The notes under the pieces: model-generated | The model's database searches: none | What the model was told of the DNA's origin: nothing | The model's input: only the letters and a program-made list of their open reading frames with translations | Shown: positions 1 to 64,000 of the stretch, one piece after another | Numbering within the stretch: the first letter of the stretch is position 1 | Layout: each line of letters starts with the position of its first letter | Made by a program: the position numbers and the translations under genes | NCBI GenBank assembly: GCA_046759445.1 | Contig: JBHICG010000002.1 | Location: 52,763 to 116,762, forward strand | Reading direction: 5' to 3' | DNA length: 64,000 nt | Origin: Candidatus Scalinduaceae bacterium | Lineage (GTDB): Bacteria > Planctomycetota > Brocadiia > Brocadiales > Scalinduaceae

Positions 1-2
1 TG

Positions 3-230
3 CATACAAAAGGAATCCATTATGACGAACTTATCTTTAATGATAGAAAGCATGATATAGATGTCAATTTCGACTACTTTATAGAGGATTGTTGGGAATA
101 TTCGATAAAGCTGGCTGAAAAAGGCATAAAAGTTATCTTATACGACTATCCTTGGAACAGAAACAAAGGAACCTCCCCTAATATTTTAAGATTTAAAAAT
201 TGGAATGAAATCCTAATTTTTTTAACATAG
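3..230 (+). CDS. HAD-family 5'(3')-nucleotidase-like protein, C-terminal part (5' end outside window)
   Basis: Manual translation, frame 3: ...DYFIEDCWEYSIKLAEKGIKVILYDYPWNRN...RFKNWNEILIFLT*. The IED, PWN and NW.EI motifs are typical of NT5C-like HAD proteins. Not in ORF track. Confidence 0.65.
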   Translation, partial: HTKGIHYDELIFNDRKHDIDVNFDYFIEDCWEYSIKLAEKGIKVILYDYPWNRNKGTSPNILRFKNWNEILIFLT

Positions 231-571
231 GTACTATTTCTACGTTGTCCTAACTGTCTTCAAGCCCTGGGGAAAAATGGACAAATCCTATTTTTTTTAA
301 CAAATGATTCAAATGCTAAATATTTAAGCATTGCAAAGATCGCAGTTACAGTGTTGGTATACCATATTACCCAAAAGAGGATAATAACGATATAAGAAAA
401 CATTTATTGTGTCTCTTCCTATAAATTTGATTTAAATCTATTACAACCCTCATTTCGTTGTATACTTATTTCTTTACAATCCCAATACTACTTACGCCTT
501 GCTTTTTCAGTTTTTTCTTTGTACATTCAAGCACTTTAATTAAGGTTATAGAATTTACGTAACGTTAAATA

Positions 572-1468
572 ATGTATAAAGTAAAAGACCTACCTAAACT
601 TATTTCCAGAAAAAAAAATTCACACAAAGGAAATTATGGTCGCGTATTGGTTCTCGCTGGTTCTCCTGGCATGACGGGTGCTGCGTACCTTTGCTCGAAA
701 GCCGCATTGAGGAGCGGTTCAGGTTTGGTTACGTTGGGTATACCTGAAAGCCTGAATCTCGTAATGGAAACCAAACTGACATGCGTGATGACATATCCAC
801 TACCAGAAACGAAGGTGCTCACATTATCTAATAAGGGTCGAGAAGAAATCCTGGAGCTATGTAATAAACACGATGTTGTAGCATTAGGTCCCGGTCTTTC
901 ACAACAAGCAGAGACAAAAAAGCTAGTCCACTGGTTAATAAAAACAATAGACCGCACCATTGTGATTGATGCTGATGGGATTAATGCGCTTGTCGGTAAT
1001 ATTAATATATTGTACAAGATAAAAAGAAACGTCATAATCACACCACATCCCGGAGAGATGTCACGTTTATTAGACCTTGGTTCGGCAAAGGATGTACAAA
1101 AAAAAAGACTTAGCATTGCAACAGAGTTTGTTCAATCAATGCATAAAAGATTAGGAAAAGAAAAGGGCATAACCTTAGTCTTAAAAGGGGATAAGACAAT
1201 AGTTGCAGATTACGAAAAGATATACATAAATCAAACAGGTAATCCCGGAATGGCAACTGCTGGCACTGGGGACGTCCTTACGGGAATTATCGTATCCCTG
1301 ATCGGTCAGGGGTTAAGTGAATTTAATGCCTCCCAGCTTGGCGTGTACGTCCATGGTCTTGCAGGTGATATAGCATCGAAGGAAAAAGGAGAGACATCAA
1401 TGATTGCTTCTGATATTCTAGACTCTTTACCTGCTGCATTTTTAAGATACGAAAAGAGGTGTAGGTAA
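572..1468 (+). CDS. nnrD: ADP-dependent NAD(P)H-hydrate dehydratase (YjeF C-terminal domain)
   Basis: HKGNYGRVLVLAGS, GPGL, VIDADG, TPHPGEM and GMATAGTGDVLTG motifs. Confidence 0.92.
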   Translation: MYKVKDLPKLISRKKNSHKGNYGRVLVLAGSPGMTGAAYLCSKAALRSGSGLVTLGIPESLNLVMETKLTCVMTYPLPETKVLTLSNKGREEILELCNKHDVVALGPGLSQQAETKKLVHWLIKTIDRTIVIDADGINALVGNINILYKIKRNVIITPHPGEMSRLLDLGSAKDVQKKRLSIATEFVQSMHKRLGKEKGITLVLKGDKTIVADYEKIYINQTGNPGMATAGTGDVLTGIIVSLIGQGLSEFNASQLGVYVHGLAGDIASKEKGETSMIASDILDSLPAAFLRYEKRCR

Positions 1469-1854
1469 TGGCTCTATCAATCGAACAACTTGAATCATGG
1501 GAAAAAGAGGCGCGTATTCACCTTGACAAGCTTCATGAAGTAGATGAGATGATCAAGAGAAAATTAGTAGACAAGAACCTTGCCAGGCGGATGGGAACCG
1601 TTGCAGAGGATAATATACAGATACTAATTTCAAAACTAAGGAACTCCCTGGAGGATTCAGATATATCAGAAATATGTGCCGTACTAGACAAGATCAAGAA
1701 TAAAGAATCCGATAATGAGGTGAAGGATGGATTGGAGAAGATAGCGCAAGAAAAAGGTTGCCACAAAGAGTTGATTGAGATGATTAAGGATTATGATGGT
1801 CACATACTTTTACTTGCAATGCAGGTTATAAAGAAATTACTAAAACCTGAATAA
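1468..1854 (+). CDS. hypothetical helical protein
   Basis: 128-aa ORF coupled to nnrD by a TAATG overlap; no recognised motif. Confidence 0.65.
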   Translation: MALSIEQLESWEKEARIHLDKLHEVDEMIKRKLVDKNLARRMGTVAEDNIQILISKLRNSLEDSDISEICAVLDKIKNKESDNEVKDGLEKIAQEKGCHKELIEMIKDYDGHILLLAMQVIKKLLKPE

Positions 1855-2067
1855 AATATTTAACCACAGAGAACACCGAGAGCACAGAGATACTTTATTG
1901 AAAGGATTAACAGGATTCAGACTGGACATTTGCGGACAGAGACCGCATCACCTCCCAATAGACGACCTTTGTTTAATACTAAAACTCCCTTGCCAAAACC
2001 TATGGCTGATTGAAACTCTACCGTCCACAAACCATCATACATTTTTATTTCCTCCATTTTACAGATT

Positions 2068-2901
2068 TCAATTTTCCAGTTTATTAACAAATCTCTTAAT
2101 CACTTCAAAATATTCCTCACCACCCACTATATAAGTATCGTTATGCGTGGCGCCAGGAATTGTATAGAATTCCTTTGGTTCATTGGCTGCCTCGTATAAA
2201 GTCTTTCCCTGTTCGATTGGTACAAGTTCATCTCTGTCTCCATGAAGGATAAGGACAGGTACTTTTACGTCCCTTATCTTCGTAATACAATCATATTTTG
2301 CCTGTAGGATATAGCCTACTGGTATGTAAGGAAAAAGGGTCCTTGCAAGTTCTTTCATAGACGTAAAAGGAGTTTCAAGAATCAGACCACAGCATTTTTC
2401 CTTTATGGCAAGATCAACGGCTACTGCGCTACCGAGGGAGCGGCCAAAAAACACAATCTTTTCATGATCTACGTCCCTTCTCGAAAGTAGATACTCAAGG
2501 GCTGCATTAGCATCAGTATATGTTCCCTGTTCAGATACCTTGCCCTCACTCTTACCATACTGCCGATAATCAAAGATAAAGATATTTAAGGGCACTCTGT
2601 CGTATAGCATCTTTATGTTTTCGAGTCTATGGCTTATGTTTCCTGCATTGCCGTGAAACCACAGGAGTGTATGCAGATTGTTAGCAGTTAGAATTTCTGT
2701 TTTACCCGGGATAAACCATCCGTTAAGCTTCAGTCCATCTTCGGTATTGAACGTGACATCATCATATTCAATACCCCAATCATCAGGTGTTGAATATACG
2801 TCTTTGTCCGGGTAGAAAATGAATTGATTTTCTATGAAGTCAGCACAACCCATTATAAATAATGTAGTGAAAACTAAGGATATTACATATTTCTTTACCA
2901 T
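2068..2901 (-). CDS. alpha/beta hydrolase (ABHD13/BEM46-like), probably exported
   Basis: FHGNAGN, DYRQYGKSEG, GRSLG nucleophile, HGDRDELVP, GATHND; hydrophobic N-terminus ending in GC. Confidence 0.9.
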   Translation of the reverse strand: MVKKYVISLVFTTLFIMGCADFIENQFIFYPDKDVYSTPDDWGIEYDDVTFNTEDGLKLNGWFIPGKTEILTANNLHTLLWFHGNAGNISHRLENIKMLYDRVPLNIFIFDYRQYGKSEGKVSEQGTYTDANAALEYLLSRRDVDHEKIVFFGRSLGSAVAVDLAIKEKCCGLILETPFTSMKELARTLFPYIPVGYILQAKYDCITKIRDVKVPVLILHGDRDELVPIEQGKTLYEAANEPKEFYTIPGATHNDTYIVGGEEYFEVIKRFVNKLEN

Positions 2902-2996
2902 TGTAATTAATACAGTTCATGAACTATGTTGTTGATTCCACATTACTATTCTTTTTCTGTGGATTTTTTAGTGGTGTTTTCATTGATAAGGACAAT

Positions 2997-3260
2997 TTAT
3001 GTTTCCCTTTGAGTTCCTTGTTTAATATGATATGTAATTTTGTTTTTATACATAAAAGGGTCTGTAGAAAAGCATAGATGAACATACTTTATCTTATTTC
3101 TATATTTTGGTATTTCTTTGTCCAGAAGCTCTAAAGCATTGGAAACAATCTTAGGTTGACACCATTCTTTATTACTCATTATTTTTGTATATGCACTTGC
3201 ATATTCCTTAATGATCTCTAATTTAATCTCGGACCAGATTCCTATTTGGTCAAGTTTCAT
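2997..3260 (-). pseudogene. chimeric remnant: TcmP-like N-terminus fused to a radical-SAM-like internal fragment
   Basis: MKLDQIGIWSEIKLEIIKEYASAY resembles the TcmP N-terminus; PKIVSNALELLDKEIPKY...VHLCFSTDPFMY resembles the radical SAM partner; only 87 aa. Confidence 0.55.
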
Positions 3261-3314
3261 TACTATTTTGTTTATAGATTACTTATTTTTATCTTTTAAG
3301 CAAGGCTTGATCCT

Positions 3315-3330
3315 TTTTTAACGGTCGCTG
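3315..3330. repeat. 16-bp direct repeat TTTTTAACGGTCGYTG, copy 1 (others at 7549-7564 and 9495-9510)
   Basis: Read directly; copies 1 and 3 are identical, copy 2 has one mismatch. Confidence 0.8.
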
Positions 3331-3386
3331 GTATTATTATTTTGCAACTCTAAAATGGAATAATTTTCCAATTTCATTTTGATCGT

Positions 3387-4988
3387 CTAAATCATCAAGC
3401 TATTGTAATACTTTTTTCTGTATTTCTGAAGAATAAAGCTATCCTTGCATGCTGAGCAGTTCTTTTGTGGAAGGGGTGAAAATTTTATCCAATGGTTGGG
3501 TCTAGAAAAGAGGTCATGATCTATGTAAGTGACATCTCCCTTTAGCGCTCTATCAGGAAAGATGCGTTCTTTAAGAATTTCTCCTCCAATGAGTATTCCG
3601 GGAAGAACCGCTGCAAAAGGTATTGGAACTATCAAAGAAGCCTGTCCCTCAAAACTCATTTGGCCGCAATGTAAAGATACCCAATCTGTAAAACGTTCTC
3701 CTAAAGATGGTAATGGAAATCCTAACCTACATTGGACTTCTTGCATTTGAGATATATGCCAGTCCTTAAAATATCCGTTATTATTACGCAATGTTTTTAC
3801 TTCTTCGTATGGGAGTCCTATGAAATTTGCTAAATCTCTGTCTGGATCCTGCTTATTGTTATTTTGCAAGCAAACATGACAAGCAGTTAGACCCATTTCT
3901 ACCCTTTTTACATAGAACCCTCTTTCTGCCACACCAGCATCAAATATAATTCTAGGAAGGTCCCACTGAATTGCTTGTCGAGTTTCTAGGTTGTCAACGG
4001 TTGAAATAAGTAAATCGAAAGAATCGTACTTAGTGATCTTTGAGAACTCTAAATAAGTCTTTTTATAAGCATCAATTTCAAGGTTCGGAAATTGATCAAA
4101 TAGTTTTCGTATTAGGTGGACTTTTGGCACTTTTTCCTTTGCATCTTTTCTGATGGCATATATATAACGATTAAGATTTGACAAGGTCACTTCATCTGGG
4201 TCTACCAAAACTACTTTACCTTGTAACTCAGGCAGACATACAAGGCAATATAGACAAGCACCCCCTCCAGCGCCAACTCCAACTGTAAATACTTGCCCGA
4301 GATCAATAGTTTTAGGTAAAGTAGGGTTATCAGCATTTAACTTAATTTGTTCGTACGAAAAGAGAGAAAAGTGTATTTCGTCTTCAAGTAAATTCATTCT
4401 GGGTAGTTCGCTTGATTTAATACCTAAAGTTGTACCTTTATATTCTAAGACTCTTTTGAATATTTCGCTTACCGCCCAACAAGCAGTTGCCATAGCTCCT
4501 ATTGGATTGAAGTTCGATGAAAATTCTCTGTCGTCACTTTTAGCCACTAGATGTACAAACCAACCGTCAGATGAGATTGAGACCATGTTAGGATGCCTTA
4601 TACCTGTTTTTCCTATACCTATTAGTACTAATGGCTCACAAGATAAAGAAGGCAAAATTCGAAGATTAACCCCGGTGGATATAATAGAAGAAAAATGGGT
4701 AACGGCTTCAGTTAGACTAGTATTATTTACTAAAGGGATAGGGGTTATAAGTCTAGAATTTCGTTCAAAGATTACATAAATTTCTGTAATAATTGGATGA
4801 AGTCGTAATAAAAGGTTAAGAACTGTAAAGAAAGTAAGTTGACCATTTGGATTAACAGAAGCTTCTTTTCCTAATATTACTATTATAGGCGCAGGCACCT
4901 TAGCCCATCTATGAACTTCTTGTGGGGAAGATGGCATGAGCTGCCTAAGAAGTGTCATCGTCCTTAAGCACTCCTGTTCAGATTTCAT
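3387..4988 (-). CDS. E1-like ubiquitin-activating (ThiF/MoeB family) protein with N-terminal extension, BilD-like
   Basis: VGVGAGGG, DPDEVTLSNLNRY, STVDNLETR, Zn pairs CHVC and CSAC, candidate catalytic Cys in LHCGQ; about 230-aa N-terminal region resembling an inactive adenylation domain. Confidence 0.88.
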   Translation of the reverse strand: MKSEQECLRTMTLLRQLMPSSPQEVHRWAKVPAPIIVILGKEASVNPNGQLTFFTVLNLLLRLHPIITEIYVIFERNSRLITPIPLVNNTSLTEAVTHFSSIISTGVNLRILPSLSCEPLVLIGIGKTGIRHPNMVSISSDGWFVHLVAKSDDREFSSNFNPIGAMATACWAVSEIFKRVLEYKGTTLGIKSSELPRMNLLEDEIHFSLFSYEQIKLNADNPTLPKTIDLGQVFTVGVGAGGGACLYCLVCLPELQGKVVLVDPDEVTLSNLNRYIYAIRKDAKEKVPKVHLIRKLFDQFPNLEIDAYKKTYLEFSKITKYDSFDLLISTVDNLETRQAIQWDLPRIIFDAGVAERGFYVKRVEMGLTACHVCLQNNNKQDPDRDLANFIGLPYEEVKTLRNNNGYFKDWHISQMQEVQCRLGFPLPSLGERFTDWVSLHCGQMSFEGQASLIVPIPFAAVLPGILIGGEILKERIFPDRALKGDVTYIDHDLFSRPNHWIKFSPLPQKNCSACKDSFILQKYRKKYYNSLMI

Positions 4989-5479
4989 ATTCGAATCTCC
5001 AAAGGTAAGATAATGAATCTTTTCTGGATTTCCTTAACAGGCAATTTTCTCCACCATAGTTTTCCTTGGTACTCGTAAATATAACAATTCTTTGAAAGTT
5101 CCATTCCTGAAAGACAATAGTTCCATACAACTATTGAGATGTAGCCAATATGAAAACTCACTGGATGCCTTTCATCACCTGTTGAATGTTCTACCTGGTT
5201 TGGGTGACTATGAACTTGCGCTAGTAAGGTTAAACTATGCCTTGAAAGCTTAGTTACAAGTCTTATCAAATCGTTTTGCTCGAGAGAAACTCCCTCTCCC
5301 CACTCAGAACCCCCAACAAACATAGTGGTTATAATAGAAGATTCTTGTGCTCTTTTACCAGCCCAAAGTACAAGACCTTCTTTACCGATTTCCCCCTTTA
5401 GTTTTAAATACGCTTCTGTGCCAGATATTATCTTATGAGAGATATAGAATTTATTAGCTATGGCGGTAACTAACTTCAT
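4985..5479 (-). CDS. JAB/MPN+ metallopeptidase (deubiquitinase-like), BilC-like
   Basis: EGLVLWAG...QVHSHP...STGD JAMM motif; overlaps both neighbours (ATGA). Confidence 0.88.
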   Translation of the reverse strand: MKLVTAIANKFYISHKIISGTEAYLKLKGEIGKEGLVLWAGKRAQESSIITTMFVGGSEWGEGVSLEQNDLIRLVTKLSRHSLTLLAQVHSHPNQVEHSTGDERHPVSFHIGYISIVVWNYCLSGMELSKNCYIYEYQGKLWWRKLPVKEIQKRFIILPLEIRI

Positions 5480-5904
5480 TGATAAGCTTTGTCCATTTCA
5501 ACTTGAATATCTTCTAATACCTTAGATAATAAATATTTCTTTACATTCCAAGTATAGTTAGTATGTAGAATCTCATGAAACTCTCTAATGCCTGGAATAC
5601 ACAACTGTGGTGGATTACGCCCCAGCGCAGCCTGAAAGGCTGATCCTAGTTTTGGCCAGAATTGCTTCCCTTCTTGCCTAGTCTGTGGATCAACAAAAGT
5701 AAAAGCAGGAGCTCTTTGTGGGTATCCCTCGTAATATAAGCGTGCCATAAATTTTAAGGTTGGACTCTTTTTAGGATACATAAGTACATATACATATAAC
5801 CCCTCTGGTGTTACCTTCCATCCGTGATAAATAAACAGGTTATTATGCGCTTGGAGACAATCTAATTGTTCTTGAATTTTGTGACTAATAACTTCACTTT
5901 CCAT
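5476..5904 (-). CDS. E2-like protein of the CEHH metal-binding type, BilB-like
   Basis: YPQRAPAFTFVDP (UBC-like YPxxPP core) and LCIPGIREFHEILH, matching the CxxxxxE(Y/F)H..H signature. Confidence 0.8.
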   Translation of the reverse strand: MESEVISHKIQEQLDCLQAHNNLFIYHGWKVTPEGLYVYVLMYPKKSPTLKFMARLYYEGYPQRAPAFTFVDPQTRQEGKQFWPKLGSAFQAALGRNPPQLCIPGIREFHEILHTNYTWNVKKYLLSKVLEDIQVEMDKAYQ

Positions 5905-6158
5905 TAGATCACCACTGCACCAAGAGGGGTTAGAATAAGCGTAGCACCGTTTGGCACATTTGATTCGCCGATAGTATCATCCTCAGACAGGGGATTACCA
6001 TTGAATATTAAACGATAGTTGTCCGCTTGTGACGGATCGATCCCCAACTTAGCCATAGTAGATACTTTCAAAGCTCGAATAGGTTGGTTCGTATTTACCT
6101 CAACTTCTAAAGGCTGTTCTGTTGCCGCAGATTCAATTGTTAGTATAAGTTTTTCCAT
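5904..6158 (-). CDS. single-domain ubiquitin-like (beta-grasp) protein, DUF2604/BilA-like
   Basis: YRLIFNGNPLSEDDTIGESNVPNGATLILT resembles ubiquitin [35 protein letters not shown] RBS upstream. Confidence 0.88.
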   Translation of the reverse strand: MEKLILTIESAATEQPLEVEVNTNQPIRALKVSTMAKLGIDPSQADNYRLIFNGNPLSEDDTIGESNVPNGATLILTPLGAVVI

Positions 6159-6236
6159 TGCATTTCCTCCTATTTAACTTAAATTAAAAATTTTTAATTT
6201 TTCATTAATCACGAGATAGAACTTGAAAATATAGTA

Positions 6237-6334
6237 GTTAATAAATATTTAACCATAGCTTAACGTACCTGTCAAGGGAAAAATTTACTAATAGTTAATT
6301 ATTTATTGACCTATCTTTCACAACTCGTTATACT
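6237..6334. promoter_or_regulatory. divergent promoter region with two 17-bp imperfect palindromes (candidate XRE operators)
   Basis: GTTAA-N7-TTAAC at 6237-6253 and GTTAA-N7-TTGAC at 6294-6310; plus-strand TTGACC(6306)-N17-TATACT(6329); minus-strand TTGACA at 6275-6270. Confidence 0.6.
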
Positions 6335-6362
6335 TTATGCAATTAAGGAGACCTAATAAATA

Positions 6363-6710
6363 ATGGAAGACCAACTTGCCAAACGAATTGGACATCGCAT
6401 AAAGAGCAAAAGAATTGAACGCAATATAAATCAAAACAAATTGGCTGAGAAGGTAGGTATAAGTCCCGCAGCAATAAACCAGTTTGAGAAAGGAGAAAAG
6501 AAACCATCGTCCGATGTACTCACTAGGATCGCAAAAGAATTAAGTGTCTCCACTGACAGTCTTCTTACTGAAAAGGGGGATGAAATTTTCGTAGATGAAG
6601 AGGTTAAAATAGCTTTTAGAGCATTCAAAAAGTTGGAAAAAGGGGATAGAGACATAATCGTAAAGAATATACAATTTCTTAAAGAACAAGCGAAAAGAAA
6701 AGGAAAATGA
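6363..6710 (+). CDS. XRE-family HTH transcriptional regulator (CapH-like)
   Basis: RIKSKRIERNINQNKLAEKVGISPAAINQFEKGEKKPS HTH_3 pattern; AAGGAG RBS. Confidence 0.9.
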   Translation: MEDQLAKRIGHRIKSKRIERNINQNKLAEKVGISPAAINQFEKGEKKPSSDVLTRIAKELSVSTDSLLTEKGDEIFVDEEVKIAFRAFKKLEKGDRDIIVKNIQFLKEQAKRKGK

Positions 6711-7486
6711 ACATAGCAAAACTTTACGCAAAAGATCTTCTCATAGAATTTGAGAACTTATCTTTACCTATAAATCCAAAGAAAATTGCTGAGGCTAAAG
6801 GGATTATAATTAAAGAAGATGATCTAGAAGGCTTTAGTGGTATGTTGCTTAAGGTAGGCAAAAGAACTCTTATTAGCGTTAAAAGAAGCATAAGAGAAAG
6901 AGGGAAAAAGAGATTCACACTAGCCCATGAACTAGGGCATTATCTTTTGACTAAACACTTAACACCTTCAGATATCTCATTTGAATGTACTGATGAAGAC
7001 ATACATCATTTCGGAGAAAAAGATAATAAAGAGTCAGACGTGAATGCATTTGCAGCAGAGTTACTTATGCCAGAAGAATTTTTCAGAGAAAGAATTAGGT
7101 TAAGCGATCTTACTTATGAACTGATAGATAGTCTTACAAAAGATTTTGATACCACACTTACGGCTACTGGTAGAAGATTTGTGGAACTTAGTTCTTCATA
7201 TGCATTAGTTTGTTCTCAAAATTCTAAAATAAAGTGGTTCCTTAAGGGAGAAGATTTTCCTTATTATTTGTACTCTTCAGGTACCGTAAGCGAATCTTCG
7301 GTTGCCATAGATTTTTACTAGAGAAAAAAATTACCTACTTGTTTTGAATTGGTACCTGCAAACGCTTGGATTGATGACAACAGAATAGAGGACATGGAAA
7401 TCTTGGAAATGGCTATACCACTTCCATACTATAATCAGGTTTTAAGTTTTTTAAGCATTGATAATTCCAATGAAGATAATGACTAG
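6707..7486 (+). pseudogene. ImmA/IrrE metallopeptidase (CapP-like) interrupted by an in-frame TAG at 7319-7321
   Basis: RFTLAHELGH, FEC and ESDVNAFAAELLMP; the same frame continues 54 codons past the TAG (RKKLPTCFELVPANAWIDD...YNQVLSFLSI...) to TAG at 7484-7486. Confidence 0.8.
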
Positions 7487-7750
7487 TAGACCCAAGTCAG
7501 ACTTCTACTGATAAATTGCCTAAAATCGGCCAATTAAGCATAATACATTTTTTAACGGTCGTTGTCCCTAGTTTGTATAAACTTATAGAAAGGCTAATAA
7601 ACCTCTGTTTCACTTGTCTATCGTATGATGGACATGTATAATTTGATGAGTTATGGGGTAAGAATGCTACAAAGCAAAAAACTTGACTCGTTATTCCAAT
7701 GGTGATAAAATCTTTAATACTTTCCTTAAAGTTCACCCACTAGACCTATC

Positions 7751-9202
7751 ATGTCTATCCTTAACAAAGCAGAAATAGTAAATATTAAAAATGAAGATGA
7801 TTGGATGGATGTTTTGTCTTCATGCGAAGGCCATTTATCAATAAAAGACTACCCCAAGATATCTGAATATTTATCGAATAATATCAAGACAGTATTTATT
7901 GAAAAAGATTATATTGATAAAGATTTTCGAGATACATTTTATAACTTCTATTCAAAAAAATTCGCAGATTACCCCAACAAGGCTATTAGACTTCACTTTT
8001 TTACTACCCTTATTAGCAACGATGACATTTATGATTTAGACAAGTATCAAAACCATTATGTTGGTTTTATAGTTATAAGGCCTACAAGAATTAACACAAT
8101 AGGTAGAACTATTTTAGATCCTTCTAAAATATCAAAAGCAGGCGGATATATTTGCTCTACAGATTATAAAGTCCATATTCTTGGTGCAGAATTAAATGTT
8201 AATGGGTTTCCTTACATAAGCCAAGACACAGACGTTACTGTTTGTGCTCATGCCGCTTGTTGGATGGTTTTTAGATATTTCAGTGAAAGATATCCAACTT
8301 ATGCAGAGATTTTACCGTTTAAGATTTCCCAATTAACAGAAAACCTTTCTTATGGCAGACTTGTTCCATCAAAGGGGTTATACCTTTCTCAAGTTGCAGA
8401 AATATTTTCAAAGTTCGGATTTTATCCTGAAATTTATATTAAAGCTCAGTATCAAGATAATTTTGACAGGCTACTTTATTACTATATTGAATCGGGTTTG
8501 CCAGTAGTTGCTGGACTTAGCAGACATAATCATGCAATAACAATCTTGGGCCATCTTTCTAATTATGAAAGATCTGTTTCAAATAACAGTGTAGAATATG
8601 TTGATGGTCTTATAATTAATGATAATAATCATCTCCCTTACCAAAAACTTTTAAGAAGTAATCTTAAAAAAGAAGGTTACTGTTCAAAGTATCACTTTGA
8701 AGATATAGATAGCTTTATCGTTCCCCTGTATGAAAAAATTTACTTTTCTGCCGAATATGTTGATGCTATGGCGGAAGCTTTGTTAGATGACACACATTTT
8801 GGTATTAACGCTTTGTCTCAGCTTGTAAAGAAAAACAACATTATAAAAAGAATATTTCTTACATCTTCTAAGTCCTATAAAATACAAAGAAGAAAACAAA
8901 ATTTACCTTTTAATCTGTCATCGACATACTGTGGAATGAATATGCCAAAGTTTATTTGGGTATGTGAATTATCCACCTCAGAATTTTACTCAAAAGGTGA
9001 AATTATAGGTGAAATTATTTTTGATGCTACAGCAAACCATATTGATACATTCTGTTTTTTGGTTATACATTACCCAGACTTTATAGTATTTAATGATAGA
9101 AATTATTTGACTTATAATCCAGAAAGGTTTATAAAGGGCACACTTAAAACAAAAGATTTGCTATCATATCAATTATATAAAAATAATCTAAAGGAGATAT
9201 GA
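7751..9202 (+). CDS. hypothetical protein with papain/C39-like Cys-His-Asp/Asn motifs
   Basis: SQDTDVTVCAHAACW, HAITILG and IINDNN; 483-aa intact ORF. Confidence 0.6.
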   Translation: MSILNKAEIVNIKNEDDWMDVLSSCEGHLSIKDYPKISEYLSNNIKTVFIEKDYIDKDFRDTFYNFYSKKFADYPNKAIRLHFFTTLISNDDIYDLDKYQNHYVGFIVIRPTRINTIGRTILDPSKISKAGGYICSTDYKVHILGAELNVNGFPYISQDTDVTVCAHAACWMVFRYFSERYPTYAEILPFKISQLTENLSYGRLVPSKGLYLSQVAEIFSKFGFYPEIYIKAQYQDNFDRLLYYYIESGLPVVAGLSRHNHAITILGHLSNYERSVSNNSVEYVDGLIINDNNHLPYQKLLRSNLKKEGYCSKYHFEDIDSFIVPLYEKIYFSAEYVDAMAEALLDDTHFGINALSQLVKKNNIIKRIFLTSSKSYKIQRRKQNLPFNLSSTYCGMNMPKFIWVCELSTSEFYSKGEIIGEIIFDATANHIDTFCFLVIHYPDFIVFNDRNYLTYNPERFIKGTLKTKDLLSYQLYKNNLKEI

Positions 9203-9203
9203 T

Positions 9204-9377
9204 ATGTCAATTATGAAATTTCCACCAATGGAAGAAAAAAAAGGATTTTTAGATACTAATGAAAAGGTTCATGAGGCTTGGTGTTCTTTAGAAAAAGCAA
9301 CGGAGAAAGATTATAAGAAATACGATGAAGCGAAAAGGGCTGTACAAGAAATATCCCAAACTAAACTTTTAGACTAA
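9204..9377 (+). CDS. small 57-aa protein (not in ORF track)
   Basis: AAGGAG at 9191-9196, ATG 1 nt after upstream stop; MSIMKFPPMEEKKGFLDTNEKVHEAWCSLEKATEKDYKKYDEAKRAVQEISQTKLLD*. Confidence 0.65.
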   Translation: MSIMKFPPMEEKKGFLDTNEKVHEAWCSLEKATEKDYKKYDEAKRAVQEISQTKLLD

Positions 9378-9568
9378 GATTAAAACGAAGAAATTATTTC
9401 CCATAAAATAACAGTTCGGTCTTACATTTAAATTAATCAACTCACTTCTCAAAGATTTCAATTGCTTGGTTTATGCTTATATCCCATCGTAAGATTTTTA
9501 ACGGTCGCTGTTGTATATGCTCAGTAATTAAGTAACTCTTTTGGTATAATAAATCAAAAACATTTTTC

Positions 9569-9770
9569 TAAGACAGAATCATCCTTTCAACTTTGGTTTT
9601 TGCTGTTTTAATAATTTTTTTTGCTTCTTCTTGTAACTTTTCTGCATTTTGCATTCATTCATTAACTTCATCTACGATTTTTTGCTGAATATTTAGAGAT
9701 GGGATTGGGATCTTGGTGGTATTCAATAATTCAACATTTACCCCTGACTGATTATTCCAATTTGTACATA
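9569..9770 (-). pseudogene. restriction-modification specificity (S) subunit C-terminal fragment
   Basis: NQSGVNVELLNTTKIPIPSLNIQQKIVDEVNE*MQNAEKLQEEAKK...; internal stop, no N-terminus; coordinates approximate. Confidence 0.55.
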
Positions 9771-10085
9771 TAGTAAAAAATATCTTATGTTTTTGATATA
9801 TATTTAGAATTATTGTTAAGTATTCTGGGCAAAATAGGGCCAATAAGAGAAAGGAAATAAATTACGTTTTTATTGCATAACATTTTACTTAAGCTAACTG
9901 TAAATTAGTCATACCTTTCAATATTTTATCTCCTTCCATTCTACATTTCTTTACTGCAGTTAGGGTTCATTCTTCCAGCAATGTTTTTGTCTAAAATAAT
10001 TTCTCTATCCAAGTTCTGTAAGTTCTTCAATTACTTTTAAGTCTGTATCTGTGGCTTCGTTAATATTTGGCATATTAATACACAC

Positions 10086-10271
10086 TCATCTTTTTTGTTG
10101 AGGCTTACTTTTCTATGATATCTTCTGTGGTTGTGAAAATAGCTCCAGCATCTTTCATTTCATTCAGTGCTTCTTCTACCCTCTTCGTTAACAGCCTTAA
10201 TCGCATCTGTAACCAGTGAAACTTTGTACCCACGTCTTAGCAGTTCAAGGATGGCCACCTTAACACAAAAT
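10086..10271 (-). pseudogene. nicotinamidase/isochorismatase C-terminal fragment, frameshifted
   Basis: FCVKVAILELLRRGYKVSLVTDAIKAV, then a shifted frame EEALNEMKDAGAIFTTTEDI; coordinates approximate. Confidence 0.55.
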
Positions 10272-10368
10272 TAATTAAGGAACCTAATTATATCCTTGCT
10301 GTCTTTTGTATGATAAATAATTATTACAATCGGTAAATTATTTTTCGCTTCCACCTGAATAACCCTTT

Positions 10369-10584
10369 TTAATAGTTCTTGTTGTGACATTTATCGAGAC
10401 GCTTCAAGAGCATTTTTTTGAATTCTTTTTCTGAAAGATTCGGAAATCTCTTACGTAATCCATGAATAAAAAGTTTATTTGCAAATTCGGACAACTCAAA
10501 TGCCTTAAGCAACCTCCTTTCAGGTGACATTTTACGAAGCACTTGAATGTATATCTTATGATTTGGACGTTCTTTAATATTCAT
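10369..10584 (-). CDS. small hypothetical protein, type often found upstream of nucleotidyltransferase genes
   Basis: YIQVLRKMSPERRLLKAFELSEF; overlaps a truncated MSQQELLKRVIQV start at 10390. Confidence 0.55.
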   Translation of the reverse strand: MNIKERPNHKIYIQVLRKMSPERRLLKAFELSEFANKLFIHGLRKRFPNLSEKEFKKMLLKRLDKCHNKNY

Positions 10585-10663
10585 ATTTGATAAAGTTCTT
10601 TTAAGGCTTCTTTTTCTCTTTCTTCACTAACAACTTTAACTGTTCCACAATATTTTATCACTT

Positions 10664-11044
10664 CTATAACTGTTTTTTTAACCATTTTAGAACCTCTTTG
10701 CCTTTTTCAAATATTACCTTTGTTTTCTCTTTATCATAGTCTTTTAGCATCTTCTGGAGGTCGTCTGGATAATATGGGAAGATTCTCATCTTATTCAGGG
10801 CAGAAATAGTATCAGAAAATTCTTCAGGAAGCTTTAAGTGAACTTTTTCAATGAGATACGGTAGATTGTTTGTGTTTAAGGGTATTGCGTTGAATTTCTT
10901 CTGATAAAGCCCTTTAAGGGCTTTTTCAATGGAAAGATGGCACAGAAATACGGCATAAAAATACCTTTCGGCCTTAAGCATATACTCGGCAGTATCCATA
11001 TCGTAATCAGCCTGACTCAGCCATTCTTCAGGTTTTTTTGCCAT
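10664..11044 (-). CDS. HEPN domain protein
   Basis: EEWLSQADYDMDTAEYM...AVFLCHLSIEKALKG; AGGAG RBS. Confidence 0.85.
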   Translation of the reverse strand: MAKKPEEWLSQADYDMDTAEYMLKAERYFYAVFLCHLSIEKALKGLYQKKFNAIPLNTNNLPYLIEKVHLKLPEEFSDTISALNKMRIFPYYPDDLQKMLKDYDKEKTKVIFEKGKEVLKWLKKQL

Positions 11045-11310
11045 ACTTACTCCTATCCCTTAGATTATGTGTATGTATATTTGCAAATCTTTTTTACAGT
11101 ATCGCTCTACCGAAAAAGCGATTTTATAAAAAGCCCCGTTTATATAAGATTGTAATATACTTGTTTCGATTTGTAAACGCAGAGTTTTTGAGATGAGATT
11201 GCGAATAGATATGGCTATCTGGGATAATCTCTAAGACCATAGAATTAAAAAGGAAGAGAGTGGTCTTTTATCCTTAGGAGACAGTGTTTATTATGTGGAA
11301 CTTGTCGCTA

Positions 11311-11895
11311 CTAGCCGGGTAAACCGAGCGTGTATGATTCTTGTTTATGTTTAGAAAGATTTATAAATTCCATCCCCCGCTCTATAGCTAGTTTATTTAC
11401 CTCAAAAAAAGGAGCTTTATTACCTTTTAAGACATTTTTTAGACATGAGAGAAAGATAGGGATAGAAACAAGTTTTTTTACGGCATTGTATGCACCCAAC
11501 ATAACCATGTTTGATGCTACTACATTACCCAGTTTGTTTGCTATTTCAGTTGCTGGAATTTTAAAAATGCTTGTTGTACCTGTTTCGTTATCTATTTTAT
11601 CAATCATGGACGAGTTTAAAAAGAGCGAACCGCCTGGCTTAAGATAACTCTTAAATTTTAGATAGGAAGGCATGTTCATCATAACAAGTGAATCAGCCTC
11701 TTCGATAACGGGAGAGAAAATTTCCTCTTCTGAAACTACTAAGTGATAAAAAGCTGTGCCACCTCGTACTTCCGTACCATAGGAGGGAAAAAAGGTTACG
11801 TTTTTCCCATCAAGCATCACTGCCTGTGCGATTAATCTACCAAGAAGCATCATCCCCTGTCCGCCCAAGCCGGCCAAGATTACGTTTTCCGTCAT
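11311..11895 (-). CDS. 2-oxoacid:ferredoxin oxidoreductase gamma subunit
   Basis: AGLGGQG, PSYGTEVRGG, NMVMLGA. Confidence 0.92.
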   Translation of the reverse strand: MTENVILAGLGGQGMMLLGRLIAQAVMLDGKNVTFFPSYGTEVRGGTAFYHLVVSEEEIFSPVIEEADSLVMMNMPSYLKFKSYLKPGGSLFLNSSMIDKIDNETGTTSIFKIPATEIANKLGNVVASNMVMLGAYNAVKKLVSIPIFLSCLKNVLKGNKAPFFEVNKLAIERGMEFINLSKHKQESYTLGLPG

Positions 11896-11910
11896 TTTAA
11901 TAGAAGGTCT

Positions 11911-12657
11911 TTAATTTTTGTTTTCCCAGTCTTTGAAAATACCCAGTGGATACGTCTCGGTCATTTTATCATCTATGAATTTCATAGCATCTTGGGGATT
12001 CATTCGCCAGTACACTGGACATGGAGAAAGAACCTCTATTAACGAAAACCCCTTTTTCTCTATTTGGGTCACAAACCCTTTTTCTAATAATTGTTTCGTT
12101 TTAATGATTTTTTTTGGAGAAGATACTGAGGTTCTTGCGAGAAAACTGCTTCCATCTATTACAGAGAGGATTTCGCAAACACGGAGGGGGTATCCATCGT
12201 TCTTCTCACTGCGCCCTTGAGGCGTTGTTAATGTCCTTTGATCGAGTAAGGTGGTTGGCGCCATTTGTCCGTTTGTCATACCGTATACTGCGTTGTTTAC
12301 AAAGATTACGGTTATATTTTCGCCACGATTGGCGGTATGGATTATTTCTGCTGTTCCGATTGCGGCCAGGTCACCGTCTCCCTGATAAGAAAAAACAATC
12401 CTGTCTGGATGAACCCGTTTTATCCCGGTAGCAACCGCAGGTGGGCGTCCATGAGCTGCCTCGCACATGTCTATATCAAGATAGTTATACGCTAATACTG
12501 CACATCCTACAGGGGCTAACCCTATTGTCTTATCCTTAATATCCATATCGTCAATTATCTCAGCAATTAATCTGTGAACGATACCATGCCCGCAGCCAGG
12601 GCAATAATGTGTTGGAGTATCAATTAGTGTTTGTGGGTTTTCATATACTGCTTCCAT
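11911..12657 (-). CDS. 2-oxoacid:ferredoxin oxidoreductase beta (TPP-binding) subunit
   Basis: HYCPGCGHG, GDGDLAAIG, NNAVYGMTNGQ, SPCP. Confidence 0.93.
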   Translation of the reverse strand: MEAVYENPQTLIDTPTHYCPGCGHGIVHRLIAEIIDDMDIKDKTIGLAPVGCAVLAYNYLDIDMCEAAHGRPPAVATGIKRVHPDRIVFSYQGDGDLAAIGTAEIIHTANRGENITVIFVNNAVYGMTNGQMAPTTLLDQRTLTTPQGRSEKNDGYPLRVCEILSVIDGSSFLARTSVSSPKKIIKTKQLLEKGFVTQIEKKGFSLIEVLSPCPVYWRMNPQDAMKFIDDKMTETYPLGIFKDWENKN

Positions 12658-12714
12658 TTAACATATCTCCTCCTCGTTATCTTGAGGATAACGATTAAAA
12701 TCTGTTTATTTATT

Positions 12715-13806
12715 TTATGTTACACAGGTTACCTTCTCTTTAGAAGGCGTTATTTCAAGAATCTTCTCAAATATTTCTTTAGGAGAAGGTATTCCACCGC
12801 CTGTTCTTCCGTAAAAGTGAACCGGACATCGTCCATAAACTGATAATCGAACGTCTTCCACCATTTGTCCCGCACTCATTTCCACAGTTAGTATAGCATG
12901 TACTCTTTCTGAAATTCTTTGTAAAATATTACATGGAAAGGGCCACAAGGTAATTGGCCTTATTAAGCCTACTTTTACATTTAGATTTTCACATTTCCTT
13001 ATAACATCTTTACATATCCTTGCACATGTGCCATAAGCGACTAAAACAATATCTGCTTCTTTGGTATTTATTTCTTCATAGCGTACTTCCTCTGCCTTAA
13101 TTTCACTATATTTCTTTTGCAGTTTGGCGTTAAATTCCTCAAGCTCTCCTTTAACCGGATAAAACGACTTGATAATGTTTCTTTTCCTTTCCTTGGCGCC
13201 CGTAAGAGCCCAGGTTTTTGGTGGCAAGTTTGGCTTTTGTTTTTTGTTAAATACAACAGGTTCCATCATCTGGCCTAATTGAGCATCGCCTAAAATCATT
13301 ACCGGATTTCTGTAACAATCTGCCAAATCAAACGCATCGAAAACAAGGTCTGCCGTCTCTTGTACCGAACTCGGCGCTAACACGATGGTGTGATAGTCGC
13401 CATGTCCCCCACCTTTTACGGCTTGAAAGTAGTCGGCTTGAGAAGGAGAGATGTCTCCTAAACCAGGTCCACCACGCTGCATATTTACGATTATGCATGG
13501 AAGTTCACTTCCCGCCAGATAAGATATCCCTTCCTGTTTGAGACTAATCCCGGGACTTGAAGAGGATGTCATCGTCCTGGCCCCTGCAGCAGCGCTCCCA
13601 TGTACCATGTTTATGGCAGCAAGTTCACTTTCTACCTGTATGAATGTACCACCGACTTGTGGCATTCTGATGGCCATGTGCGTCACAATTTCATTTTGCG
13701 GTGTTATTGGATATCCATAGTAGAATCTACAACCAGCCAATATAGCAGCTTCTGCAGCAGCCTCATTGCCGGTAAAGAGTTGTTTCTGGTTCTTTTCAGT
13801 TGGCAT
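12715..13806 (-). CDS. 2-oxoacid:ferredoxin oxidoreductase alpha subunit (2-oxoisovalerate/VOR-type)
   Basis: GNEAAAEAA, GYPITPQ, ESELAA, TSSSSPGISLKQEG, QRGGPG, VEMSAGQM. Confidence 0.92.
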   Translation of the reverse strand: MPTEKNQKQLFTGNEAAAEAAILAGCRFYYGYPITPQNEIVTHMAIRMPQVGGTFIQVESELAAINMVHGSAAAGARTMTSSSSPGISLKQEGISYLAGSELPCIIVNMQRGGPGLGDISPSQADYFQAVKGGGHGDYHTIVLAPSSVQETADLVFDAFDLADCYRNPVMILGDAQLGQMMEPVVFNKKQKPNLPPKTWALTGAKERKRNIIKSFYPVKGELEEFNAKLQKKYSEIKAEEVRYEEINTKEADIVLVAYGTCARICKDVIRKCENLNVKVGLIRPITLWPFPCNILQRISERVHAILTVEMSAGQMVEDVRLSVYGRCPVHFYGRTGGGIPSPKEIFEKILEITPSKEKVTCVT

Positions 13807-14638
13807 TGTAAGTAGGTTGCCCCCTCCAATTCAATTTTTCCCTCAAGACATCATAAAAAGTTCTTGTTTGTGTATCAACAAGTTGCAGCTTTTCTTTAGC
13901 CTTTTCAACAAGAATTTTATCTCCAGCCATGATATCAGTATATACCTGGCCATCAATGGTTAGTCCAACTCCTTTTGATTCAGATACCTGTTCCATTTCA
14001 ATCCTGGAATCACCGGAAACCACAAGTGGACGGTTTGATAAGGTATGAGGGCATATCGGCGTAATAATAAAGGCTTCCATATCTGGTGTAACTATCGGAC
14101 CGCCAGCAGATAAAGAATGTGCGGTTGACCCTGCTGGAGTCGATATAATCAGGCCGTCACTGCTATAGGTGGTAACCTCTTTTCCGTTTATATATAATTT
14201 GATCGAAATTAACCTTGATAGAGAAGCCCTGGAAATAACAGCATCATTCAAGCCCAGGGTTTTCTTGATGATTTGTTTAGAGCGGATTACATGACAAGTT
14301 AATAACATTCTTTGCGAGATAACATATTTCTCGGCAAATATTTTATCAAGGGAATGACTAATTTCTTTGGGGGTGAGTTCAGCCAAAAAACCGAATTTCC
14401 CCAGGTGTACGCCGATTAGGGGAATTTGCCTTCCATGAAGTTTTCTGCAGGCCGCCAGTATTGTACCATCTCCTCCAAAAACAAATGCTAAATCGGCTGA
14501 TAAATCTTCCATTTTGTCTTCATTAGTAATGTCAACTATCGAGAGGTGACATTTCTTGCGGAACAGGGGTTCCAGTTCAGCTATTGTCTCTCGTATCCTT
14601 TTCTTGCTTTTATTGCCTAGGATTAAAATCTTCTTCAT
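13796..14638 (-). CDS. nadK: NAD kinase
   Basis: GGDGT, GKFGFL, LND, DGLIISTPAGSTAHSLSAGG. Confidence 0.95.
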   Translation of the reverse strand: MKKILILGNKSKKRIRETIAELEPLFRKKCHLSIVDITNEDKMEDLSADLAFVFGGDGTILAACRKLHGRQIPLIGVHLGKFGFLAELTPKEISHSLDKIFAEKYVISQRMLLTCHVIRSKQIIKKTLGLNDAVISRASLSRLISIKLYINGKEVTTYSSDGLIISTPAGSTAHSLSAGGPIVTPDMEAFIITPICPHTLSNRPLVVSGDSRIEMEQVSESKGVGLTIDGQVYTDIMAGDKILVEKAKEKLQLVDTQTRTFYDVLREKLNWRGQPTYNAN

Positions 14639-16578
14639 ATCAAATTAGGAGTCTGTTTATACTCCTCTTTATTTTTGGTAATTGCAGGTTCTTGTTTGTT
14701 CCAGGACGAAATAAAGCTTTTATAGATGCCTTCCGCATCAAGACTAAGGGTTTTTAATATTACATCGCGAGAACCGTGTTCAATAAATTTATCAGGGAGA
14801 CCCAGTCTATGAAGACATTGGGCATTAATACCTTTGTCACCCAGTAATTCTTGAATTGCTGAGCCAAATCCTCCAATTAATGAATGGTCTTCTACCGTAA
14901 TAACAATTTGGTGCTCTTTTACAACGTCTATGATAAGATTCTCATCCAACGGTTTAGCAAAACGGGCATTTACAACGGTAATATCAATTCCTTTTTTGGT
15001 AAGCATATCCGCACACTGCATGGATTGATATACCATTGCTCCGTATGCAATAATTGCGCCGTCTTTACCTTTTCTTAAGACTTCACCTTTTCCTATTTCT
15101 ATGGATTCAAATTTTTTATTAAGATTTTCTTCCGGCACATTTGCTCTCGGATAACGTATTGCTACTGGAGAATTAAGTTGAACCGCCTTATTTAACATTA
15201 TCTTTAATTCAGTGCCGTCTTTTGGAGCCATTAATATTATCCCTGGCAGATGCCTTAAGTAGGCGATATCAAAAACACCATTATGAGTGGGCCCATCACT
15301 CCCTACGACACCTGCCCTATCGAGGGCCATCACAATACCATGTCCCTGAAGACAGACGTCATGAAAGACTTGGTCATATGCACGCTGTAAAAAGGTCGAA
15401 TATATTGCTGCCACAGGTTTAAGTCCAGCGGCTACTAATCCGTTTGCAAGTCCAATGGCGTGTTGTTCGCACATCCCTACATCAAAGTACCTATCGGGAA
15501 TTTTTTTACCAAAAGTATCAGTACCTGTTCCTTCAGGCATTGCGGCTGTTATTGCCACTATATTTTTATTAGATTTGGCGATTTCAACAAGCGTTTCGCT
15601 GAATATCTTCGTGTAGCTAATTTTTTTAGGATCTTTAGGGGCCTCTATAACCTTTCCATTCTGCATTTGAAAGTTGCCAGCGCTGTGATAATAAGCGGGG
15701 TTTTTTGATGCAGGTTCAAATCCCTTACCCTTTTCGGTAATTACGTGAAGTAATATAGGTCCTTTCAGGTGTTTAATATCACGTAAGATGTCTAATAGGG
15801 TTCTAATGTCATGACCATCAACAGGCCCGAAATAGTTAAATCCCAAGTCGACAAATATCTGTCCTGGAGTAATTTCCCGCCTTAATATTTCTATAATATG
15901 TTCTAATGTATGGTCCATACGTTTACCAACAATTGGCAACGATTGTAATAAATGATGGACTTCTTTTTTGAAATCCGTAAAAATGGGTGTGGTGCGAATT
16001 TTATTTAAATATTTTGAGAATGCACCTACTGTATTTGAGATTGCCATTTCGTTATCATTGAGCACTACGATTAAGTTTCTTTTTAAATACCCCGCATGGT
16101 TAAGCGCTTCAAAGGACATACCGGCTCCTATTGCCGCATCTCCGGCGACAACAACAATTTTCCTGTTCACATCATTTATTTTATCAGCACAAGAGAGGCC
16201 GAGAGCGGAAGAAATCGCATGTCCGCTGTGACCACAGGTGAATGGGTCGTATTCGCTTTCATTCTTATCCGGAAAACCACTTAGTCCTTTATATTGTCTT
16301 AGAGTTGAAAATGCCTTTCTCCTTCCTGTGAGTAATTTGTGGACATAAGTTTGATGACCTACATCCCAGATTAGCTTGTCTTTAAGAAAGTCAAACGTAT
16401 AGTGTAAGGCAATTGTAAGTTCAACTACACCAAGGTTTGATGCCAGATGGCCAGGATTTTTGGAAACAACGTCAATTATAAATTCCCTCATTTCCTGTGC
16501 TAAGACCATCAAATCTTCCGTGTTTAGTTGCTGCAAATCCTGCGGATAGTTTATTTTTTCTAATATTTTATGTGCCAT
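14635..16578 (-). CDS. dxs: 1-deoxy-D-xylulose-5-phosphate synthase
   Basis: GHLASNLGVVELT, WDVGHQ, EQHA, YSTFLQRAYDQ, DRAGVVGSDGPTH. Confidence 0.97.
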   Translation of the reverse strand: MAHKILEKINYPQDLQQLNTEDLMVLAQEMREFIIDVVSKNPGHLASNLGVVELTIALHYTFDFLKDKLIWDVGHQTYVHKLLTGRRKAFSTLRQYKGLSGFPDKNESEYDPFTCGHSGHAISSALGLSCADKINDVNRKIVVVAGDAAIGAGMSFEALNHAGYLKRNLIVVLNDNEMAISNTVGAFSKYLNKIRTTPIFTDFKKEVHHLLQSLPIVGKRMDHTLEHIIEILRREITPGQIFVDLGFNYFGPVDGHDIRTLLDILRDIKHLKGPILLHVITEKGKGFEPASKNPAYYHSAGNFQMQNGKVIEAPKDPKKISYTKIFSETLVEIAKSNKNIVAITAAMPEGTGTDTFGKKIPDRYFDVGMCEQHAIGLANGLVAAGLKPVAAIYSTFLQRAYDQVFHDVCLQGHGIVMALDRAGVVGSDGPTHNGVFDIAYLRHLPGIILMAPKDGTELKIMLNKAVQLNSPVAIRYPRANVPEENLNKKFESIEIGKGEVLRKGKDGAIIAYGAMVYQSMQCADMLTKKGIDITVVNARFAKPLDENLIIDVVKEHQIVITVEDHSLIGGFGSAIQELLGDKGINAQCLHRLGLPDKFIEHGSRDVILKTLSLDAEGIYKSFISSWNKQEPAITKNKEEYKQTPNLI

Positions 16579-16646
16579 TTTGCTCCTTCACGATTTAGCT
16601 TTTTTCGAGCTACCTGAATTATAAGGCAGTTCAATAATCTACATGC

Positions 16647-16889
16647 TTAATTCTCATCCTGAGTTTTTTCCAAATTGAATTCTTGAATACAGGTTTCGCC
16701 AGTTGCGTTTTTAAATAGGATGTTAATCTTCTTTTCAGTATTTTCTAATATTTGATAACATTGTTTGTATATTTTAATACCCCTTTCGTATTTTGCAAGG
16801 GTTTCGTCTAATGTTATTTCACCTTTTTCTAACTGTTCAACTATTTCTTCAAGCTCTTTTAGGGATGCCTCGAAATTTTTCTTCTTCAA
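16647..16889 (-). CDS. xseB: exodeoxyribonuclease VII small subunit
   Basis: FEASLKELEEIVEQLEKGEITLDETLAKYERG; lies between xseA and dxs. Confidence 0.93.
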   Translation of the reverse strand: MKKKNFEASLKELEEIVEQLEKGEITLDETLAKYERGIKIYKQCYQILENTEKKINILFKNATGETCIQEFNLEKTQDEN

Positions 16890-16907
16890 TTATTTATTAA
16901 TCCTTAA

Positions 16908-18161
16908 TTATCTTTCAGTAGAAAGTATTGTAGAGATGATACTGCCTTTAAATAACTTTGTTTTAATTTTGTCGCCTTCGTTTAAATCCTCCACTTCGCA
17001 AAGAGATTTATTATTTTCCAACCGGGTCGTAATAGTATACCCTCTTTTTAATACACTGAAAGGATTTAAACTTTCCAATTTACCTGCAATGCCCGACAAT
17101 TTTTCACGTTCAGTGTTTAAGGTATGTGTTATATTTAAGTTAAGCCTCTGGGTAAATTCATCTAATCTTTGTTGCAGCCTGTGAAGCTTATCTAATGGTT
17201 GTTTCATTATATAACTATCGGCAATTCTGGTAAGCTTATCTTTTGATAATGTTAGTTTATTTTTAAGTGACTGAAAAAGTCTTATCTTAAATTTTTCTAA
17301 CATCTCAAGGAGTAAATCTCTGCGAGGTACAACTAATTCACCTGCCTCGGAAGGTGTAAGAGCTCTCCTGTCTGCAACCAGATCAGCTATTGTTATATCA
17401 ATTTCATGCCCTACTGCAGAGATTACGGGTATTCTAGAGTTGTATACGCTCCATGCAACAATTTCTTCATTAAAGGCCCATAAGTCTTCCAGGCTGCCAC
17501 CTCCTCTGCCTACAATAATTACGTCAATGTCAGGCAGCTTATTTAATTCTATAATTGCCTCAGCGATTTCTTCTGCGGCACCGTCACCTTGTACTTTCAC
17601 GGGATTTAGGAGTATCTCAACGTTGGCAAAGCGACGGTTTATAATGTTTAAGATGTCTTTGATTGCGGCGCCGGTAGGTGATGTTACTATTCCTATTTTC
17701 TTTGGTATGAATGGAATAGTTTTTTTATGAGAGGGATCAAACAAGCCTTCTTTTTCCAACTTTTCCTTTAGTTGTTGAAATGCAAGCTGCAGGGCGCCTA
17801 TGCCTTTAGGTTCTATTTCATCAATTATTAATTGATACTGTCCTCTTGGTTCATAAACGGTAATTGAACCAAAAGACATTACTTCTATTCCATCCTTGAG
17901 TTCAAACTTAATCTTGTTAGCGGTATTTCTGAAAATAACTGCCTGAAGTTGTGCATTTTCATCCTTAAGTGTTAAATAAACATGGCCTGAACCTGGTTTT
18001 CTTACGTTAGATATTTCACCCACTATACTTATATTAGAAAAACTCTGTTCCAGGGATGTTCTGATTTTTCTTGTAATTTCAGAAACAGAGAATACCTTTT
18101 CGATTTGTTGTCTGAAAAGAGATTCTTGGTTTACTTTGTTTACCGGGAATTTATCAGACAT
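16908..18161 (-). CDS. xseA: exodeoxyribonuclease VII large subunit
   Basis: GEISN, SGHVYLTLKD, GRGGGSLEDLWAFNEE, SAVGHEID, TPSEAG, VLKRGY. Confidence 0.97.
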   Translation of the reverse strand: MSDKFPVNKVNQESLFRQQIEKVFSVSEITRKIRTSLEQSFSNISIVGEISNVRKPGSGHVYLTLKDENAQLQAVIFRNTANKIKFELKDGIEVMSFGSITVYEPRGQYQLIIDEIEPKGIGALQLAFQQLKEKLEKEGLFDPSHKKTIPFIPKKIGIVTSPTGAAIKDILNIINRRFANVEILLNPVKVQGDGAAEEIAEAIIELNKLPDIDVIIVGRGGGSLEDLWAFNEEIVAWSVYNSRIPVISAVGHEIDITIADLVADRRALTPSEAGELVVPRRDLLLEMLEKFKIRLFQSLKNKLTLSKDKLTRIADSYIMKQPLDKLHRLQQRLDEFTQRLNLNITHTLNTEREKLSGIAGKLESLNPFSVLKRGYTITTRLENNKSLCEVEDLNEGDKIKTKLFKGSIISTILSTER

Positions 18162-18216
18162 TTCTATGCAGCCCTAATGTTGTGATTATAACTAAAGTTT
18201 TTGCTCAAAATCGCAC

Positions 18217-19029
18217 TCAATTATTAGCATAAACATTATAGCCATTTTCATTAATTTTAACTCTCTTTATCTTCTCAGCCTTGCCTGTTTCCTTGTTTAC
18301 GGTTATTACTGCTCCTTCTATATGAAGATCCTTTTCGGCTATGTCATAACGAGCAGGCACTTGTGTGACAATAGACTTTAATACAGGGTCTATACGCCTG
18401 CCTAGAATTGATTCATGTGGACCTGTCATACCCAGGTCTGTGATATAGCCGGTTCCTTTGGGTAAAATCTTTTCATCTGCCGTTTGTACATGTGTATGTG
18501 TGCCAACAACTGCGCTTACCTTGCCGTCTAGATGCCATCCCATTGCTATTTTTTCAGAGGTTGCTTCAGCATGCATGTCAACGATTATTATTTTTGTCAG
18601 TTTTGAAAGTTCCTTTACTGCCGCATCTGCAGCCCTGAATGGGCAATCTACTGGTTTCATAAATACGCGCCCTAAAAGATTAATTATACCAATAGAGCAA
18701 CCCTCCTTTGTTTTAATAGCAACATATCCTCTACCGTGTGCTAAAGGAGAATAATTCGCTGGCCTGAGTAGCCTTTGTTCGGACTGTAGAGAATTGAAGA
18801 TTTCTTTTCTTTTCCAGACATGATCTCCCATTGTTATTACGTTTATGTCGTAAGAGAAGAGTTTGTTAGCAATATTAACGGTTATTCCCGAGCCACCTGC
18901 AGAGTTTTCTGCATTTGCTATGCAAAAACCGACATCTTGTTCTTTAATAAAATTTTGAAGTTTTTCCCCTAAAATCTTTCTTCCCGGTTGCCCTACGATA
19001 TCGCCAATTGCGAGGATATTTAATTGCAT
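18217..19029 (-). CDS. YmdB/TIGR00282 metallophosphoesterase
   Basis: IGDIVGQPG, NAENSAGG, MHAEATSEK, GTHTHVQTAD, YITDLGMTG; start placed at MQLNIL (19029) rather than 19113. Confidence 0.92.
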   Translation of the reverse strand: MQLNILAIGDIVGQPGRKILGEKLQNFIKEQDVGFCIANAENSAGGSGITVNIANKLFSYDINVITMGDHVWKRKEIFNSLQSEQRLLRPANYSPLAHGRGYVAIKTKEGCSIGIINLLGRVFMKPVDCPFRAADAAVKELSKLTKIIIVDMHAEATSEKIAMGWHLDGKVSAVVGTHTHVQTADEKILPKGTGYITDLGMTGPHESILGRRIDPVLKSIVTQVPARYDIAEKDLHIEGAVITVNKETGKAEKIKRVKINENGYNVYANN

Positions 19030-19362
19030 TTTAAAAAATTGAGTATGATTTGAAAAATCATATAATAGACAGCGTATTAATTTTTTTGTGGGGTTATTAT
19101 ATCCCCTGTACATTACCCTTTCAATGAAATCTTGAGCCTTCAGAGAGAAAATATAACTGTACTTACGTTCTATATTTCAATTCTCTTAATATTGCTATAC
19201 AAGCGATGGTACTAAAAAATATGTTATCATCATTGCAAACTGAAAACCAACAAATTCTGTTAACCCATGATTTCTTAACAATTTCTTGCTTGACACTTTT
19301 AATACAATATATTACATTGTATTCTCTTTGAATACACGTATTCGTAATGAAAAAGCAAATTA

Positions 19363-19608
19363 TTGGAGGTAATTATATTGAAAGTTTTAACTATACGTTT
19401 ACCAAAAGATATCGAAAACAAAATCAGGATCAAGGCTAAACTCAAACATCGATCAGTTTCAGAACAGATAAAAAAGTATATCAGTGAAGCAATGATTTGC
19501 GAAGAAAACCCGGATTTGCCACTAAGATTTATAAAAGAAACACTTGAAGCCAAAGCAGAAATTGAAGCGGGACTTGGGGTAGAATATAAGTTTGGCACAA
19601 TTAAATGA
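19363..19608 (+). CDS. ribbon-helix-helix antitoxin
   Basis: LTIRLPKDIENKIRIKAKLKHRSVSEQI...EENPDLP; overlaps the toxin start. Confidence 0.8.
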   Translation: MEVIILKVLTIRLPKDIENKIRIKAKLKHRSVSEQIKKYISEAMICEENPDLPLRFIKETLEAKAEIEAGLGVEYKFGTIK

Positions 19609-19883
19609 AGAGCATAATCGCTTCGAATCGTTTCTTAAAATTTAAGAAAAAATCACCTAAGAAATTACAACTGGAGATTGACAATGAGGTAAAGAAAATT
19701 ATCAATAATCCCAACATTGGTGAATTGAAAAAAGGAGACTTGAAAGCAATACACGTTCACAAGTTCAAGTTTAAAACACAACTTTATTTACTTTCATATG
19801 AAGTTAAAGGAAGCACGTTATTTTTGTATCTAATTGACACACACGAAAATTACTATAAGCAATTAAAGAGGTATCTGTCTTAG
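19605..19883 (+). CDS. RelE/ParE family toxin
   Basis: NPNIGELKKGDL..HVHKFK..LYLLSY..HENYYKQLKRYL. Confidence 0.88.
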   Translation: MKSIIASNRFLKFKKKSPKKLQLEIDNEVKKIINNPNIGELKKGDLKAIHVHKFKFKTQLYLLSYEVKGSTLFLYLIDTHENYYKQLKRYLS

Positions 19884-20035
19884 AATAACTCTTAAGCGTA
19901 TAATTTCTTCATACAATTCGATAAAAACTTTTTGAAATACGTAATCATACAATCAAACGGCAGCATTTGCGAGTTTGATTTTTAATAACTATAATCACAA
20001 ATCAAGGTTTGATAATATCCTCCCCCTTCAATAAA

Positions 20036-20105
20036 TAAAGAAAAATTATCTTTGCTTTTTTTCTATTAGGAGAGGTTTATCTCTTGACAACGGGGGCCTT
20101 ATAGG
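20036..20105. repeat. about 70-bp direct repeat, copy 1 (copy 2 at 23088-23155)
   Basis: TAAAGAAAA(A)TTATCTTT...TTCTATTAGGAGAGGTTTATCTCTTGACAACGGGGRCCTTATAGG; each copy ends 2 nt from the stop codon of a minus-strand gene. Confidence 0.85.
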
Positions 20106-20107
20106 GC

Positions 20108-20665
20108 TTAGGCAGAGTGTAAGTTAGCTTGATTATTCTCTCTAAATTCATCGGCCTCTTTGATGATCCTTTGCCACTCAGTTGGTCCCGTTCCAGAATA
20201 TAAGCCTTGGATTTCCCCGTATATTTCCCCAGAAATACAGACTAACAGAAATGAATCAGCCCTTGATATCGAGTCGGCTGGAACTTGGACTCTACCATTA
20301 TCTATTTCGATGTAGATGGAAGAATTGCGTATCTTGAAGAGATCGCCGTCTCTAAACCATTTGGCAAACCTTGATTCCTCTCTGCCATAGATACGCTTGA
20401 CTCGCGCATTCACTTCGAGTGTCATACCAACCGCATATATATACTTCTGCTCATGATTATAGAAACTTCTCTTATCAAGTTTGCCTGAAAGATCCTTATT
20501 GCCAAGTATGATTATCTTACCCACCTCTTCAATGAGAGTGATGGCAAAGAAAGAAGCAAGAGCAAAATCATTCTTCTCGTAGAAACGGCGAGCTAATAAC
20601 CAATACTTCTCTAGGTGATCTCGCGCCCCTTGCGGTAGAGAGATAGGCTTAGTATGGATATCCAT
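20108..20665 (-). CDS. AbiV-family (HEPN) abortive-infection-like protein
   Basis: ASFFAITLIEEVGK, NHEQK and RNSSIYIE pattern. Confidence 0.7.
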   Translation of the reverse strand: MDIHTKPISLPQGARDHLEKYWLLARRFYEKNDFALASFFAITLIEEVGKIIILGNKDLSGKLDKRSFYNHEQKYIYAVGMTLEVNARVKRIYGREESRFAKWFRDGDLFKIRNSSIYIEIDNGRVQVPADSISRADSFLLVCISGEIYGEIQGLYSGTGPTEWQRIIKEADEFRENNQANLHSA

Positions 20666-20843
20666 TAAAGCTCAATCCTTGCTTTGTGAAAGCCATTCAT
20701 TACTTATTGGACACTCTGCCTAACACCATGCATAACCTAGTGGGATACTAACCTTGTATTATTGAATAAGTTTGAATGCATTTATAAGCTTGAACCTAGA
20801 AAAAGCCCTACATTCCCGTTCAGGTTCATGCGATAGATAGATA

Positions 20844-21731
20844 TTAATTTTCAACCTCACTACGAAATAAAAACCTTTCTTTTTCAAATAGAATTTTTGA
20901 AATAATAATATCCAAAATAAGGAACATTCTCTTTTCAAGTTTTTTGCTGGGTCCATAGTTAGCAGGAGCAAAATAATTAATTCTTTTGGCTTTGACTAAT
21001 TTTTTGCAAACATTTAATGATTTTGGGCTATTTGGCTTATATACAGCAATGGCAAATCCACTGTTCATCTTTACTACTGTCATCGATGGTACATCAGTGA
21101 GACCATCTCCAATATAAATCATATTAGAAAAAGGGATTGCTCTTTCGCTTTCAGGCATATATTCATTAATTGATTTCGTAACATCTTCTATTCCTTTATT
21201 TATTCGAAATAAAAATTGAGTTTTTGATGTATCATTAATCACTATTGTTGGAAATTTTGCCACATGATGATGATCAAAGAAATATTCAGAGGCATACATT
21301 CTTTCGAAATTTTTTTTAATATCTATTCCCTCTAATATTTCCTTTAAACCTGACGAAATAATGTAATGTTTTATTTTTACTTTATCATTTGACTTCTCTT
21401 TAACATAATCATTAATCCGATCAAACCATGTCTTAACACCAGGATAATAATTAATATTTTTAGCAAGACTTTGAAGTTTGTTTTTATCGAGATGAGTTCT
21501 TTTTTCTTCAATTTTTTCAATGAGTAACCGCATATAAGTAAGCATACCATCCGCTTTTGTTTTTTTTGTTTCTTTTTTGACTTCTTCCCAAAACTTCTTT
21601 GAACTGAGCTGTAACTCGGGAAGCATAGTATATTCTTGCATTGGTAGAGGAGTTAGGGTTCCATCAAAATCATAAACCACTGCGATTACATTTTGGCCAA
21701 AAGATCTTCTGGTTTTTTTACTTTTTTTCAT
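20844..21731 (-). CDS. HAD-superfamily hydrolase
   Basis: YDFDGTLT, IISSG, KTQFLFRINKG, YIGDGLTDVP. Confidence 0.9.
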   Translation of the reverse strand: MKKSKKTRRSFGQNVIAVVYDFDGTLTPLPMQEYTMLPELQLSSKKFWEEVKKETKKTKADGMLTYMRLLIEKIEEKRTHLDKNKLQSLAKNINYYPGVKTWFDRINDYVKEKSNDKVKIKHYIISSGLKEILEGIDIKKNFERMYASEYFFDHHHVAKFPTIVINDTSKTQFLFRINKGIEDVTKSINEYMPESERAIPFSNMIYIGDGLTDVPSMTVVKMNSGFAIAVYKPNSPKSLNVCKKLVKAKRINYFAPANYGPSKKLEKRMFLILDIIISKILFEKERFLFRSEVEN

Positions 21732-21751
21732 AAGGGTTATTTACTTTTTTG

Positions 21752-21866
21752 TTTCTAATGGCAGAATTGAACGGCAACCGCAGGCGACACGGAGAAAGTG
21801 AACGCAAGCGCTCGCATATTAATGTCGGCAAGGCGGCAGCCCCGCTTGCAATGCATTTGTCAATAT
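21752..21866 (-). mobile_element. degenerate integron attC-like site
   Basis: Minus strand TATTGAC-AAATGC-ATTG[C]AA[G]CGG...CCGTTCAAT-TCTGCC-ATTAGAA; L boxes pair with two extra bases; GC-rich internal stem. Confidence 0.55.
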
Positions 21867-22062
21867 GAAATAATTCTTATTTCATTTCTGTGCAACCAAT
21901 AAGAGACTCGGCCCCTTAGTCCGTGACTTTGGCCCTTTAATTGGGATATGTTGTACCCGAACCTTCATTATTCAACAATTAATTGTTTTTTTAATACTTC
22001 AATCTCTTTCTGGAATTTCTTATCTCTTTTTATCCAGGTTTCTAATCTCTTTAGAGCTTCAC

Positions 22063-22986
22063 TTACCGTTGACCCTTTATTCCCATCCCAATTTCTATAT
22101 TCTTCATATCGTTTTTTATTTTGACGAGCTCAATTAAAAGCTCAATTTTTTTTTCCCATAGTTCTTCTCTTTCTTTCTCAAGTGCCCCAATTTTTTGTAT
22201 GCTATATTGATTGTAGGTATCTAATAATGATGTAGTATCCTTACTTTTTTTAGTAGCTGAAATAGGTTGAATATAAAATTTCAAAAAATCCTTTCTTACA
22301 GTAATACGTTTTTCACTATGCAAAAAGACTCTCAGTTCACGAAGAACAGTTTCTCCACTGTTTAAACCAACAGCGCCGAAACTTTCTGTTTCCACAGTAT
22401 CAACCCAAGGTACTTTCCTTCCTTCCTCTAAGATACGAAAGGATATATTTAAACTATATATAGGAAATTCATTGTTATTCGTAATTTCTATGGGAACAGT
22501 AATCCAATGATTAGATTCCAACTGTGGAGTAATAAAAGTTAATGCCACACTTTTGGCAGTTTTTGCTAAATCTCTTTCAATATAATAATTTGCTAAAACA
22601 GAATCTATCTTTTTAAAACGGTCGTTTAGTGTTGTATATTCACTATTTATTTGATTATATTTTATAAGAAGATCAGCTTTTTCTAATAACGCCGAGAAAG
22701 AAATACCGTCGATTAATGCCAGATATTCAGGTGGGCGTATTGTTTCGTTGAAAAAAGAAGGGTAGCGTGACAAAAAGTGGTCATATTTCTGTTCAAGTAT
22801 ATGAATGATTTGCTCCTGTTGATCAGGAGATGCTTTATTAAGCAAACTAGCAAGGCTTTTTTGGTATGCTTCTTGTGATGAACCATCAATTTCTTCGTAG
22901 GAACCACCACACGAAATCAGTAATGTAGTACACAACAGAGCCGTTAAAACAATTATGAAATTTTTCATAATTAATGTAGACATCAA
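22063..22986 (-). CDS. hypothetical lipoprotein
   Basis: MKNFIIVLTALLCTTLLISC lipobox-like signal; 307 aa. Confidence 0.65.
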   Translation of the reverse strand: MMSTLIMKNFIIVLTALLCTTLLISCGGSYEEIDGSSQEAYQKSLASLLNKASPDQQEQIIHILEQKYDHFLSRYPSFFNETIRPPEYLALIDGISFSALLEKADLLIKYNQINSEYTTLNDRFKKIDSVLANYYIERDLAKTAKSVALTFITPQLESNHWITVPIEITNNNEFPIYSLNISFRILEEGRKVPWVDTVETESFGAVGLNSGETVLRELRVFLHSEKRITVRKDFLKFYIQPISATKKSKDTTSLLDTYNQYSIQKIGALEKEREELWEKKIELLIELVKIKNDMKNIEIGMGIKGQR

Positions 22987-23157
22987 GTCGTGGTTTATAG
23001 TAGTAAACTATCTGCCTTTGTCAATCGAGAACAACCTGAATTTGGGGAGTATTTTATCCGACATTTTTTGGTAGATCTATAAATTATTAAAGAAAATTAT
23101 CTTTACTTTTTTCTATTAGGAGAGGTTTATCTCTTGACAACGGGGACCTTATAGGTG

Positions 23158-23844
23158 TTATGTGCGATATTTATCTAAGAATCTCTGAATTTCATTTTCT
23201 ATTTCTTTGAAAAAAGCTTGGAGAATTTCTATATATGCAGAAATAAATTCGCTCCTAAAAATTACAATATCGCCAGGGTTGCCTGACAAAGATTCTTGCG
23301 CCTTTACAAACTTATTGATTTTGTCGCTTTCATTCTCTGGCAAAACACTGCCATTATGAACAACGCAGTTTCTCAATCTGTTAGTGTTTTTAATGAAAGA
23401 TAGCTCCTTATTAATTCTATCAAATTTGAATTCTGGTATTTTTTTCAAGAATAATAGAGCTCGTTCGATACCACTACCTTTTAAGTCACGAATGCAAATA
23501 TTGCTTTTTAGTTCATCTCCTATCTGACTGCATAATAGGTTTAAATGATGTTCTAGAAAATTATATAGCGTTATAAACATTGACCCTCGATGCATAGAAG
23601 GAAACATAAATTGGTTTTTGTGTAAATCGTATGTATAGCTTTCAATAAACCGATCATGATTATTTTCAGGTATTTCTTTTAGTTTTTCTGTGATATGGGC
23701 CTGTAATTTCTCATCATTTTTTTCAAATAATTTTTCAACCTCAGTATAAAACTGCCTGTAATCGTGAAGATCATTAACAATAGAATGTGGATATGTGACC
23801 AACTCGAAACTAAAAGGAATATTGTTACTTTCTTGTTTGTGCAT
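23158..23844 (-). CDS. HEPN-like hypothetical protein
   Basis: RNCVVH Rx4H motif in a helical protein; LYNFLEHHL. Confidence 0.6.
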   Translation of the reverse strand: MHKQESNNIPFSFELVTYPHSIVNDLHDYRQFYTEVEKLFEKNDEKLQAHITEKLKEIPENNHDRFIESYTYDLHKNQFMFPSMHRGSMFITLYNFLEHHLNLLCSQIGDELKSNICIRDLKGSGIERALLFLKKIPEFKFDRINKELSFIKNTNRLRNCVVHNGSVLPENESDKINKFVKAQESLSGNPGDIVIFRSEFISAYIEILQAFFKEIENEIQRFLDKYRT

Positions 23845-24107
23845 TTTATTTTTTCCTGCACATAATTTACTTTTATATAGAGAATATAGATAGTATAAAA
23901 GAATATAGCAAAAGTAGCAAAAGAATATAGGTGACCTTATTAGATGAAATGTTATATTGCAAGACCTGAACCCATTCTTGCGCTGGCCCCGTTTCTTACC
24001 CTGTTTCTCCCTGTTGGTTTCCCGACACCTCGAGAAAATCTACACCAACCCTATTTTTTCCCTTTATTGTCAGCAACAAAGTGAGCAATAACTTACTGCA
24101 CATGCTC

Positions 24108-24443
24108 TTATTTCGTGACAATGAGCGCAATGAACACCCCCGTGAGTGCCAAATAGAGGCCTTTGATAGCAACACCAAAAAGAATTAGCTCAAATCCTGA
24201 CCAGATCATAAGTGCTACACCAGCAGCAGTCAGCACCACGGTAATTGTAGCAATCCCAATCAACTCTTTCGCGTTGTAATTATTTTTGTGCCTCGTCCGC
24301 AAAGAACCAATGAAACCTGCCGGACCAATGAAACATAACGCGCACGCCACGAGCGCGGCGGTACCACTTACAAGTGAGCTTTTAAACATTACTTGAATGC
24401 AAGTGATCACGGTGATAAGGAAATAAAAATAAGCGAGCCACAT
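24108..24443 (-). CDS. hypothetical membrane protein
   Basis: About four hydrophobic segments in 111 aa. Confidence 0.55.
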   Translation of the reverse strand: MWLAYFYFLITVITCIQVMFKSSLVSGTAALVACALCFIGPAGFIGSLRTRHKNNYNAKELIGIATITVVLTAAGVALMIWSGFELILFGVAIKGLYLALTGVFIALIVTK

Positions 24444-24733
24444 TGGAGAATATAGGTCCAGAGAAAGTTAAATAAGAAATCTAAGATTTATATTTAAGCG
24501 AAAAGTGTAACTAATTTGTAAGTAAATCAAATTTTCATAAAGCAATTCGATTAATCAATTGATTGAGGAATCATCTAGTAGGAAAAGTCTGTTTACTCCG
24601 TGGAACCAACTATTCCACTGGGGTTTTGTTCTTGACATCTATCTCAATAGGTGACCCCGTTCCGCTCTTGTAACGCACAGAGGGGATCTTTTGCGAACAC
24701 CCAGGGCCATGATTGCGGGGCCGCTGAAACGCT

Positions 24734-25015
24734 TTAGAAGTCGCGAGGGTCCGGGTTCAAAATTTCTTCATCACCTTCAATGGGATATTCAGCATCGTTC
24801 AATTCTTTACAGTCAACATGATCACCCAATGACCAAGGACTAATAGCTGTAGGTTGCGCTATTGATTTTTTTTCAACTGCGATGGAGAATTCTAATGTCG
24901 CTTTTCTCCGAGCTTTCTTTTCATCTTCTGCTCGCACTATTACATTACCTTTATATATACTTGCATCCCAATGTTGAGAATTTAAATTTTTCGCTTCTAA
25001 ATAGAATATTTTCAT
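24734..25015 (-). CDS. hypothetical protein
   Basis: 93 aa; VIVRAEDEKKAR motif; cassette-like flanks. Confidence 0.6.
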   Translation of the reverse strand: MKIFYLEAKNLNSQHWDASIYKGNVIVRAEDEKKARRKATLEFSIAVEKKSIAQPTAISPWSLGDHVDCKELNDAEYPIEGDEEILNPDPRDF

Positions 25016-25360
25016 TGTCGATTTCTTTCTTCTAACATTTACTTTTATATTTATTTTATATTTCTCAGCGTGTTATCGTAGTACGTGTTGGATATCAAGC
25101 TCAAACCGATAGAATTGTACTGGGACATAAATATAGACAGCGACTGTTTTACCTAAACCAGTTAACCGTCATTGTACTAACTCAATAATTCGGTAATAAA
25201 TTTTAGTCTTATATGCTCTTTTATAATAGTGTTATAGTAAAAAAAAGTTACCTATTTACTGAGCATATACAGCTGTACCTATTTATTCACCTAGCAAACT
25301 CAGTCTCTCTTGAAAAATCTTGAGCAATTATTTCTGTACTAGTTAAAGCTAATTCACTCA

Positions 25361-26143
25361 TTACTGAAATAACCTCTCATATTCTAAACGTTCTTCAGGG
25401 GTAAGTGACCTTTGCTGAAGTATTTTTATAAGTTTCTTTGCTGTTTTTTGTTTTTCTTCTGTTATTTCCTCAAAATTTGGGATGGGTATGGCCTCTACCA
25501 ATTCGCCAGTTGATATAAAGCTTGGGGGAATTACAACTTTATTTACTTCGTAGCCACTAGTAGAACCATATAGTTCATACGTTCTGGATCTATTTAATTC
25601 GTCTATTTTTGCGACAACGAAATAATCTGGCTCGCTAAAATAGCGAAATGAACGGAACATAAAACCTTCTCGTTTTGCTCCCAGAAATTGTTTAACGTTA
25701 TCTTCAGAAGCAGTTAGCCGAAAGCGTATAGTTGTTTTATTTACATATGGGCACAAAAATTCAACGACAATATCGTTTTCAGTCTTTTCTATATCTTCGA
25801 GATATCCTTTGAACAAGATGGGGTTCTTAGAATGGGCTTCCATGAATTTTTGGATTTCATAAGTGAAAGATGAAACACCCAAATTTTGCGGCAGGAAATA
25901 AACTGCGCTGTACTTACTTTTCAATTCATCAATCTTGAGTCTTTCTTCCTTTTGAGATTTTTGTACTCGTTCTTTCCTTTCAGCTTCTTCTTGCGACCTC
26001 CTTTCTTCGTAGGATGGGCCACACCCAGAGCTAAGAAGCAATAGACTCAAGATGATCGTATAGGCCAAATGAGTTGTGGATGTCGATTTTTTAGGTTGAG
26101 GATCGCATCTTTGATATTTGATATTCACATTGAGGACTTGCAT
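25361..26143 (-). CDS. hypothetical lipoprotein
   Basis: LSLLLLSSGC lipobox; true start may lie downstream of 26143. Confidence 0.6.
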   Translation of the reverse strand: MQVLNVNIKYQRCDPQPKKSTSTTHLAYTIILSLLLLSSGCGPSYEERRSQEEAERKERVQKSQKEERLKIDELKSKYSAVYFLPQNLGVSSFTYEIQKFMEAHSKNPILFKGYLEDIEKTENDIVVEFLCPYVNKTTIRFRLTASEDNVKQFLGAKREGFMFRSFRYFSEPDYFVVAKIDELNRSRTYELYGSTSGYEVNKVVIPPSFISTGELVEAIPIPNFEEITEEKQKTAKKLIKILQQRSLTPEERLEYERLFQ

Positions 26144-26512
26144 TATTCACAATCCTATGAAACAAGTATTATGATTTGAGAACGACTATTTTTGGCAAGA
26201 AAGCTCATGTTTCTACACTCGTGTAGACATAAACCTGAATTATGTTAACTAATCCACATCATAAGACGCGGCAAAGTTTTTATGCTGGTGAATAAGGTGA
26301 TATTAAATATACTTATTATTGAAGTCAAGTATAAAAAGAGAGGTGGATTCAGGGCCTGTTTCGTATTCTTTTCTGGATTGTCTTGCTCAGGAGAATTAAG
26401 TTTAAAAGGCTGAAGCCTTAACTCCTAATAGTATTGTAACGAAGGCCGATTTGTAATTTAAAATTGCAAAATTAAAAATCCCATCATCCTGTCTAAAAAA
26501 CCCATAATGTTG

Positions 26513-26537
26513 GTGGAAGCCTAAAGGCTTCCGCTAC
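26513..26537. repeat. GTAG-type REP-like palindrome
   Basis: GGAAGCCT-AA-AGGCTTCC-GCTAC; related elements at 57881-57939, 58628-58650 and 58712-58764. Confidence 0.65.
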
Positions 26538-26573
26538 ATATTTTACCTGTGTTTCGTGACCTGCCCGATTATT

Positions 26574-28262
26574 TCATTTGGGTGAGTTGAAAGGTTCTAA
26601 TTTAAAAAGTTCTCGCAGCATTGATTCAGGATAGATACAAAAAAGATATTCTCTATTTGTAACAATTGAATTGTACATTAACTTCTTCTCTATTTGCTCT
26701 ATTTCTGTTTCTTTCTCATCAATTAAGGGTTTGATCTTTTCCTTCATCAATGCATTAAGTTGTTTAAGTCTGTTAAAAATCCAACGTCTTTCTTTACTAT
26801 CATGTGTTTCCCTGGCTATAAGGTCTTTTTTTTCACTTATCATAGACCTCATGCCTACGTCTTCCATAGTTTCCCTTGGGGCGTATCTTTCAGGATTGTA
26901 ATTCATATCATTAATATCTTGCTTGAGGACTCTAATATCTTTGCCAGAAGCATTATAAGGTTTATATGGCAGATGTAGAGTTGCCGTAATCGTTGCATGC
27001 CCGGGAGGCTCCACGCCAAAAAAAGCCCTTATGATTTCATCAGTTACCAAATCATATTTTGCGCCCCCAACCCCATGAATAAACAGGTCAGAAAAAAACA
27101 TCCTTGAATACATGGTTGTAATTATGGCCTTTGGCCGTATCTTCATACCAGCGTTTATCAAAATCTTTATTTTCCTTAAATTTTCCGACGAATTTACCTT
27201 TCCGTAGAAATCAAGATCAGCAACAACTATATTTTCGGATACTAAGCTTACGTGTTTATCACTTGTCACGGAAGCAAACAGTCTTTCCCTTGGTTCATTT
27301 TTCTTCCATATCCAAAATGGTAATTCAATCATGTCTTCTTTTACCATCAAATCAGGTAATGGATTAGCCTTTGAACTAATCTTTTTTAATTTACGATACT
27401 CTCCAAGTTTTGCGTTATAAATTCGCACAAAATTCCTTATATCCCCTACTATGTGCAGAAAGAAATTTAAAAAAGACTCTGTCTCAGATATAAGAGAGAC
27501 AGGTATCTCCAGATTGCTAATGCTAAATCTCTGTAAGTATGAGTGAATTGAATAGGTAAACAAATCACCAAGACTTTTCGTTTCCTTGCTAAGTGCTATT
27601 ACCATATCTATAAAATCTTTGAATGTCTTCTTCATGTCAGGATTAGATATGATTCGAAGCACATTTTTTTTAAAGGCCGTCAATTGTGTTGCATCTGTAT
27701 ATCTGACTTCTTCAAAAGCAAGATTATATAACCTTGAGACAAATTCTATCTTTTCCATTGAAGAACTTAATCCGTTTATTTTTGGAATGTTCAAATAATT
27801 GTCATGGCAGCCGTCATTATCAACTACCATATTTATGCCGATGCCATTTACGCTTTTTGAAATACTATTTACGAGTTTATTCTTTACCATTATACCTGGG
27901 TGTGCGAGGATTGGTGGGTGTCCGGTTTGTATTATGGTTTTGTCTGGAGTGTAAGAATTATGAATAGATGGCAGGTCTTTTTTAGATATTATCTTTAATT
28001 TTGAACAGGTGAACCATAATTTCTCAGAATATTCCCTTGCCTTTTTTAGTATCTCGGTTCTGGCCTGTTTGCGAAACTTAGAAAAGGGGATACCGTTAAT
28101 ATTAAAATTGTAAGATTGAAATCTCTCCTTATTTAGTTCGATTAATCCGGGAATGTCTTTATAAATGGGCTTGATGAATATCTCTTTGTCTTTTTTTGGA
28201 ATCACAAATGTTTCAATTTTCATAGACATTAGCTTCTCAGCCTGCCTGTGCGAAGCACGCAA
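26574..28262 (-). CDS. conserved hypothetical protein, remotely BshC-like
   Basis: QTGHPP, VVDND, ELPFW, RPKA, DLFIHGVGGAKYD; likely start at MSMKI (28229). Confidence 0.55.
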   Translation of the reverse strand: MRASHRQAEKLMSMKIETFVIPKKDKEIFIKPIYKDIPGLIELNKERFQSYNFNINGIPFSKFRKQARTEILKKAREYSEKLWFTCSKLKIISKKDLPSIHNSYTPDKTIIQTGHPPILAHPGIMVKNKLVNSISKSVNGIGINMVVDNDGCHDNYLNIPKINGLSSSMEKIEFVSRLYNLAFEEVRYTDATQLTAFKKNVLRIISNPDMKKTFKDFIDMVIALSKETKSLGDLFTYSIHSYLQRFSISNLEIPVSLISETESFLNFFLHIVGDIRNFVRIYNAKLGEYRKLKKISSKANPLPDLMVKEDMIELPFWIWKKNEPRERLFASVTSDKHVSLVSENIVVADLDFYGKVNSSENLRKIKILINAGMKIRPKAIITTMYSRMFFSDLFIHGVGGAKYDLVTDEIIRAFFGVEPPGHATITATLHLPYKPYNASGKDIRVLKQDINDMNYNPERYAPRETMEDVGMRSMISEKKDLIARETHDSKERRWIFNRLKQLNALMKEKIKPLIDEKETEIEQIEKKLMYNSIVTNREYLFCIYPESMLRELFKLEPFNSPK

Positions 28263-28303
28263 ACAGGTCGCTAATTTAAATGTATAGGAATTTCAATCAT
28301 AGT

Positions 28304-28382
28304 TTCCCCTCTAGAAAGAGGGGATTAAGGGGTGTGTAGATATACCTTTAACACACCCCCAGCCCCTCTTTTTAGAGGGGAA
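28304..28382. repeat. palindromic MITE-like element
   Basis: TTCCCCTCT...AGAGGGG...GGGGTGTGT...ACACACCCC...AGAGGGGAA. Confidence 0.7.
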
Positions 28383-28486
28383 CATGAAAGTCGCTGCCAA
28401 AGGCAGCTTAACTTGTTGCTTTTTGCTCCGCAAAATAAAACTTAAAATATTTGGTTCAGGTTACAAACTTGAAGCCATTTAGAGAT

Positions 28487-31117
28487 TTATTTTTCCAATT
28501 TCTCTTTTAAATTATGAAGTTTGTTGAGGGCATCAATTGGTGTGATTTTTGAGGTGTCAAGATTCTTTAACTCTTGAATCACTTTATTCTCAGGCGTATT
28601 AAAGAGAGGAAGTTGCATTGGTTTAGTTACCTCTTCTTTTTTATTAATAGTCGCAAATTTGGGTTTGCCGTTAATGTCCAGAGTTTCTGCCTCAAGATTG
28701 GCAAGTATTACCTTTGCCCTTCCAATGACCTCATTAGGCATACCAGCCAATCTGGCGACATGGATACCATAGCTTTTATCTGTACCGCCCTCAATAATCT
28801 TTCTTAAGAAGATTATTTCATCTTCCCATTCCCTCACTGCAATGTTAAAGTTTTTGATACCCGGGAAAAGTAAGGCCAATTCGGCAAGTTCGTGGTAGTG
28901 AGTAGCAAACAACGTTCTTGCCTTAAGATGCTCATATATGTATTCTGTTAATGCCCACGCAATACTCACGCCATCAAAGGTACTGGTACCACGACCAACT
29001 TCATCAAGTATTATCAAGCTCTGTTTTGTAGCATTGTTCAGGATATTTGCGGCCTCATTCATCTCCACCATAAATGTACTCTGACCTTTTGCTAATTCAT
29101 CCATTGCCCCCACCCTCGTAAATATACGGTCAACAACACCTATGGTTGCCTCTTTTGCAGGAATAAAACTACCCATCTGTGCCATGAGGACAAGCAAAGC
29201 TACCTGGCGAATGTACGTACTTTTACCTGCCATGTTAGGCCCCGTAATAACCATGATTTGATTATTTACTCCATCGATATCAGTATCATTAGGTATAAAC
29301 TTCTCGCCTATCAGGGTCTTTTCCAGTACAGGATGCCTCCCATCAATAATTCTGAGGCAGTGACCATCTTTAACTACGGGTCTTGAATATCCGCTATCAA
29401 CGGCAATACACGCAAGCGCTGCAATACAATCTAAATGGGCAATAACATCTGCTATCTTTTGAATGCGTTCAGTATATGTGCTTATGTCCTCTCGAATCTC
29501 TTGAAAGATATCATACTCTAATTCCTTTGCCCTTTCATCAGCAGTAAGAACCTTTGCCTCATATTCCTTGAGTTCGGGGGTAATATATCTTTCTGCATTC
29601 TTAAGAGTTTGTTTGCGAATATACGTATCAGGTATATTATTTTTGTGAACATTTGTGATTTCAATATAATATCCAAAAACCTTGTTGTAACCAGCCTTTA
29701 ATGAATTTATGCCTGTCCGTTCAATCTCTTTTGCCTGAAAGTTTGCTATCCAGGTCTTCCCATTCCTACTGGTATTTCGTAACTCATCCAAATTGTGATC
29801 ATAACCTTCTTGTATAATGCCACCTTCACGAACAGAATGAGGTGGTTCGGGAACTATGGCAGTGCTTATAAGCACCCTGACTTCCTCTAATATATCCAGC
29901 GCTTCATAAAGTGATTTAAGAATAGGCGAATTGCAGACAGAAATCATCTTTTTTAATTTTGGTAATACAGAAATCGATTGCTTTAGTGAAATAAGGTCTC
30001 TTGCGTTTGCTCGACCAAAGCTGATTTTCGTAGAGATCCTTTCAATATCATAAACGTCCTTCAAATGTTCCCTGATTTCCTTGCACAGGTTTTTATTATC
30101 ATATAATTCCTCAACCCCATCCTGTCTAAATCTTATATCCTCTGACGTACAAAGCGGACTTATCAACCAGCCTTTTATTAGACGTCCTCCCATGGGAGTT
30201 TTAGTCTTATCAATTATACCAAGCAGGGAACCTTCCTTTTGATGCGTTCTTATCGTCTTAACCAGTTCTAAACTTTGTTGTGTTGAATGATCTAACATCA
30301 GACGATTTCGACTTGAGAATTTTTCAATTCTATGGATATGTTTAAGTGATGTTTTTTGTGTTTCGTTCAGGTAATTCATTAATGCACCTGCTGCGTTTAT
30401 GGATGGGCCGGAATCTTCACAACCAAATCCCTCCAGCGAAGAAGTGCCAAAATGACTAATGAGCCTGCTATATGCCGTCTCTCGCGTAAATTCCCAATCC
30501 GCACGATATGTTATCATCGTGCTAAAATCTCCAGACAATCTTTTCGGAAGGTCAAACTCTTTAAAAGTAAAATTTTCTGGCAGAATACACTCAGATGGAT
30601 TTATCCTCGTTAATTCATCCATTAAACGAACCTCACTAATGTCCTGTATCATGAATTTACCGGTAGAAATATCAACCCACGATAAACCAATACTATCGTC
30701 ATTTAAAAACATGGATAAAAGATAATTGTTGTCCTTATCATTCAGCATTGCATCTTCAGTAAGTGTGCCAGGTGTTATGATCCTTATAACATCTCGTTCA
30801 ACTATTTCCCCTGTCTCCATTTTTGAGCTGGATTTTCTTAAGCTATCTTGTATCTGCTCACATACAGCAACCTTATATCCAGCCTTAATCAACTTTTGGA
30901 TATAAGACTCGGCTGCGTGATGAGGTATACCGGCCATAGGTACAGCCTTTTCTCCTTTAGACCTTGAGGTCAAAGCAATACCAAGAATTTTCGTTGCAAT
31001 CTTGGCATCATCATAGAACATCTCATAAAAGTCACCCATACGGAAAAACAATAATGCATCCTCATGTTTCCTCTTTATGCTCATATATTGTTTCATCATG
31101 GGGGTTGAAAAAGTCAT
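28487..31117 (-). CDS. mutS: DNA mismatch repair protein MutS
   Basis: TPMMKQY, FFRMGDFYEMF, TGPNMAGKST, STFMVEM, LDEVGRGTST, FATHYHEL, SYGIHVARLAG. Confidence 0.98.
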   Translation of the reverse strand: MTFSTPMMKQYMSIKRKHEDALLFFRMGDFYEMFYDDAKIATKILGIALTSRSKGEKAVPMAGIPHHAAESYIQKLIKAGYKVAVCEQIQDSLRKSSSKMETGEIVERDVIRIITPGTLTEDAMLNDKDNNYLLSMFLNDDSIGLSWVDISTGKFMIQDISEVRLMDELTRINPSECILPENFTFKEFDLPKRLSGDFSTMITYRADWEFTRETAYSRLISHFGTSSLEGFGCEDSGPSINAAGALMNYLNETQKTSLKHIHRIEKFSSRNRLMLDHSTQQSLELVKTIRTHQKEGSLLGIIDKTKTPMGGRLIKGWLISPLCTSEDIRFRQDGVEELYDNKNLCKEIREHLKDVYDIERISTKISFGRANARDLISLKQSISVLPKLKKMISVCNSPILKSLYEALDILEEVRVLISTAIVPEPPHSVREGGIIQEGYDHNLDELRNTSRNGKTWIANFQAKEIERTGINSLKAGYNKVFGYYIEITNVHKNNIPDTYIRKQTLKNAERYITPELKEYEAKVLTADERAKELEYDIFQEIREDISTYTERIQKIADVIAHLDCIAALACIAVDSGYSRPVVKDGHCLRIIDGRHPVLEKTLIGEKFIPNDTDIDGVNNQIMVITGPNMAGKSTYIRQVALLVLMAQMGSFIPAKEATIGVVDRIFTRVGAMDELAKGQSTFMVEMNEAANILNNATKQSLIILDEVGRGTSTFDGVSIAWALTEYIYEHLKARTLFATHYHELAELALLFPGIKNFNIAVREWEDEIIFLRKIIEGGTDKSYGIHVARLAGMPNEVIGRAKVILANLEAETLDINGKPKFATINKKEEVTKPMQLPLFNTPENKVIQELKNLDTSKITPIDALNKLHNLKEKLEK

Positions 31118-31358
31118 CTTACATCCTTTTTTACTAAAGGGTTGTAATCAAAATCCGAATCTAGTGATTTCTTAAAATACACCTACCATTACGGAATGTC
31201 AAGATATAGACTAAGTATCTATTTAATAAAGACCAAAAAAAATTGGAAGTTCTAAATTGAATTATGATAGTATTAAAGAGAAAAAGAAGGTGTTTTAAAT
31301 TACCTAGTTTTTATGAATTCTTGAAATAGAACTTTTTTGAAGAAAGGAGTGAAAAACG

Positions 31359-31691
31359 ATGTCTAAACTGGCCAGTAAACAATGTGTACCTTGTATGGGC
31401 GGTGTACCGCCTTTGAAAGGTGAGGAACTTGAACGACTTAGCGAGCAAGTAAAAGGATGGGACGTAAATGAAGAGCATCACATTTCCAAGACATACAAAT
31501 TCCCCAACTTCGTAAAAGCGCTTGCGTTTGTCAACAAAGTGGGTGAAATTGCAGAACAACAGGGACACCATCCAGACATCTTTCTGACCTGGGGGAAGGT
31601 TCGTATTAAAACATGGACTCATAAGATAGATGGTCTGACAGAAAGTGACTTTATCCTTGCCGCTAAGATTGATGAGATCCCTATTGTCTAG
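31359..31691 (+). CDS. pterin-4-alpha-carbinolamine dehydratase
   Basis: AEQQGHHPDI, WTHKIDGLTESDFILAAKID; AGGAG RBS. Confidence 0.93.
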   Translation: MSKLASKQCVPCMGGVPPLKGEELERLSEQVKGWDVNEEHHISKTYKFPNFVKALAFVNKVGEIAEQQGHHPDIFLTWGKVRIKTWTHKIDGLTESDFILAAKIDEIPIV

Positions 31692-31913
31692 CAGTTGTAC
31701 TATATAACCTAAATTCCAGAGTTATAATCGTCTGCTATTCTCTGGTAAAAATAGCAAAAGCTGTGGTGCAGTACTGAATAAAGAATTATCCAGAGTCAAT
31801 TAATTGGTACTTTTACATTTATGTCTAGGAATTTCAAAGATAAGATTCTTCGTCATGGAGTTTACCCTCGAGCCTGTCAATCTGAATACAAAGTTCGAAG
31901 ACTCTAAAAAGTA

Positions 31914-32318
31914 AGATTCTTCGGTCGCTTAGCTCCCTCAGAATGACAGGTGAAGGGTACCTCAGAATGACATCGTGGTGATGAAAGTGTTACTCTTCGC
32001 CAGGCTGTCCGAGAATAAACAAAAGCACCATTTTTGTCATTCTGACCCCGCTGCTTTCTTGCCGAAAGTAGGCTCTGTAAGAGCGAAAGCAAGAAGCGGG
32101 GTCAGAATCTTTAATTATAAGTATTTACAGAAGTATTAGATTCCGGATCAAGTCTGGGTGTGATTCTGTCTGTCCTTCGGACAGTTTAGCAGAATCACCT
32201 AAGCAATTCTGCAACAACAGAATTGCCAATGACAATTCTCGGACAACCTGTTGCTCCCAGACTGTGTTACAATTATAAAAATGCACTCAATGTCATTCTG
32301 GAGCGTAGCGAAGAATCC
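31914..32318. repeat. cluster of GTCATT/AATGAC-ended hairpin repeats
   Basis: AGATTCTTCGGTCG...CCTCAGAATGACA, GTCATTCTGA...AGAATC; relatives near 34555, 39183, 39261, 40522, 40600, 42733 and 42910. Confidence 0.7.
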
Positions 32319-32323
32319 AACTT

Positions 32324-32785
32324 GTGGCAAGAGATTTCGTGATTAATATACAGAAAACTAGAACAATTGTTATGAAAACTATAGAAAAAATAGGGTTAAT
32401 ATATTATTTAAGTAAGAAGCGGTTTCTTAAGAAAGGAATAAAAGTTTTGGATATTGCACCTTCAATGGCTTGTAAAAGATATTTTGAAAGAAGAGATATT
32501 GATTATATTTCTATTAATATACAAAGGCCATTAAATCCTCAATCGATTAAAACACAGATGGATTTAACTATGTTAGGTTTTAAGAACGAAAAGTTTGATT
32601 TGGTAATTATAAGTCATGTTCTGGATTATATAAAAAAGGATATACAAGCACTAAAGGAATCATACAGGGTATTAAAAAAAAGTGGGAAATGTCTTATACT
32701 AATTCCCTTTTACGGAGACAGAATTATTACTGAAGAATTAAACAAAATTATAATTTTCCAGTATGTAATTTATGTATTTACCTAA
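32324..32785 (+). pseudogene. truncated class I SAM methyltransferase
   Basis: KVLDIAPS, FDLVIISHVLDYI, YRVLKKSGK; ends abruptly, overlapping the next fragment. Confidence 0.6.
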
Positions 32786-33137
32786 GGATCCAAATATTAT
32801 TTATTTATCACAAACATTTCCATCTGTTACCACAACATTTGAATTAAATGAGATATATGAACTTGAAAGATCAGGATGCAAAATAGAATTATTTTCTCTG
32901 AAACGACCTTGCCACACTATAGTACATAATAAAGCCCGAAGCTTTGTAAGCGGGGTTACTTATGCCTCTCCCATCTCCCTTTGGAAGGGAATGTCAGCGA
33001 ATCTTTATTTTTTGTTTTCATCTCCTTTAAATTATCTTGAAGCCCTTTTTTTGCACATAATATTTTTTTTATTGCCGTATCATTACCATGAAGTTTCTGT
33101 TTTTATAAAGTCCGTATACCTTGCAAAGATTATGTGA
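32772..33137 (+). pseudogene. glycosyltransferase (GT4/WcaL-like) N-terminal fragment
   Basis: YLSQTFPSVTTTFELNEIYELERSG...FSLKRP; lacks the catalytic C-terminal domain. Confidence 0.6.
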
Positions 33138-33382
33138 ACTTTATAGATGCATTTTGAGGTTTCTAAGAAAGGAAGGTATTTTATAGATCGGTGGGTGACA
33201 ACTTTCAATATTGATAACTGTAGGATTTTTGTCGTAATTACTCTATAACTTGTAATGGCAATTTAACCATCATAAAAAACTTGACAATTTGCAACAAACT
33301 TATATATATTTATACGCTTTGCTGAAAGAACATTTTCAAGATATTAGAATTTGTAACTATAATTTAGACTTAATGGAGGTTT

Positions 33383-33574
33383 ATGATGAAAGCAAAAGTA
33401 GATGCGGATACTTGTACAGGTTGCGAACTTTGTGTGCAAACATGCCCTGAGGTTTTTGAAATGGAAGACGACTTAGCTGTCGCAAAGGTTGATGAAGTTC
33501 CGGCGGATGCAGAAGAAACCTGCAGACAGGCAGCCGAAGAATGTCCTGTTGAAGCAATAATTATTGAAGAATAA
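33383..33574 (+). CDS. ferredoxin, single 4Fe-4S type
   Basis: CTGCELCVQTCPEVF...CPVEAI; GGAGG RBS. Confidence 0.92.
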   Translation: MMKAKVDADTCTGCELCVQTCPEVFEMEDDLAVAKVDEVPADAEETCRQAAEECPVEAIIIEE

Positions 33575-33713
33575 TTATTGTGTGAAAACCGCAGGATAAG
33601 TATTTTGCCACAGAAGACAAATGGAATGTTGTGCGTGTCCGTGTTTAAGCTGTCTAAAGTTCTCTACGAACATTTCAGAACTGTTTTGAAGATTGTATGG
33701 GAAGTGATATAGT

Positions 33714-34424
33714 TTATGGAAATCTGCTCAGTACGATATCCGAGTACCAAGCCTCAACCTTTCCGTGAGTTCGATCAGCATTGGTCTGAAGCCCCACGTA
33801 GATAATTACGGGTGGTTCCTCTCCAAATTCCTGGGTATAGTCCTCATAATGGTTCACCTTGTAGCTTAACCACTTACCAGCATCTTTTTCACCACTCTGG
33901 ACTATTATCATCTTTGCCCTGGCCTCACATGGATTTTTAAAACGTTCTCCCACAGTCAGGTTATTTCCGTATGCATATATTAAGATCTTGTATTTGTATG
34001 GTATCCCCAAAAACATTTTCCCGTAGACCACACACACGGCAGCGGGGTAATCATCACCACCCACTTCCTTCTCTCTACTGTTCGGCAGGATATTAGAGAT
34101 CTTCCAGTTCCAACTCAAAAATGGATATTCTTTTGGGCCAAGATTAAGTGGTTTAAAGAGAATAGCACCACTATCATTTGCTTTTACATAAAGTGTATTT
34201 TTACCTTCTATTTTTACAAGCTTAGGCATAATCCTGTTCTTAATCTCCCTGCAGATTCCCTTATGGGTTTTCCAACCTATAGGTTCACCCTTAGCCATCT
34301 CTTGTTCATTGAAAGTGGTGATAAGAATAGAATCTTTTAGTGGCATTTCAGAAGCTGTGGCACAGGAAAAGGGAAAGAAGATAGTCATAATGATCAAGCC
34401 TCTCATAAAAGGCACGTCAAACAT
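33714..34424 (-). CDS. DUF3047-like exported protein
   Basis: YPFLSWNWKI, GGDDYPAAV, QTNADRT pattern; N-terminal signal. Confidence 0.75.
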   Translation of the reverse strand: MFDVPFMRGLIIMTIFFPFSCATASEMPLKDSILITTFNEQEMAKGEPIGWKTHKGICREIKNRIMPKLVKIEGKNTLYVKANDSGAILFKPLNLGPKEYPFLSWNWKISNILPNSREKEVGGDDYPAAVCVVYGKMFLGIPYKYKILIYAYGNNLTVGERFKNPCEARAKMIIVQSGEKDAGKWLSYKVNHYEDYTQEFGEEPPVIIYVGLQTNADRTHGKVEAWYSDIVLSRFP

Positions 34425-34610
34425 TTTGGGTTCACCGCAAAGAATGCAGAGATAATAGAGAAAATTCTTAATATATCAAAAATAAAAGGGCGAAGACTTA
34501 ATTTCTAAAAGAAGTATTTACCCTTTAGGGTTTTATAATAGGCTGCCCATGCATGTCATTCTGAGCCGTAGGTGAAGAATCTCTTACTTAGTAATCTCTG
34601 TGGTAAGTGA

Positions 34611-35618
34611 TTATAATAATCTTTCAGCAATCTGGACTGCATTCAAGGCAGCGCCTTTCAATAAATTATCACTTACAATCCACAGGTTTAGTCCGTTTTC
34701 AACTGAGTTATCTTCCCTTATCCTTCCGACAAATGTTTCGTCTTTGCCTGCCGCATCAGTTGCCAGTGGATATAACTGCCTTGACGGATCATCAATGACG
34801 ACTAAACCCTCAGCCTTGCTCAGCAAGTTCCTTGCCTCATCGGCGTTTATCTTTGCTTCAGTTTCTATATTAACCGATTCACTATGCCCTCTAAAAACTG
34901 GCACCCTTACGGTGGTCGCAGTCATACATAAAGAATTGTCATCCAATATCTTTTTTGTTTCATTAATCATCTTCATTTCTTCTTCTGTGTAACCGTTTTG
35001 CAAAAAGGCGTTACTCTGTGGTATCTGAGGCAGGACATTAAATGCGATCTGATGAGGAAATACGTTTCGGTTATAATTGTCTTCATTAGAAAGCAGATAT
35101 TCACTCTCCCTCCTTAATTCGTCCATGGCCTTTAGCCCAGCCCCTGATACCGCCTGATATGTTGATACCACGACCCTCTTGATCTTTACGGCATCATGTA
35201 ACGGTTTTAAAACCAGGACAAGTTGGATTGTTGAGCAGTTTGGATTTGCAATTATGCCATTATGCTCTGTTATCTTATTTGCATTTACTTCTGGTACTAC
35301 AAGGGGCACATCATCGTCCATTCTGAAGGCGCTTGTGTTGTCCACAACAACGCTGTTGCCCTCAATAGCATATGGTGCAAATTCCCTGCTTATGGTACCA
35401 CCCGCGCTAAAAAGGGCAATGTTTATGCCTTCAAAGGAGTCCTTAGTTAATTCTTGTATCTGTATTTCATTTCCCCTGAAAACCACCTTCTTTCCTGCTG
35501 AACGACTTGAGGCAAGTGGCCTTATCGTATCGGCGGGAAAGTTCCTTCTTTCGAGCACCTTGAGCATTTCCGCTCCTACTGCTCCGGTAGCTCCAACTAT
35601 TGCGACATTAACCCCCAT
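34611..35618 (-). CDS. asd: aspartate-semialdehyde dehydrogenase
   Basis: VGATGAVG, DNTSAFRM, ANPNCSTIQ, YQAVSGAG, DNLLKGAALNAVQIAE. Confidence 0.97.
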   Translation of the reverse strand: MGVNVAIVGATGAVGAEMLKVLERRNFPADTIRPLASSRSAGKKVVFRGNEIQIQELTKDSFEGINIALFSAGGTISREFAPYAIEGNSVVVDNTSAFRMDDDVPLVVPEVNANKITEHNGIIANPNCSTIQLVLVLKPLHDAVKIKRVVVSTYQAVSGAGLKAMDELRRESEYLLSNEDNYNRNVFPHQIAFNVLPQIPQSNAFLQNGYTEEEMKMINETKKILDDNSLCMTATTVRVPVFRGHSESVNIETEAKINADEARNLLSKAEGLVVIDDPSRQLYPLATDAAGKDETFVGRIREDNSVENGLNLWIVSDNLLKGAALNAVQIAERLL

Positions 35619-35691
35619 TCAATCTTGCTCCTTTTTTATATATTTTCCAGTGGTATTCCGTGTAACTCAGTGGTAAACTTTCCTCTCCTTT

Positions 35692-36657
35692 TTATTTGAC
35701 TCTGATTAAGATATCATCACTGATTCCTAGTTTGTTCTTTGTTTTATGAATCTGAGATAAAAATCTTTTGGCATCTTCTGGATAACCTGCAGTTGGCTTT
35801 ATGTCGTGTACCCTCTCTTGCCAGTACTCATTAAATAATCTTATAAATAGTTCTCGTATGTATTTACTGAACATTGATGCAAGCGCAGTTGGAAAATACT
35901 TTGAGTCTGCACCTACTGCAAATGATACATTCATCTTTCTTCTCTCATTGCTAATCTTATACGTTGATATTGAATTTCCCTCCAAAATAGCGTTTACGTT
36001 ACATCCCTCAAAACTATTTGCCAGTAATTTATGATAGTGATTTCTTCCCCCGTGTTTATCGATTAAGACTTGAGGTTCATTTTTCCCAAATTGCTCAAAT
36101 ATTCCTTTAAGATGTTTTTCGCTGTTCTTAAAAAGGAGTAAAGATTTGTTTCCGTAAAGTTTTAGCTGCTTGTTTATTTCATACGCACAAATAAAGATGC
36201 TCTTGACTTCAAGCAAACTTACCTCTTGTAGACTTATAGTGTTTTTGACGAGGTCAACATAATTCAGGATGGCAGATACATTTGATGCGACTGGTAAATC
36301 TATATCTTTTCCTTTATACCATGGATATTTATTAAATACTTCTTCGTTGTAGTTTGACAATAATTTTAACAAATCAGAAAATCTTGTTACTTGACCTTTT
36401 GTACACCAGATAAAGGATAAAACTGCTTCCTCCAAAATTTTTAATCCACTTTTTTGTGAATATATTTTTTTACTGTCATGTACAACTACACGGTTACGGC
36501 GTTTTTGAATCTTATCTGAAATCGCCTCTTTGAGTAAGTGCCAGATGTTAATTTTATTGTTATATTTAACAGGTATGTCAATGGCGACAGTGGTTAACAC
36601 AAGTGGCCCCAATTTCGGGCCGTAACCAGCCTCGTCAATACCCGCAATTATTGACAT
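35692..36657 (-). CDS. RNase HII-like protein
   Basis: AGIDEAGYGP, DSKKIY, IDKHGGRN, ADSKYFPTALASMFSKY, AGYPED. Confidence 0.75.
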   Translation of the reverse strand: MSIIAGIDEAGYGPKLGPLVLTTVAIDIPVKYNNKINIWHLLKEAISDKIQKRRNRVVVHDSKKIYSQKSGLKILEEAVLSFIWCTKGQVTRFSDLLKLLSNYNEEVFNKYPWYKGKDIDLPVASNVSAILNYVDLVKNTISLQEVSLLEVKSIFICAYEINKQLKLYGNKSLLLFKNSEKHLKGIFEQFGKNEPQVLIDKHGGRNHYHKLLANSFEGCNVNAILEGNSISTYKISNERRKMNVSFAVGADSKYFPTALASMFSKYIRELFIRLFNEYWQERVHDIKPTAGYPEDAKRFLSQIHKTKNKLGISDDILIRVK

Positions 36658-37015
36658 CTTTTTACGATTTCTTAAATTTTTCTTTGAGAATTATAAATGG
36701 AAATATTAAAAAAACAAAAGGCATCTTGGATTATAACGCATGGGTTAAGGCTGTCAAGAAACCATTTGTAGTCGAATAACCGGAGATTTATACAACCCTG
36801 CTAACTCTATTATATTTTGGAACACTACTCACAATTGGAATGGTTGAATAATAATATTGGGTCTGGCTCCACGCCATTAGTTAATAAACCTTAAAAAGTA
36901 TTGACAGCTAAAATGTTTTATGCGATAAATAGTCTTAATTACAAAAAAAAAAATTAACAAAGCCAACATGATTACCAAACTTAATATCAACAAGTTATAG
37001 GTTTTTCACAAAGTT

Positions 37016-37459
37016 ATGACAAAAATGATAGAAGGTAAAGTTGTTAGAATACTTGATGAATACAGCATAGTTATCAATGTCGGCAGAAACGATGTGGTAT
37101 CAGAAGGCATGGTTTTTGCGGTTTTTACGCAGAGTGATGACGAAATAAAAGATCCAGATAATGGTGAAGTCCTCGGGAAGCTGGAAAACGTAAAAGACTA
37201 TGTCACCGTAGCTCATGTTCAAGAAAAATTTTCCACCTGTGTTGCAAGAGGGCAGGAAAAAATAACTAAAGAGAGTCAAAGCTCTGGTGTTCAAACTCTT
37301 AGTGGGGCTATGATGGCTGAATCTATGACAGCAAGACCAGGTGGCTATAAAGTCGGTACTGAGAAGTTAAATGTTAACGTCTCTCAGATTATGGGTATGC
37401 CGCAATCTGGCCCAATTTCAGTTGGTGATAGAGTACGTTCTGTTGGGATAAAAGTATAA
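37016..37459 (+). CDS. hypothetical protein
   Basis: GKVVRILDEYSIVINVG...IKDPDNGEVLGKLE; TTGACA-N17-GATAAA-like promoter near 36901. Confidence 0.7.
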   Translation: MTKMIEGKVVRILDEYSIVINVGRNDVVSEGMVFAVFTQSDDEIKDPDNGEVLGKLENVKDYVTVAHVQEKFSTCVARGQEKITKESQSSGVQTLSGAMMAESMTARPGGYKVGTEKLNVNVSQIMGMPQSGPISVGDRVRSVGIKV

Positions 37460-37711
37460 AATCTAAAGATATCGCTACTTCTTTTTTAACCTCCAAGATA
37501 TTAATCTCTAATTCAACAATTTCTTGCTTTTTCTATCAGAATATTTATTAATGAAATTTCCCCAAATATCTGACAAGCGCTAAATTCGAAACCCGAAGCA
37601 CGAAATGTGAAATAAATTCAATGTACTGCACCCCTTTTATCAAGCAGCAAAATTTGTATTTGTGAAAATTGTAATATCAACAAGACGTTTATTGAAAAGA
37701 GAACCTAAATT

Positions 37712-39058
37712 ATGAGAATTCTCAGATCACAAGATGGCAGTATTATGCGTGATATTGAAAAGATTAAACAGGAATTGTGTATATTTGCCGATACGGTGAC
37801 AGAGGTGATGTACGAAAAGACTAAAGAGGTATTTGGTGAACCACAATCTCCTCTGGAAAGTGTCAAACGCATTGTCAATGATGTGAGGGAAAAGGGTGAT
37901 GATGCCCTGGAGTATTATTCAGAAAAATTTGACAGAGTTACTTTGCCTGCAGAGGATTTTAGAGTTGAAGATTCTGAGATTGAGGATGCCTATAAGAGGG
38001 TGTCTTCAAATTTTATAAGTGCTATAAAAAATGCGAGAGAAAATATCCGAGTGTTTCAAGAATATATACGCGTCCGTGAACCTAAACCATTCTTTTCGAA
38101 TGGTGCAAAAATAAACGTAAAATATGAACCCATTGAAAACATAGGAATTTATATCCCCGGGGGTTCTGCTTCATATCCATCTACAGTTCTGATGAATGCG
38201 ATACCCGCAAGGGTTGCAGGAGTAAAGAAAATTACAGTTGTTTCGCCGCCCGGAGCGGATGGAAATATATCACCTGAAAGGCTGGTTGCATGTAAGGAAT
38301 CATATGTAGATGAAGTTTATAAGATTGGTGGAGTCCACGTGATTGCAGCCCTCACATTTGGCACCAATACAATCCAAAAGGTGGATAAGATAGTTGGACC
38401 TGGCAATATCTTTGTAACGCTTGCAAAGAGAGAGGTCTTTGGGTATGTGGGGATAGATATACTAGCAGGTCCAAGTGAAGTCTTAATAATAACTGATGAT
38501 ATTGAGAATTGTGCTTACGTTGCATCTGATTTACTGTCGCAGGCGGAACATGCCCCGGGTATTTCGATGTTGGTTACATGTTCTGAAGAACTTGCCAATA
38601 AAGTACAGGACGAAATATCTAAACAGCTTAAGAATTTATCTCGATGTGATTCAATCAAAGAATCAATCGACAAATTTGGTTTTGTCATTATTACGAAAGA
38701 TTTGAATGAGGCTGTAGATATTTCAAATGCCCTGGCTCCGGAACATCTGCAGGTTGTCGTGAGAAATAATGAAGAAGGAGTTTTATCCAGGATAAAACAT
38801 GCAGGCGCTATTTTTGTTGGTCCATTTACACCTGTGGCAGTTGGAGACTACATTGCCGGACCTTCACACGTTCTCCCGACTGGTGGGACAGCAAGGTTTT
38901 TCTCAGGACTGTCGGTAAATGATTTTTTGAAGAGGACGAGCGTAATTACATATTCAAAAGACGTTTTGGAATCATCAGCCAGGGACATAATTACAATTGC
39001 AGAGGCAGAAGGCCTGGAGGCACATGCTCAATCTATTCGTATAAGGGTAGATAAATAA
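37712..39058 (+). CDS. hisD: histidinol dehydrogenase
   Basis: GIYIPGG, KIVGPGN, AGPSEV, DLLSQAEH, APEHL, GDYIAGPSHVLPT. Confidence 0.97.
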   Translation: MRILRSQDGSIMRDIEKIKQELCIFADTVTEVMYEKTKEVFGEPQSPLESVKRIVNDVREKGDDALEYYSEKFDRVTLPAEDFRVEDSEIEDAYKRVSSNFISAIKNARENIRVFQEYIRVREPKPFFSNGAKINVKYEPIENIGIYIPGGSASYPSTVLMNAIPARVAGVKKITVVSPPGADGNISPERLVACKESYVDEVYKIGGVHVIAALTFGTNTIQKVDKIVGPGNIFVTLAKREVFGYVGIDILAGPSEVLIITDDIENCAYVASDLLSQAEHAPGISMLVTCSEELANKVQDEISKQLKNLSRCDSIKESIDKFGFVIITKDLNEAVDISNALAPEHLQVVVRNNEEGVLSRIKHAGAIFVGPFTPVAVGDYIAGPSHVLPTGGTARFFSGLSVNDFLKRTSVITYSKDVLESSARDIITIAEAEGLEAHAQSIRIRVDK

Positions 39059-39367
39059 ATCAAAAAATAGATTTAGAGAATTCTTTGGACAGGATTTACA
39101 GGATAAACAAGTTATTGTAAGCCTAATAATATAGACTTGTCCTTGAGTAAAAACGAAGGAATGATAGTTGGTTTTTCCCCTAGTCATTTTGAACGAAGTG
39201 AAGAATCTCTTGTAAGTATGCCAATAGATGATTTGTGAGGTTAATGTGATTTCCATAAAAAGATTCTTCGGTCGTTCCTTCCTCAGAATGACATGTATGT
39301 TATTAAAACCTTTGAGGTTGCATTGTTATGTAAAAAAGTTTGCCCGAAGGGCAATAAATTCAAAAAG

Positions 39368-40441
39368 ATGGAAACTAAAAAAAAATCAAGCTACTTCAGG
39401 AAAAATATTGATAGAATGGCCGGTTACGTTCCTGGTGAACAGCCAAAAGACGACGCTTATATCAAGTTGAACACAAATGAGAATCCATACCCTCCATCCC
39501 CCAAAGCTATTGCTGCTTTGAAGAATGAGGTAAACGAGAAATTAAGACTGTATCCTGATCCAGGCTCTACAAGTGTCAGAAATAAAGTTGCAGAGGTTTT
39601 TGGTACAGTAGCTGAAAGAGTAATGATAGGCAATGGGTCTGATGAACTCTTAACCATAATAATCCGTTGTTTTGTGGGTCAAGGTGATAAGGTTGTTTAT
39701 CCGTATCCAACATATCTTTTATATAAGACTTTGTCTGAAATTCAAGATGCCAAAGCATGCATAGTGGATTATCTTGAAGATTACTCGTTGCCTGAAGAAA
39801 TCCTGGTTGAAGATGCGGCAGTTACTTTTATATGTAACCCTAACTCACCTTCAGGAACTATGGTACCAGTAGACAAAGTCTCTGATATTGCAGGGAGAGT
39901 AGATGGTGTGCTTGTGGTTGATGAGGCTTATGTGGACTTTGCCGATGATAATTGTTTGAGGTTGGTAGATGAACATTCGAACGTAATTGTTTTACGTACC
40001 CTTTCCAAGTCATATTCTTTAGCCGGAATGCGTCTGGGTTTTGCTGTGGCTCAGGAAGATTTGATTAAGGGCATGATGAAGGTCAAAGATTCATACAATG
40101 TTGACAGGCTTAGCATGGCAGTTGCGATTGCTGCGCTGGACGACCAGGAAACGTTTAGGAGAAATGTTGACAGGATAAAAGCGACAAGAAAACGTCTCAT
40201 AGATTCGCTTGAGGAGATGGGTTTTTTTGTATATCCATCTCAGGCAAACTTTGTTATGATAAGATGCAAAAATGCCATTAAGGCAAAAGAGATTTATCTG
40301 GAATTAAAAAAACAAAAGATACTTATCAGGTATATAGAACAACCAAAACTGGATGATTGTTTGAGAATAACTATTGGTACTGATGATGAAATAAAGGCCT
40401 TGCTTGATAAATTGGCTGAAGTAAAGGCAATTTTGCCTTAG
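39368..40441 (+). CDS. hisC: histidinol-phosphate aminotransferase
   Basis: KLNTNENPY, GNGSDE, NPNSPSG, DEAY, RTLSKSYSLAGMRLG; start placed at METKKK (39368). Confidence 0.95.
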   Translation: METKKKSSYFRKNIDRMAGYVPGEQPKDDAYIKLNTNENPYPPSPKAIAALKNEVNEKLRLYPDPGSTSVRNKVAEVFGTVAERVMIGNGSDELLTIIIRCFVGQGDKVVYPYPTYLLYKTLSEIQDAKACIVDYLEDYSLPEEILVEDAAVTFICNPNSPSGTMVPVDKVSDIAGRVDGVLVVDEAYVDFADDNCLRLVDEHSNVIVLRTLSKSYSLAGMRLGFAVAQEDLIKGMMKVKDSYNVDRLSMAVAIAALDDQETFRRNVDRIKATRKRLIDSLEEMGFFVYPSQANFVMIRCKNAIKAKEIYLELKKQKILIRYIEQPKLDDCLRITIGTDDEIKALLDKLAEVKAILP

Positions 40442-40694
40442 CAAAATTGCTAAGCAATTCCGATCTTTGATAGGAATTGCCGTAAATCCGAAATCAAAGC
40501 CCAATAGTATAGTCCAAAGAATAGATTCCCAATCAAGTTGGGAATGACATTGTATTCTATTGAACCGTCTACTTTCGATTGCTAATGTTGTGCTTTTTGT
40601 CATTCCCGCCCTGTTTATGGCCGTCCAAAGGACGGCACGCAGGCATAAGCGGGAATCTATATAGAAACTAGCAACAACATAATAAGAGGAATTT

Positions 40695-41285
40695 ATGAAA
40701 AAAAGAACCTCAAACATAAACAGAAAGACGAGTGAAACGAGTATCAGTCTATCACTTAATTTGGATGGTGAGGGCAAGCGTAAAATATCCACTGGTATAG
40801 GCTTCTTTGATCATATGCTGGATTTACTTGCAAAACACGCCCTGTTTGATTTAGAGATTAAGGCATCTGGCGATACGGACGTAGATTATCATCATACGGT
40901 TGAGGATGTTGGTATTTGTCTGGGTCAGGCAGTGAAAGAGGCTCTAGGTGACAAGTCTGGCATAATCCGTTTTGCCAATGTTAGTGTACCCATGCAGGAG
41001 GCGCTGGCCAATGTTGCACTGGATATTAGTGGGCGTTCGGCCCTTATCTTTAATGCGAAGTTAGAGTCAGAAAAGATTGGTGATTTTGATACTGAATTGA
41101 TTAAAGAATTTCTGGAGGCATTTTCTGTAAATGCAGGCGTTAACCTTCATGTGGATGTTCCGTACGGTGAAAATGCACATCACATATCAGAGGCAGTCTT
41201 CAAAGGGGTAGCAAAGGCCCTTGATAAAGCCACAAGAACGGATGAACGAACCAAAGATGTTCCATCAACAAAGGGTGTTCTATAA
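40695..41285 (+). CDS. hisB: imidazoleglycerol-phosphate dehydratase
   Basis: FFDHML, DYHHTVEDVG, NAHHISEAVFK, PSTKGVL. Confidence 0.97.
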   Translation: MKKRTSNINRKTSETSISLSLNLDGEGKRKISTGIGFFDHMLDLLAKHALFDLEIKASGDTDVDYHHTVEDVGICLGQAVKEALGDKSGIIRFANVSVPMQEALANVALDISGRSALIFNAKLESEKIGDFDTELIKEFLEAFSVNAGVNLHVDVPYGENAHHISEAVFKGVAKALDKATRTDERTKDVPSTKGVL

Positions 41286-41444
41286 AAAACATACCTATAT
41301 TGTACATAAATCACCGATAGACACGGGTAAACACTGATAAGATAGTTTCTTTATCTTAATCCATACCATCCTGTAAATCTGTGAGGAACTAAGGGTGAGA
41401 TTCCCTTGGTCTACTCGACTCTGATAAGAAGGAGATTATGATTA

Positions 41445-42626
41445 ATGACAACGCGTTATAACATTTTGCAAAAATATGGAGCTTTATTATCTTTTTTATT
41501 TCTTTCTTATGTTATTTTCCTTACAGGTTGTGCTCATGCGGAAAAAAAAGTTTCGTCACAACCGAAATCTGCAGTGGGAAAACTCGCTGACACACCCTGG
41601 CCGATGCATCGTCATGATCTGCACCATACGGGACGCAGTCCTTATGCGGGCTCTCAGACAAATGACATAAAGTGGACGTTTCAATCAGGGGCAGCAATCT
41701 CTTCTTCTCCCGTAATAGGCGTTGACGGTGCTATATATTTTGGATCGCAGGACAAACACCTTTATGCCATTAATCCGGACGGATCTCTGAAATGGAAATT
41801 TGAGACAGGAGCTGAGGTGGATTCAACTCCCGCAATTGATATTGACGGTGTAATATATTTCGGCTCGTGGGACCAACATCTCTATGCGCTTTATCCGGAC
41901 GGCAAATTAAAATGGAAGCACAAGACGTATGGAGGTATTATCTCATCTCCTGCAATAGGAGATGATGGCTCGCTTTACTTTGGATGCTGGGATGACAGGA
42001 TACATGCCGTGGATTCGGAAGGTAAGCACAGATGGGAATATAAGACGGCGGATCATATATGGTCTTCACCTGCTATAGGGAGTAATGGCATGATTTATTG
42101 TGGGTCGGAGGACTATTATATGTTTGCCCTCACGCAGGATGGCAAGGCCATCTGGTCATTCGGGACTCATTACCTGCTTGAATCATCTCCTTCAATTGGT
42201 GACGATGGGACTATTTATTTCGGTTCCGAAGATGCGAACCTCTTCGCCCTTAAACCTGACGGTCATCTGAAATGGCAGTATAAGACCGAGTATGATATTG
42301 ATTCATCCACTGCTCTGGCGCTGGACGGGACGATTTATATAGGTTCAGGAGACGGGCGCCTCTATGCTATAAATCCTGACGGTACGCTTAAGTGGACGTT
42401 TGAGACAAAATATTCAGTAATGTCATCGCCCGTCATTGATGCCAATGGGACTGTGTATGTGGGTTCCCGGGATAAGAAATTTTATGCCGTAAACAGCGAT
42501 GGCACCTTGAAGTGGTATATTGAAACAGGCGGCGCCATCGAATCCTCAGCCGCAATAGACAAAGACGGGACTATTTATATCGCCTCAACAGACGGCAAGC
42601 TCTATGCGATTGGGAAGAAAGATTGA
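41445..42626 (+). CDS. PQQ-like/BamB-type beta-propeller repeat lipoprotein
   Basis: LTGC lipobox; eight SSPxIxxDGxIYFGSxDxxLYAxxxDGxLKW repeats. Confidence 0.88.
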   Translation: MTTRYNILQKYGALLSFLFLSYVIFLTGCAHAEKKVSSQPKSAVGKLADTPWPMHRHDLHHTGRSPYAGSQTNDIKWTFQSGAAISSSPVIGVDGAIYFGSQDKHLYAINPDGSLKWKFETGAEVDSTPAIDIDGVIYFGSWDQHLYALYPDGKLKWKHKTYGGIISSPAIGDDGSLYFGCWDDRIHAVDSEGKHRWEYKTADHIWSSPAIGSNGMIYCGSEDYYMFALTQDGKAIWSFGTHYLLESSPSIGDDGTIYFGSEDANLFALKPDGHLKWQYKTEYDIDSSTALALDGTIYIGSGDGRLYAINPDGTLKWTFETKYSVMSSPVIDANGTVYVGSRDKKFYAVNSDGTLKWYIETGGAIESSAAIDKDGTIYIASTDGKLYAIGKKD

Positions 42627-43008
42627 TAAAAAAAGATTATTGAGACGCCTCGGGAAATTAGACACCAAGAAGATTAATCAAATAAAATCAATTATAAAGG
42701 AAATGCTAGTTGATTAATTTTTGATCTGAAAATAGATTCCCGATCGGGGTCGGCGTGTGATTCAACTCGCCGAGTAGAATCACCTAAGCAATTCCGCTGT
42801 TGTGGAATTGCCAATGACCAATTTATAACGCTCTATGTTATACCCATAATTCAACTTATCCCGACAGAAGACGGGTCTGGAGCTGGATTCAGGGTCGTCC
42901 TCAGACGACTGTCATTCCCGAGGAACAGCTTACCTGGTTAGCAAACAGGGAATCTAGATTTTTATCCTTCGTGGTGCCCTGGAGGGGCATGAGAGTTTAA
43001 CAAGAAAT

Positions 43009-43113
43009 TCAGTCAAAAAAAGACGTTTTACTGTTTCAGGTAAATTGTCGGACGATCTCATGTCTGGAACCTTGAATAGTATCTTCAAACAAGCCAAGTT
43101 AAAGAATGGATAA
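43009..43113 (+). pseudogene. HicA toxin C-terminal remnant
   Basis: KKRRFTVSGKLSDDLMSGTLNSIFKQAKLKNG* directly upstream of hicB; N-terminus missing. Confidence 0.7.
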
Positions 43114-43116
43114 GAT

Positions 43117-43326
43117 ATGCGTTACGCTATAGTTATTGAAAAAGGTCCAGAAAATTATTCGGCATATGTACCGGTTTTACCCGGTTGCATTTCTACTGGT
43201 TCAACAGTTAGCGAAGCCGAAAAAAATATAAAGGAAGCAATTTCATTTTACATTGATGGCTTGAAAGAAGATGGTCTACCAGTACCTGAACCATCCACTA
43301 TCTGCGAGTACATTGAAACAACCTGA
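43117..43326 (+). CDS. HicB family antitoxin
   Basis: YAIVIEKGPENYSAYVPVLPGCISTGSTVSEAEKNIKEAI. Confidence 0.9.
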   Translation: MRYAIVIEKGPENYSAYVPVLPGCISTGSTVSEAEKNIKEAISFYIDGLKEDGLPVPEPSTICEYIETT

Positions 43327-43540
43327 AAAGTATATATTCAAGCGGGTAGAAACATGATAAAAGGACTTGGCTGGTTCAGGTTTGTAGCCTGAACCGAAAT
43401 GTTTGGGTTCAATTAAAATGATTGAACCAGCAGGGAATCCCTGTGTATAAAAACGGCAAATTGGCTGGGTAGAAAATATCAAGAAACATTATTTTCTTAA
43501 GACAACATATAGTTAAATAACTGATCATGTTCAGGATAGA

Positions 43541-43666
43541 ATGGATACAGGATTTGTGTTAGAAAAGATAAGTTTTATTTCTCAAAACATAGTGACCAGG
43601 AAAGGCAAAACGAGAACCTTACTGTAGGAGAAATTTAAGACTCCATACGAAAGAGGTGAAACATGA
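43541..43666 (+). pseudogene. DUF4258-like toxin with internal deletion
   Basis: YFSKHSDQERQNENLTVGEI* joined to FKTPYERGET*, whose stop overlaps the next ATG. Confidence 0.55.
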
Positions 43667-43914
43667 ATAAAACATGTAGTTTTTGTGGAAACAAAAATTC
43701 TAAGGAAAAACGTGTACAGTATATTTATAAGCATAATGATCAATTTCTTGTTGTAAATAATGTGCCATGTGAGGAATGTGAATATTGTGGGGAGCAATAT
43801 TTCAAGGCAGAAGTATTGAAAAAGATTGAAAAAAACTTTAGAGATATTTATTTTTCTGACAAGAAAGCCAAAAAGGAGCTAAGGTTACCTGTAGAAGAAT
43901 TTGTAGAGAATTAA
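43663..43914 (+). CDS. YgiT/MqsA-type zinc-finger antitoxin-like protein
   Basis: CSFCG...VNNVPCEECEYCGEQYF. Confidence 0.85.
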   Translation: MNKTCSFCGNKNSKEKRVQYIYKHNDQFLVVNNVPCEECEYCGEQYFKAEVLKKIEKNFRDIYFSDKKAKKELRLPVEEFVEN

Positions 43915-44033
43915 AACGTTAAACATTTTCTTAACAAGAAATATTAATGTTTTAAGTATCTCTTGACCTTGATTACTGTTACCAGTTTATGATAGTAAAA
44001 TAGTAAGAATACCTTATACTTATAAAGAAGGAA

Positions 44034-44249
44034 ATGAAGAAGAAAGATCATGTAAAACTTGTACGAAGGCAACTATGTTGCTGAGGTAGAGACATTAAGC
44101 TGATTGATTCAGGTGAAGGATGGATGCCTTATTTATCGCTTGAAGATGCAGAAAAATTGGAGCATCTAAGAGAAGCTTTGCGAAGGGAAGATATTTCTAC
44201 AGCAAATAAGTTATCTCGTGTCTATCGTCTCACTCCCGTAACACATTGA
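44034..44249 (+). pseudogene. frameshifted small hypothetical protein
   Basis: Pieces MKKKDHVKLV / EGNYVAEVE / LIDSGEGWMPYLSLEDAEKLEHLREALRREDISTANKLSRVYRLTPVTH* in different frames. Confidence 0.5.
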
Positions 44250-44282
44250 ATCTAAAAATTAAGATTGGATAATAACTCACCC

Positions 44283-44440
44283 GGCGGAGCCATTGAATCA
44301 TCCGCTGCAATAGACAAAGACGGAACTATTTATATAGCATCAACAGACGGCAAACTCTATGCGATTTGAAAGAAATAATAAAATGTAATAAATGCAAGAC
44401 CCTCTAATTCATATAGTCATGGAAGGACTTGACCCCTTCC
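44283..44440 (+). repeat. duplicate of the beta-propeller gene 3' end plus RAYT-end motif (further copy at 45138-45268; source 42528-42620)
   Basis: Codon-aligned copy of GGAIESSAAIDKDGTIYIASTDGKLYAI followed by ...TAGTCATGGAAGGACTTGACCCCTT. Confidence 0.85.
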
Positions 44441-44456
44441 GACCCCTAAAAGTTGA

Positions 44457-44963
44457 TTAATTATTATATTTATTAGAGAATTCCACTAACTTGCTTATTA
44501 AACTTTTATCTTTTTTTGGAGCTACTGAAATGCTATTTAATAAAGTCCATTCCCTGGCATTAGCTATTTCATTTATTGTGATTGTTATATCATTTGGAAA
44601 TTTACAATTCTCTCCAATACTAAGATTAACTTTTAATTCAGAAGTTTGAGAATTATATCTTAATGCAACAATTGCTTGAGATTCAGTAGGTTTTGGACCA
44701 TATTTTACCACTATTTTTTCCGTTTTATTGTCATAATCTTTTGCATGTTCATTGTGATCCTGCTTTGGATAAATAAATCGTACTAGTACATCAAACTTTC
44801 TGCTTTCAAACAATTTTGTATCTAGTACAGCACTTTTTACATCATATCTTGAAAGTCTGTTTGTAAATAATTCATGTAATTTGTCATATTTTCTTTTAGT
44901 GATTCTTGGACTAATATTTTCAATAGGAATTGTTGTTGAATTCATAAAAGAAGTAAATTGCAA
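44457..44963 (-). CDS. hypothetical protein
   Basis: 168-aa AT-rich ORF between the two repeat copies. Confidence 0.5.
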   Translation of the reverse strand: MQFTSFMNSTTIPIENISPRITKRKYDKLHELFTNRLSRYDVKSAVLDTKLFESRKFDVLVRFIYPKQDHNEHAKDYDNKTEKIVVKYGPKPTESQAIVALRYNSQTSELKVNLSIGENCKFPNDITITINEIANAREWTLLNSISVAPKKDKSLISKLVEFSNKYNN

Positions 44964-45480
44964 TCAATATTTAAAATTTTTTACAAATAATTTATTTTAA
45001 AGTGGTGAATTTGGTATTTTATTTTGTAATGTACACATGTACTTAAATAAATCAAGAGATTTTTCATTATACACTAAAGTGTACTAAATTATACTGTAGA
45101 AGATATCAATATAAATTTAAGGATTACTACAAAAACGATAGATAAAGACGGGACTATTTATATAGCCTTAACAGACGGCAAGCTCTATGCAATTTGAAAG
45201 AAATAATAAAATGTAATAAATGCAAGACCCTCTAATTCATGTAGTCATGGAAGGACTTGACCCCTTCCCTGACCCCTTCCCTCCGAGAAGATCAGTCAGG
45301 TAGCTGAGCGCAAAAAGCTGCCCTAGCTACCGGGTTATACCATTTATATTGAAAGCGGTCAGAATTGCAAAAGGGGCAGACCTTGCAACATTATACTTGA
45401 GCAATGGGTAATGAAATCAAGATACTGGATGTTTAAGTTCTTATTTCTCGATCATATCTGTTGGCTCAACTTCAGGCGGC

Positions 45481-46671
45481 ATGATTGAAGGGATGGTTTC
45501 AATTCAATTGTCAAACGGTGAAATATTTAAATTGACAAAACAGATTAGTTATAAATTCATAGTCTTTTTTTCCTATACGTCCATTTGGATGTTCATGCTC
45601 TTTTGTCAACTGACTTATGCCAACAAAGAACTACCTCTTAATAAAATCAAGCTTCCTCCGGGATTTGAGATAAACATTTTTGCAACAACTGTACCTAATG
45701 CACGGTCCATGTCGCTGAGTCCAAATGGTACATTGTTTGTGGGTACGCGCAAGGCAGGAAATGTCTATGCCATCTTAGATCGCAATCGTGATAATGTAGC
45801 CGACGAAGTCATTACTGTTGCACGTGGATTGAATATGCCGAATGGCGTAGCATTTCGCAATGGCTCACTATATGTAGCAGAAGTGAACAGGATACTGCGT
45901 TACGACAATATTGAAGTTCATCTAAAAGACCCGCTAGAACCGGTAGTAGTTAATGACAGCTTTCCAAAGTATAAGGGTCATGGTTGGAAATTCATCCGTT
46001 TTGGACCGGATGGAATGCTTTATGTACCGGTAGGAGCACCATGTAATGTATGTGAGCGAAAAGATAAAAGATATGCTTCGATAATGCGGATGAACCCTGA
46101 CGGTACCGGGCTGAACATTTTTTCTCGGGGTGTTCGCAATACAGTTGGGTTTGATTGGGATCCAGATACAAAAGAGCTCTGGTTCACCGATAATGGACGT
46201 GACTGGATGGGAGATGACCTGCCTCCGGACGAGTTGAACCATGCGCCGGAGAAAAGATTACATTTTGGTTTCCCATATTGTCATGGAAAGAATATCGCCG
46301 ATCCCGAATTTGGCAAAAAACACATGTGTGATGAGTTTACGCCTCCAGCTATGGAATTAGGTCCACATGTAGCACCACTTGGCATGCGCTTTTATACAGC
46401 AACCATGTTTCCTGATAAATATCGGAAACAGATTTTTATTGCCGAGCATGGCTCATGGAACCGAAGTGTACCAATTGGTTATCGATTGACACTTGTGCAA
46501 CTTAAACATAATCGTGCAGTGAAATACGATGTATTTGCAGAAGGTTGGCTTCAAAATGGCAAGGCATGGGGACGCCCCGTTGATATACTCATCATGCCCG
46601 ATGGCGCACTTCTGGTTTCAGACGACCATGCAGGTGCTATTTATAGAATCAGCTACAAAAATAACCAATAA
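45481..46671 (+). CDS. glucose/sorbosone dehydrogenase family beta-propeller
   Basis: LPPGFEI, HGWKFIRFGPDG, GAPCNVC, GVRNTVG, EHGSWNRS, GRPVD; true start probably downstream. Confidence 0.9.
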   Translation: MIEGMVSIQLSNGEIFKLTKQISYKFIVFFSYTSIWMFMLFCQLTYANKELPLNKIKLPPGFEINIFATTVPNARSMSLSPNGTLFVGTRKAGNVYAILDRNRDNVADEVITVARGLNMPNGVAFRNGSLYVAEVNRILRYDNIEVHLKDPLEPVVVNDSFPKYKGHGWKFIRFGPDGMLYVPVGAPCNVCERKDKRYASIMRMNPDGTGLNIFSRGVRNTVGFDWDPDTKELWFTDNGRDWMGDDLPPDELNHAPEKRLHFGFPYCHGKNIADPEFGKKHMCDEFTPPAMELGPHVAPLGMRFYTATMFPDKYRKQIFIAEHGSWNRSVPIGYRLTLVQLKHNRAVKYDVFAEGWLQNGKAWGRPVDILIMPDGALLVSDDHAGAIYRISYKNNQ

Positions 46672-46816
46672 AACGAATTATAGAAACTTAAAACTTTTAA
46701 AGGTCTCGTAATAATGTATTTAGTGTGTTCTAGTTCTGACTATTGAGTTTAAATTATTAGGCCAAATCTGTTAAAATAATGTTTTAGATTGTATATTAAA
46801 AAAGGAGATTAAAACT

Positions 46817-46996
46817 ATGTGTTATAATTGCGGATGTCAGGAGCCAGACGATCCAATGGGAAGAGGAAAAATATCTGAAGGCGGAGCATCTTTGACTGAG
46901 GATGATTTAAAGCTGATAGCTGAAAAGTGGGAAATGAGCGTAAAGGATACAAAAAAGAATATCCTGACACTTCTTCAAAAAACACTTGAAGACTAG
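46817..46996 (+). CDS. small 59-aa CxxCxC protein (not in ORF track)
   Basis: AAGGAG RBS at 46802; MCYNCGCQEPDDPMGRGKISEGGASLTEDDLKLIAEKWEMSVKDTKKNILTLLQKTLED*. Confidence 0.75.
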   Translation: MCYNCGCQEPDDPMGRGKISEGGASLTEDDLKLIAEKWEMSVKDTKKNILTLLQKTLED

Positions 46997-47290
46997 TTGG
47001 ATTCGGAGAGTAATAAAGAGAAACCAATCTAAAACATAAGAGAGACATAATAGGAACCCGCTAAACAAACCGTCGCCCGTTCGTACCAGTACGGGCGGGC
47101 GACGTCTATTAAATAAAACCTATGTTAAACAAGAAGCTATTATTTATGGCCGTAATTATTGTAATGAAAGACAGGCTCAGGGTCTTGTAATGTTACACTT
47201 CATTAATGTATGGGAAATTAAGTTATGAGATATTTAAGCTACTTATTTCTCCGTCATTTCTGTTGGCTCAATTTTGGGTGACATGATTGA

Positions 47291-47953
47291 ATGGATAATT
47301 TACTAAAACGTTTAATAGACCAACTTGATACACTCATCCCCTTTCTAGCTATATCACATAAAGATGTATTCAAGCTAATTCAAAAGGAAAAGAATATTTT
47401 ACTTCAAGTAAGTCAACAGTCATCTTTACCAAATACATACAAGATTTACAGATCTCAAATTGCACATTCATCTTTATTATTAGGTTATTCTTATTTCGGG
47501 GCTTTTCTTGCAGACCTTGTTAGAAAAATTTATAAATCTAATCCTCAGATGTTACCAAAAGAAAAGCAATTGAAGTTCAATGAGATTCTTGATGTCAAAG
47601 ATTATAATAGTGTTCTTGATTTAATGATTGAAAAAGAAGTTATTGAACTCTTTTACCAAAGAGCTGAAAAAATCATAGAGTATTTTGAGAAAAAATTGAA
47701 ATTGACGTGGCAAAAAGAACAAAAACTTAGTTTTGTCAAGGTTTCTTGTATTAGAAACTGTATTATTCACAGTATGAGTAAAGCTGACAATCGTCTATCG
47801 GAAGTTTCAAAATATAAAGTAGGTAAAAAGATAGAGTTAGATTCCTCCGATGTTCATTCATTTGGTATAACAGCACGTGAATTTGCAAGAAACTTATATG
47901 GCCTAGCTAATAAAAAATATTTTCAAACAAAGAAGAAGCCTAAAAAGAAATAA
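47291..47953 (+). CDS. HEPN-like hypothetical protein
   Basis: RNCIIH Rx4H motif; YSYFGAFLADL; helical. Confidence 0.6.
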   Translation: MDNLLKRLIDQLDTLIPFLAISHKDVFKLIQKEKNILLQVSQQSSLPNTYKIYRSQIAHSSLLLGYSYFGAFLADLVRKIYKSNPQMLPKEKQLKFNEILDVKDYNSVLDLMIEKEVIELFYQRAEKIIEYFEKKLKLTWQKEQKLSFVKVSCIRNCIIHSMSKADNRLSEVSKYKVGKKIELDSSDVHSFGITAREFARNLYGLANKKYFQTKKKPKKK

Positions 47954-48206
47954 TATATCTAACAGGTCACTGAACTAACAAGGATAGACCCGCCAAAAAA
48001 CAAGTCGGTCAGGCACTTATATAACTCAAGCTAACTGAACTATCTTGATAATTGATTATGCATCTTGACTAGAACAGAATACTCAAATATGTTATAAGTA
48101 TAGCCAAGACCAAATTAAAATTAACACTTTCTGTCGATTGGCGAGATGTGATAATCACCCCAAAATAACTTTTTGATAGATATCTCAATATAAGGAGAAA
48201 AGCGAG

Positions 48207-48767
48207 ATGACACAGGAAAAGAAAGTCAATGGAGTAAACGTTGATCAGTTGTTTAAGACGATAGAGCTAATTAAGGAAAAACCAGAAATTGCCAGGTTCA
48301 AATTTCGGGCAACTAATAAATGGATCGACGGCACACACAATCGTGCAACTGTTAAGGATTTTTATGGTGCTGGTCAGGAGGATGCCTCTCGGGAACCCAT
48401 GGTTTTTGAACTGGATGAACCACCTGTTCTTTTAGGGAAGAATCTGGGGACTAATCCCGTCGAATATCTTCTCGTTGCCTTGTCGGGTTGCCTGACAACA
48501 AGCCTTATCGCTCATGCATCTGCCAAGGGAATTGAAATAAAAGAAGTGGGATCCAGATATGAGGGAGATTTAGATCTCCGTGGTTTTCTTGGATTATCGG
48601 AAGACGTTAAAGTGGGCTATGAGAATATCCGGGTGTACTTCAAAATCGATGCGGATATATCAGACGAACAGAAGGAGGAACTTATCCAACTGGCTCAGAA
48701 ATACTCACCGGTGTTCAATAGTATCGCAAACCCAGTACCGGTCTCTGTTCAACTGGACAAGAGATGA
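48207..48767 (+). CDS. OsmC family protein
   Basis: DEPPVLLG...NPVEYLLVALSGCL...DLDLRGFLG...SPVF. Confidence 0.9.
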   Translation: MTQEKKVNGVNVDQLFKTIELIKEKPEIARFKFRATNKWIDGTHNRATVKDFYGAGQEDASREPMVFELDEPPVLLGKNLGTNPVEYLLVALSGCLTTSLIAHASAKGIEIKEVGSRYEGDLDLRGFLGLSEDVKVGYENIRVYFKIDADISDEQKEELIQLAQKYSPVFNSIANPVPVSVQLDKR

Positions 48768-48830
48768 ATTCTACTATAAATAGAGACATCTGTACCAATA
48801 CTTTTCAATACTTAACTATGGAGGTAAAAT

Positions 48831-49901
48831 ATGTTAAGACAATATATCAAATTTTTCTTTTTAATTCTTGTTTTACTTCTTATACCATTTAGTTCATTTG
48901 CTGAAACAAAAGGTGAAAAAGCAACCTTTGCTGGGGGCTGTTTTTGGTGTATGGAACATCCTTTCGAAAAACTAGTAGGTGTTTCAGAGGTTATATCAGG
49001 TTATACAGGGGGGCAAAAGCATAATCCAACATATGAAGAGGTTTTATCAGGTACAACCTTACATTTTGAAGCAGTCCAAATAACGTATGATCCGTCTAAA
49101 ATAAGTTATTCAGAACTTCTTGATGTATTTTGGAAACAAATAGACCCAACCGATCCGGGCGGACAATTTGTTGACCGGGGTTTACAGTACAGAACAGCCA
49201 TTTTTTATCACAATGAAGAACAGGAACGTTTAGCAGAGGAATCGAAAGAACAATTGGACAAATCAGGAAGGTTCGACGAACAAATCGTTACTGAAATTAC
49301 TAAGGCTACTCCATTTTATAAAGCTGAAGAATATCATCAGGATTTTTATAAAAAAAGTCCCGTAAAGTATAAATCATATAGACGAGGTTCGGGTCGTGAC
49401 CAATTTTTAGAAAGGATTTGGGGTAAAGAAATGGACACTGGACATAGTTATAATTATAAAATTTTTAAGAAACCCACTGATGAGGAACTGAGAAAAAAAT
49501 TGAATCCATTACAATATCAAGTAACTCAAGAAGATAGTACGGAAAGGCCATTCAGGAATGAATATTGGGAAAATAAAAAAGAGGGGATTTACGTTGACGT
49601 TGTTTCCGGTGAACCTCTTTTTAGCTCAGTTGACAAGTTTGATTCCGGAACCGGGTGGCCAAGTTTTACAAAAACGCTTGAATCTGAACATATTGTAGAA
49701 GTTGAAGATAGGAAGCTATTTATGAAGAGAATAGAAGTAAGAAGCAAACATGCTGATTCTCATCTTGGGCATGTATTTAATGATGGTCCTATGCCGACAG
49801 GACTTCGCTATTGCATAAACTCAGCTGCTCTTCGTTTCATTTCAAGAGAGGATTTAGAAAAAGAAGGATATGGTGAATATAAAAAACTTTTTGAAAAATA
49901 A
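48831..49901 (+). CDS. msrAB: exported peptide methionine sulfoxide reductase MsrA/MsrB fusion
   Basis: AGGCFWC and AEEYHQDFY (MsrA); [14 protein letters not shown] and RYCINS (MsrB); signal peptide. Confidence 0.95.
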
Positions 49902-49976
49902 AATGTAGGAAAAAATAGGACGCTGATATACGCAGATTAAGTCCGTCCTTCGGACGATTACAGATAAAAATAAGAT

Positions 49977-50020
49977 ATGCGTTATGCCATAGTTATTGAA
50001 AAAGGTCAGGAAAGTTATTT
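49977..50020 (+). pseudogene. HicB 5' fragment
   Basis: MRYAIVIEKGQESY is nearly identical to the start of 43117, then runs into a palindromic repeat. Confidence 0.65.
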
Positions 50021-50171
50021 TACAAAAACCTTTGCTGGTTCAATCAAGATGATTGAACCCAAACATTTCTTATATTCCTTTTTCATGGCTTCCTTATTGA
50101 GCTCTAAATTCTTTCAATCTGCGTTTATCCGCGTCCAGAAAGAAATCATTTCATTTAATATCTTACCATTA

Positions 50172-50200
50172 TTGACAAAACAACTTTCACTATATACACT
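50172..50200 (+). promoter_or_regulatory. sigma70-type promoter in a duplicated module, copy 1
   Basis: TTGACA-N17-TACACT. Confidence 0.7.
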
Positions 50201-50336
50201 TACAGCATAGATTCTTAAAATATCCTGGCATTCACTCTGTAAACTTTATTATCTAAAAAGTTTGATGGAAAATAATGAAAGCCTTCTACTCTATTATTTA
50301 ACAATATGATCGTATTTGAGTTGAGAAAGTGTTGGC

Positions 50337-50651
50337 ATGAATAATAATTTTATTCTTCAGAATTTTAAAACAGAAATCTCAAAACTTTACGGCAAGAGGT
50401 TAAAAAAAGTTATCTTATATGGATCATTTGCAAGGAATGAAGCGACAGAGGATTCTGATATTGACATACTTGTCATGCTCGAAGGGCGTATATCTCCAGG
50501 AAAAGAGATTGATAGAATGATAGATATTATTACGGATATCAACCTAAAATATCAGGTATTAATATCAGTATACCCAATATCAGAAAATGATTATCTCAAT
50601 GTAAAAAGCCCATTACTCTTAAACGTGCGTAAAGAAGGGATAACGGTATGA
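50337..50651 (+). CDS. MNT-type nucleotidyltransferase (antitoxin)
   Basis: VILYGSFARNEATEDSDIDILV. Confidence 0.9.
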   Translation: MNNNFILQNFKTEISKLYGKRLKKVILYGSFARNEATEDSDIDILVMLEGRISPGKEIDRMIDIITDINLKYQVLISVYPISENDYLNVKSPLLLNVRKEGITV

Positions 50652-51034
50652 AAGAGGTGGCATCTCTGATGGAGCGAGCAAAGAAATATTTGAATAGCGC
50701 CATGATTTTGCTCAAAGAAGAAGACTTCGAGTCCTCGGTATCAAGAGCATACTATGCGATGTTTTATGCGGCAGAGGCAGTGTTACTCACAAAACAGTTA
50801 TCGTTTTCATCTCACAGAGGTGTAATTGCTGCTTTTGGAGAACACTTTGTGAAAACAGAAATTTTTCCACGAGAACTCGGGCGGGAATTCAATAGGGCAT
50901 TTGCGAAAAGACAACTGGGAGATTATGAGTATACCTTCGTTATCTCTAAAGAAGAAGCGGAAAAAATACTCAAAAGTAGTGAGAGTTTCGTAGATAGAAT
51001 AACCCAGTATTTGAAAGGAAATAAGCTTCTCTGA
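50648..51034 (+). CDS. HEPN domain toxin
   Basis: SVSRAYYAMFYAAEAVL, SHRGVIAAFG, RQLGDY; ATGA overlap with the MNT gene. Confidence 0.9.
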   Translation: MKEVASLMERAKKYLNSAMILLKEEDFESSVSRAYYAMFYAAEAVLLTKQLSFSSHRGVIAAFGEHFVKTEIFPRELGREFNRAFAKRQLGDYEYTFVISKEEAEKILKSSESFVDRITQYLKGNKLL

Positions 51035-51176
51035 AAATCGTATAATCAAACAAGCAGGGTTAAAGAAAGGATAAAATAAGCGTTGTTCCTTTTTTTTCGT
51101 ATAGTCTTAATCCCTTTAATCTGCGTTGATCAGCGGCCCCCAAAAAGAAATCATTTCCTTTGATTCCTTCCCATTA

Positions 51177-51205
51177 TTGACAAAACAAATATTACTATAT
51201 ACACT
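51177..51205 (+). promoter_or_regulatory. sigma70-type promoter in a duplicated module, copy 2
   Basis: TTGACA-N17-TACACT. Confidence 0.7.
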
Positions 51206-51329
51206 TACAGCATAGTTTTTGCAAATATCCAGGCGTTTGCTATGCTGTGATAAACTTTGTTGTTGAGCGAGTTGATGGGAAATAATTAGATGTAATAATG
51301 AAAGACTTGACTCCTAGTCCTCCGAAAAT

Positions 51330-52370
51330 ATGGGCAAACAAACATCTAATACCGTTTTGATGACGGGTGCTGGGTACACAAAAAATTTTGGTGGGTTGCT
51401 CGCAGATCAAATGTGGGCTAAAATATTTAATCATAAGGAGGTACAGGACAAGCCTGATCTCAAAGACTTGCTGTTTGATACTTTCGATTATGAGTCAATA
51501 TATCATGAGGTATGTAATGATGACGATAAAGATAGCGAAAAGAAAACCTATGAAGAAGATGAAAAGAACGCCATCCGTACAGCCGTTCTAGAAGCATATG
51601 AGAAGCTTGATGTTATTGCACAAAAATACATTCCTGCAACCGATCCCTCAAAATCTAATATCTTATATGGAGCAAGAAAGATTATCAATTGTTTGATCAG
51701 GGACATGAGTCAAATAAATTTCTTTTTTACTTTGAATCAAGACATATTCGTTGAAAGGCTGATTTCAGATACAGAGAAGTCAATAATGTGGCCTGGTATT
51801 GGCAAAAGATTTTTCATCCCAAATTCTTCAGAATCTCGACTTCCTTTAGAAAATAATAACTTCATTAATGTCCCTGACGGAAATAAACTTGATACTACTA
51901 AACGTGCAGTCGATCTACCCAATAATGAGTGTCATTACATAAAACTTCACGGGTCTTTTGGCTGGAAGCGCTCAGACCCAGATCGGCAAGACAAGCTGGT
52001 TATTGGTAGAAACAAAGAAGAGCAGATAGCTAATGAACCACTCCTTACCTGGTATTTTGATCTATTTGAACAAGTCCTATTTCAGGGGGAAAAGAAATTA
52101 TTAATTATTGGTTATGGTTTTCGTGATAATCATATTAACGAAGTGATAGCAAAGGCATGTGAAAAACATGATATGAAAATATATATAATTTCACCTGTTA
52201 AACCAAGAGAATTTATAAATGAATTAAGTGCAGAAGACCATTTTTACGGGAAACAAATATTAAGAGGCCTCTCAGGTTATTTCGAATCGAGCTTTGGAGA
52301 TCTTTTTCCTCCTGATGGATCCGACACACTTACATGGAAGGAACTACAAGAAACCTTTTTTAATGATTGA
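51330..52370 (+). CDS. SIR2-like domain protein (SIR2_2 type)
   Basis: MTGAGY, FTLNQD, IKLHGS, IIGYGFRDNHIN. Confidence 0.85.
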   Translation: MGKQTSNTVLMTGAGYTKNFGGLLADQMWAKIFNHKEVQDKPDLKDLLFDTFDYESIYHEVCNDDDKDSEKKTYEEDEKNAIRTAVLEAYEKLDVIAQKYIPATDPSKSNILYGARKIINCLIRDMSQINFFFTLNQDIFVERLISDTEKSIMWPGIGKRFFIPNSSESRLPLENNNFINVPDGNKLDTTKRAVDLPNNECHYIKLHGSFGWKRSDPDRQDKLVIGRNKEEQIANEPLLTWYFDLFEQVLFQGEKKLLIIGYGFRDNHINEVIAKACEKHDMKIYIISPVKPREFINELSAEDHFYGKQILRGLSGYFESSFGDLFPPDGSDTLTWKELQETFFND

Positions 52371-53653
52371 CAAGACATGCCCCTAATCTCTATTCATTAA
52401 AACTAATGTTAAACAAAAAAATATTATTTGTGGCAGTAATTATGGTAATGAGCATAGGATGCAGCTCACTTGCAAACATTGTGGAAACTGACAGGTTGAG
52501 GAACTTTCCTTCTGAGATCAGTGCGGGAGATATTGTTCATGTTGCAACCGGTGAGAAAATAACATTTTCACAACTTGCCGATTCTTTTGACGGGACAAGG
52601 ATCGTGTACGTAGGTGAGATTCATTCAAATAAAGAATCTCATGACGTACAGCTAAAGGTACTGAAGGAATTTTATAAGAAATACGGAGACAATATAGCGG
52701 TTGGCATGGAGATGTTTAAGAGGCCGCATCAGGACGTTCTTGATAAATGGACAGGTGGTGAGATCAGTGAAGAAGATTTATTGTCTTCAACAGACTGGTG
52801 GCATGAGTGGGGCTTTGATTATAGTCTGTATAAAGATATTATGGACTTTACGCGTGACAATAAAATTTCGGTTGTTGCCCTGAACATTACAAGAGAATTC
52901 CAGAAAAAGATAAGCAAAAAAGGGATTGAAGGTTTGAGTAAGGAAGAAAGAGAATCCCTGCCTGAGATAGATACTGATGATTTCTATCACAGAAGGTATC
53001 TGGAAAGGATAATGAAGGGACACGGGGATAAAGATATGAGTGATGAATTCGAAAGGTTTTATACGGTTCAATGCGCCTGGGAAGATGTTATGGCCGACAG
53101 CATATCAAGGTATCTGTCTTCTCCACGGGGAAGAGACAAGGAGTTCCTGGTATTCATAGGAGGAGGTCACATCATTTATCATTTTGGTGTTCCGAAAAGG
53201 GTGTTCCGGAGAAATCATCTTCCGTACCGTACTATATATACATACGAGTTGAGGGATTTAAAGCCCGAAGATGAGCATCCGCTTTTTGCAAAGGACATAC
53301 CCCTGCAGCCTGCGGATTATGTGAGGGTTATTCAGCTCCCCAAGAAGCAAAAGAAGGTGGTTCTGGGTGTCATGATTCGAAATTTGCAGGATGAAAAGGA
53401 AGAAGAAGAAAAGAAATATAAGGTTGTCATTGGGAGTGTGTTGAAGGACAGCCCTGCCGGGAAGGCCGGACTGCAAGCGGGAGATATTATCCTGTCAATG
53501 GACGGTAAAAGCATTAGCAGGGTATACGAGGTAATCCATCATGTCGGCAAGAAAAAGTCGGGAGACACCTGCCTGATAGAGATATCACGCGAGAGTACTA
53601 AGATATTCATAAATGTAACATTCTTTGAGATAAAAGGACATGGAAAGGAATAG
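52367..53653 (+). CDS. ChaN-family lipoprotein with C-terminal PDZ domain
   Basis: VYVGEIH, VGMEMF, QCAWEDVMA, GGGHI; DSPAGKAGLQAGDIIL (PDZ); likely start MLNKK at 52406. Confidence 0.85.
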   Translation: MTRHAPNLYSLKLMLNKKILFVAVIMVMSIGCSSLANIVETDRLRNFPSEISAGDIVHVATGEKITFSQLADSFDGTRIVYVGEIHSNKESHDVQLKVLKEFYKKYGDNIAVGMEMFKRPHQDVLDKWTGGEISEEDLLSSTDWWHEWGFDYSLYKDIMDFTRDNKISVVALNITREFQKKISKKGIEGLSKEERESLPEIDTDDFYHRRYLERIMKGHGDKDMSDEFERFYTVQCAWEDVMADSISRYLSSPRGRDKEFLVFIGGGHIIYHFGVPKRVFRRNHLPYRTIYTYELRDLKPEDEHPLFAKDIPLQPADYVRVIQLPKKQKKVVLGVMIRNLQDEKEEEEKKYKVVIGSVLKDSPAGKAGLQAGDIILSMDGKSISRVYEVIHHVGKKKSGDTCLIEISRESTKIFINVTFFEIKGHGKE

Positions 53654-53764
53654 TAAATGTGGTCGTGTATTTAATATTGTGGAAAGGTTAACCACAGACA
53701 AGTTCAAGGAAAATTACAATAAACAAATTCCAAAATACAAACAAATCCTAAAATTTAATACCAA

Positions 53765-54991
53765 ATGACCAAAACAAGCATTAATTTTAGAAAATCTAAT
53801 GTGAATCTTACAGACAAAACAATAGAGATCATTAAAGCAACGGCACCACTAGTTAAGGAAAAAGTAATAGAATTAAACAAAACGCTTTATCCAATGATAT
53901 TCAGTCGTTATCCAGCATTAAAAGTCATTTTCAACCAAACACATATACGTGAAGGCACACAGCCTCGAGCACTATCAGCATCAATTATAGACTATGTCAA
54001 TGCCATAGATAATCTTGACGCAATTAAACCACTCATAAACAATATAGCAGAAAAACACGCTTCATTTGATATTAAGCCTGTACAATATTCTATTGTTACT
54101 ACCTGTCTGCTGGAGGCAATTGGAAATATACTTGGAGATGCAGGAACTCCTGAAGTCAAGAAAGCCTGGAAAGAAGCTATCGAGAACCTTGCAAATATTT
54201 TAATTGAAGCTGAACGTAAAAAATATGACGACACATTAGCAAAAGAAGATGGTTGGAAAGGTTACAAAAAATTTACCATCACTAATAAAGAAAATGAAAG
54301 TAACCTGATAGCCTCATTTTACCTTGAACCGGTAGATGGTAAAACCGTTCCAATTTTCAATTCAGGGCAGTACATAAGTATTATGTTGGATTTACCTGAG
54401 GAGGGTACTGTTTTTCGTAACTATTCTCTTTCAAACAGCCCGAAAGGTAAGTACTATAGAATTTCAGTCGAACGGGAAGAAAACGGCCTGGTATCAAATT
54501 ACCTCCACAATACGCTTTGTCAGGGAGATAAAATAAGGGTAAATCCCCCTTATGGCTGTCTATGTCTAAATGAAACAGAAAAACCAGCGGTACTTATCAG
54601 TGGTGGTGTTGGGATAACCCCGATGATGAGTATTTTGCAGAGTGCTGCTGATCAACAGCTAACCAGACAGATATACTTTATTCATGGAACATCTGATAGA
54701 AATACCCATGCATTCAAGGACGATGTTGTAAAATTAACAACAGATAATGATAACTTTAACCATCAATTTTTTTATTCTAAGGATTCGGTAAAGTCTGCTG
54801 ATACAAAAGAAGGTAGAATGACTATGAATTCGATCAAAGAGATTGTAGGTCATAAAAAGGATGCAGAGTTTTATCTCTGTGGCCCCGCGCAAATGATGAA
54901 GGACCTATACCGGGAATTAATCAATTGGGGAGTCAACCCAAACAATATTGTCTATGAATATTTTGGCCCTAAAAGGGATATTACCGGATAA
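53765..54991 (+). CDS. hmp: flavohemoglobin (NO dioxygenase)
   Basis: Globin IKATAP, FNQTH, QPRAL, IAEKH; RNYSLS, GGVGITPM, YLCGP, EYFGP; start may be the GTG at 53801. Confidence 0.92.
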   Translation: MTKTSINFRKSNVNLTDKTIEIIKATAPLVKEKVIELNKTLYPMIFSRYPALKVIFNQTHIREGTQPRALSASIIDYVNAIDNLDAIKPLINNIAEKHASFDIKPVQYSIVTTCLLEAIGNILGDAGTPEVKKAWKEAIENLANILIEAERKKYDDTLAKEDGWKGYKKFTITNKENESNLIASFYLEPVDGKTVPIFNSGQYISIMLDLPEEGTVFRNYSLSNSPKGKYYRISVEREENGLVSNYLHNTLCQGDKIRVNPPYGCLCLNETEKPAVLISGGVGITPMMSILQSAADQQLTRQIYFIHGTSDRNTHAFKDDVVKLTTDNDNFNHQFFYSKDSVKSADTKEGRMTMNSIKEIVGHKKDAEFYLCGPAQMMKDLYRELINWGVNPNNIVYEYFGPKRDITG

Positions 54992-55120
54992 ATTTTGATT
55001 TCGGCCACACAGGTGGGCGTGGGGATATGCATCCGAATGTTTATTCTAATATTTACGTTTAAAAAATGAAGTATTCATTAATAATATCGGCCGAAGCCGA
55101 TAAATAACTTTGCTTAAATA

Positions 55121-55600
55121 ATGAAGTATTCGTTAATAATATCGGCCATAATCCTGGGAATTTCCATAGTCATTGCTTCCTGTAAGAAGGCTGAGGAAGT
55201 GGAGGTTGAATGGCTCGAAGTGGTTGAGGAGGAACAGTCATATGTACCCAGGCAGGAGGGTTTAGCAGGGGCTATGAAGAAGGCATCTATAATGATGAGG
55301 CGGTTAGCAAGGGCGGTGGAAAACGATGATTGGACTAAAATGGATATGTGGACACATGAACTTAAGGAAGGTATTGGCTTTCATTGTGTGGAACTATATA
55401 TGGTTGAGAATAATGATATCCCAAACGATTTTACTATGTTAAGCGACAAATTTAACAGTGCCATAAACAAATTAATTCTATGCAGTAAAGAACATGACAC
55501 CGATAATGCGTATTTAGAATTTGATAATTTAGTAAAGTCGTGTGATGCATGTCATGAAAGTTTTAATAAAGACATGAAAGGGCAATTGGAATTTTACTGA
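55121..55600 (+). CDS. cytochrome c'-like lipoprotein with C-terminal CxxCH
   Basis: IASC lipobox, helical body, SCDACH near the C-terminus. Confidence 0.75.
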   Translation: MKYSLIISAIILGISIVIASCKKAEEVEVEWLEVVEEEQSYVPRQEGLAGAMKKASIMMRRLARAVENDDWTKMDMWTHELKEGIGFHCVELYMVENNDIPNDFTMLSDKFNSAINKLILCSKEHDTDNAYLEFDNLVKSCDACHESFNKDMKGQLEFY

Positions 55601-55875
55601 TTTGGTAAGAATGGTAGAAATAGAATTGGATCACCTATATTTCCGGAATAATATAATTTTCTTTACTGCTTAATCTAAAGATTTGGACTTTTTCGAAGTG
55701 TATCATATTAACGTTTGAGTTTGGGGGTTTTTAAAAACACGATGTTTTGTAATCTTTTATCTTCGAGCAGCTTATGATCACATAATTTCATATTTCAATA
55801 TTGCTTATTTAAAGAAATTGGCATGAAAATTGATTATAATAAAACAAAGAAGAAATTTGTAATAATTAATTCTAA

Positions 55876-56322
55876 ATGGAGGGTATAAAAATGTACAGGA
55901 ATGCGAAATTGATAATAGTTGCCTCCTTTCTAGGATTATTTTTGTTTGGGTTTAACGCATATGCCGGGAAATCTGTTGATTGGCCCGGTTTTGCACATGG
56001 TGCTACAAGTCTTGCCGTAATCGAAGGCAAGATAAAGAGTATCGATCTGGAAAAAATGGAAATAAAACTGGAAGGATGTGATCTATTAGGAGATAAACCA
56101 TTAATGTTGTCAAAAGACACAGTTTGTTATATAGGAGCAGAAGCAGATAATATAAAATCAATTAGAGGCGGTACCTTGTTTGAAGATGAGGACAAAATAA
56201 GTTTCAATCAGCTTAAGGTTGGCCATAACATCAAATGTAACTATTCAATGAAAGATGAAAAATTTTGGGCTGTAAGGATTATTAGAATTTTTCCTCACGC
56301 TTACCATATCTTTACAGAATAA
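55876..56322 (+). CDS. hypothetical exported protein
   Basis: Signal peptide ending AYA; OB-like C-terminus LKVGHNIKCNY. Confidence 0.65.
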   Translation: MEGIKMYRNAKLIIVASFLGLFLFGFNAYAGKSVDWPGFAHGATSLAVIEGKIKSIDLEKMEIKLEGCDLLGDKPLMLSKDTVCYIGAEADNIKSIRGGTLFEDEDKISFNQLKVGHNIKCNYSMKDEKFWAVRIIRIFPHAYHIFTE

Positions 56323-56471
56323 TTTTTGTTCTGTAAGATTGTCTCTTGGGTAGATAATTCTTTATCACAATTGATTGTGTTTAAAATATTTGCTCAAAAT
56401 TCTTACGAGAGAAAAGCTTATGTTTTTCCAAAGCAAGAGTTTCTTGTATTGAGTTCTAAGGAGGTGGAGTT

Positions 56472-57380
56472 ATGAAAGTTGCAGTAACGGGTACTTCAGG
56501 CCTAGTAGGGTCGAGCCTTGTCTCATTCTTGTCAAAAAAAGATATTACAGTTTGTAAAATTTTTCATGAAGATCTAACAGACAATGAAATCTCCTGGAAA
56601 CCAGAAAACGGAGATTGGGATACTGCTTTTACTGATGGGATCGATGGAATTGTTCATCTGGCAGGAGAAAATATTGCGACTGGAAGATGGACCAAAGAAA
56701 AAAAGGAAAAAATAAAGAACAGCCGTATAGAAGGTACGAAAAGGCTCTGCGAATACGTCCTGAAACTTCCAATCCCTCCTTCTGTCTTTGTTTGTGCGTC
56801 TGCAGTAGGTTTTTATGGTGATAGAGGTGCAGAGATTTTAAATGAAGACAGCTCAAGAGGGAGTGGATTTTTATCAGACGTGTGCATGGGTTGGGAAGAA
56901 GCTGCTAATACAATCTTAAATGCAGGTATTCGCGTTGTTAATGTAAGGTTTAGTATGGTTCTCAGCAATGCGGGTGGTGCCCTGGCAAAGATGTTAACTC
57001 CTTTTAAGATGGGAATGGGAGGAAAAATAGGTAGTGGAAAACAATACATGAGCTGGGTGGCCATAGACGATGTTACGGGCGCGATTTATCATGCTTTAAC
57101 TACGGACTCGCTTAATGGCCCTGTAAATGTAACTTCTCCAAACCCTGTAACAAACAAGGAATTCACCAAAACATTAGGCAGGGTGTTAAACAGGCCGACT
57201 GTAATGCCAATGCCGGCCTTTGCTGCCAGGCTCGCCTTTGGTGAGATGGCAAATGAACTCCTCCTTGCAAGCACAAGAGTTGAACCGAAAAAACTTTTAG
57301 ATGCCGGATATCATTTTCAATATCCAGAACTTGAAGATGCCATTAAACATATTTTAAATGATGTATTTGGTACAGAATAG
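56472..57380 (+). CDS. TIGR01777/YfcH NAD-dependent epimerase family protein
   Basis: VTGTSGLVG, HLAGENI, ASAVGFYG, GSGKQYMSWV, LNRPT. Confidence 0.92.
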   Translation: MKVAVTGTSGLVGSSLVSFLSKKDITVCKIFHEDLTDNEISWKPENGDWDTAFTDGIDGIVHLAGENIATGRWTKEKKEKIKNSRIEGTKRLCEYVLKLPIPPSVFVCASAVGFYGDRGAEILNEDSSRGSGFLSDVCMGWEEAANTILNAGIRVVNVRFSMVLSNAGGALAKMLTPFKMGMGGKIGSGKQYMSWVAIDDVTGAIYHALTTDSLNGPVNVTSPNPVTNKEFTKTLGRVLNRPTVMPMPAFAARLAFGEMANELLLASTRVEPKKLLDAGYHFQYPELEDAIKHILNDVFGTE

Positions 57381-57880
57381 TAGATATTAAAGAGCTATAG
57401 ACATATATATAAATTACTAGTTCAACCGTGCGTTAACAAAGGTTCTATGCCTATTTATCTTCACATTTGAGTCTGTCTCTCAATTCCTCACCTACATTCT
57501 TCAGGTTCATACCATATATACCCATTTCATCTGCACTTTGTATTTACAAATCATGATGAAGGCACAACAAGATCGGTCTATTATTAAAAAGAACTTAATG
57601 CATTTTAAACAATACTTGAACTATATTTTGAGGAAATAGTACTAAAGGAAATTTTTTTGATATACATAAATACCAACTGGTCGGTATATATGTATATATG
57701 AGAGGGTTGATGATATTTATGATTGCTTGAATTGCTGAGGTCTTTAAAGGCCCCGGCAATTTCCAAGGGAAACTTTTGTTACTATTATTTATTTTAAGGA
57801 GGAAAATCCGTATTAAGGGGTCTCATCGTTTGTTAACAGAGTTCGGCAGATGCTTCCCATGATGTATCAATTCAAAAAAT

Positions 57881-57939
57881 GTAGGGGCTGTTTCCCAAAC
57901 AGCCTTTATTATGCGGCTCGTTTGGGAAACGAGCCCTAC
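57881..57939. repeat. REPIN-like inverted pair of GTAG-type REPs
   Basis: GTAGGGGCTGTTTCCCAAACAGCC...GGCTCGTTTGGGAAACGAGCCCTAC. Confidence 0.75.
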
Positions 57940-58060
57940 AATTTATGATCACTCACTCGGGAATTTTTCTGGTTGAACATATATAAGTTGCTTTAATAGT
58001 AGCAGATTAATTAATCGCTTTATTTTTAATAACAAGTAACAAAAAAACAAGGAGTGTATA

Positions 58061-58594
58061 ATGGCAAGAATTAGAGCTTTAGATAAAAATGACGTTTCTG
58101 ATGAAGTAAGAATAATATTTGCTGAGATTGAAAGTGCTTTCGGTATGGTACCCAATCTATTTAAGACATCAGCGCACTTTCCCCCGCTACTAAAGGCAAA
58201 CTGGGATAAAGTAAAGGCAGTTATGATGGGAGGCAATCTCTCTAGAAAAGTAAAGGAAACGATTGCCGTACTTGTGTCGAAAGATAACAGTTGCCAATAC
58301 TGCGTCGGTGCGCATTCTATGTCTTTAAAAGCTATTGGAGTAACTGATAAGACACTTGAGCATATTCATAATATGGATGTTGCAGAAGCGGGATTCAGTG
58401 AAAAAGAAATTACTCTTATTTTATTTGCCCAAAAAGCAAATAATAATCCGAATCGTATACCTGAGTCGGATTTTCAGAAACTAATTAATCTAGGCGCTAC
58501 CGAACCTGAGATTGTTGAGGCACTTGGTGTTATGGAGTTATTTACGGCATTTAATAAATTTATAGATTCGCTAGAAGTAGCATTGGATTTTTAG
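58061..58594 (+). CDS. AhpD/carboxymuconolactone decarboxylase-like peroxidase
   Basis: GMVPNLF, KETIAVLVSKDNSCQYCVGAH. Confidence 0.9.
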   Translation: MARIRALDKNDVSDEVRIIFAEIESAFGMVPNLFKTSAHFPPLLKANWDKVKAVMMGGNLSRKVKETIAVLVSKDNSCQYCVGAHSMSLKAIGVTDKTLEHIHNMDVAEAGFSEKEITLILFAQKANNNPNRIPESDFQKLINLGATEPEIVEALGVMELFTAFNKFIDSLEVALDF

Positions 58595-59008
58595 CTGATG
58601 GAATTTCCATTTTGTGTTAAATAAAATGTAGCGGAGGTCTTTAGACCTCCACTCACCATGGGTTGAATGCCAATGTTCATGTAAACATTTTTTACCTGAT
58701 AACCCATGGACGTGGTAACCTACCAGTCCGAACGGATTCATCCGGGCTGGTAGGTTACCGCTACGGCAGGCATGTGTAATTTAAGGATATTCCACAATAA
58801 ACAAAAATGGATCTATCAGAAAATAAACTTTACAATTTCTATTTAAAACTTAGCAAAATGGTGGTATGAACGACCGCCCCCGCCTGAATGACATTGTCGG
58901 GCAGGCGAACAGCAAGATCGGGCGAGTTTTCGTTTGTCCATGCAATTCATACATTTTTGACAGATTAAAGTGGAATCTATATGTTAAACTTAATTTTTCA
59001 CTATTACA

Positions 59009-59608
59009 ATGATAAGGAAATGTCTAATGAAAATCCGTTGTGATTGGTGTACATCCAGTCAGCTTTATATTGATTATCATGACAATGAATGGGGTGTGCC
59101 CGTGCACGATGACAAAAAACTATTTGAGTTCCTCATCCTTGAAGGCGCACAGGCAGGCTTAAGCTGGGAAACCGTTTTGAAGAAAAGAGAAAATTATCGC
59201 AAGGCATTTAACAATTTTGATCCCAAGAAGATATCCCGGTATGGTAATAAAAAAATAGAAGCGTTACTGGCTAATAAAGGAATTATTAGAAACAAACTAA
59301 AAATAACATCCGCAATAAATAACGCGAAAAGGTTCCTTGAAGTCCAGGAGGAATTTGGTTCCTTTGATACATATATTTGGCAGTTCGTGGATGGAAGCCC
59401 CATCATCAACCGTTATAAGTCTGTCCAGGAAATTCCGGCTACCACAAAGGAATCAGACGTTATGAGCAAAGATTTAAAAAAAAGGGGGTTCAAATTTGTG
59501 GGCTCTACTATTTGTTATGCACATATGCAGGCAACAGGAATGGTTAATGACCACTTGGTGGATTGTTATCGATACAAAGAAATCAACGCTCTTGGTGTAA
59601 GTACATGA
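59009..59608 (+). CDS. tag: DNA-3-methyladenine glycosylase I
   Basis: RCDWC, YHDNEWGVP, LEGAQAGLSW, GIIRNKLKI, GFKFVGSTI, MQATGMVNDH; likely start 59027. Confidence 0.95.
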   Translation: MIRKCLMKIRCDWCTSSQLYIDYHDNEWGVPVHDDKKLFEFLILEGAQAGLSWETVLKKRENYRKAFNNFDPKKISRYGNKKIEALLANKGIIRNKLKITSAINNAKRFLEVQEEFGSFDTYIWQFVDGSPIINRYKSVQEIPATTKESDVMSKDLKKRGFKFVGSTICYAHMQATGMVNDHLVDCYRYKEINALGVST

Positions 59609-60004
59609 ATCAGCATTTAGAGTCTACAAAAATAATAGACTGGGAAAATTCAACAATTAAGAGTCTTTCTCAAAAACTTTCTGAAGAAGAAATTAAAAGG
59701 CTATTGAAGGATGGATCCGTTAACTCACGGATTTTTCTGGACCCACCATTAGAAAATGTACTTGCCGACCCTGACGAAAAGCCTGATGAAGATTCAACTA
59801 TGAGGATAATTGCAAAGGTAAGATCATCAAGGGACTCCGACCCAAGGGAAACACTCATTAATTTAGGAGAAATTCTAAGAAAAGAATACATGACAAACGC
59901 GCTCACGGGTTCAGAACAGAATCAGAACCTGGAGATAATGAAGTTTTATCATTAGCCCGGAAAACACTTTATTTACTTTGTCTATTGGTGATTTCGAAAC
60001 TTAA
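59605..60004 (+). pseudogene. chimeric remnant (transglutaminase-like N-terminus plus frameshifted HEPN-like tail)
   Basis: MNQHLESTKIIDWENSTIK start; alternative frame near 59882 reads RIHDKRAHGFR...*. Confidence 0.4.
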
Positions 60005-60205
60005 AAATTCAGTGGATCATTCAAAAGTTACGCCTGACAACCACATGAAGACCGGCCATCGGTCAACGAGTCTCCGATATTTTAATACTTCCTTTTCATA
60101 TCGTTTTCTTGTATTATAGTTTTCAATGCGGTAGCAGCATAAGCTGTTTGTTAGTTGCTCTTGACCGAGTAAAACTTTTTTAGTTTAACAAGAAAGGAGT
60201 AGGTT

Positions 60206-60487
60206 ATGGCAAAAGCTAGTGCACGTCACATTTTGGTCTCTTCCGAGGAAGAATGCAATGAACTCAAGTCGCAGATTGAAGCAGGAACTGATTTTGCAAA
60301 AATAGCCGAAAGTCACTCACAGTGCCCTTCCGGCAAGGAAGGTGGGGGTCTTGGAGAGTTTAGTCCGGGTCAGATGGTCCCGGAATTTGATAAAGTGGTT
60401 TTCAGCGCCGAGTTGGGGAAGGTTCATGGCCCAATCAAAACCGATTTTGGGTACCACCTTATTGAAATAACGAATCGTACTGAGTAA
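60206..60487 (+). CDS. ppiC: parvulin peptidyl-prolyl isomerase
   Basis: ASARHILV, HSQCPSGKEGGGLGEF, GQMVPEFD, TDFGYHLIE. Confidence 0.93.
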   Translation: MAKASARHILVSSEEECNELKSQIEAGTDFAKIAESHSQCPSGKEGGGLGEFSPGQMVPEFDKVVFSAELGKVHGPIKTDFGYHLIEITNRTE

Positions 60488-60495
60488 GCGAAGGC

Positions 60496-60657
60496 CGGGT
60501 GCATTCCCGATTTTTTGCAATTCATCATTTAGAGAAGGTTTCTTGGGGAATATCCTGATAAATCCAGCATTTTATTTAAAATTCTTATAAAATTTTCACA
60601 ATATTCAGGCAAAATATCCGCCAATTACATTTTTTGCAAAAAATAGGAATGCACCCG
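60496..60657. mobile_element. MITE-like element with 24-25-bp terminal inverted repeats
   Basis: CGGGTGCATTCCCGATTTTTTGCAA...TTGCAAAAAATAGGAATGCACCCG. Confidence 0.7.
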
Positions 60658-60675
60658 TGAAGGTCCAACTATTCA

Positions 60676-61212
60676 ATGAAAAACATTTTCTTAACAGGCG
60701 CTCCTTCTTCAGGAAAAACCACCGTCATCAAAAAAATAATCGCAAGTCTGGATCATCCCGCTAATGGATTTTATACAGAAGAAGAAAGGGTAGATGGCAA
60801 AAGAGTTGGTTTTTTAATGAAGACCCTTGATGGCAGAGAGGGTTATCTTGCCCATCAGGATATTAAGTCTGATTTTCATATAAGAAGATATGGCGTAAGT
60901 ATTGAGGATATTGAAAACATTGCCGTGCCTTCAATCACTCCCGTAAAGGATAATATCATAATACTCGATGAAATCGGAAAGATGGAATGTTTTTCCATGA
61001 CCTTTAGACAAGCAGCCGCCAATGCCCTTGATGCATCAAATATCGTCATAGGCACAATTACGTTTGGTGGGGACGATTTTATCCTGAAAATAAAGAAAAG
61101 GGAAGATATAGAAATAAATGAAGTAACTGTGGGCAACAGGAATTCACTGCCAGGCTTAATATTAGGAAAGATTTCAAATCTCCTGAATATAAATAAAACA
61201 TTTATCCACTGA
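60676..61212 (+). CDS. NTPase (THEP1/NTPase_1 family)
   Basis: LTGAPSSGKTT, GFYTEE, ILDEIGKME. Confidence 0.9.
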   Translation: MKNIFLTGAPSSGKTTVIKKIIASLDHPANGFYTEEERVDGKRVGFLMKTLDGREGYLAHQDIKSDFHIRRYGVSIEDIENIAVPSITPVKDNIIILDEIGKMECFSMTFRQAAANALDASNIVIGTITFGGDDFILKIKKREDIEINEVTVGNRNSLPGLILGKISNLLNINKTFIH

Positions 61213-61564
61213 CCATAACAGACTGTGTCACAATTATAAATTCAGAACAGTCTGCATACGCCTCTGAAACAAAAGGGTCAAAACAAAATAGGCGTAGTAA
61301 CAGTCTGTATGCAATTTGGTGTGTAAATTCTGACCATTCAATTATTATTGAATATTGTAAAGAAAAACAAACAAATCTACACTGCCTCTCACTAAAAAAT
61401 AAATCCTAAGATATATACATTAATAGCTTACAATAATTTTTACTCTTTAACATTTCATGGTAAGGGAATTGCGATTATTTTTTAGAGATTGATTTTAGTG
61501 GTATTTTATTTTAATATTAAATTTCTTTTAATGTACATAGGAAGAAAAGGAGAAAAATAATTAA

Positions 61565-62185
61565 GTGAACACAATTATATTAACTTGGAAATCATCATTA
61601 AGAGACTTGTTAACTATCTATGAGACCAAAAGAGAAAGTCTGATTACTTTTTTTCCAAAGCTTTTTTTATTTTTTGTTTTACTCAATATCCTTTGCTATT
61701 GGTGGGCGATGTTCACCGCCTTTCCCCATTATATTCATGGCATTGAGAGGGGCCATTACTTTCTATTACAATTTCCGGTTGGATTTCTTGGTGCCATTTT
61801 TGATAGTTTTTCTTTTTTTGTAACGATTCTCATTATTCGCCGAGCCCTAAATAGTAGAAGTAGTTCGGAATATATTGCTCATCTTTCCTTGGACTTGGTG
61901 ATTGCATTAGTCGCCACTTGCTGGGTATTATTTGTGTTTTCATTTTCTGGTTGGTTAATCTGTCTTCTAGAAGCGAAACCTCAACTTTTAAGTGTACGTA
62001 ACGAGAAATACGAGCAGATGTTAGTCGGGGCATTGGCAAGCCCTTCTGATAATGTACGGAATATTTACTTTGGCGTAATCATGGGGATTTCAGCCAGTTT
62101 ACCGACCTTTGTTCACATTTCTATATTTGTTCGTTCCAGCTTTCGTGTTTTGACGGGTTTGAAGAAGGTGGCCATTGAAGAATAG
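61565..62185 (+). CDS. hypothetical membrane protein
   Basis: About four TM segments; AGGAG RBS, GTG start. Confidence 0.7.
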   Translation: MNTIILTWKSSLRDLLTIYETKRESLITFFPKLFLFFVLLNILCYWWAMFTAFPHYIHGIERGHYFLLQFPVGFLGAIFDSFSFFVTILIIRRALNSRSSSEYIAHLSLDLVIALVATCWVLFVFSFSGWLICLLEAKPQLLSVRNEKYEQMLVGALASPSDNVRNIYFGVIMGISASLPTFVHISIFVRSSFRVLTGLKKVAIEE

Positions 62186-62320
62186 TGATGAGTTTTGTTA
62201 GTTGCATTCAACTGAAGTACTTTTGTGTCTTCTCGAATAGCTAAACGAACGACTTCTTCATCATTCCTTAACTCATTGATAGGTAAGCCACTGGTTTTAC
62301 CAGTGAGACTATCAAAAAGG

Positions 62321-63370
62321 AAAAGGGGTCAAGTCCTTTCTTGACTACATATAGTCTGTTGGTTAAAATGAGGAAATGTCACGATCATTACGAATAGAAT
62401 TTTGTGGTGCCTGGTATCATGTAATGAATAGAGGCGCTAACAACGCTAAGATATATTATGATAAAGAAGACTACACTTTATTCCTAACTGTTCTCAAGGA
62501 AGCTTGCAATTTGTTTAATGTAACCATATCTGCATACTGCCTTATGATCAACCATTATCACATTCTTGCCAATACCCCGGAAGGAAACATTTCCCGCTTT
62601 ATGAGGCATGTAAACGGAGTTTATACGCAGAGGCATAACAGGAAACATGGAAAAGACGGTCCTTTGTTTAGAGGACGTTTTAAATCTGTATTAGTACAGG
62701 AGGATATGCATTTGATGGGTGTTGTGAGATATATCCATCTCAATCCAATTAAAGCAAAGATGGTAAAGAATATTAAAGATTTTAAGTGGAGCAGCCATAG
62801 TATATATTTAAAAGGAAAAAGTAGCGTTGCCTGGATAGATGTCGATTCTATATTGCACTTTTTTTCTAAAAATAAAATAGAGGCTATAAAAGAATATAAA
62901 GAATATATGTCTCAAGATGTTGATAAAGAGGCAGAGGTGTTTTACTCAAAGAAAAATCAAAGCTCCATATATGGAGATAATAGCTTTATTGAAAAAATAA
63001 AGGAATTTTTTATAATTTCCGATAAAAGGTCAAATATTGAAATAAAAGAAAAAAGAGTACTTATGGGAGAAGGAGTGTTAAAGCGAGTTAATATGGAAAT
63101 TTGCAGAGAGTTTAGGGTCAGTGAAAAAAAGCTTTACCAGGGAAAAAGAGGAGAAGAAAATATGGCTCGTTTTTTTGCCATTACGTTAGCAAGAGAGTTG
63201 TCTGGATTTCGCATGTCAGAAATTGCAGAACGTTATAAAATTGCGAGCTACAGAACTGTGGGAACAATTTGTTTTCGTTTTAGTAAGAGAATGAAAGGTG
63301 ATAAAATATTACGAAATCAATACGATTCACTCAAGCATATATGTAGTCATGGAAGGACTTGACCCCTTTT
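62321..63370 (+). mobile_element. RAYT-type element bounded by 33-bp inverted repeats
   Basis: AAAAGGGGTCAAGTCCTTTCTTGACTACATATA (62321-62353) versus reverse complement of 63338-63370; 2 mismatches. Confidence 0.75.
62376..63362 (+). CDS. REP-associated tyrosine (Y1/HUH) transposase with C-terminal HTH
   Basis: YHVMNRG, AYCLMINHYHIL (HUH), GPLFRGRFKS, YIHLNP, WSS. Confidence 0.92.
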   Translation: MSRSLRIEFCGAWYHVMNRGANNAKIYYDKEDYTLFLTVLKEACNLFNVTISAYCLMINHYHILANTPEGNISRFMRHVNGVYTQRHNRKHGKDGPLFRGRFKSVLVQEDMHLMGVVRYIHLNPIKAKMVKNIKDFKWSSHSIYLKGKSSVAWIDVDSILHFFSKNKIEAIKEYKEYMSQDVDKEAEVFYSKKNQSSIYGDNSFIEKIKEFFIISDKRSNIEIKEKRVLMGEGVLKRVNMEICREFRVSEKKLYQGKRGEENMARFFAITLARELSGFRMSEIAERYKIASYRTVGTICFRFSKRMKGDKILRNQYDSLKHICSHGRT

Positions 63371-63998
63371 GACCCCTTTTGACCCCTTTTTCTGACCCCT
63401 TTTTTTGACCCCTTTTTCTATTATTAATGAGTTTAAGTAATGCATACAATGAGCTATTATAGGGTGTAGGTATCCCAAGTTTCATTCCTTTTGTGACAAC
63501 AACTCCATTTATTGCATCAATCTCGAGGGGTTTATGTTTTAATAAATCCTGGAGTGTTGATGTTTGCGTATCTTGAGATTTCTCTGGCACTACTAAATAT
63601 TCTTCGATTAAGCGTTCATCTAAATTATGACCCTTGCCTTTGGCAATATTCAATACCTCTATCATAGTTAAACGTATGAGTTCTCTGGTTTCCTCACACT
63701 CCAGCATCTCCTTTAAGGTAGACCTCGTGATAGCGCTAACAGAATTGAAGGCAGCATTCCAGACAAGCTTTTTCCATAACTCTTTTTGTATATCATTGGA
63801 GATAGAACATGGAATATTGGCCTTTTTGAATATATCAGCAACCTTGCGTACCCTATCCGATATTCTTCCATCCATTTCTCCTATGATGATCTTCCCCAAG
63901 GTATAATGACGTATCTCCCATGAATTATTTAACTCTGAACCTATCAAGACTACTCCACCAAGTACTTTATTTCTACCTACTATTCTTCCTATCCTTTC
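63327..63998 (-). CDS. panE: 2-dehydropantoate 2-reductase, C-terminal part (5' end outside window)
   Basis: WKKLVWNAAFN, TSTLQD, LEIDAINGVV, GIPTPYN. Confidence 0.88.
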   Translation of the reverse strand, partial: ERIGRIVGRNKVLGGVVLIGSELNNSWEIRHYTLGKIIIGEMDGRISDRVRKVADIFKKANIPCSISNDIQKELWKKLVWNAAFNSVSAITRSTLKEMLECEETRELIRLTMIEVLNIAKGKGHNLDERLIEEYLVVPEKSQDTQTSTLQDLLKHKPLEIDAINGVVVTKGMKLGIPTPYNSSLYALLKLINNRKRGQKKGSEKGVKRGQKGSSPSMTTYMLE

Positions 63999-64000
63999 TT

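Follow-up and report, generated by a model that had tools for sequence, protein, structure and literature searches.

A probable Type II BilABCD ubiquitination operon under a divergent capH-capP pair, with an interrupted capP, in a Scalindua-like planctomycete

Within the 64-kb stretch of DNA analysed here (the window), four overlapping genes lie on the minus strand: bilA (5904-6158), encoding a single β-grasp ubiquitin-like protein (Ubl) of 84 aa; bilB (5476-5904), a compact CEHH-type E2 of 142 aa; bilC (4985-5479), a JAB/JAMM peptidase of 164 aa; and bilD (3387-4988), a multidomain E1 of 533 aa. A divergent intergenic control region of 204 bp (6159-6362) separates this operon from a regulator pair on the plus strand, formed by capH (6363-6710), which encodes an XRE-family HTH repressor of 115 aa, and the 5′ part of capP (6707-7321), which encodes 204 codons of an M78 peptidase. 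Past a TAG codon, a 3′ remnant of 54 codons continues in the capP frame (7322-7486, plus strand) and resembles the C-terminal end of CapP, namely its GAF domain. All six ORFs are present with ATG starts where the first-pass annotation had placed them, and its picture of four coupled minus-strand genes standing back-to-back with an XRE HTH and an M78 peptidase holds. Indeed, given the overlaps between ORFs (4, 4 and 1 nt inside the operon, 4 nt between the HTH and peptidase genes), "translationally coupled" is a fair description. Its end coordinate, 7486, can be reached only if an in-frame TAG at 7319-7321 is read through; the peptidase ORF itself ends at 7321.

Among the Pfam families that had been expected, ThiF (3.2e-14) and Metal_CEHH (3.3e-6) were found clearly in the operon proteins and HTH_3 (8.2e-16) and Peptidase_M78 (3.6e-14) in the regulators, with Prok-JAB weak (0.0021) and DUF2604 weaker still (0.056); the operon also matched the ubiquitin family. 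PADLOC gave strong matches to BilD (1.1e-18), BilC (9.3e-14), capH (3.2e-17) and capP (4.5e-50), and weak ones to BilB (0.0062) and BilA (0.029); its Bil profiles are, we presume, derived from Type I operons. For the E1, the E2 and the JAB protein alike, the best sequence match among solved structures is a chain of the Ensifer aridi Type II BilABCD system. The PADLOC and PDB matches and the E2 model described below thus support the earlier claim of a BilABCD-type Ubl-E2-JAB-E1 conjugation operon accompanied by a CapH/CapP-type pair.

The N-terminal domain of the E1 corresponds to the inactive adenylation domain. The active one is of the ThiF type, with GxGxxG at G237/G239/G242, and CxxC pairs are found at C370/C373 and C511/C514. 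The PADLOC BilD match spans residues 36-353, and the best PDB match, the E1 (BilD) chain 8tyz_A (6.8e-24), aligns residues 90-530 with 77-509. C441, the "LHC" cysteine previously proposed as catalytic, falls on C417 of E. aridi BilD in 8tyz_A and is present in every one of 31 E1 sequences, the ATP-binding and zinc motifs being invariant as well. When the E1 was compared with Rhizobiaceae BilD genes by tblastn, 93-98% of the query was covered at 25-26% identity, and a quick tree places it in a divergent clade, largely archaeal and environmental, apart from canonical Type II BilD.

The residues E34, H90-x-H92 and D102 of the JAB peptidase are invariant in all 15 aligned sequences, and the protein matches 8tyx_B, the DUB (BilC), at 1.4e-15. 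In the E2, the catalytic C102 is followed by E108, H110 and H114; this is the "LCIP" cysteine, correctly picked out from the start and invariant in 34/34 sequences. The match to 8tyz_C, the E2 (BilB), has an E-value of 0.0016 and includes the CEHH stretch. An AlphaFold2 model of the E2 (pLDDT 96.4, pTM 0.89) returned as its top Foldseek matches 8tz0_C (1.4e-5) and 8tyz_C (2.2e-5), with TM values of 0.66-0.73, the next matches after these E. aridi BilB chains being eukaryotic Ubc13, UbcH8 and UbcH7. The predicted fold is UBC-like and closest to BilB; the first-pass annotation had made its reading depend on such a fold in the 142-aa protein, and the model contains one. Canonical Type II BilB has an insertion of ~20 residues and an extended C-terminus, both of which are missing from this E2 (the loop was compared with that of NGR234 BilB). 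This compactness, with the long canonical loop missing, had been overlooked. The long loop of BilB has been proposed to act in target recognition (Chambers et al., 10.1101/2023.09.26.559546).

The Ubl matches the Pfam families ubiquitin (7.2e-8), Rad60-SLD (1.5e-6) and DUF2604 (0.056) and, in the PDB, ubiquitins and, weakly, 8tyx_A, the Ubl (BilA), at 0.0035. Its tail reads ...LILTPLG80-AVVI84. G80, the sole glycine of this tail, is not conserved in the closest relatives, so that the site of processing and activation of the Ubl is uncertain. A tail glycine is absent from seven of the eight Ubls of the clade to which the window E1 belongs; these glycine-free tails, like the clade placement of the E1, are observations that the earlier reading had not made.

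A 23-nt element occurs twice in the intergenic region, at 6232-6254 and 6289-6311 (repeat D1), each copy holding an imperfect GTTAA...TTAAC palindrome (inverted repeat I1, 20 nt, 85% complementary). A promoter-like site for capH, TTGACC-17-TATACT, lies at 6306-6334 on the plus strand, and its -35 hexamer shares bases with the second copy. The 8-mer TAGTTAAT is found five times in the 64 kb, against 4.86 expected by chance, and two of the five copies stand 57 nt apart, both in the intergenic region. From sequence, we infer the 23-nt repeats to be candidate CapH operators. For the minus-strand operon, a simple promoter scan of 6159-6362 gave no sigma-70-like site. Residues 7-109 of CapH align with positions 5-101 of the 103 in the PADLOC profile (3.2e-17), and its C-terminal region is helical and contains an F85-R86 dipeptide. 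E. coli CapH is reported to be cleaved at F82/R83 (Lau et al., 10.1101/2022.04.27.489752), to which F85/R86 may be equivalent.

The zinc metallopeptidase residues of CapP are H74-E75-xx-H78, with the cysteine-switch C94 and the third ligand E109, and beyond the peptidase part come a linker and the first portion of the GAF region. In the match to Thauera CapP (PDB 7t5t_A, 9.6e-14), C94 aligns to C113 and E109 to E129, residues whose roles are described by Lau et al. (10.1101/2022.04.27.489752). The in-frame TAG is codon 205 and lies within the region corresponding to the GAF domain; beyond it the frame stays open for 54 codons, to 7486. This nonsense codon had escaped the first-pass annotation. 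As interrupted, capP matches only positions 6-196 of the 242 in its PADLOC profile. When the TAG is read as X, coverage extends to 6-241 and the score rises from 168.4 to 192.9 bits, and the remnant alone matches positions 207-241 (0.0076). TAG is an ordinary stop here, ending 11 of the 55 long ORFs, that of the E1 included. Because the last 54 codons are cut off, the damage switch may be disabled: the TAG removes about half of the GAF domain and probably breaks the damage-sensing arm, and with capP interrupted the operon is probably held at its CapH-repressed basal level. The system had been called inducible; the CapH/CapP pair is there, but with a stop in the C-terminal GAF region the switch may not work. 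Short M78 proteins (183-199 aa) are natural at two related loci, so the interrupted CapP might keep some activity.

The window encodes a 1-deoxy-D-xylulose-5-phosphate synthase (DXS) that shares 75-76% identity with named Candidatus Scalindua proteins, which supports the anammox planctomycete host suggested earlier. The names Planctomycetes, Scalindua and Brocadia are absent from the complete published list of 162 Type II operons (Supplementary Table 1). The GC content is 0.28-0.35 over about 2.5-11 kb, against 0.39-0.43 outside. The operon has as neighbours an HsdS fragment (a 62-aa ORF matching part of the HsdS domain), an HEPN protein and a TcmP fragment (an 87-aa ORF matching TcmP/PDC-M41A over its first ~30 residues only), and AbiV lies 12 kb away. 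Seventeen related loci were examined; all four genes were recognised in 12, and their order is the same in 11 of these. Such loci adjoin AbiEii/HerA, Eco57I-type restriction-modification, a type I R subunit with Mrr, a Schlafen-type helicase, Cas1 and integrases, and two archaeal relatives carry a proteasome-subunit-like gene within the operon. Homologous operons do co-occur with the peptidase: an M78 gene adjoins the operon at three of the six bacterial loci, divergently at L005 and L013 and on the operon strand at L007, and at a fourth, L006, an HTH stands at the contig end.

The CEHH/6C operons have been renamed Type II BilABCD, with the order Ubl-E2-DUB-E1, and Chambers et al. (10.1101/2023.09.26.559546) report that the DUB pre-processes the Ubl and that E1 and E2 attach it to lysines in E. 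coli. They place CapH/CapP upstream and in the opposite direction at 25 of 162 Type II operons (Supplementary Table 1). A single β-grasp is reported for the majority of Type II Bil Ubls (105/134), and the distinct subtype once suggested for the single-domain Ubl is not supported on that ground. Nor is the combination undescribed, as had seemed possible, since those 25 operons already join a CEHH-E2, JAB, multidomain E1 and Ubl to a divergent CapH/CapP. The architecture is in print, and the present locus adds a Scalindua-like planctomycete host.

We consider it likely that this Scalindua-like planctomycete carries, in a low-GC island, a Type II BilABCD (CEHH/6C) operon under a divergent capH-capP pair, with a damage-sensing arm that is probably broken. 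By homology, CapH would bind the repeated element of the 204-bp control region and hold operon expression at a low basal level; ssDNA from damage or phage replication would activate CapP, which would cleave the C-terminal dimerisation helix of CapH and so derepress the operon. As in the E. aridi system, the BilC JAB peptidase would then trim the Ubl tail, the BilD E1 would adenylate the new C-terminus and form a thioester on C441, and the Ubl would pass to C102 of BilB and on to lysines of target proteins, without an E3. The mark would be reversible through BilC. Interference with phage proteins would be the most probable biological role. The "defence" of the first-pass annotation stays at that inferential level: in the reports drawn on here, an anti-phage role is demonstrated for a Type I Bil system only, and the targets, role and consequences of Type II were called unknown in late 2024.

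The conjugation system could instead serve stress response or proteostasis, with DNA damage as the signal and host proteins as the targets. Gong et al. write that Type II Bil and Bub "may constitute stress response pathways", their targets being unknown; CapH/CapP are reported to respond to DNA damage, E. aridi BilABCD modified many E. coli proteins non-specifically (Chambers et al., 10.1101/2023.09.26.559546), and the proteasome-subunit-like gene inside two archaeal operons points the same way. We nevertheless find this unlikely, given the defence and mobile genes beside the relatives (restriction-modification, Cas1, AbiEii, integrases), the AbiV, HEPN and HsdS-fragment neighbours in the window, the phage protection by tail-fibre tagging reported for Type I Bil (Hoer et al.; Chambers et al.) and a patchy, cross-domain distribution typical of defence genes. 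That the genes form a ThiF/MoeB-type sulphur-carrier or cofactor-biosynthesis cassette, and not a protein conjugation system, is extremely improbable. The E1 does match the ThiF and MoeB NCBIfam models (best 4.5e-9), but at scores far under the curated cut-offs (36 vs 275 bits); its catalytic Cys aligns to BilD C417, and the cassette includes a JAB peptidase, a ubiquitin-family Ubl and an E2 with an invariant Cys and, in the model, a UBC fold.

The nonsense codon of capP lends itself to two other readings. It could have arisen as an error in sequencing or assembly, or else be a minority variant, so that a full-length CapP of ~259 aa would be made and the switch would be intact. Indeed, the 54 codons past the TAG still match the CapP profile, and an open run of this length is, by a rough estimate, only ~2% likely at the local base composition; a real mutation, if any, would therefore be very recent. 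Moreover, every other gene of the unit is undamaged. Yet the sequence itself reads TAG at 7319-7321, this codon is a normal stop here (11/55 long ORFs) and adjoining island genes, the TcmP and HsdS fragments, have decayed, which leaves an intact switch as a real but lesser possibility. The same codon, with the fragmentary flanking ORFs (87-aa TcmP/PDC-M41A, 62-aa HsdS), might conversely mean that the operon is a silent and decaying leftover of a defence island, shut down by a CapH that can no longer be cleaved, and heading for loss. This seems quite unlikely, since none of the four bil genes, nor capH, is truncated and no catalytic residue is missing, the capP remnant shows no further damage, and the CapH-repressed basal level of E. 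coli CBASS is reported to be still protective (Lau et al., 10.1101/2022.04.27.489752).

As a Type II BilABCD operon, the locus resembles that of E. aridi TW10 (PDB 8TYX-8TZ0) in its order Ubl-E2-DUB-E1, its single β-grasp Ubl, its JAMM DUB, an E1 of some 530 aa whose catalytic Cys holds the equivalent place in the alignment, and an E2 with a C..E.H...H motif and a predicted UBC-like fold; a divergent upstream CapH/CapP is likewise reported for a subset of Type II operons. It departs from canonical Type II in an E1 only about 25% identical, an E2 of 142 aa against about 204 aa, the missing ~20 residues being inserted before the catalytic Cys in the canonical protein, and a Ubl tail reading LGAVVI where the canonical one ends ...VAGA, whose Gly aligns on V83. 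The last His of the E2 motif also lies one residue nearer the Cys than in E. aridi.

With the Type I BilABCD of Collimonas sp. OK412 the locus shares the four-gene order Ubl-E2-JAB-E1 and the PADLOC BilD and BilC matches. However, Type I Ubls are described as having two β-grasp domains (Chambers et al., 10.1101/2023.09.26.559546), whereas the window Ubl has one in 84 aa, and Type I E2s as keeping only the C and the last H of CEHH, all four of which are present here. Type I is, in the accounts published by Hoer et al. and Chambers et al., the sole Bil system with a demonstrated anti-phage mechanism, tail-fibre tagging. Bub operons are also reported to encode Ubl, E2-like, JAB and E1-like proteins, in some cases with CapH/CapP. 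They carry a DUF6527 gene (bubE), however, and a Pfam scan of 10 window ORFs gave no match to it; by structure as by sequence, the window proteins are best matched by proteins of Bil and not of Bub systems.

The regulator pair follows the IrrE/DdrO (Deinococcus) and ImmA/ImmR (ICEBs1, phages) logic of a peptidase and its repressor, Peptidase_M78 with HTH_3, but the window proteins fit the capP and capH profiles much better (capP 192.9 bits), and CapP carries the cysteine switch that IrrE is described as lacking. The likeness is to the CapH/CapP pairs of the CBASS operons in Thauera sp. K11 and E. coli MS115-1, where the repressor is likewise an XRE HTH whose C-terminal region serves oligomerisation, the M78 peptidase combines HExxH with a cysteine-switch Cys that acidic residues follow and with a C-terminus of the GAF type, and the pair diverges from the operon under its control (Lau et al., 10.1101/2022.04.27.489752; Calloji et al. 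2026 preprint). Here, in contrast to CBASS, capP is cut at codon 205, in a GAF domain described as forming half of the ssDNA groove, and the regulated operon is Bil.

We identify the locus as a Type II BilABCD-like operon for ubiquitin-type conjugation, accompanied by a CapH/CapP regulator. Four genes lie on the minus strand: bilA, encoding the Ubl (5904-6158, 84 aa), bilB, the E2-like protein (5476-5904, 142 aa), bilC, the JAB peptidase (4985-5479, 164 aa) and bilD, the E1 (3387-4988, 533 aa). Two more lie on the plus strand, capH, encoding the HTH protein (6363-6710, 115 aa), and capP, the M78 peptidase (6707-7321, 204 aa). All six start with ATG, at the positions where the first-pass annotation had placed them. 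Overlaps of 4, 4 and 1 nt join the genes of the minus-strand unit and one of 4 nt joins capH to capP, the two units being set apart by a 204-bp spacer. The order Ubl, CEHH/E2, JAB DUB and multidomain E1 on a single strand is the one that defines Type II BilABCD. Matches above the Pfam cut-offs were obtained for ThiF, Metal_CEHH, ubiquitin, HTH_3 and Peptidase_M78, and weak ones for Prok-JAB and DUF2604. With PADLOC, BilD (1.1e-18), BilC (9.3e-14), capH (3.2e-17) and capP (4.5e-50) were detected strongly, BilB (0.0062) and BilA (0.029) weakly. These profile searches, suggested at first pass, bear out the annotation proposed then. Among solved structures, the E1, the E2 and the JAB each find their best match by sequence in the crystal structures of the Ensifer aridi Type II BilABCD system.

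Could the operon belong to another ubiquitin-like system? Type I BilABCD needs two beta-grasp domains (ISG15-like) in its Ubl, and the 84-aa window Ubl has one, its single ubiquitin-family Pfam match spanning residues 13-76. A Bub operon is disfavoured by the absence of a Pfam match to DUF6527 (bubE) among the 10 ORFs scanned from 2068 to 9377. As for a sulphur-carrier system of the ThiF/MoeB kind, the best NCBIfam score reaches 36 bits against a cut-off of 275, and the operon has both an E2 and a JAB. The Type II-like assignment is the one that we retain.

The E1 aligns with chain 8tyz_A of E. aridi (6.8e-24) over residues 90-530, its 'LHC' cysteine, C441, falling on the catalytic C417. This cysteine, already singled out at first pass, is invariant in 31 of 31 aligned sequences, as are the GxGxxG glycines, D263, R274, K289 and two CxxC pairs. 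The region described earlier as an N-terminal extension is a conserved domain. N58, R62, W143, N161, G164, E175 and K178 are invariant there in the same 31 sequences, and the PADLOC BilD profile covers the protein from residue 36. This domain would correspond to the inactive adenylation domain reported for BilD in the available text of Chambers et al. (10.1101/2023.09.26.559546). The protein would accordingly comprise, as judged from its alignment, the inactive and active adenylation domains and the CYS domain with its catalytic cysteine that are expected of a Type II E1. Its close relatives are few (38 proteins at E <= 1e-5, the best 40% identical), and those with names come from Thaumarchaeota, Nitrosotenuis, Halarchaeum and Gemmatimonadales. 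Two haloarchaeal homologues (L002:4198-6378 and L012:7968-10148, both plus strand) are 726 aa long, about 190 residues longer than the others, the extra length being C-terminal.

The E2 matches 8tyz_C at 0.0016, with the CEHH stretch inside the match, and carries all the motif residues, C102, E108, H110 and H114 (Pfam Metal_CEHH, 3.3e-6). A search of 1.84 billion proteins at E <= 1e-3 gave 36 representatives of this small family, nearly all between 119 and 151 aa long. When the window protein was aligned with 33 of these 36 matches (one of 93 aa, one of 124 aa and one of 247 aa being left out), C102, the cysteine of the 'LCIP' motif noted at first pass, proved invariant in all 34 sequences, within the consensus ICxPGTREFHExxH. 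An AlphaFold2 model of the E2, built on this alignment of 34 sequences (mean pLDDT 96.4, pTM 0.89), has BilB as its nearest PDB neighbours (8tz0_C and 8tyz_C, E 1.4e-5 and 2.2e-5, TM 0.66-0.73), followed by Ubc13, UbcH8, UbcH7 and other eukaryotic E2s. Since the model lies closest to BilB and then to eukaryotic E2s, the 142-aa protein is predicted to be UBC-like, and the earlier reservation that it might lack a UBC fold would no longer hold. The JAB matches 8tyx_B at 1.4e-15, and its JAMM active site (E34, H90, H92 and D102) is invariant in 15 of 15 sequences. Taken together, the conservation seen in the E1, the E2 and the JAB supports the view that these are active enzymes.

A single scan of species-representative genomes, made with the E1 alignment and one peptide pattern and therefore a sample rather than a census, yielded 17 related loci, 11 archaeal and 6 bacterial. 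With the window proteins as queries and Pfam, the E1 was recognised in 17/17, the JAB in 16/17, the E2 in 14/17 and the Ubl in 12/17 (10 with phmmer, 2 more with Pfam). Of the 12 loci that have all four genes, 11 keep the order Ubl-E2-JAB-E1, two of them with one further gene standing between the Ubl and the E2; at the remaining one, L009 from Bacillus sp. V3-13, the JAB lies downstream of the E1. That extra gene, of 264-271 aa, is present in an unclassified archaeon (L008:6191-6985, plus strand) and in a member of the Bathyarchaeia (L010:6151-6966, plus strand), and it has a weak match to the Proteasome-subunit family PF00227 (1.1e-5 and 5.6e-6, respectively); it could be a physical link between an archaeal Ubl cascade and a proteasome-type protease.

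The regulator varies among these loci. The Phycisphaerales locus L005 has a divergent HTH_3 and Peptidase_M78 pair, L013 a divergent M78 gene beside an unassigned 157-aa ORF, and L007 genes like capH and capP that precede the operon on its own strand, so that operon and HTH/peptidase pair do co-occur in relatives, a point on which the first-pass annotation had staked its reading. An HTH gene lies at the contig end in L006, no such regulator is seen in L004, and a contig end interrupts L009. An M78 gene was found in 0/11 archaeal loci; in four of them a divergent winged-helix regulator of the TrmB or HTH_34 type occupies the CapH/CapP position instead (L001:6288-6734, L002:2047-2784, L012:5784-6527 and L017:1165-1920, all minus strand). 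The regulator thus appears to be swapped along domain lines, archaeal winged-helix versus bacterial CapH/CapP. Around the related loci lie AbiEii, HerA, Eco57I-type restriction-modification, a type I R subunit, Mrr, a Schlafen-like helicase, Cas1 and integrases, the kind of neighbours that is usual in defence islands and on mobile elements.

When 47 E1 sequences were put into a quick maximum-likelihood tree (midpoint root, SH-aLRT, one canonical Type II and no Type I sequence), the window protein fell in a clade of 35 rows with support 99. Outside this clade are the NGR234 sequence (S. fredii, plasmid pNGR234a), L009, L013 and the sequences from Bathyarchaeia and from haloarchaeal plasmids. 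Is this clade reflected in the other components? The best solved-structure matches of the window Ubl are ubiquitins, with BilA at 0.0035. The Ubl C-terminal glycine, with no more than nine residues after it, is called 'universally conserved' in the available text of Chambers et al. (10.1101/2023.09.26.559546), and the window Ubl, which ends in LILTPLG80AVVI, formally fits this rule with G80 and AVVI. G80 is not conserved, however, among the Ubls of its own E1 clade. The tails found there are APLQTQVI (L001), EPEPEVI (L002 and L012), ERKDVVKI (L004), ERKEVTKI (L005), EPRSPEVI (L006) and ERREVVKV (L007). All eight known Ubls of the clade end in V or K followed by I or V, and the tail is devoid of glycine in seven of the eight, the window being the sole exception. 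Outside the clade, a glycine is found in the last six residues of 8/9 Ubls or Ubl-position ORFs (L008, L009, L010, L011, L013, L014, L015 and NGR234), those of L013-L015 being assigned by position only. The exception there is L016, which ends in VA and whose split E1 was left out of the tree. In an alignment of the window Ubl with the BilA of NGR234 (...KAGVAGA), V83 stands opposite the canonical Gly and I84 opposite the terminal residue that is removed. This apparently divergent clade, in which a minimal E2 goes with glycine-less Ubl tails, is drawn from 13 aligned Ubls and a quick tree, and it is the part of our results that seems worth a follow-up.

Read jointly, these features might define a deep and unnamed Type II-like Bil branch with a bare-core E2, a glycine-less Ubl and conjugation linked through Val or Lys, a proposal that we hold to be speculative and rather improbable as a whole. 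Such a branch would be common to archaea (Nitrosotenuis, other Thaumarchaeota and haloarchaea) and to scattered bacteria, namely Phycisphaerales, Gemmatimonadales, Acidobacteria, Komeilibacteria and the Scalindua-like window genome. Its E2 would be a bare CEHH core of 135-150 aa without the proposed target-recognition loop, and its Ubl would have lost the ubiquitin-type C-terminal glycine to end in Val-Ile, Lys-Ile or Lys-Val. If the JAB trims the last residue only, as in E. aridi, the Ubl would be activated and conjugated via a C-terminal valine or lysine, a chemistry that no E1-E2 cascade is known to use. Should glycine-less systems be active, they would be a test of how far E1 adenylation and JAMM cleavage depend on glycine, and they would be relevant to the question of how the C-terminus of ubiquitin came to be fixed. 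Among named sequences, those closest to the window E1 come from ammonia-oxidising archaea, which would fit gene exchange between marine nitrogen-cycle partners. At three of the related loci (L001, L005 and L009), the PADLOC Bil profiles recover BilA in 0/3, BilB in 1/3, BilC in 3/3 and BilD in 2/3. Automated defence annotation is therefore likely to miss operons of the window's clade, and, as these profiles scarcely detect the branch, surveys probably under-count archaeal and environmental Bil-like systems.

On the other side of the spacer, the HTH protein matches the PADLOC capH profile almost end to end, and HTH_3 as well, which is consistent with a CapH made of an XRE HTH and a C-terminal oligomerisation region. 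capH and then capP lie upstream of and divergent from the bil operon, 204 bp from bilA, an arrangement that agrees with the one described by Chambers et al. The closest solved relative of the window CapP is that of Thauera sp. K11 (7t5t_A, 9.6e-14); H74-E75-xx-H78 falls on the HExxH motif, C94 on C113 and E109 on E129. The Thauera residues C113 and E129 are given as the cysteine switch and the third zinc ligand, respectively, in the available text of the CapH/CapP preprint (10.1101/2022.04.27.489752).

Of the inducible switch proposed at first pass, the CapH/CapP pair is present, but capP is cut by a TAG that lies in frame at 7319-7321. With its stop at codon 205, the ORF covers the profile to position 196 of 242. 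When an X was put in place of the stop, the match ran to 241 of 242 with a gain of 24.5 bits, and the remnant of 54 codons alone matches the capP profile at 0.0076. The end given earlier for the locus, 7486, is attained solely by reading through this codon, which the first-pass annotation did not mention. Recoding of TAG would restore the full-length protein, but it is rejected, as TAG is a normal stop codon in the window genome, where it ends 11 of 55 long ORFs, bilD included. With the stop taken as a genuine one, the C-terminal GAF domain is not intact and the protein as written is truncated. In E. coli CapP this domain (residues 182-288) makes up one side of the ssDNA-binding groove, according to the available text of the CapH/CapP preprints, and about half of the sensing domain would therefore be removed. 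The TAG is either the mark of a freshly broken switch or a base error, and the inducible arm may be dead in the window genome. The nonsense codon would then be a small natural experiment: is a Bil operon kept once its inducer is lost?

A 23-nt element is repeated in the 204-bp spacer, at 6232-6254 and again at 6289-6311. Both copies contain an imperfect palindrome, GTTAA...TTAAC, and the copy at 6289-6311 overlaps the -35 hexamer of a promoter-like site directed into capH. This pair is a candidate CapH operator. The assignment stays tentative because a 19-nt degenerate pattern recovered one of the two copies, a 9-mer pattern recovered one copy, and the 8-mer TAGTTAAT shows no enrichment over the whole window (5 occurrences versus 4.86 expected), being paired locally only. 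A promoter scan of the intergenic region gave no site for the minus-strand operon. Between 3200 and 7800 it gave 19 promoter-like sites, within the shuffled expectation of 15.4 +/- 4.0.

The locus sits in a stretch (about 2500-11000) with a GC content of 0.28-0.35, compared to 0.39-0.43 on either side, flanked by two housekeeping genes, that of NAD(P)H-hydrate dehydratase (572-1468) and that of 2-oxoacid:ferredoxin oxidoreductase (from 11311). No tRNA that could serve as an integration site was found by a tRNA scan of 1-25000. This stretch resembles an acquired island with genes of the defence type, some of which have decayed. Directly downstream of bilD, an 87-aa ORF (2997-3260, minus strand) matches the N-terminus of the three-Cys-motif partner protein TcmP over its first 30 or so residues (PADLOC PDC-M41A, 5.1e-5; TIGR04474, 0.0021) and looks like a gene fragment. 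On the same strand, a group of three ORFs at 9655-9843, 10369-10584 and 10664-11044 includes a 62-aa fragment with a partial HsdS domain of type I restriction specificity (9655-9843, 1.2e-4) and a complete HEPN-domain protein (3.5e-21), with a 71-aa ORF of no clear family downstream.

A 483-aa protein is encoded at 7751-9202 (plus strand), 265 bp downstream of the capP remnant, with a 57-aa ORF directly after it (9204-9377, plus strand). No Pfam, PADLOC or NCBIfam match was obtained for it. It has 409 homologues, in Desulfobacterota and others, and the 120 listed range from 51 to 77% identity, some of them named 'papain-like cysteine protease family protein'. The protein is unusually conserved across phyla. 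We considered it as a fifth Bil component and rejected this, for its family is large and separately distributed, and since a homologue occurs in 0/17 of the Bil-related loci it is probably a separate gene. Farther away, an AbiV-family abortive-infection protein (20108-20665, minus strand; TIGR04498, 9.8e-23), with several unassigned ORFs beside it at 20844-28262, may mark a second defence patch, and a homologue of REP-associated tyrosine transposases lies at 62376-63362 (plus strand; NF047646, 4.1e-19). The planctomycete, probably anammox, host proposed at first pass is borne out by the window DXS (1-deoxy-D-xylulose-5-phosphate synthase), whose identity is 75-76% with named Candidatus Scalindua proteins and 66% with one from the Brocadiia. 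A PVC-type haem-binding protein is also encoded in the window.

A role in phage defence is inferred from the genomic context and from Type I Bil. The targets of Type II Bil are called unknown in the available text of Gong et al., and we found nothing specific in the literature on Type II Bil function from 2025 on or on archaeal Bil. In RefSeq, on pNGR234a and on the plasmid matches H2-H13, canonical BilD is an 'E2 ligase fold family C protein' and BilB a 'putative metal-binding protein', names that stem from older Pfam families and misdescribe the E1.

How does the locus compare with the systems already described? According to the available text of Chambers et al. (10.1101/2023.09.26.559546), the CEHH/6C operons were renamed Type II BilABCD, in the order Ubl-CEHH/E2-DUB-E1. 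That text counts 162 such operons, mostly from Rhizobiaceae, describes the BilA of E. aridi as one beta-grasp domain, and places CapH/CapP upstream in 25/162, in opposite orientation with a common promoter region in all but one. Single-domain Ubls are given for 105/134 Type II systems in the available text of Gong et al. The window arrangement is exactly alike, so the suggestion made at first pass that this combination might be undescribed does not hold. Supplementary Table 1 of Chambers et al. includes Bacillus sp. V3-13, a Heimdallarchaeota and a Parachlamydiales genome; no name with Planctomycetes, Scalindua or Brocadia appears in it. The architecture is known and the host lineage is new, which makes the planctomycete locus a useful addition, not a surprising one. 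The components themselves differ from their described counterparts. The window E1 shares only about 25% identity with the BilD of Rhizobiaceae. Aligned with the BilB of the listed Type II operon of S. fredii NGR234, the window E2 has neither the insertion of about 20 residues that precedes the catalytic Cys there nor the C-terminal extension, and it is to an extended disordered E2 loop that target recognition is ascribed, as a proposal, in the available text of Chambers et al.

Follow-up and report, generated by a model that had tools for sequence, protein, structure and literature searches.

Results

A four-gene operon that opens with a gene for a ubiquitin-like protein

The window, by which we mean the whole stretch of 64,000 nucleotides that was analyzed, contains four adjacent ORFs on the minus strand whose junctions overlap by 1–4 bases. 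They encode, in this order, a ubiquitin-like protein (Ubl), an E2-like protein, a JAB/JAMM peptidase and an E1. Two regulator-like genes on the plus strand diverge from them. The features are as follows.

5904..6158, minus strand: Ubl gene (BilA-like), an ORF of 84 aa encoding a single beta-grasp domain and ending ...TPLGAVVI before the stop
5907..5924, minus strand: C-terminal tail of the Ubl, L79-G80-A81-V82-V83-I84, after strand beta5 and of low pLDDT
5902..5906, minus strand: TAATG, in which the stop of the Ubl gene and the start of the E2 gene overlap, read from the bases and the ORF coordinates
5476..5904, minus strand: E2-like gene (BilB-like, CEHH type), 142 aa, with C102 (codon 5599-5601), E108, H110 and H114
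4985..5479, minus strand: JAB/JAMM peptidase gene (BilC-like), 164 aa, with E34 (5378-5380) and H90-S-H92...S99..D102 (5174-5212)
3387..4988, minus strand: E1 gene (BilD-like), 533 aa, with catalytic C441 (3666-3668) and the CxxC pairs C370/C373 and C511/C514
6159..6362, no strand: divergent intergenic region with two 23-nt AT-rich, partly palindromic copies (6232-6254 and 6289-6311), found by repeat search
6363..6710, plus strand: gene for a CapH-like HTH regulator, 115 aa (PADLOC capH 3.2e-17; Pfam HTH_3 8.2e-16)
6707..7486, plus strand: gene for a CapP-like M78 peptidase (PADLOC capP 4.5e-50, profile positions 6-196 of 242)

The C-terminal letters of the 84-aa Ubl ORF are ...NGATLILTPLGAVVI, and the 3' codons, read from the bases, are GGT-GCA-GTG-GTG-ATC-TAA. 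The last of the residues, Ile84, is encoded at 5907-5909, and Gly80, which is the last glycine of the protein and is followed by four more residues, at 5919-5921. The stop codon occupies positions 5904-5906, and its last A is also the first base of the ATG that starts the ORF at 5476..5904 (the reverse complement of 5902-5906 is TAATG). A preliminary description of this DNA had reported the end ...LTPLGAVVI, the TAATG overlap with the E2 gene and the lack of a terminal glycine, all of which are borne out by the ORF and the bases.

Membership of the ubiquitin family was judged by a PF00240 score above the gathering cut-off and by the presence of a beta-grasp fold, and the Ubl has both. It matches the Pfam ubiquitin model PF00240 with 32.5 bits (E 7.2e-08; cut-off 25.4), and its AlphaFold2 model (mean pLDDT 89.1) has the beta-grasp order of elements, with strand beta5 formed by residues 73-78 and a low-confidence tail formed by residues 79-84. 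Foldseek matched this model to ubiquitin of Caldiarchaeum (6fnn_C, TMq 0.80) and to BilA (8tyx_A, TMq 0.83). The PADLOC BilA model gave no match to the Ubl, and neither did Pfam DUF2604 (PF10790) at E<=0.01; four of the six Ubl relatives scanned score 28.0-30.4 bits with PF10790 (cut-off 25), and the other two stay below the cut-off. The 84-residue ORF is an intact ubiquitin-fold protein that opens a four-gene Ubl-E2-JAB-E1 operon.

The only solved structures that are related by sequence to the E1, the E2 and the JAB are those of the Type II Bil proteins of Ensifer aridi. The E2 scores 27.1 bits with the Pfam model Metal_CEHH (PF14455), for which the cut-off is 25, and it is also recognized by PADLOC BilB (E 0.0062). 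It aligns with BilB in PDB entry 8tyz_C (E 0.0016), with the segment LCIPGIREFH placed on LCMAGVREYH, and its Cys is kept in all 14 aligned E2s. The JAB matches PADLOC BilC (9.3e-14) and BilC in 8tyx_B (1.4e-15); in the latter alignment E34 falls on the mutated E33, the pattern HSHP...HST.D is common to both proteins, and H90, H92, S99 and D102 are all aligned. The Glu and the HxH...D motif of the JAB are kept across the related loci described below.

The E1 matches PADLOC BilD (1.1e-18) and Pfam ThiF (3.2e-14), and its nucleotide loop reads G237-V-G-A-G241-G-G-A244 (4257-4280). Its residues 90-530 align with residues 77-509 of BilD in 8tyz_A (phmmer, E 6.8e-24), which is a sequence alignment only. 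C441 is aligned to BilD C417, which is named as the catalytic cysteine in the preprint of Chambers et al. (10.1101/2023.09.26.559546). Across the E1s of the clade to which this operon belongs, the catalytic Cys, the two CxxC pairs and an NLNRY motif are kept.

The divergent regulator genes and the integrity of the locus

CapH/CapP-type regulators have been reported for some Type II Bil operons in the Chambers et al. preprint (10.1101/2023.09.26.559546). In the divergent intergenic region of the window, the two 23-nt repeats are possible operators. The capP ORF stops after 204 aa at an in-frame TAG (7319-7321), and the segment past it (7322-7486, 54 in-frame codons) has a weak match to capP positions 207-241 (E 0.0076). 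Because of this in-frame TAG, the regulation of the operon, or the control of its expression, may be impaired or abnormal. An ORF of 483 aa at 7751-9202 was considered as an extra peptidase of the system and rejected: it had no Pfam or PADLOC match, nor a homologue in the related loci that were compared.

The interrupted capP gene, together with the fragmentary look of nearby genes, indicates some decay in the neighbourhood, which raises the question of whether the Ubl gene itself is degenerate, recently mutated or wrongly assembled. Against this, the Ubl 3' end (5904-5928) is covered by contigs of all four public sequencing runs without a single differing letter. Runs X1 and X2 may be the source of this assembly, and X3 and X4 are less likely to be so; the X3 contig, which spans 5730-5928, comes from another study's RNA library, and the X4 contig spans 5817-6049. 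Moreover, homologues at 65-82% identity have the same Ubl terminus, as does the wider family, the four ORFs of the operon are intact, and the catalytic residues of the E1, the E2 and the JAB are present. The preliminary description had listed a degenerate gene among its options and had envisaged that close homologues might all end in glycine and that reads might reveal an error at this point. What was found is different: the close homologues end in Ile or Val, the contigs agree, and the family is large and conserved with intact catalytic residues in E1, E2 and JAB. We consequently reject this option and regard the chance of degeneration, mutation or misassembly as negligible. Neither an assembly error nor decay accounts for the absence of a terminal glycine.

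As a separate observation, the X3 contig places RNA-library sequence over part of the operon, which is no proof of transcription.

The last residue, and not Gly80, is conserved in the Ubl family

Three close homologues of the Ubl, from other assemblies, end in TPLAAEVI, TPLGAVVI and TPLGAEVV. The first of these is the closest one (82% identity); it has Ala in place of Gly80 and is without glycine at its end. A profile built from the Ubl and these three homologues gave 454 matches at E<=0.001 among 1.84 billion representatives, and the 150 best of these matches are mostly polyubiquitin-like arrays. For 13 of the 15 single-domain relatives that were fetched (82-95 aa), the aligned end has the form ...[AP/x]-x-V/K-[IV]; the other two end in PPAGG and EGEGHSYM.

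In an alignment of 27 Ubl sequences (A3), the last column contains Ile in 23 and Val in 4 sequences, the tail positions before it vary (V/E/K/Q/T), and the Gly80 column, which is the only candidate glycine column, has Gly in 5/27. Searching with the A3 profile yielded 256 proteins at E<=1e-5, of which the best 120 were considered; the 122 Ubls that we examined comprise 117 new ones and 5 seeds. At the last position of the profile, 115 of these Ubls have Ile and 7 have Val, and 115/122 end exactly at this position. The seven others continue for 2-4 residues past the Ile/Val (AQ, SR, AR, SQ, SSNG or CR). Any glycine at all in the last eight residues is present in 7/122, and 115 have none there. 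Because the A3 profile contains the tail, these top matches are possibly enriched for it. Further overhangs past Ile/Val are RE, QYI and KHHG, as well as WTP on a three-domain form. The conserved feature is the last residue (Ile/Val) and not Gly80, which is a variable residue inside a flexible tail.

No description of an Ile/Val-ended Ubl family was found in the literature searched, which covered few subscription journals and included work on Bil from 2024 onward. Some new ubiquitin-related families without a conserved terminal glycine were described by Iyer et al. 2006, in passages that make no link to E1/E2/JAB operons.

The operon is found in archaea and in several bacterial phyla

Related loci were gathered with an alignment of 28 E1 homologues as the query. 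The scan with this alignment gave eight loci in genome contigs and seven in metagenomes, and a scan of the genome contigs with a single E1 as the query gave no relative. The gene order Ubl-E2-JAB-E1 was found in 11 other loci, in archaea and in five bacterial phyla: these loci belong to Nitrosotenuis, two haloarchaea, an alphaproteobacterium, Gemmatimonadales, Phycisphaerales, Chloroflexi and four metagenome contigs. All 11 of these syntenic Ubls have an Ile/Val end and no glycine in the last eight residues, their ends being APLQTQVI, EPEPEVI, ERKEVTKI, ERKDVVKI, ERREVVKI, ERREVVKV or VPRPEVI. At a twelfth locus, L004, the Ubl ends in GAGAGG; its E1 is distant (25% identity) and its JAB gene is on the opposite strand.

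In whole-genome searches, matches at E<=1e-10 were present in 3/401 genomes of Planctomycetota, including the window's own, and at E<=1e-12 in 3/401 genomes of the class of G401, including G401 itself. These searches gave only the contrast loci L003, L004, L021 and L022. A single weak locus, L023, came from the viral scan, and no Ubl operon is recognizable there. The Ubl gene belongs to a distinct clade that is widespread in bacteria and archaea.

The terminal isoleucine aligns with the reactive glycine of BilA

The sequence of E. aridi BilA, as printed in the Chambers et al. preprint, ends ...TLFLSLKAGVAG and then A98. In the HMM alignment, T77 of the Ubl falls on S90 of BilA. When this match is continued to the end of the Ubl, I84 coincides with the reactive G97, and G80 with A93; because the extension is ungapped through a flexible tail, the I84/G97 match could be off by a residue. 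Six residues follow beta5 both in the Ubl and in mature E. aridi BilA. The same projection onto ubiquitin puts I84 one residue past G76.

According to the preprints, Type II BilA has up to nine residues after the conserved Gly (Chambers et al., 10.1101/2023.09.26.559546), and Type I BilA has overhangs of 2-9 aa after the conserved Gly (Hör et al., 10.1101/2023.09.04.556158). At the level of sequence, the Ile/Val end with its short overhangs shows the same layout as that published around the reactive glycine of BilA.

One way to rescue a canonical end is for the JAB to remove AVVI, thereby exposing Gly80, after which a short ...TPLG end would be activated in the usual manner. Pre-processing by a JAB to expose a glycine is known (Chambers et al. 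preprint, 10.1101/2023.09.26.559546), and a glycine lies four residues from the end both here and in two of the three close homologues. However, the closest homologue has Ala at this position, only five of the 27 aligned sequences have Gly there, and the tail produced by such a cut would reach only two residues past beta5, compared with the six of mature BilA. The Ubl C-termini of syntenic operons speak against the idea as well, 11 of 12 being without Gly in the last eight residues. The exposure of Gly80 by the JAB was among the options of the preliminary description, and we consider this explanation very improbable.

A related possibility is that the peptidase cuts the tail elsewhere, for example by removing one or a few terminal residues, and that the newly exposed residue is then activated. 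In every case there is a JAB, the published preprint established pre-processing for Type II Bil, and the tail alignment could be off by one or so. On the other hand, 115 of the 122 Ubls examined end exactly at the Ile/Val, and a residue destined to be discarded is unlikely to be the most conserved position of the tail. Such trimming therefore seems improbable to us, although less so than a cut at Gly80.

A loop change in the E1s of the clade

The nucleotide loop of the E1 has the pattern G-x-G-x-x-G, the fifth position of which distinguishes the clade. This position is Gly in all 30 close E1 homologues (P0005-P0034), most of which read GVGAGGGA, and in the 13 of 13 clade loci that cover the region. 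It is Ile, Val or Leu in 6/6 distant homologues, L003, L004, L019, L021 and E. aridi BilD. Outside the clade, the four Ubl ends that are readable are in or near Gly: E. aridi (G97 plus A), L004 (GG), L019 (VNRG) and L021 (KGG plus AL).

A quick maximum-likelihood tree was built from 48 E1 rows, without P0025 and P0034, both of which are under 430 aa, and without the E1s of L011, L014, L017 and L018, which are partial. In it, a single branch (SH-aLRT 98) separates the 38 E1s with a Gly loop from the rest. Because the Gly-loop E1s form one branch, and thus represent one evolutionary event, the correlation between loop and terminus has no statistical weight. It is a speculation that the loop, with Gly at position 5, might accommodate the Ile side chain, in a "bump and hole" arrangement.

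Discussion

How the Ile/Val end may be used

We estimate the probability that Ile84 itself is activated and conjugated at roughly 60%. Among the options raised in the preliminary description, non-canonical conjugation chemistry is the one that we favour, with the family-wide Ile/Val sitting at the position of the BilA reactive glycine. The same description had stated that JAB peptidases can trim pro-forms. This holds for Type II Bil (Chambers et al.), but it is probably not needed here: because the stop codon comes directly after Ile84, this Ubl would require no trimming.

In the mechanism that we propose, the tail L79-I84 would reach the adenylation site of the E1 as the BilA tail does. The E1 would adenylate the carboxylate of Ile84 and take the Ubl onto Cys441, from which it would move to Cys102 of the E2 and then to a target lysine. 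The JAB would reverse the conjugates and, in the minority of relatives with an overhang, would also cut after the Ile/Val. It is conceivable that the clade switched the reactive end of its Ubl from Gly to Ile/Val and that its E1 activates this end directly, helped by the Ile/Val-to-Gly change in the loop; we put this evolutionary scenario forward tentatively, as one that could well be wrong.

What weighs most against the direct activation of Ile84 is the lack of precedent: to our knowledge, no Ubl E1 has been reported to activate an aliphatic end. A C-terminal Gly has been reported for every Ubl conjugation system studied, and it is a defining feature in both Bil preprints. In Type I Bil, defence is lost with the mutation G163L, as the preprint of Hör et al. 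(10.1101/2023.09.04.556158) reports, and a bulky terminus is therefore incompatible with a related E1.

Ubls can also act in other ways, as exemplified by the eukaryotic Ubl Hub1, which works without a Gly-Gly end. The Ubl of the operon might likewise not be conjugated via its C-terminus at all, and its hydrophobic end might act non-covalently, either as a plug or docking peptide in the active site of the E1 or JAB or as an adaptor. The absence of a glycine and of any precedent that we know of for activating an aliphatic terminus fits such a role. In addition, Ala98 of E. aridi BilA blocks ATP binding in the E1 site (Chambers et al. preprint), and thus a tail can occupy this site unproductively; a strictly conserved free Ile/Val end would also suit a docking motif made of a carboxylate plus a side chain. 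However, the adenylation motifs and the Cys of both E1 and E2 are conserved throughout the clade, and it would be difficult to account for this if there were no thioester relay. Moreover, the overhangs after Ile/Val mirror those after reactive glycines, and the length of the tail equals that of mature BilA. We therefore consider a purely non-covalent role unlikely, although it is the strongest competitor of the direct activation of Ile84.

Comparison with known systems

The closest known relative is Type II Bil (BilABCD, formerly known as CEHH/6C operons; Ensifer aridi TW10; PDB 8TYX-8TZ0). Both systems have the gene order Ubl-E2-JAB-E1, a single beta-grasp Ubl, an E2 with the C-E-H-H signature, a JAB with Glu plus HxH...D, and an E1 that can be aligned over nearly its full length, including the catalytic Cys. 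CapH/CapP-like genes lie beside the operon here too, with capP interrupted by the in-frame TAG. The similarity is nevertheless low (E-values of 6.8e-24 for the E1 and 1.6e-3 for the E2), and the E1 loop is GAGGGA here versus GAIAHGA in E. aridi. A further difference is that the conserved position at the end of the Ubl is Ile/Val in the present family and that Gly is absent in most members. Four features of Type II Bil are thus found in the operon, i.e., the four-gene organization, a CEHH E2 with its Cys, the E1 alignment and a JAB with Glu and zinc ligands, whereas the universally conserved reactive glycine with 0-9 non-conserved residues after it is lacking. For this reason, we consider the operon a variant and not a member of Type II Bil. 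Compared by name only, the clade taxa Nitrosotenuis, haloarchaea, Gemmatimonadales, Phycisphaerales and Chloroflexi are not among the species names in Table S1 of Chambers et al.

Type I Bil of Collimonas sp. OK412, a Ubl conjugation system that acts against phages (Hör et al. preprint, 10.1101/2023.09.04.556158), shares the four functions with the operon, and proteins of the window are matched by PADLOC BilC and BilD. In contrast to the present Ubl, which the PADLOC BilA model does not match, the Type I Ubl has two beta-grasp domains.

The operon also resembles the ubiquitin/Rpn11-homologue system of Caldiarchaeum subterraneum (6FNN, 6FNO), which likewise combines a JAMM peptidase with a prokaryotic Ubl and whose Ubl is a structural match (TMq 0.80-0.82). 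The Caldiarchaeum operon includes a RING E3, and the pro-form of its Ubl is trimmed to a Gly-Gly end. Unlike in that system, no E3 is seen in the operon described here.

The Bub pathways (Type I/II, formerly 6E/DUF6527) are also built on a diverged bacterial Ubl-E1-E2 set that departs from textbook chemistry, although in another place. There, the nucleophiles of the enzymes are changed (Tyr and Ser oxyesters) and the C-terminal Gly (G229) is kept (PMC11601596). Here, by contrast, the enzymes retain Cys as their nucleophile and it is the end of the Ubl that differs; a DUF6527 gene is absent.

E1-type adenylation of a C-terminus other than a Gly-Gly end occurs in E1-like enzymes that act on different substrates. 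The E1-like MccB adenylates the C-terminus of a heptapeptide, which is not a beta-grasp Ubl. Type II CBASS Cap2/Cap3 is similar to the present system in that a terminus other than Gly-Gly is adenylated, as reported for Cap2, which shares the E1-E2-JAB logic. It differs from it in that its substrate is the CD-NTase enzyme, with no beta-grasp Ubl involved, and in that Cap2 is an E2-E1 fusion.

Implications

A family of at least 256 proteins from bacteria and archaea that has intact E1, E2 and JAB partners and an Ile/Val end challenges the rule that a glycine is obligatory. Either the E1 activates a bulky, beta-branched terminus or these Ubls use some other mechanism, and both would widen what is meant by a ubiquitin-type system. 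The rule for recognizing Ubls in genomes would have to change too, because searches for a terminal Gly miss this family. Either outcome would, in addition, supply a naturally orthogonal tagging pair.

Should Ile84 indeed be conjugated, the targets would carry an Ile-lysine isopeptide that is orthogonal to the other Ubl systems of the cell. The linkage would possibly be resistant to glycine-specific deconjugating enzymes, including those of phages. In the subfamily whose members end in V-x-K-I, digestion with trypsin would leave a single Ile remnant on the target lysines.

Enzyme motifs and E1 variants in related loci

We compared the enzymes of the window operon with those of related loci that were found with E1 homologues. 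The loci L007, L008, L009, L015, L016 and L018 belong to the V-V-K-I subclade, in which the Ubl ends in a VVKI-like sequence. In all six, the JAMM motif of the JAB protein reads H-[ST]-H-P-[PH]-G-x-x-G-Q-N-x-[VF]-D, meaning that the canonical JAMM Ser is replaced by Asn. At the aligned position of the S-T-V-D motif of the window E1, the E1s of L007, L008, L015, L016 and L018 have A-A-V-H; the Asp of this motif, which binds Mg in E1 enzymes, is thus replaced by His in these five loci and is kept in L009.

The E1s of L006 and L010, from two haloarchaeal genomes, and of L013, a metagenome contig, are about 726 aa long, and their C-termini extend roughly 200 residues beyond that of the window E1 (533 aa). 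The L013 E1 groups with these two haloarchaeal E1s in the tree. The 2.9-kb contig L017 carries a clade-type E1 with a GVGAGGGA loop (entry L017:1-2055), and no recognisable Ubl, E2 or JAB was found in the 2 kb upstream of it.

Among the proteins obtained by the representative search, several large ones (670-1600 aa; P0042, P0043, P0044, P0046, P0058 and others) contain many tandem beta-grasp repeats, and the junctions between these repeats read L-[EDQ]-P-M-x-[IV]-x-V-K and lack glycine.

Regulatory region and flanking genes

The following features surround the window operon:

2997-3260, minus strand: 87-aa ORF directly downstream of E1
6232-6254 and 6289-6311, between Ubl and capH: two copies of a 23-nt AT-rich site, partly palindromic, with a GTTAA...TTAAC core
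6707-7486, plus strand: capP-like gene with an in-frame TAG at 7319-7321, giving an ORF of 204 aa
7751-9202, plus strand: 483-aa ORF downstream of capP

The paired 23-nt sites in the divergent Ubl/capH promoter region are candidate operator sites. The 54 in-frame codons past the TAG of the capP-like gene weakly match positions 207-241 of the 242-position capP profile (E 0.0076). This may be a regulator gene interrupted by a nonsense codon.

The 483-aa ORF matches nothing in Pfam or PADLOC, and none of the related loci searched carries a homologue. Inspection by eye revealed a cysteine motif (VCAHAACW) followed later by histidines, a possible resemblance to papain-like peptidases. Because only the first ~30 residues of the 87-aa ORF match the PADLOC PDC-M41A models (275-298 positions; E 5e-05), this ORF looks like a gene fragment.

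Coverage of the locus in an RNA library

Contigs of the public RNA-seq run X3, which belongs to a different study, span window positions 5441-5928 and 6288-6400. E2 is covered in full, JAB at its 5' end and the Ubl gene at its 3' end, and the start of capH is included as well. They differ from the window by a single C>T change, at 5487. This coverage is a hint that another sample, too, contains the locus, perhaps in expressed form.

Follow-up and report, generated by a model that had tools for sequence, protein, structure and literature searches.

CALINs are defined by their clustered attC sites, and a gene cassette inserted at a secondary site would retain its whole attC. CIME-type remnants have no integrase and are bordered by att-like direct repeats. 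AbiV genes (brcN) are reported as integron cassettes in bioRxiv 10.1101/2024.07.02.601719, and AbiV cassettes are also reported in bioRxiv 601686. The former describes a Tragantia homologue in Marinobacter with a pseudo-attC beside a defence system outside an integron. The locus studied here resembles that case in having a defence gene in a small island and cassette-like features that IntegronFinder would not call. However, the Marinobacter element keeps an attC hairpin a few mutations from canonical, whereas no hairpin at all is found here.

We analysed one window, a 64,000-nt stretch of a Candidatus Scalinduaceae bacterium (GCA_046759445.1 JBHICG010000002.1:52763-116762). A sequence-only reading had described three minus-strand genes with self-complementary ends as a decayed, CALIN-like cassette array, or as cassettes inserted at secondary sites, carrying candidate antiphage cargo and lacking an integrase. 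The genes belong to a variable island between mutS and ymdB of this Scalindua-like genome, with ParDE, AbiV, PDC-S34, an Apea-like HEPN candidate and small unknowns (Table 1). In its present form the island qualifies neither as an integron cassette array nor as a CALIN; cassette ancestry of its genes is possible. The sole close relative, the Ca. Scalindua MAG L001, shares mutS and the 562-aa gene. Beyond these two its content differs and includes a HicB-like antitoxin gene, and it lacks both the whole island and the 72-nt repeat treated below. The co-oriented island genes point the same way as every housekeeping gene flanking them between 10 and 31 kb, an orientation that follows a GC-skew switch.

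Table 1. Features of the island between ymdB and mutS, in window coordinates.
Feature	Position	Strand	Remarks
ymdB-like housekeeping gene, low-coordinate island flank	18217-19113	-	Pfam YmdB 2.9e-104
parD-like/parE toxin-antitoxin pair	19363-19883 (19363-19608, 19605-19883)	+	ParE-like toxin 82.9 bits (cut-off 28); ParD-like 30.8 (cut-off 23)
Intrinsic terminator-like hairpin after parE, ATCAAAC...GTTTGAT then TTTTT	19951-19985	+	ssDNA fold z -3.3
Segment conserved with L001; tentative distal island junction	19974-20010	-	81% over 37 columns, L001 14616-14651, E 7e-4, collinear with mutS
Copy A of ~72-nt direct repeat, starts at AbiV stop codon	20036-20110	-	
AbiV-family gene, 185 aa, full length	20108-20665	-	
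13-nt arm TTAGGCAGAGTGT	20108-20120		Encodes ...HSA-stop on minus strand
Partner arm ACACTCTGCCTAAC	20711-20724		46-59 nt upstream of AbiV start; GTTAGGC on gene strand
HAD-family gene, match to PADLOC candidate PDC-S34	20844-21731	-	PADLOC 2.7e-102; Pfam HAD 6.8e-8
Lipoprotein-like gene, no known family	22063-22986	-	Likely start ATG at 22968, lipobox LISC
Copy B of repeat, starts at stop codon of 228-aa gene	23087-23160	-	3050 nt from copy A
Gene for 228-aa all-alpha protein, invariant R-N-x3-H motif (Apea-like HEPN candidate)	23158-23844	-	
8-nt arm GCACATAA (23858-23865) abutting 14-mer ATTTACTTTTATAT (23865-23878)	23858-23878		
111-aa membrane-protein-like gene	24108-24443	-	8-nt end-complementarity AAATAAGA/TCTTATTT
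93-aa gene, unnamed family	24734-25015	-	13 homologues, 58-84% identity
Arm CTTCTAAC (25029-25036), then 14-mer ATTTACTTTTATAT again (25037-25050)	25029-25050		
260-aa lipoprotein-like gene, no family, without end-complementarity	25361-26143	-	
562-aa gene, marks proximal edge of variable part	26574-28262	-	60% aa identity to L001 12750-14384, conserved next to mutS
mutS, high-coordinate housekeeping flank	28487-31117	-	Five MutS domains; 80% identical to L001

That the cargo is candidate anti-phage material, as proposed earlier, is supported by profile matches. AbiV exceeds the cut-offs of PF18728 (HEPN_AbiV; 58.5 bits, cut-off 27.1, with positions 11-154 of the 155 in the profile covered) and TIGR04498 (81.1 bits, cut-off 27), with a PADLOC AbiV match at 1.3e-20. 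The HAD gene matches three PDC-S34 models (2.7e-102, 1.2e-81 and 1.8e-77), and ParDE is adjacent. Residues R158, N159 and H163 of the 228-aa protein are unchanged across all 11 sequences and fit the Rx4-6H catalytic motif; the predicted fold (pLDDT 85.9) is all-alpha. This protein had no Pfam match even at E 10, no significant match in a PDB sequence search or with Foldseek, and an hhalign probability of 0.2% against AbiV. Its nearest Atlas cluster (0.97), which may be its own, is auto-named 'Apea-like HEPN'. The C-termini of AbiV and of the 228-aa protein are the natural ends of their respective families.

We favour, with modest confidence, the view that positions 19.9 to 26.5 kb of the window form an ordinary variable part of the chromosome, where a hotspot harbours a small island of defence and toxin-antitoxin genes. 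AbiV, the PDC-S34 HAD gene, the Apea-like HEPN candidate and three small unknowns, with ParDE beside them, would be stand-alone genes, placed downstream of mutS and the conserved 562-aa gene of a Scalindua-like planctomycete. As in other defence islands at chromosomal hotspots, AbiV, PDC-S34, the HEPN candidate and ParDE lie between conserved housekeeping genes, and the one relative compared, L001, carries other content in the same place. Unlike in such islands, two lipoprotein-like genes, one membrane-protein gene and the 93-aa gene are without defence annotation.

The six complementary strings reported for the three genes were all recovered exactly where they had been placed, and in each case the low-coordinate arm takes in the TAA with which a minus-strand ORF ends. 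Across 68 ORFs we searched for a stop-overlapping arm with a perfect reverse complement up to 80 nt upstream of the start. Shuffled upstream regions (6,800 trials) gave at least 7 nt in 8.2% and at least 8 nt in 2.6% of cases, and none reached 12; with real upstream regions swapped among genes (4,556 pairs) the shares were 8.2% and 2.8%, and the longest match measured 12 nt. Since 8.2% of null cases reach 7 nt, each 7-nt or 8-nt pair alone is unremarkable, and both nulls agree with the earlier caution on this point. The 13-nt pair of AbiV was rightly called unlikely as regards its stop/upstream placement, where it lies above both nulls. As a mere inverted repeat it is less exceptional, because perfect inverted 13-mers within 1 kb are not rare (five distinct pairs, or eight seed positions, in the window; 30 shuffles averaged 2.1 seed positions). 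The 111-aa gene, overlooked earlier, is a fourth signature gene. Thus 4 of 8 island genes carry at least 7 nt (13, 8, 8 and 7), against 6 of 60 other genes (binomial tail 0.0024, nominal and post hoc); the HAD gene shows no such complementarity. Three of these four genes have arms that stop precisely at TAA and start with TTA, like a cassette junction. As a positive control served an array of at least 12 attC sites on the Vibrio campbellii plasmid NZ_CP026319.1, in which the same signature (9-11 nt) is present in 4 of 7 cassettes compared to 1 of 25 neighbouring non-array genes. Boundary complementarity hence holds up as a marker of cassettes in a real array, and its enrichment in the island is supported. 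The complementarities exceed chance, are not covered by an ordinary variable region and may be a trace of cassette ancestry; that the rate in the island (4/8) matches that in the real array (4/7) counts against our preferred explanation.

These ends are best accommodated by a rival that we nevertheless regard as unlikely: the AbiV, 228-aa, 111-aa and 93-aa genes would have come as integron cassettes whose attC hairpins were deleted and which are now fixed and non-mobile, keeping the 5' boundary and an R'' box that overlaps the selected stop-codon region. Further support for this rival is provided by homologues, which the earlier reading proposed to look for in bona fide arrays. In the V. campbellii plasmid array, a relative with 35% identity to the 228-aa gene forms a genuine cassette that has a 126-nt attC; this is one of four plasmid contexts examined for this family (105 records with a match), and the signature is absent from all three non-integron relatives (5, 5 and 0 nt). 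For the AbiV family, cassettes are reported in the two preprints. The window's own AbiV, however, had no tblastn match in 72,556 plasmids, and the 93-aa gene had no plasmid or phage match. The lack of the signature in the non-integron relatives and the cassette-borne members of the AbiV and 228-aa families elsewhere are further points against an ordinary variable region. In the AbiV subfamily, 8 of 14 aligned sequences, the window's own included, end in ...S-A-stop after a variable linker, an ending that could be encoded by GCC TAA, the homologues having been seen as protein only. For the 93-aa protein, an Atlas lead to a cluster named 'Integron gene cassette protein' stood at 0.86, below the reliable range; it was not confirmed, as the 13 homologues are all unnamed and DUF7296 gave no match.

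Against cassette relics stands the lack of any attC remnant in calibrated tests. In an anchored-hairpin test 12 of 12 real attCs obtained a closing partner, 10 at true length and 8 with p <=0.03. For the 228-aa and 111-aa genes the same test yielded no such partner; AbiV reached only -2.4 kcal/mol (p 0.49) and the 93-aa gene -4.6 kcal/mol (p 0.57). Single-stranded DNA folds of the downstream 145-150 nt and of the inter-boundary spans were no better than shuffles (z -2.5 to +0.75), and a relaxed scan found a single AAC...GTT candidate near AbiV, the terminator-like hairpin after parE. A covariance model was built from 11 VCR-type attCs and run with filters off; it represents one 126-nt type, and short or divergent attCs may escape it. 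It scored 108-153 bits on its training sites and 40.8 on a site outside training, whereas the best hit in the window reached 14.2 bits (E 0.12), lay inside dxs, and no match fell downstream of the signature genes. The covariance signal looked for was thus not obtained with a model from real attCs, and an Rfam scan of the window gave no match. A decayed, CALIN-like array is therefore not upheld, as no attC follows any signature gene by hairpin test, folds or covariance model. Decay itself fails as an account, because the 95%-identical repeat after two genes, with a hairpin in neither copy, adjoins the perfectly kept 13-nt pair. An intact 13-nt pair beside a wholly vanished 60-130-nt hairpin means that relics would require precise deletions. 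Insertion of cassettes at secondary sites was rejected as well, since the whole attC would persist and none is present. The absence of an integrase was confirmed for the 64-kb window: no IntI or other site-specific recombinase domain (tyrosine or serine) was detected in 69 ORFs and 78 leftover frames, and the sole DNA-rearranging enzyme among these 147 frames is an IS200-like Y1 transposase (62376-63362).

The core boxes point the same way. Read strictly, the assumed fit to GTTRRRY/RYYYAAC holds for one of the six boxes (GTTAGGC), a criterion that is too strict because the R'' boxes of real sites are loose. What real sites keep is TAAC (10/11) paired with GTTA (11/11). The window pairs are TAAG with GTTA (AbiV), TAAC with ATTA (228 aa), TAAA with GTTA (93 aa) and TAAG with CTTA (111 aa). 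One canonical half is thus present in three of the four signature genes, which suits relics; both halves together occur in 0 of 4, versus 4 of 4 signature-bearing real cassettes. Compared with integron arrays and CALINs as a whole, the island is alike in its small genes, which share one orientation and are defence-related or of unknown function, in a TAA box over the stop with its complement upstream of the gene's own start, in a near-identical element after two unrelated genes, and in AbiV and Apea-like HEPN families that occur as true cassettes. It is unlike them in having no attC hairpin, paired TAAC/GTTA, L boxes, covariance-model signal or integrase within 64 kb, in inter-boundary intergenic spans of 179-335 nt versus 126 nt in the control array, in an element shared by two genes only, and in a motif upstream of three genes that resembles their own promoter or leader.

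Only one structure in the island departs strongly from randomness, a direct repeat of about 72 nt that the earlier reading had not mentioned. Exactly two copies are present (95.3% identity over 64 columns, E 1e-21); their 39-nt core is identical, and their edges have diverged slightly. The copies start at the stop codons of AbiV and of the 228-aa HEPN-type gene and bracket a 3.05-kb block with the lipoprotein gene, PDC-S34 and AbiV. Neither the window nor L001 gave a further copy (next-best nhmmer hit E 1.2), nor did either strand of nine island intergenic segments, and none of 185,579 species-representative genomes (GTDB) contains the 23-nt core. Folding energies of the repeat are -2.2 to -4.3 kcal/mol (68-69 nt; z -0.2 to -1.0), versus -22.4 for a real attC. 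One non-folding sequence after two different genes speaks against relics. Its position exactly at the stop codons of two unrelated genes also resembles, in sequence, homogeneous chromosomal-integron attCs, another observation that counts against our preferred explanation.

Under that explanation, an ordinary variable region, the repeat would be no attC and may be the footprint of a recombination that inserted or duplicated the 3.05-kb block at shared sequence. CIME-type remnants offer a likeness, namely a block between direct repeats of 95% identity whose core is identical and whose edges differ slightly. They differ in that the repeat here starts exactly at a gene stop codon on both sides, with no recombinase, no tRNA (no tRNA genes were found) or other known target, and no empty site seen. 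The footprint reading draws on two copies in one genome.

Alternatively, the element could be a functional cis element of HEPN toxin genes (a downstream promoter, a 3'-UTR/terminator module or a small regulatory RNA), copied along with or recruited to both genes, which we consider quite improbable. It abuts the natural stop codons of two HEPN-type genes, its core is identical in both copies, and on the gene strand it contains TTGTCA-16 nt-TAATAG and a AAAAGTAAA motif. This motif occurs nine times (3.3 expected). The gene strand of the island has five of these occurrences, of which three precede a start codon by 9-31 nt, one is in copy B and one inside the HAD coding sequence. Such a role is opposed by the lack of a significant fold and of an Rfam family, by copy A facing the parE end with no gene downstream, by two other HEPN genes of the window that lack the element, and by the absence of the core from the GTDB representatives. 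The upstream AAAAGTAAAT motif is common to three island genes and suggests that they carry their own promoter or leader; the exact 14-mer ATTTACTTTTATAT is found only at the 228-aa and 93-aa genes.

We give very little credence to a non-canonical cassette system, in which the 72-nt element and the gene-specific ends would be sites of an unknown, non-IntI, hairpin-independent recombinase shuffling small defence genes: a conserved element bordering two unrelated genes on their 3' side, inverted ends enriched in the island and small co-oriented genes would suit it, but there are two copies only, no recombinase domain besides the Y1 transposase, no occurrence of the core in GTDB and an orientation common to the flanking housekeeping genes. 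Should it against expectation be true, it would mean that a hairpin-independent, non-IntI cassette system exchanges small defence genes in anammox planctomycetes; in a milder version, integron cassettes would be seen here for the first time in the course of domestication into a defence island, another element having taken the place of their attC.

The variable region between the ymdB-like gene and mutS (the island, ~19.9-26.5 kb) carries small genes of defence and toxin-antitoxin type (table). Apart from parD/parE, all genes at ~10-31 kb, housekeeping genes included, lie on the minus strand, and the GC skew switches sign near 32-36 kb; the co-orientation of the island genes is therefore not special. 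At ~31000-37000 gene orientation changes from minus to plus together with the sign of the GC skew, and the cumulative-skew minimum lies near 35 kb. This switch may mark a replication origin or terminus, and it accounts for the orientation that the island has in common with its neighbours. Within the otherwise AT-rich intergenic regions of the island, GC-rich patches were seen at 21770-21850 and 24590-24733, possibly gene remnants or structured elements. The span between the 93-aa and 111-aa genes gave fold z values of -1.8 and -2.5.

Genes of the island and its flanks (window coordinates)
Feature	Position	Strand	Remarks
ymdB-like gene	18217-19113		housekeeping flank
parD/parE	19363-19883	+	
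AbiV	20108-20665		PF18728, TIGR04498, PADLOC
HAD-family gene	20844-21731		PADLOC candidate PDC-S34, 2.7e-102
lipoprotein-like gene	22063-22986		without family
228-aa gene	23158-23844		R-N-x3-H motif, all-alpha model
111-aa membrane-like gene	24108-24443		without family
93-aa gene	24734-25015		unnamed homologues
260-aa gene	25361-26143		without family
562-aa gene	26574-28262		kept in Scalindua relative L001
mutS	28487-31117		housekeeping flank

The sequence-only reading had described self-complementary ends for AbiV, the 228-aa gene (as HEPN-like) and the 93-aa gene, and had proposed a decayed, CALIN-like cassette array or cassettes inserted at secondary sites. The positions of its six strings are exact, and every low-coordinate arm contains the TAA of the respective minus-strand ORF. 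Chance occurrence of this signature, an arm overlapping the stop codon with its reverse complement upstream of the gene's own start, was estimated on 68 rough ORFs from the longest perfect reverse complement between the stop-overlapping arm and the 80 nt upstream of the start. With shuffled upstream sequences (6,800 trials), ≥7 nt were reached in 8.2% of the genes, ≥8 nt in 2.6% and 12 nt in none; swapping real upstream sequences (4,556 gene pairs) gave 8.2% at 7 nt and 2.8% at 8 nt, with a maximum of 12. As had been conceded at the outset, the 7-8-nt pairs alone could thus be chance, each being individually unremarkable. The 13-nt pair exceeds both nulls for such a stop/upstream placement. 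Irrespective of placement, perfect inverted 13-mers are no rarity at distances up to 1 kb: the window holds 5 distinct pairs, versus ~2 seed positions per shuffle. The signature was present in 4/8 island genes (13, 8, 8 and 7 nt), among them the previously overlooked 111-aa gene, compared to 6/60 other genes (binomial tail 0.0024, nominal and post hoc). A second inverted match, 19995-20012 / 20672-20689 (16/18, E 0.03, borderline), pairs a conserved segment beyond AbiV with the AbiV leader just upstream of the start codon. It is interleaved with the 13-mer pair, neither nested nor collinear.

A genuine array served as control. A relative of the 228-aa gene (35% identical) on a Vibrio campbellii plasmid (NZ_CP026319.1) is a true cassette, which starts at G/TTAGGCTAAT and has its stop codon within GCCTAAC, followed by a 126-nt VCR-type attC. 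Its array holds 11 such attC sites and one divergent site, without an annotated IntI. These sites form the textbook hairpin (35 pairs, compensatory changes in 10); their R'' boxes match RYYYAAC only loosely, the constant parts being TAAC and GTTA. In this array, 9-11 nt of end-complementarity were found in 4/7 co-oriented cassettes versus 1/25 non-array genes of the same plasmid stretch. The signature is real, enriched in the island and diagnostic on a true array. It is usable as a first-pass cassette indicator but alone insufficient, and such a screen needs to be followed by a folding-attC test calibrated on real sites. On this plasmid stretch, positions 18982-30783 comprise at least 12 VCR-type attC sites, a group II intron maturase gene and an Apea-like HEPN cassette; the plasmid is mobilizable, and its PLSDB gene table lists no IntI. 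An Enterobacter plasmid considered as a class 1 integron (short-attC) control was dropped, no such integron being annotated on it.

A covariance model built from the 11 Vibrio sites, and so representing a single long attC type, was applied to the window without filters. It gave 13 matches at E ≤10, the best of which (14.2 bits) lies inside dxs; no match to this attC type was found downstream of AbiV, the 228-aa, the 111-aa or the 93-aa gene. Training sites scored 108-153 bits and a non-training site 40.8. We also used an anchored-hairpin test, in which a 7-nt box is fixed at the stop codon, a closing partner is sought 45-160 nt downstream and the enforced-hairpin energy is compared with shuffles. 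On real attCs it found a partner in 12/12, the true length in 10 and p ≤0.03 in 8. It found no partner for the 228-aa and 111-aa genes and no significant hairpin for AbiV (-2.4 kcal/mol, p 0.49) or the 93-aa gene (-4.6 kcal/mol, p 0.57). TAAC and GTTA occurred together in 0/4 of these genes versus 4/4 signature-bearing real cassettes. The proposal of a cassette array or CALIN thus fails on both attC tests and on the boxes: the locus as it stands is neither.

Two other approaches were set aside on calibration. Home-made attC motif scans found nothing but also detected 0/12 real attCs; their two island candidates were the parE terminator hairpin and a non-folding stretch. An unconstrained MFE test with paired ends was passed by 5-6/11 real attCs and gave 7 in the island versus 6.2 in shuffles; it was uninformative. 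The 562-aa gene passed the anchored-hairpin test (~26432-26577; -14.1 kcal/mol, p 0.00); its stop box contains TGA, and TAAC/GTTA are absent. This span includes a strong terminator-like hairpin (26511-26536). Between the 562-aa gene and mutS, an inverted repeat at 28304-28382 (32-nt arms, 81% complementary, two CCCCTC...GAGGGG hairpins) was the second-best attC-model match (12.2 bits, non-significant).

The absence of an integrase was borne out: tyrosine- or serine-recombinase domains were found in none of 69 ORFs and 78 leftover stop-to-stop frames of the window. The sole DNA-rearranging enzyme is an IS200-like Y1 transposase (62376-63362), part of a separate REP-like repeat system. This gene, which carries HTH domains, lies between inverted copies of a 26-nt GTAG-hairpin element (region 62323-63415); the element recurs at 44413-44438 and 45241-45266, and a run of TTGACCCCTTT-like units follows the gene (~63356-63415). 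The arrangement resembles a REP/RAYT (REPtron) system. A 131-nt repeat family (63-95% identity) ending in the GTAG-hairpin element occurs at 42555-42685, 44310-44440 and 45138-45268, and other 50-105-nt repeats at 50135/51140 and 47105/52389.

A feature absent from the sequence-only reading is a ~72-nt direct repeat, which starts at the stop codons of AbiV (20036-20110) and of the 228-aa gene (23087-23160), 3050 nt apart. The copies are 94% identical over 54 nt ungapped and 95.3% over 64 columns (E 1e-21), with an identical 39-nt core. Both genes end at natural family C-termini (228-aa protein ...KYRT vs ...KHRT; AbiV ...LHSA vs ...LGSA), therefore the repeat starts at ancestral stop codons. 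Only two copies exist: nhmmer over the window and the relative L001 found no third (next match E 1.2), nine other island intergenic segments searched on both strands gave nothing at p ≤0.01, and a supposed copy downstream of the 93-aa gene, picked by eye, was at chance level (p 0.30). The exact 23-nt core is absent from the GTDB species representatives, the repeat region had no blastn match among plasmids, and no Rfam family matched. Neither as RNA nor as DNA does the repeat fold significantly (-2.2 to -4.3 kcal/mol over 68-69 nt versus -22.4 for a real attC). Independent decay cannot have left the two copies 95% identical and alike in lacking structure, so decay does not save the earlier notion of a cassette array. 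No tRNA or tmRNA gene was found as a source of att-site fragments. With modest confidence, the repeat is best explained as the trace of an event that inserted or duplicated the lipoprotein-PDC-S34-AbiV block.

For comparison, GTDB species representatives were scanned with MutS; 602 candidate stretches were confirmed and 80 of them retained. Among these only L001, from a Candidatus Scalindua MAG, is close (80% identical; others ≤62%). Its similarity to the window extends over mutS and the 562-aa gene (60% aa identity) and then breaks off; genes for a HicB-like antitoxin and an M54-like lipoprotein take the place of the island genes. A 37-nt segment at window 20010-19974 is collinear with L001 14616-14651 (81%, E 7e-4), which tentatively suggests that ~6.3 kb of the window are extra relative to L001. 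Elsewhere L001 matches the island only in short AT-rich stretches, which we regard as spurious.

Three island genes share an upstream motif, AAAAGTAAAT. The window has just two exact copies of the 14-mer ATTTACTTTTATAT, which abut the upstream arms of the 228-aa and 93-aa genes. For the core of this 14-mer, AAAAGTAAA, 9 occurrences were counted versus 3.3 expected. Five of them are on the strand of the island genes: three precede the start codons of the HAD, 228-aa and 93-aa genes by 9-31 nt, and the other two fall in the repeat copy after the 228-aa gene and within the HAD coding sequence. We infer a common promoter or leader motif.

Whether homologues of these genes reside in bona fide arrays had been posed as a check, and the outcome was divided. 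AbiV has 49 homologues (≤71% identity) in several phyla and no tblastn match among 72,556 plasmids. The 228-aa protein has 10 homologues (≤65% identity), an invariant R-N-x3-H motif and a confident all-alpha model (pLDDT 85.9), with no significant similarity to AbiV, Pfam or PDB; its nearest Atlas cluster is auto-named Apea-like HEPN (0.97). Of its 105 plasmid relatives four were examined. The Vibrio gene is a cassette; those of E. coli, Serratia and Lelliottia are not and lack end-complementarity (5, 5 and 0 nt). Annotation alone had placed the plasmid relatives outside arrays, which the sequence of the Vibrio plasmid proved wrong for that plasmid. The 93-aa protein has 13 homologues, unnamed; an Atlas cluster lead to 'Integron gene cassette protein' (0.86) was not confirmed.

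Defence-related genes also occur elsewhere in the window. An operon at 3387-7321 encodes ThiF/E1-like, JAB-like, CEHH metal-binding and ubiquitin-like proteins and is followed by a divergent HTH and M78-peptidase pair. It is a bacterial module for ubiquitin-like conjugation, a type that has been linked to phage defence. Toxin-antitoxin and defence pieces, including an hsdS fragment, a HEPN gene (10664-11044), a MazF fragment and an MqsA-like gene, are abundant at 9658-11044, 42559-43914 and 49970-52370. HicA/HicB lie at 42958-43323, with the hicB start duplicated (90%) at 49970; a nucleotidyltransferase/HEPN pair (50337-51034) and a SIR2-like gene (51330-52370) follow.

A search for Scalindua together with integron gave no relevant literature, judged by title or abstract. 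AbiV is given as one of the commonest defence systems in chromosomal integrons (10.1101/2024.07.02.601686), and an AbiV cassette, brcN, has been described (10.1101/2024.07.02.601719). The latter preprint also mentions homologues outside integrons without attC and a pseudo-attC beside a defence system (10.1101/2024.07.02.601719). Since the signature is enriched in the island and two of the gene families are cassette-borne elsewhere, an integron-cassette ancestry stays a live minority reading, which we consider rather unlikely. The locus is best read as a small island of defence and toxin-antitoxin genes, situated at a variable hotspot in a Scalindua-like genome.

The island provides an example, from the anammox lineage, of small HEPN-type defence genes at a variable hotspot, and the 72-nt repeat a concrete, testable oddity. 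Preprints of 2024-25 have proposed a traffic between defence islands and integrons, and the occurrence of two of these gene families as integron cassettes elsewhere agrees with it. If the genes were indeed cassette relics, the locus would show how such genes appear after leaving an integron.
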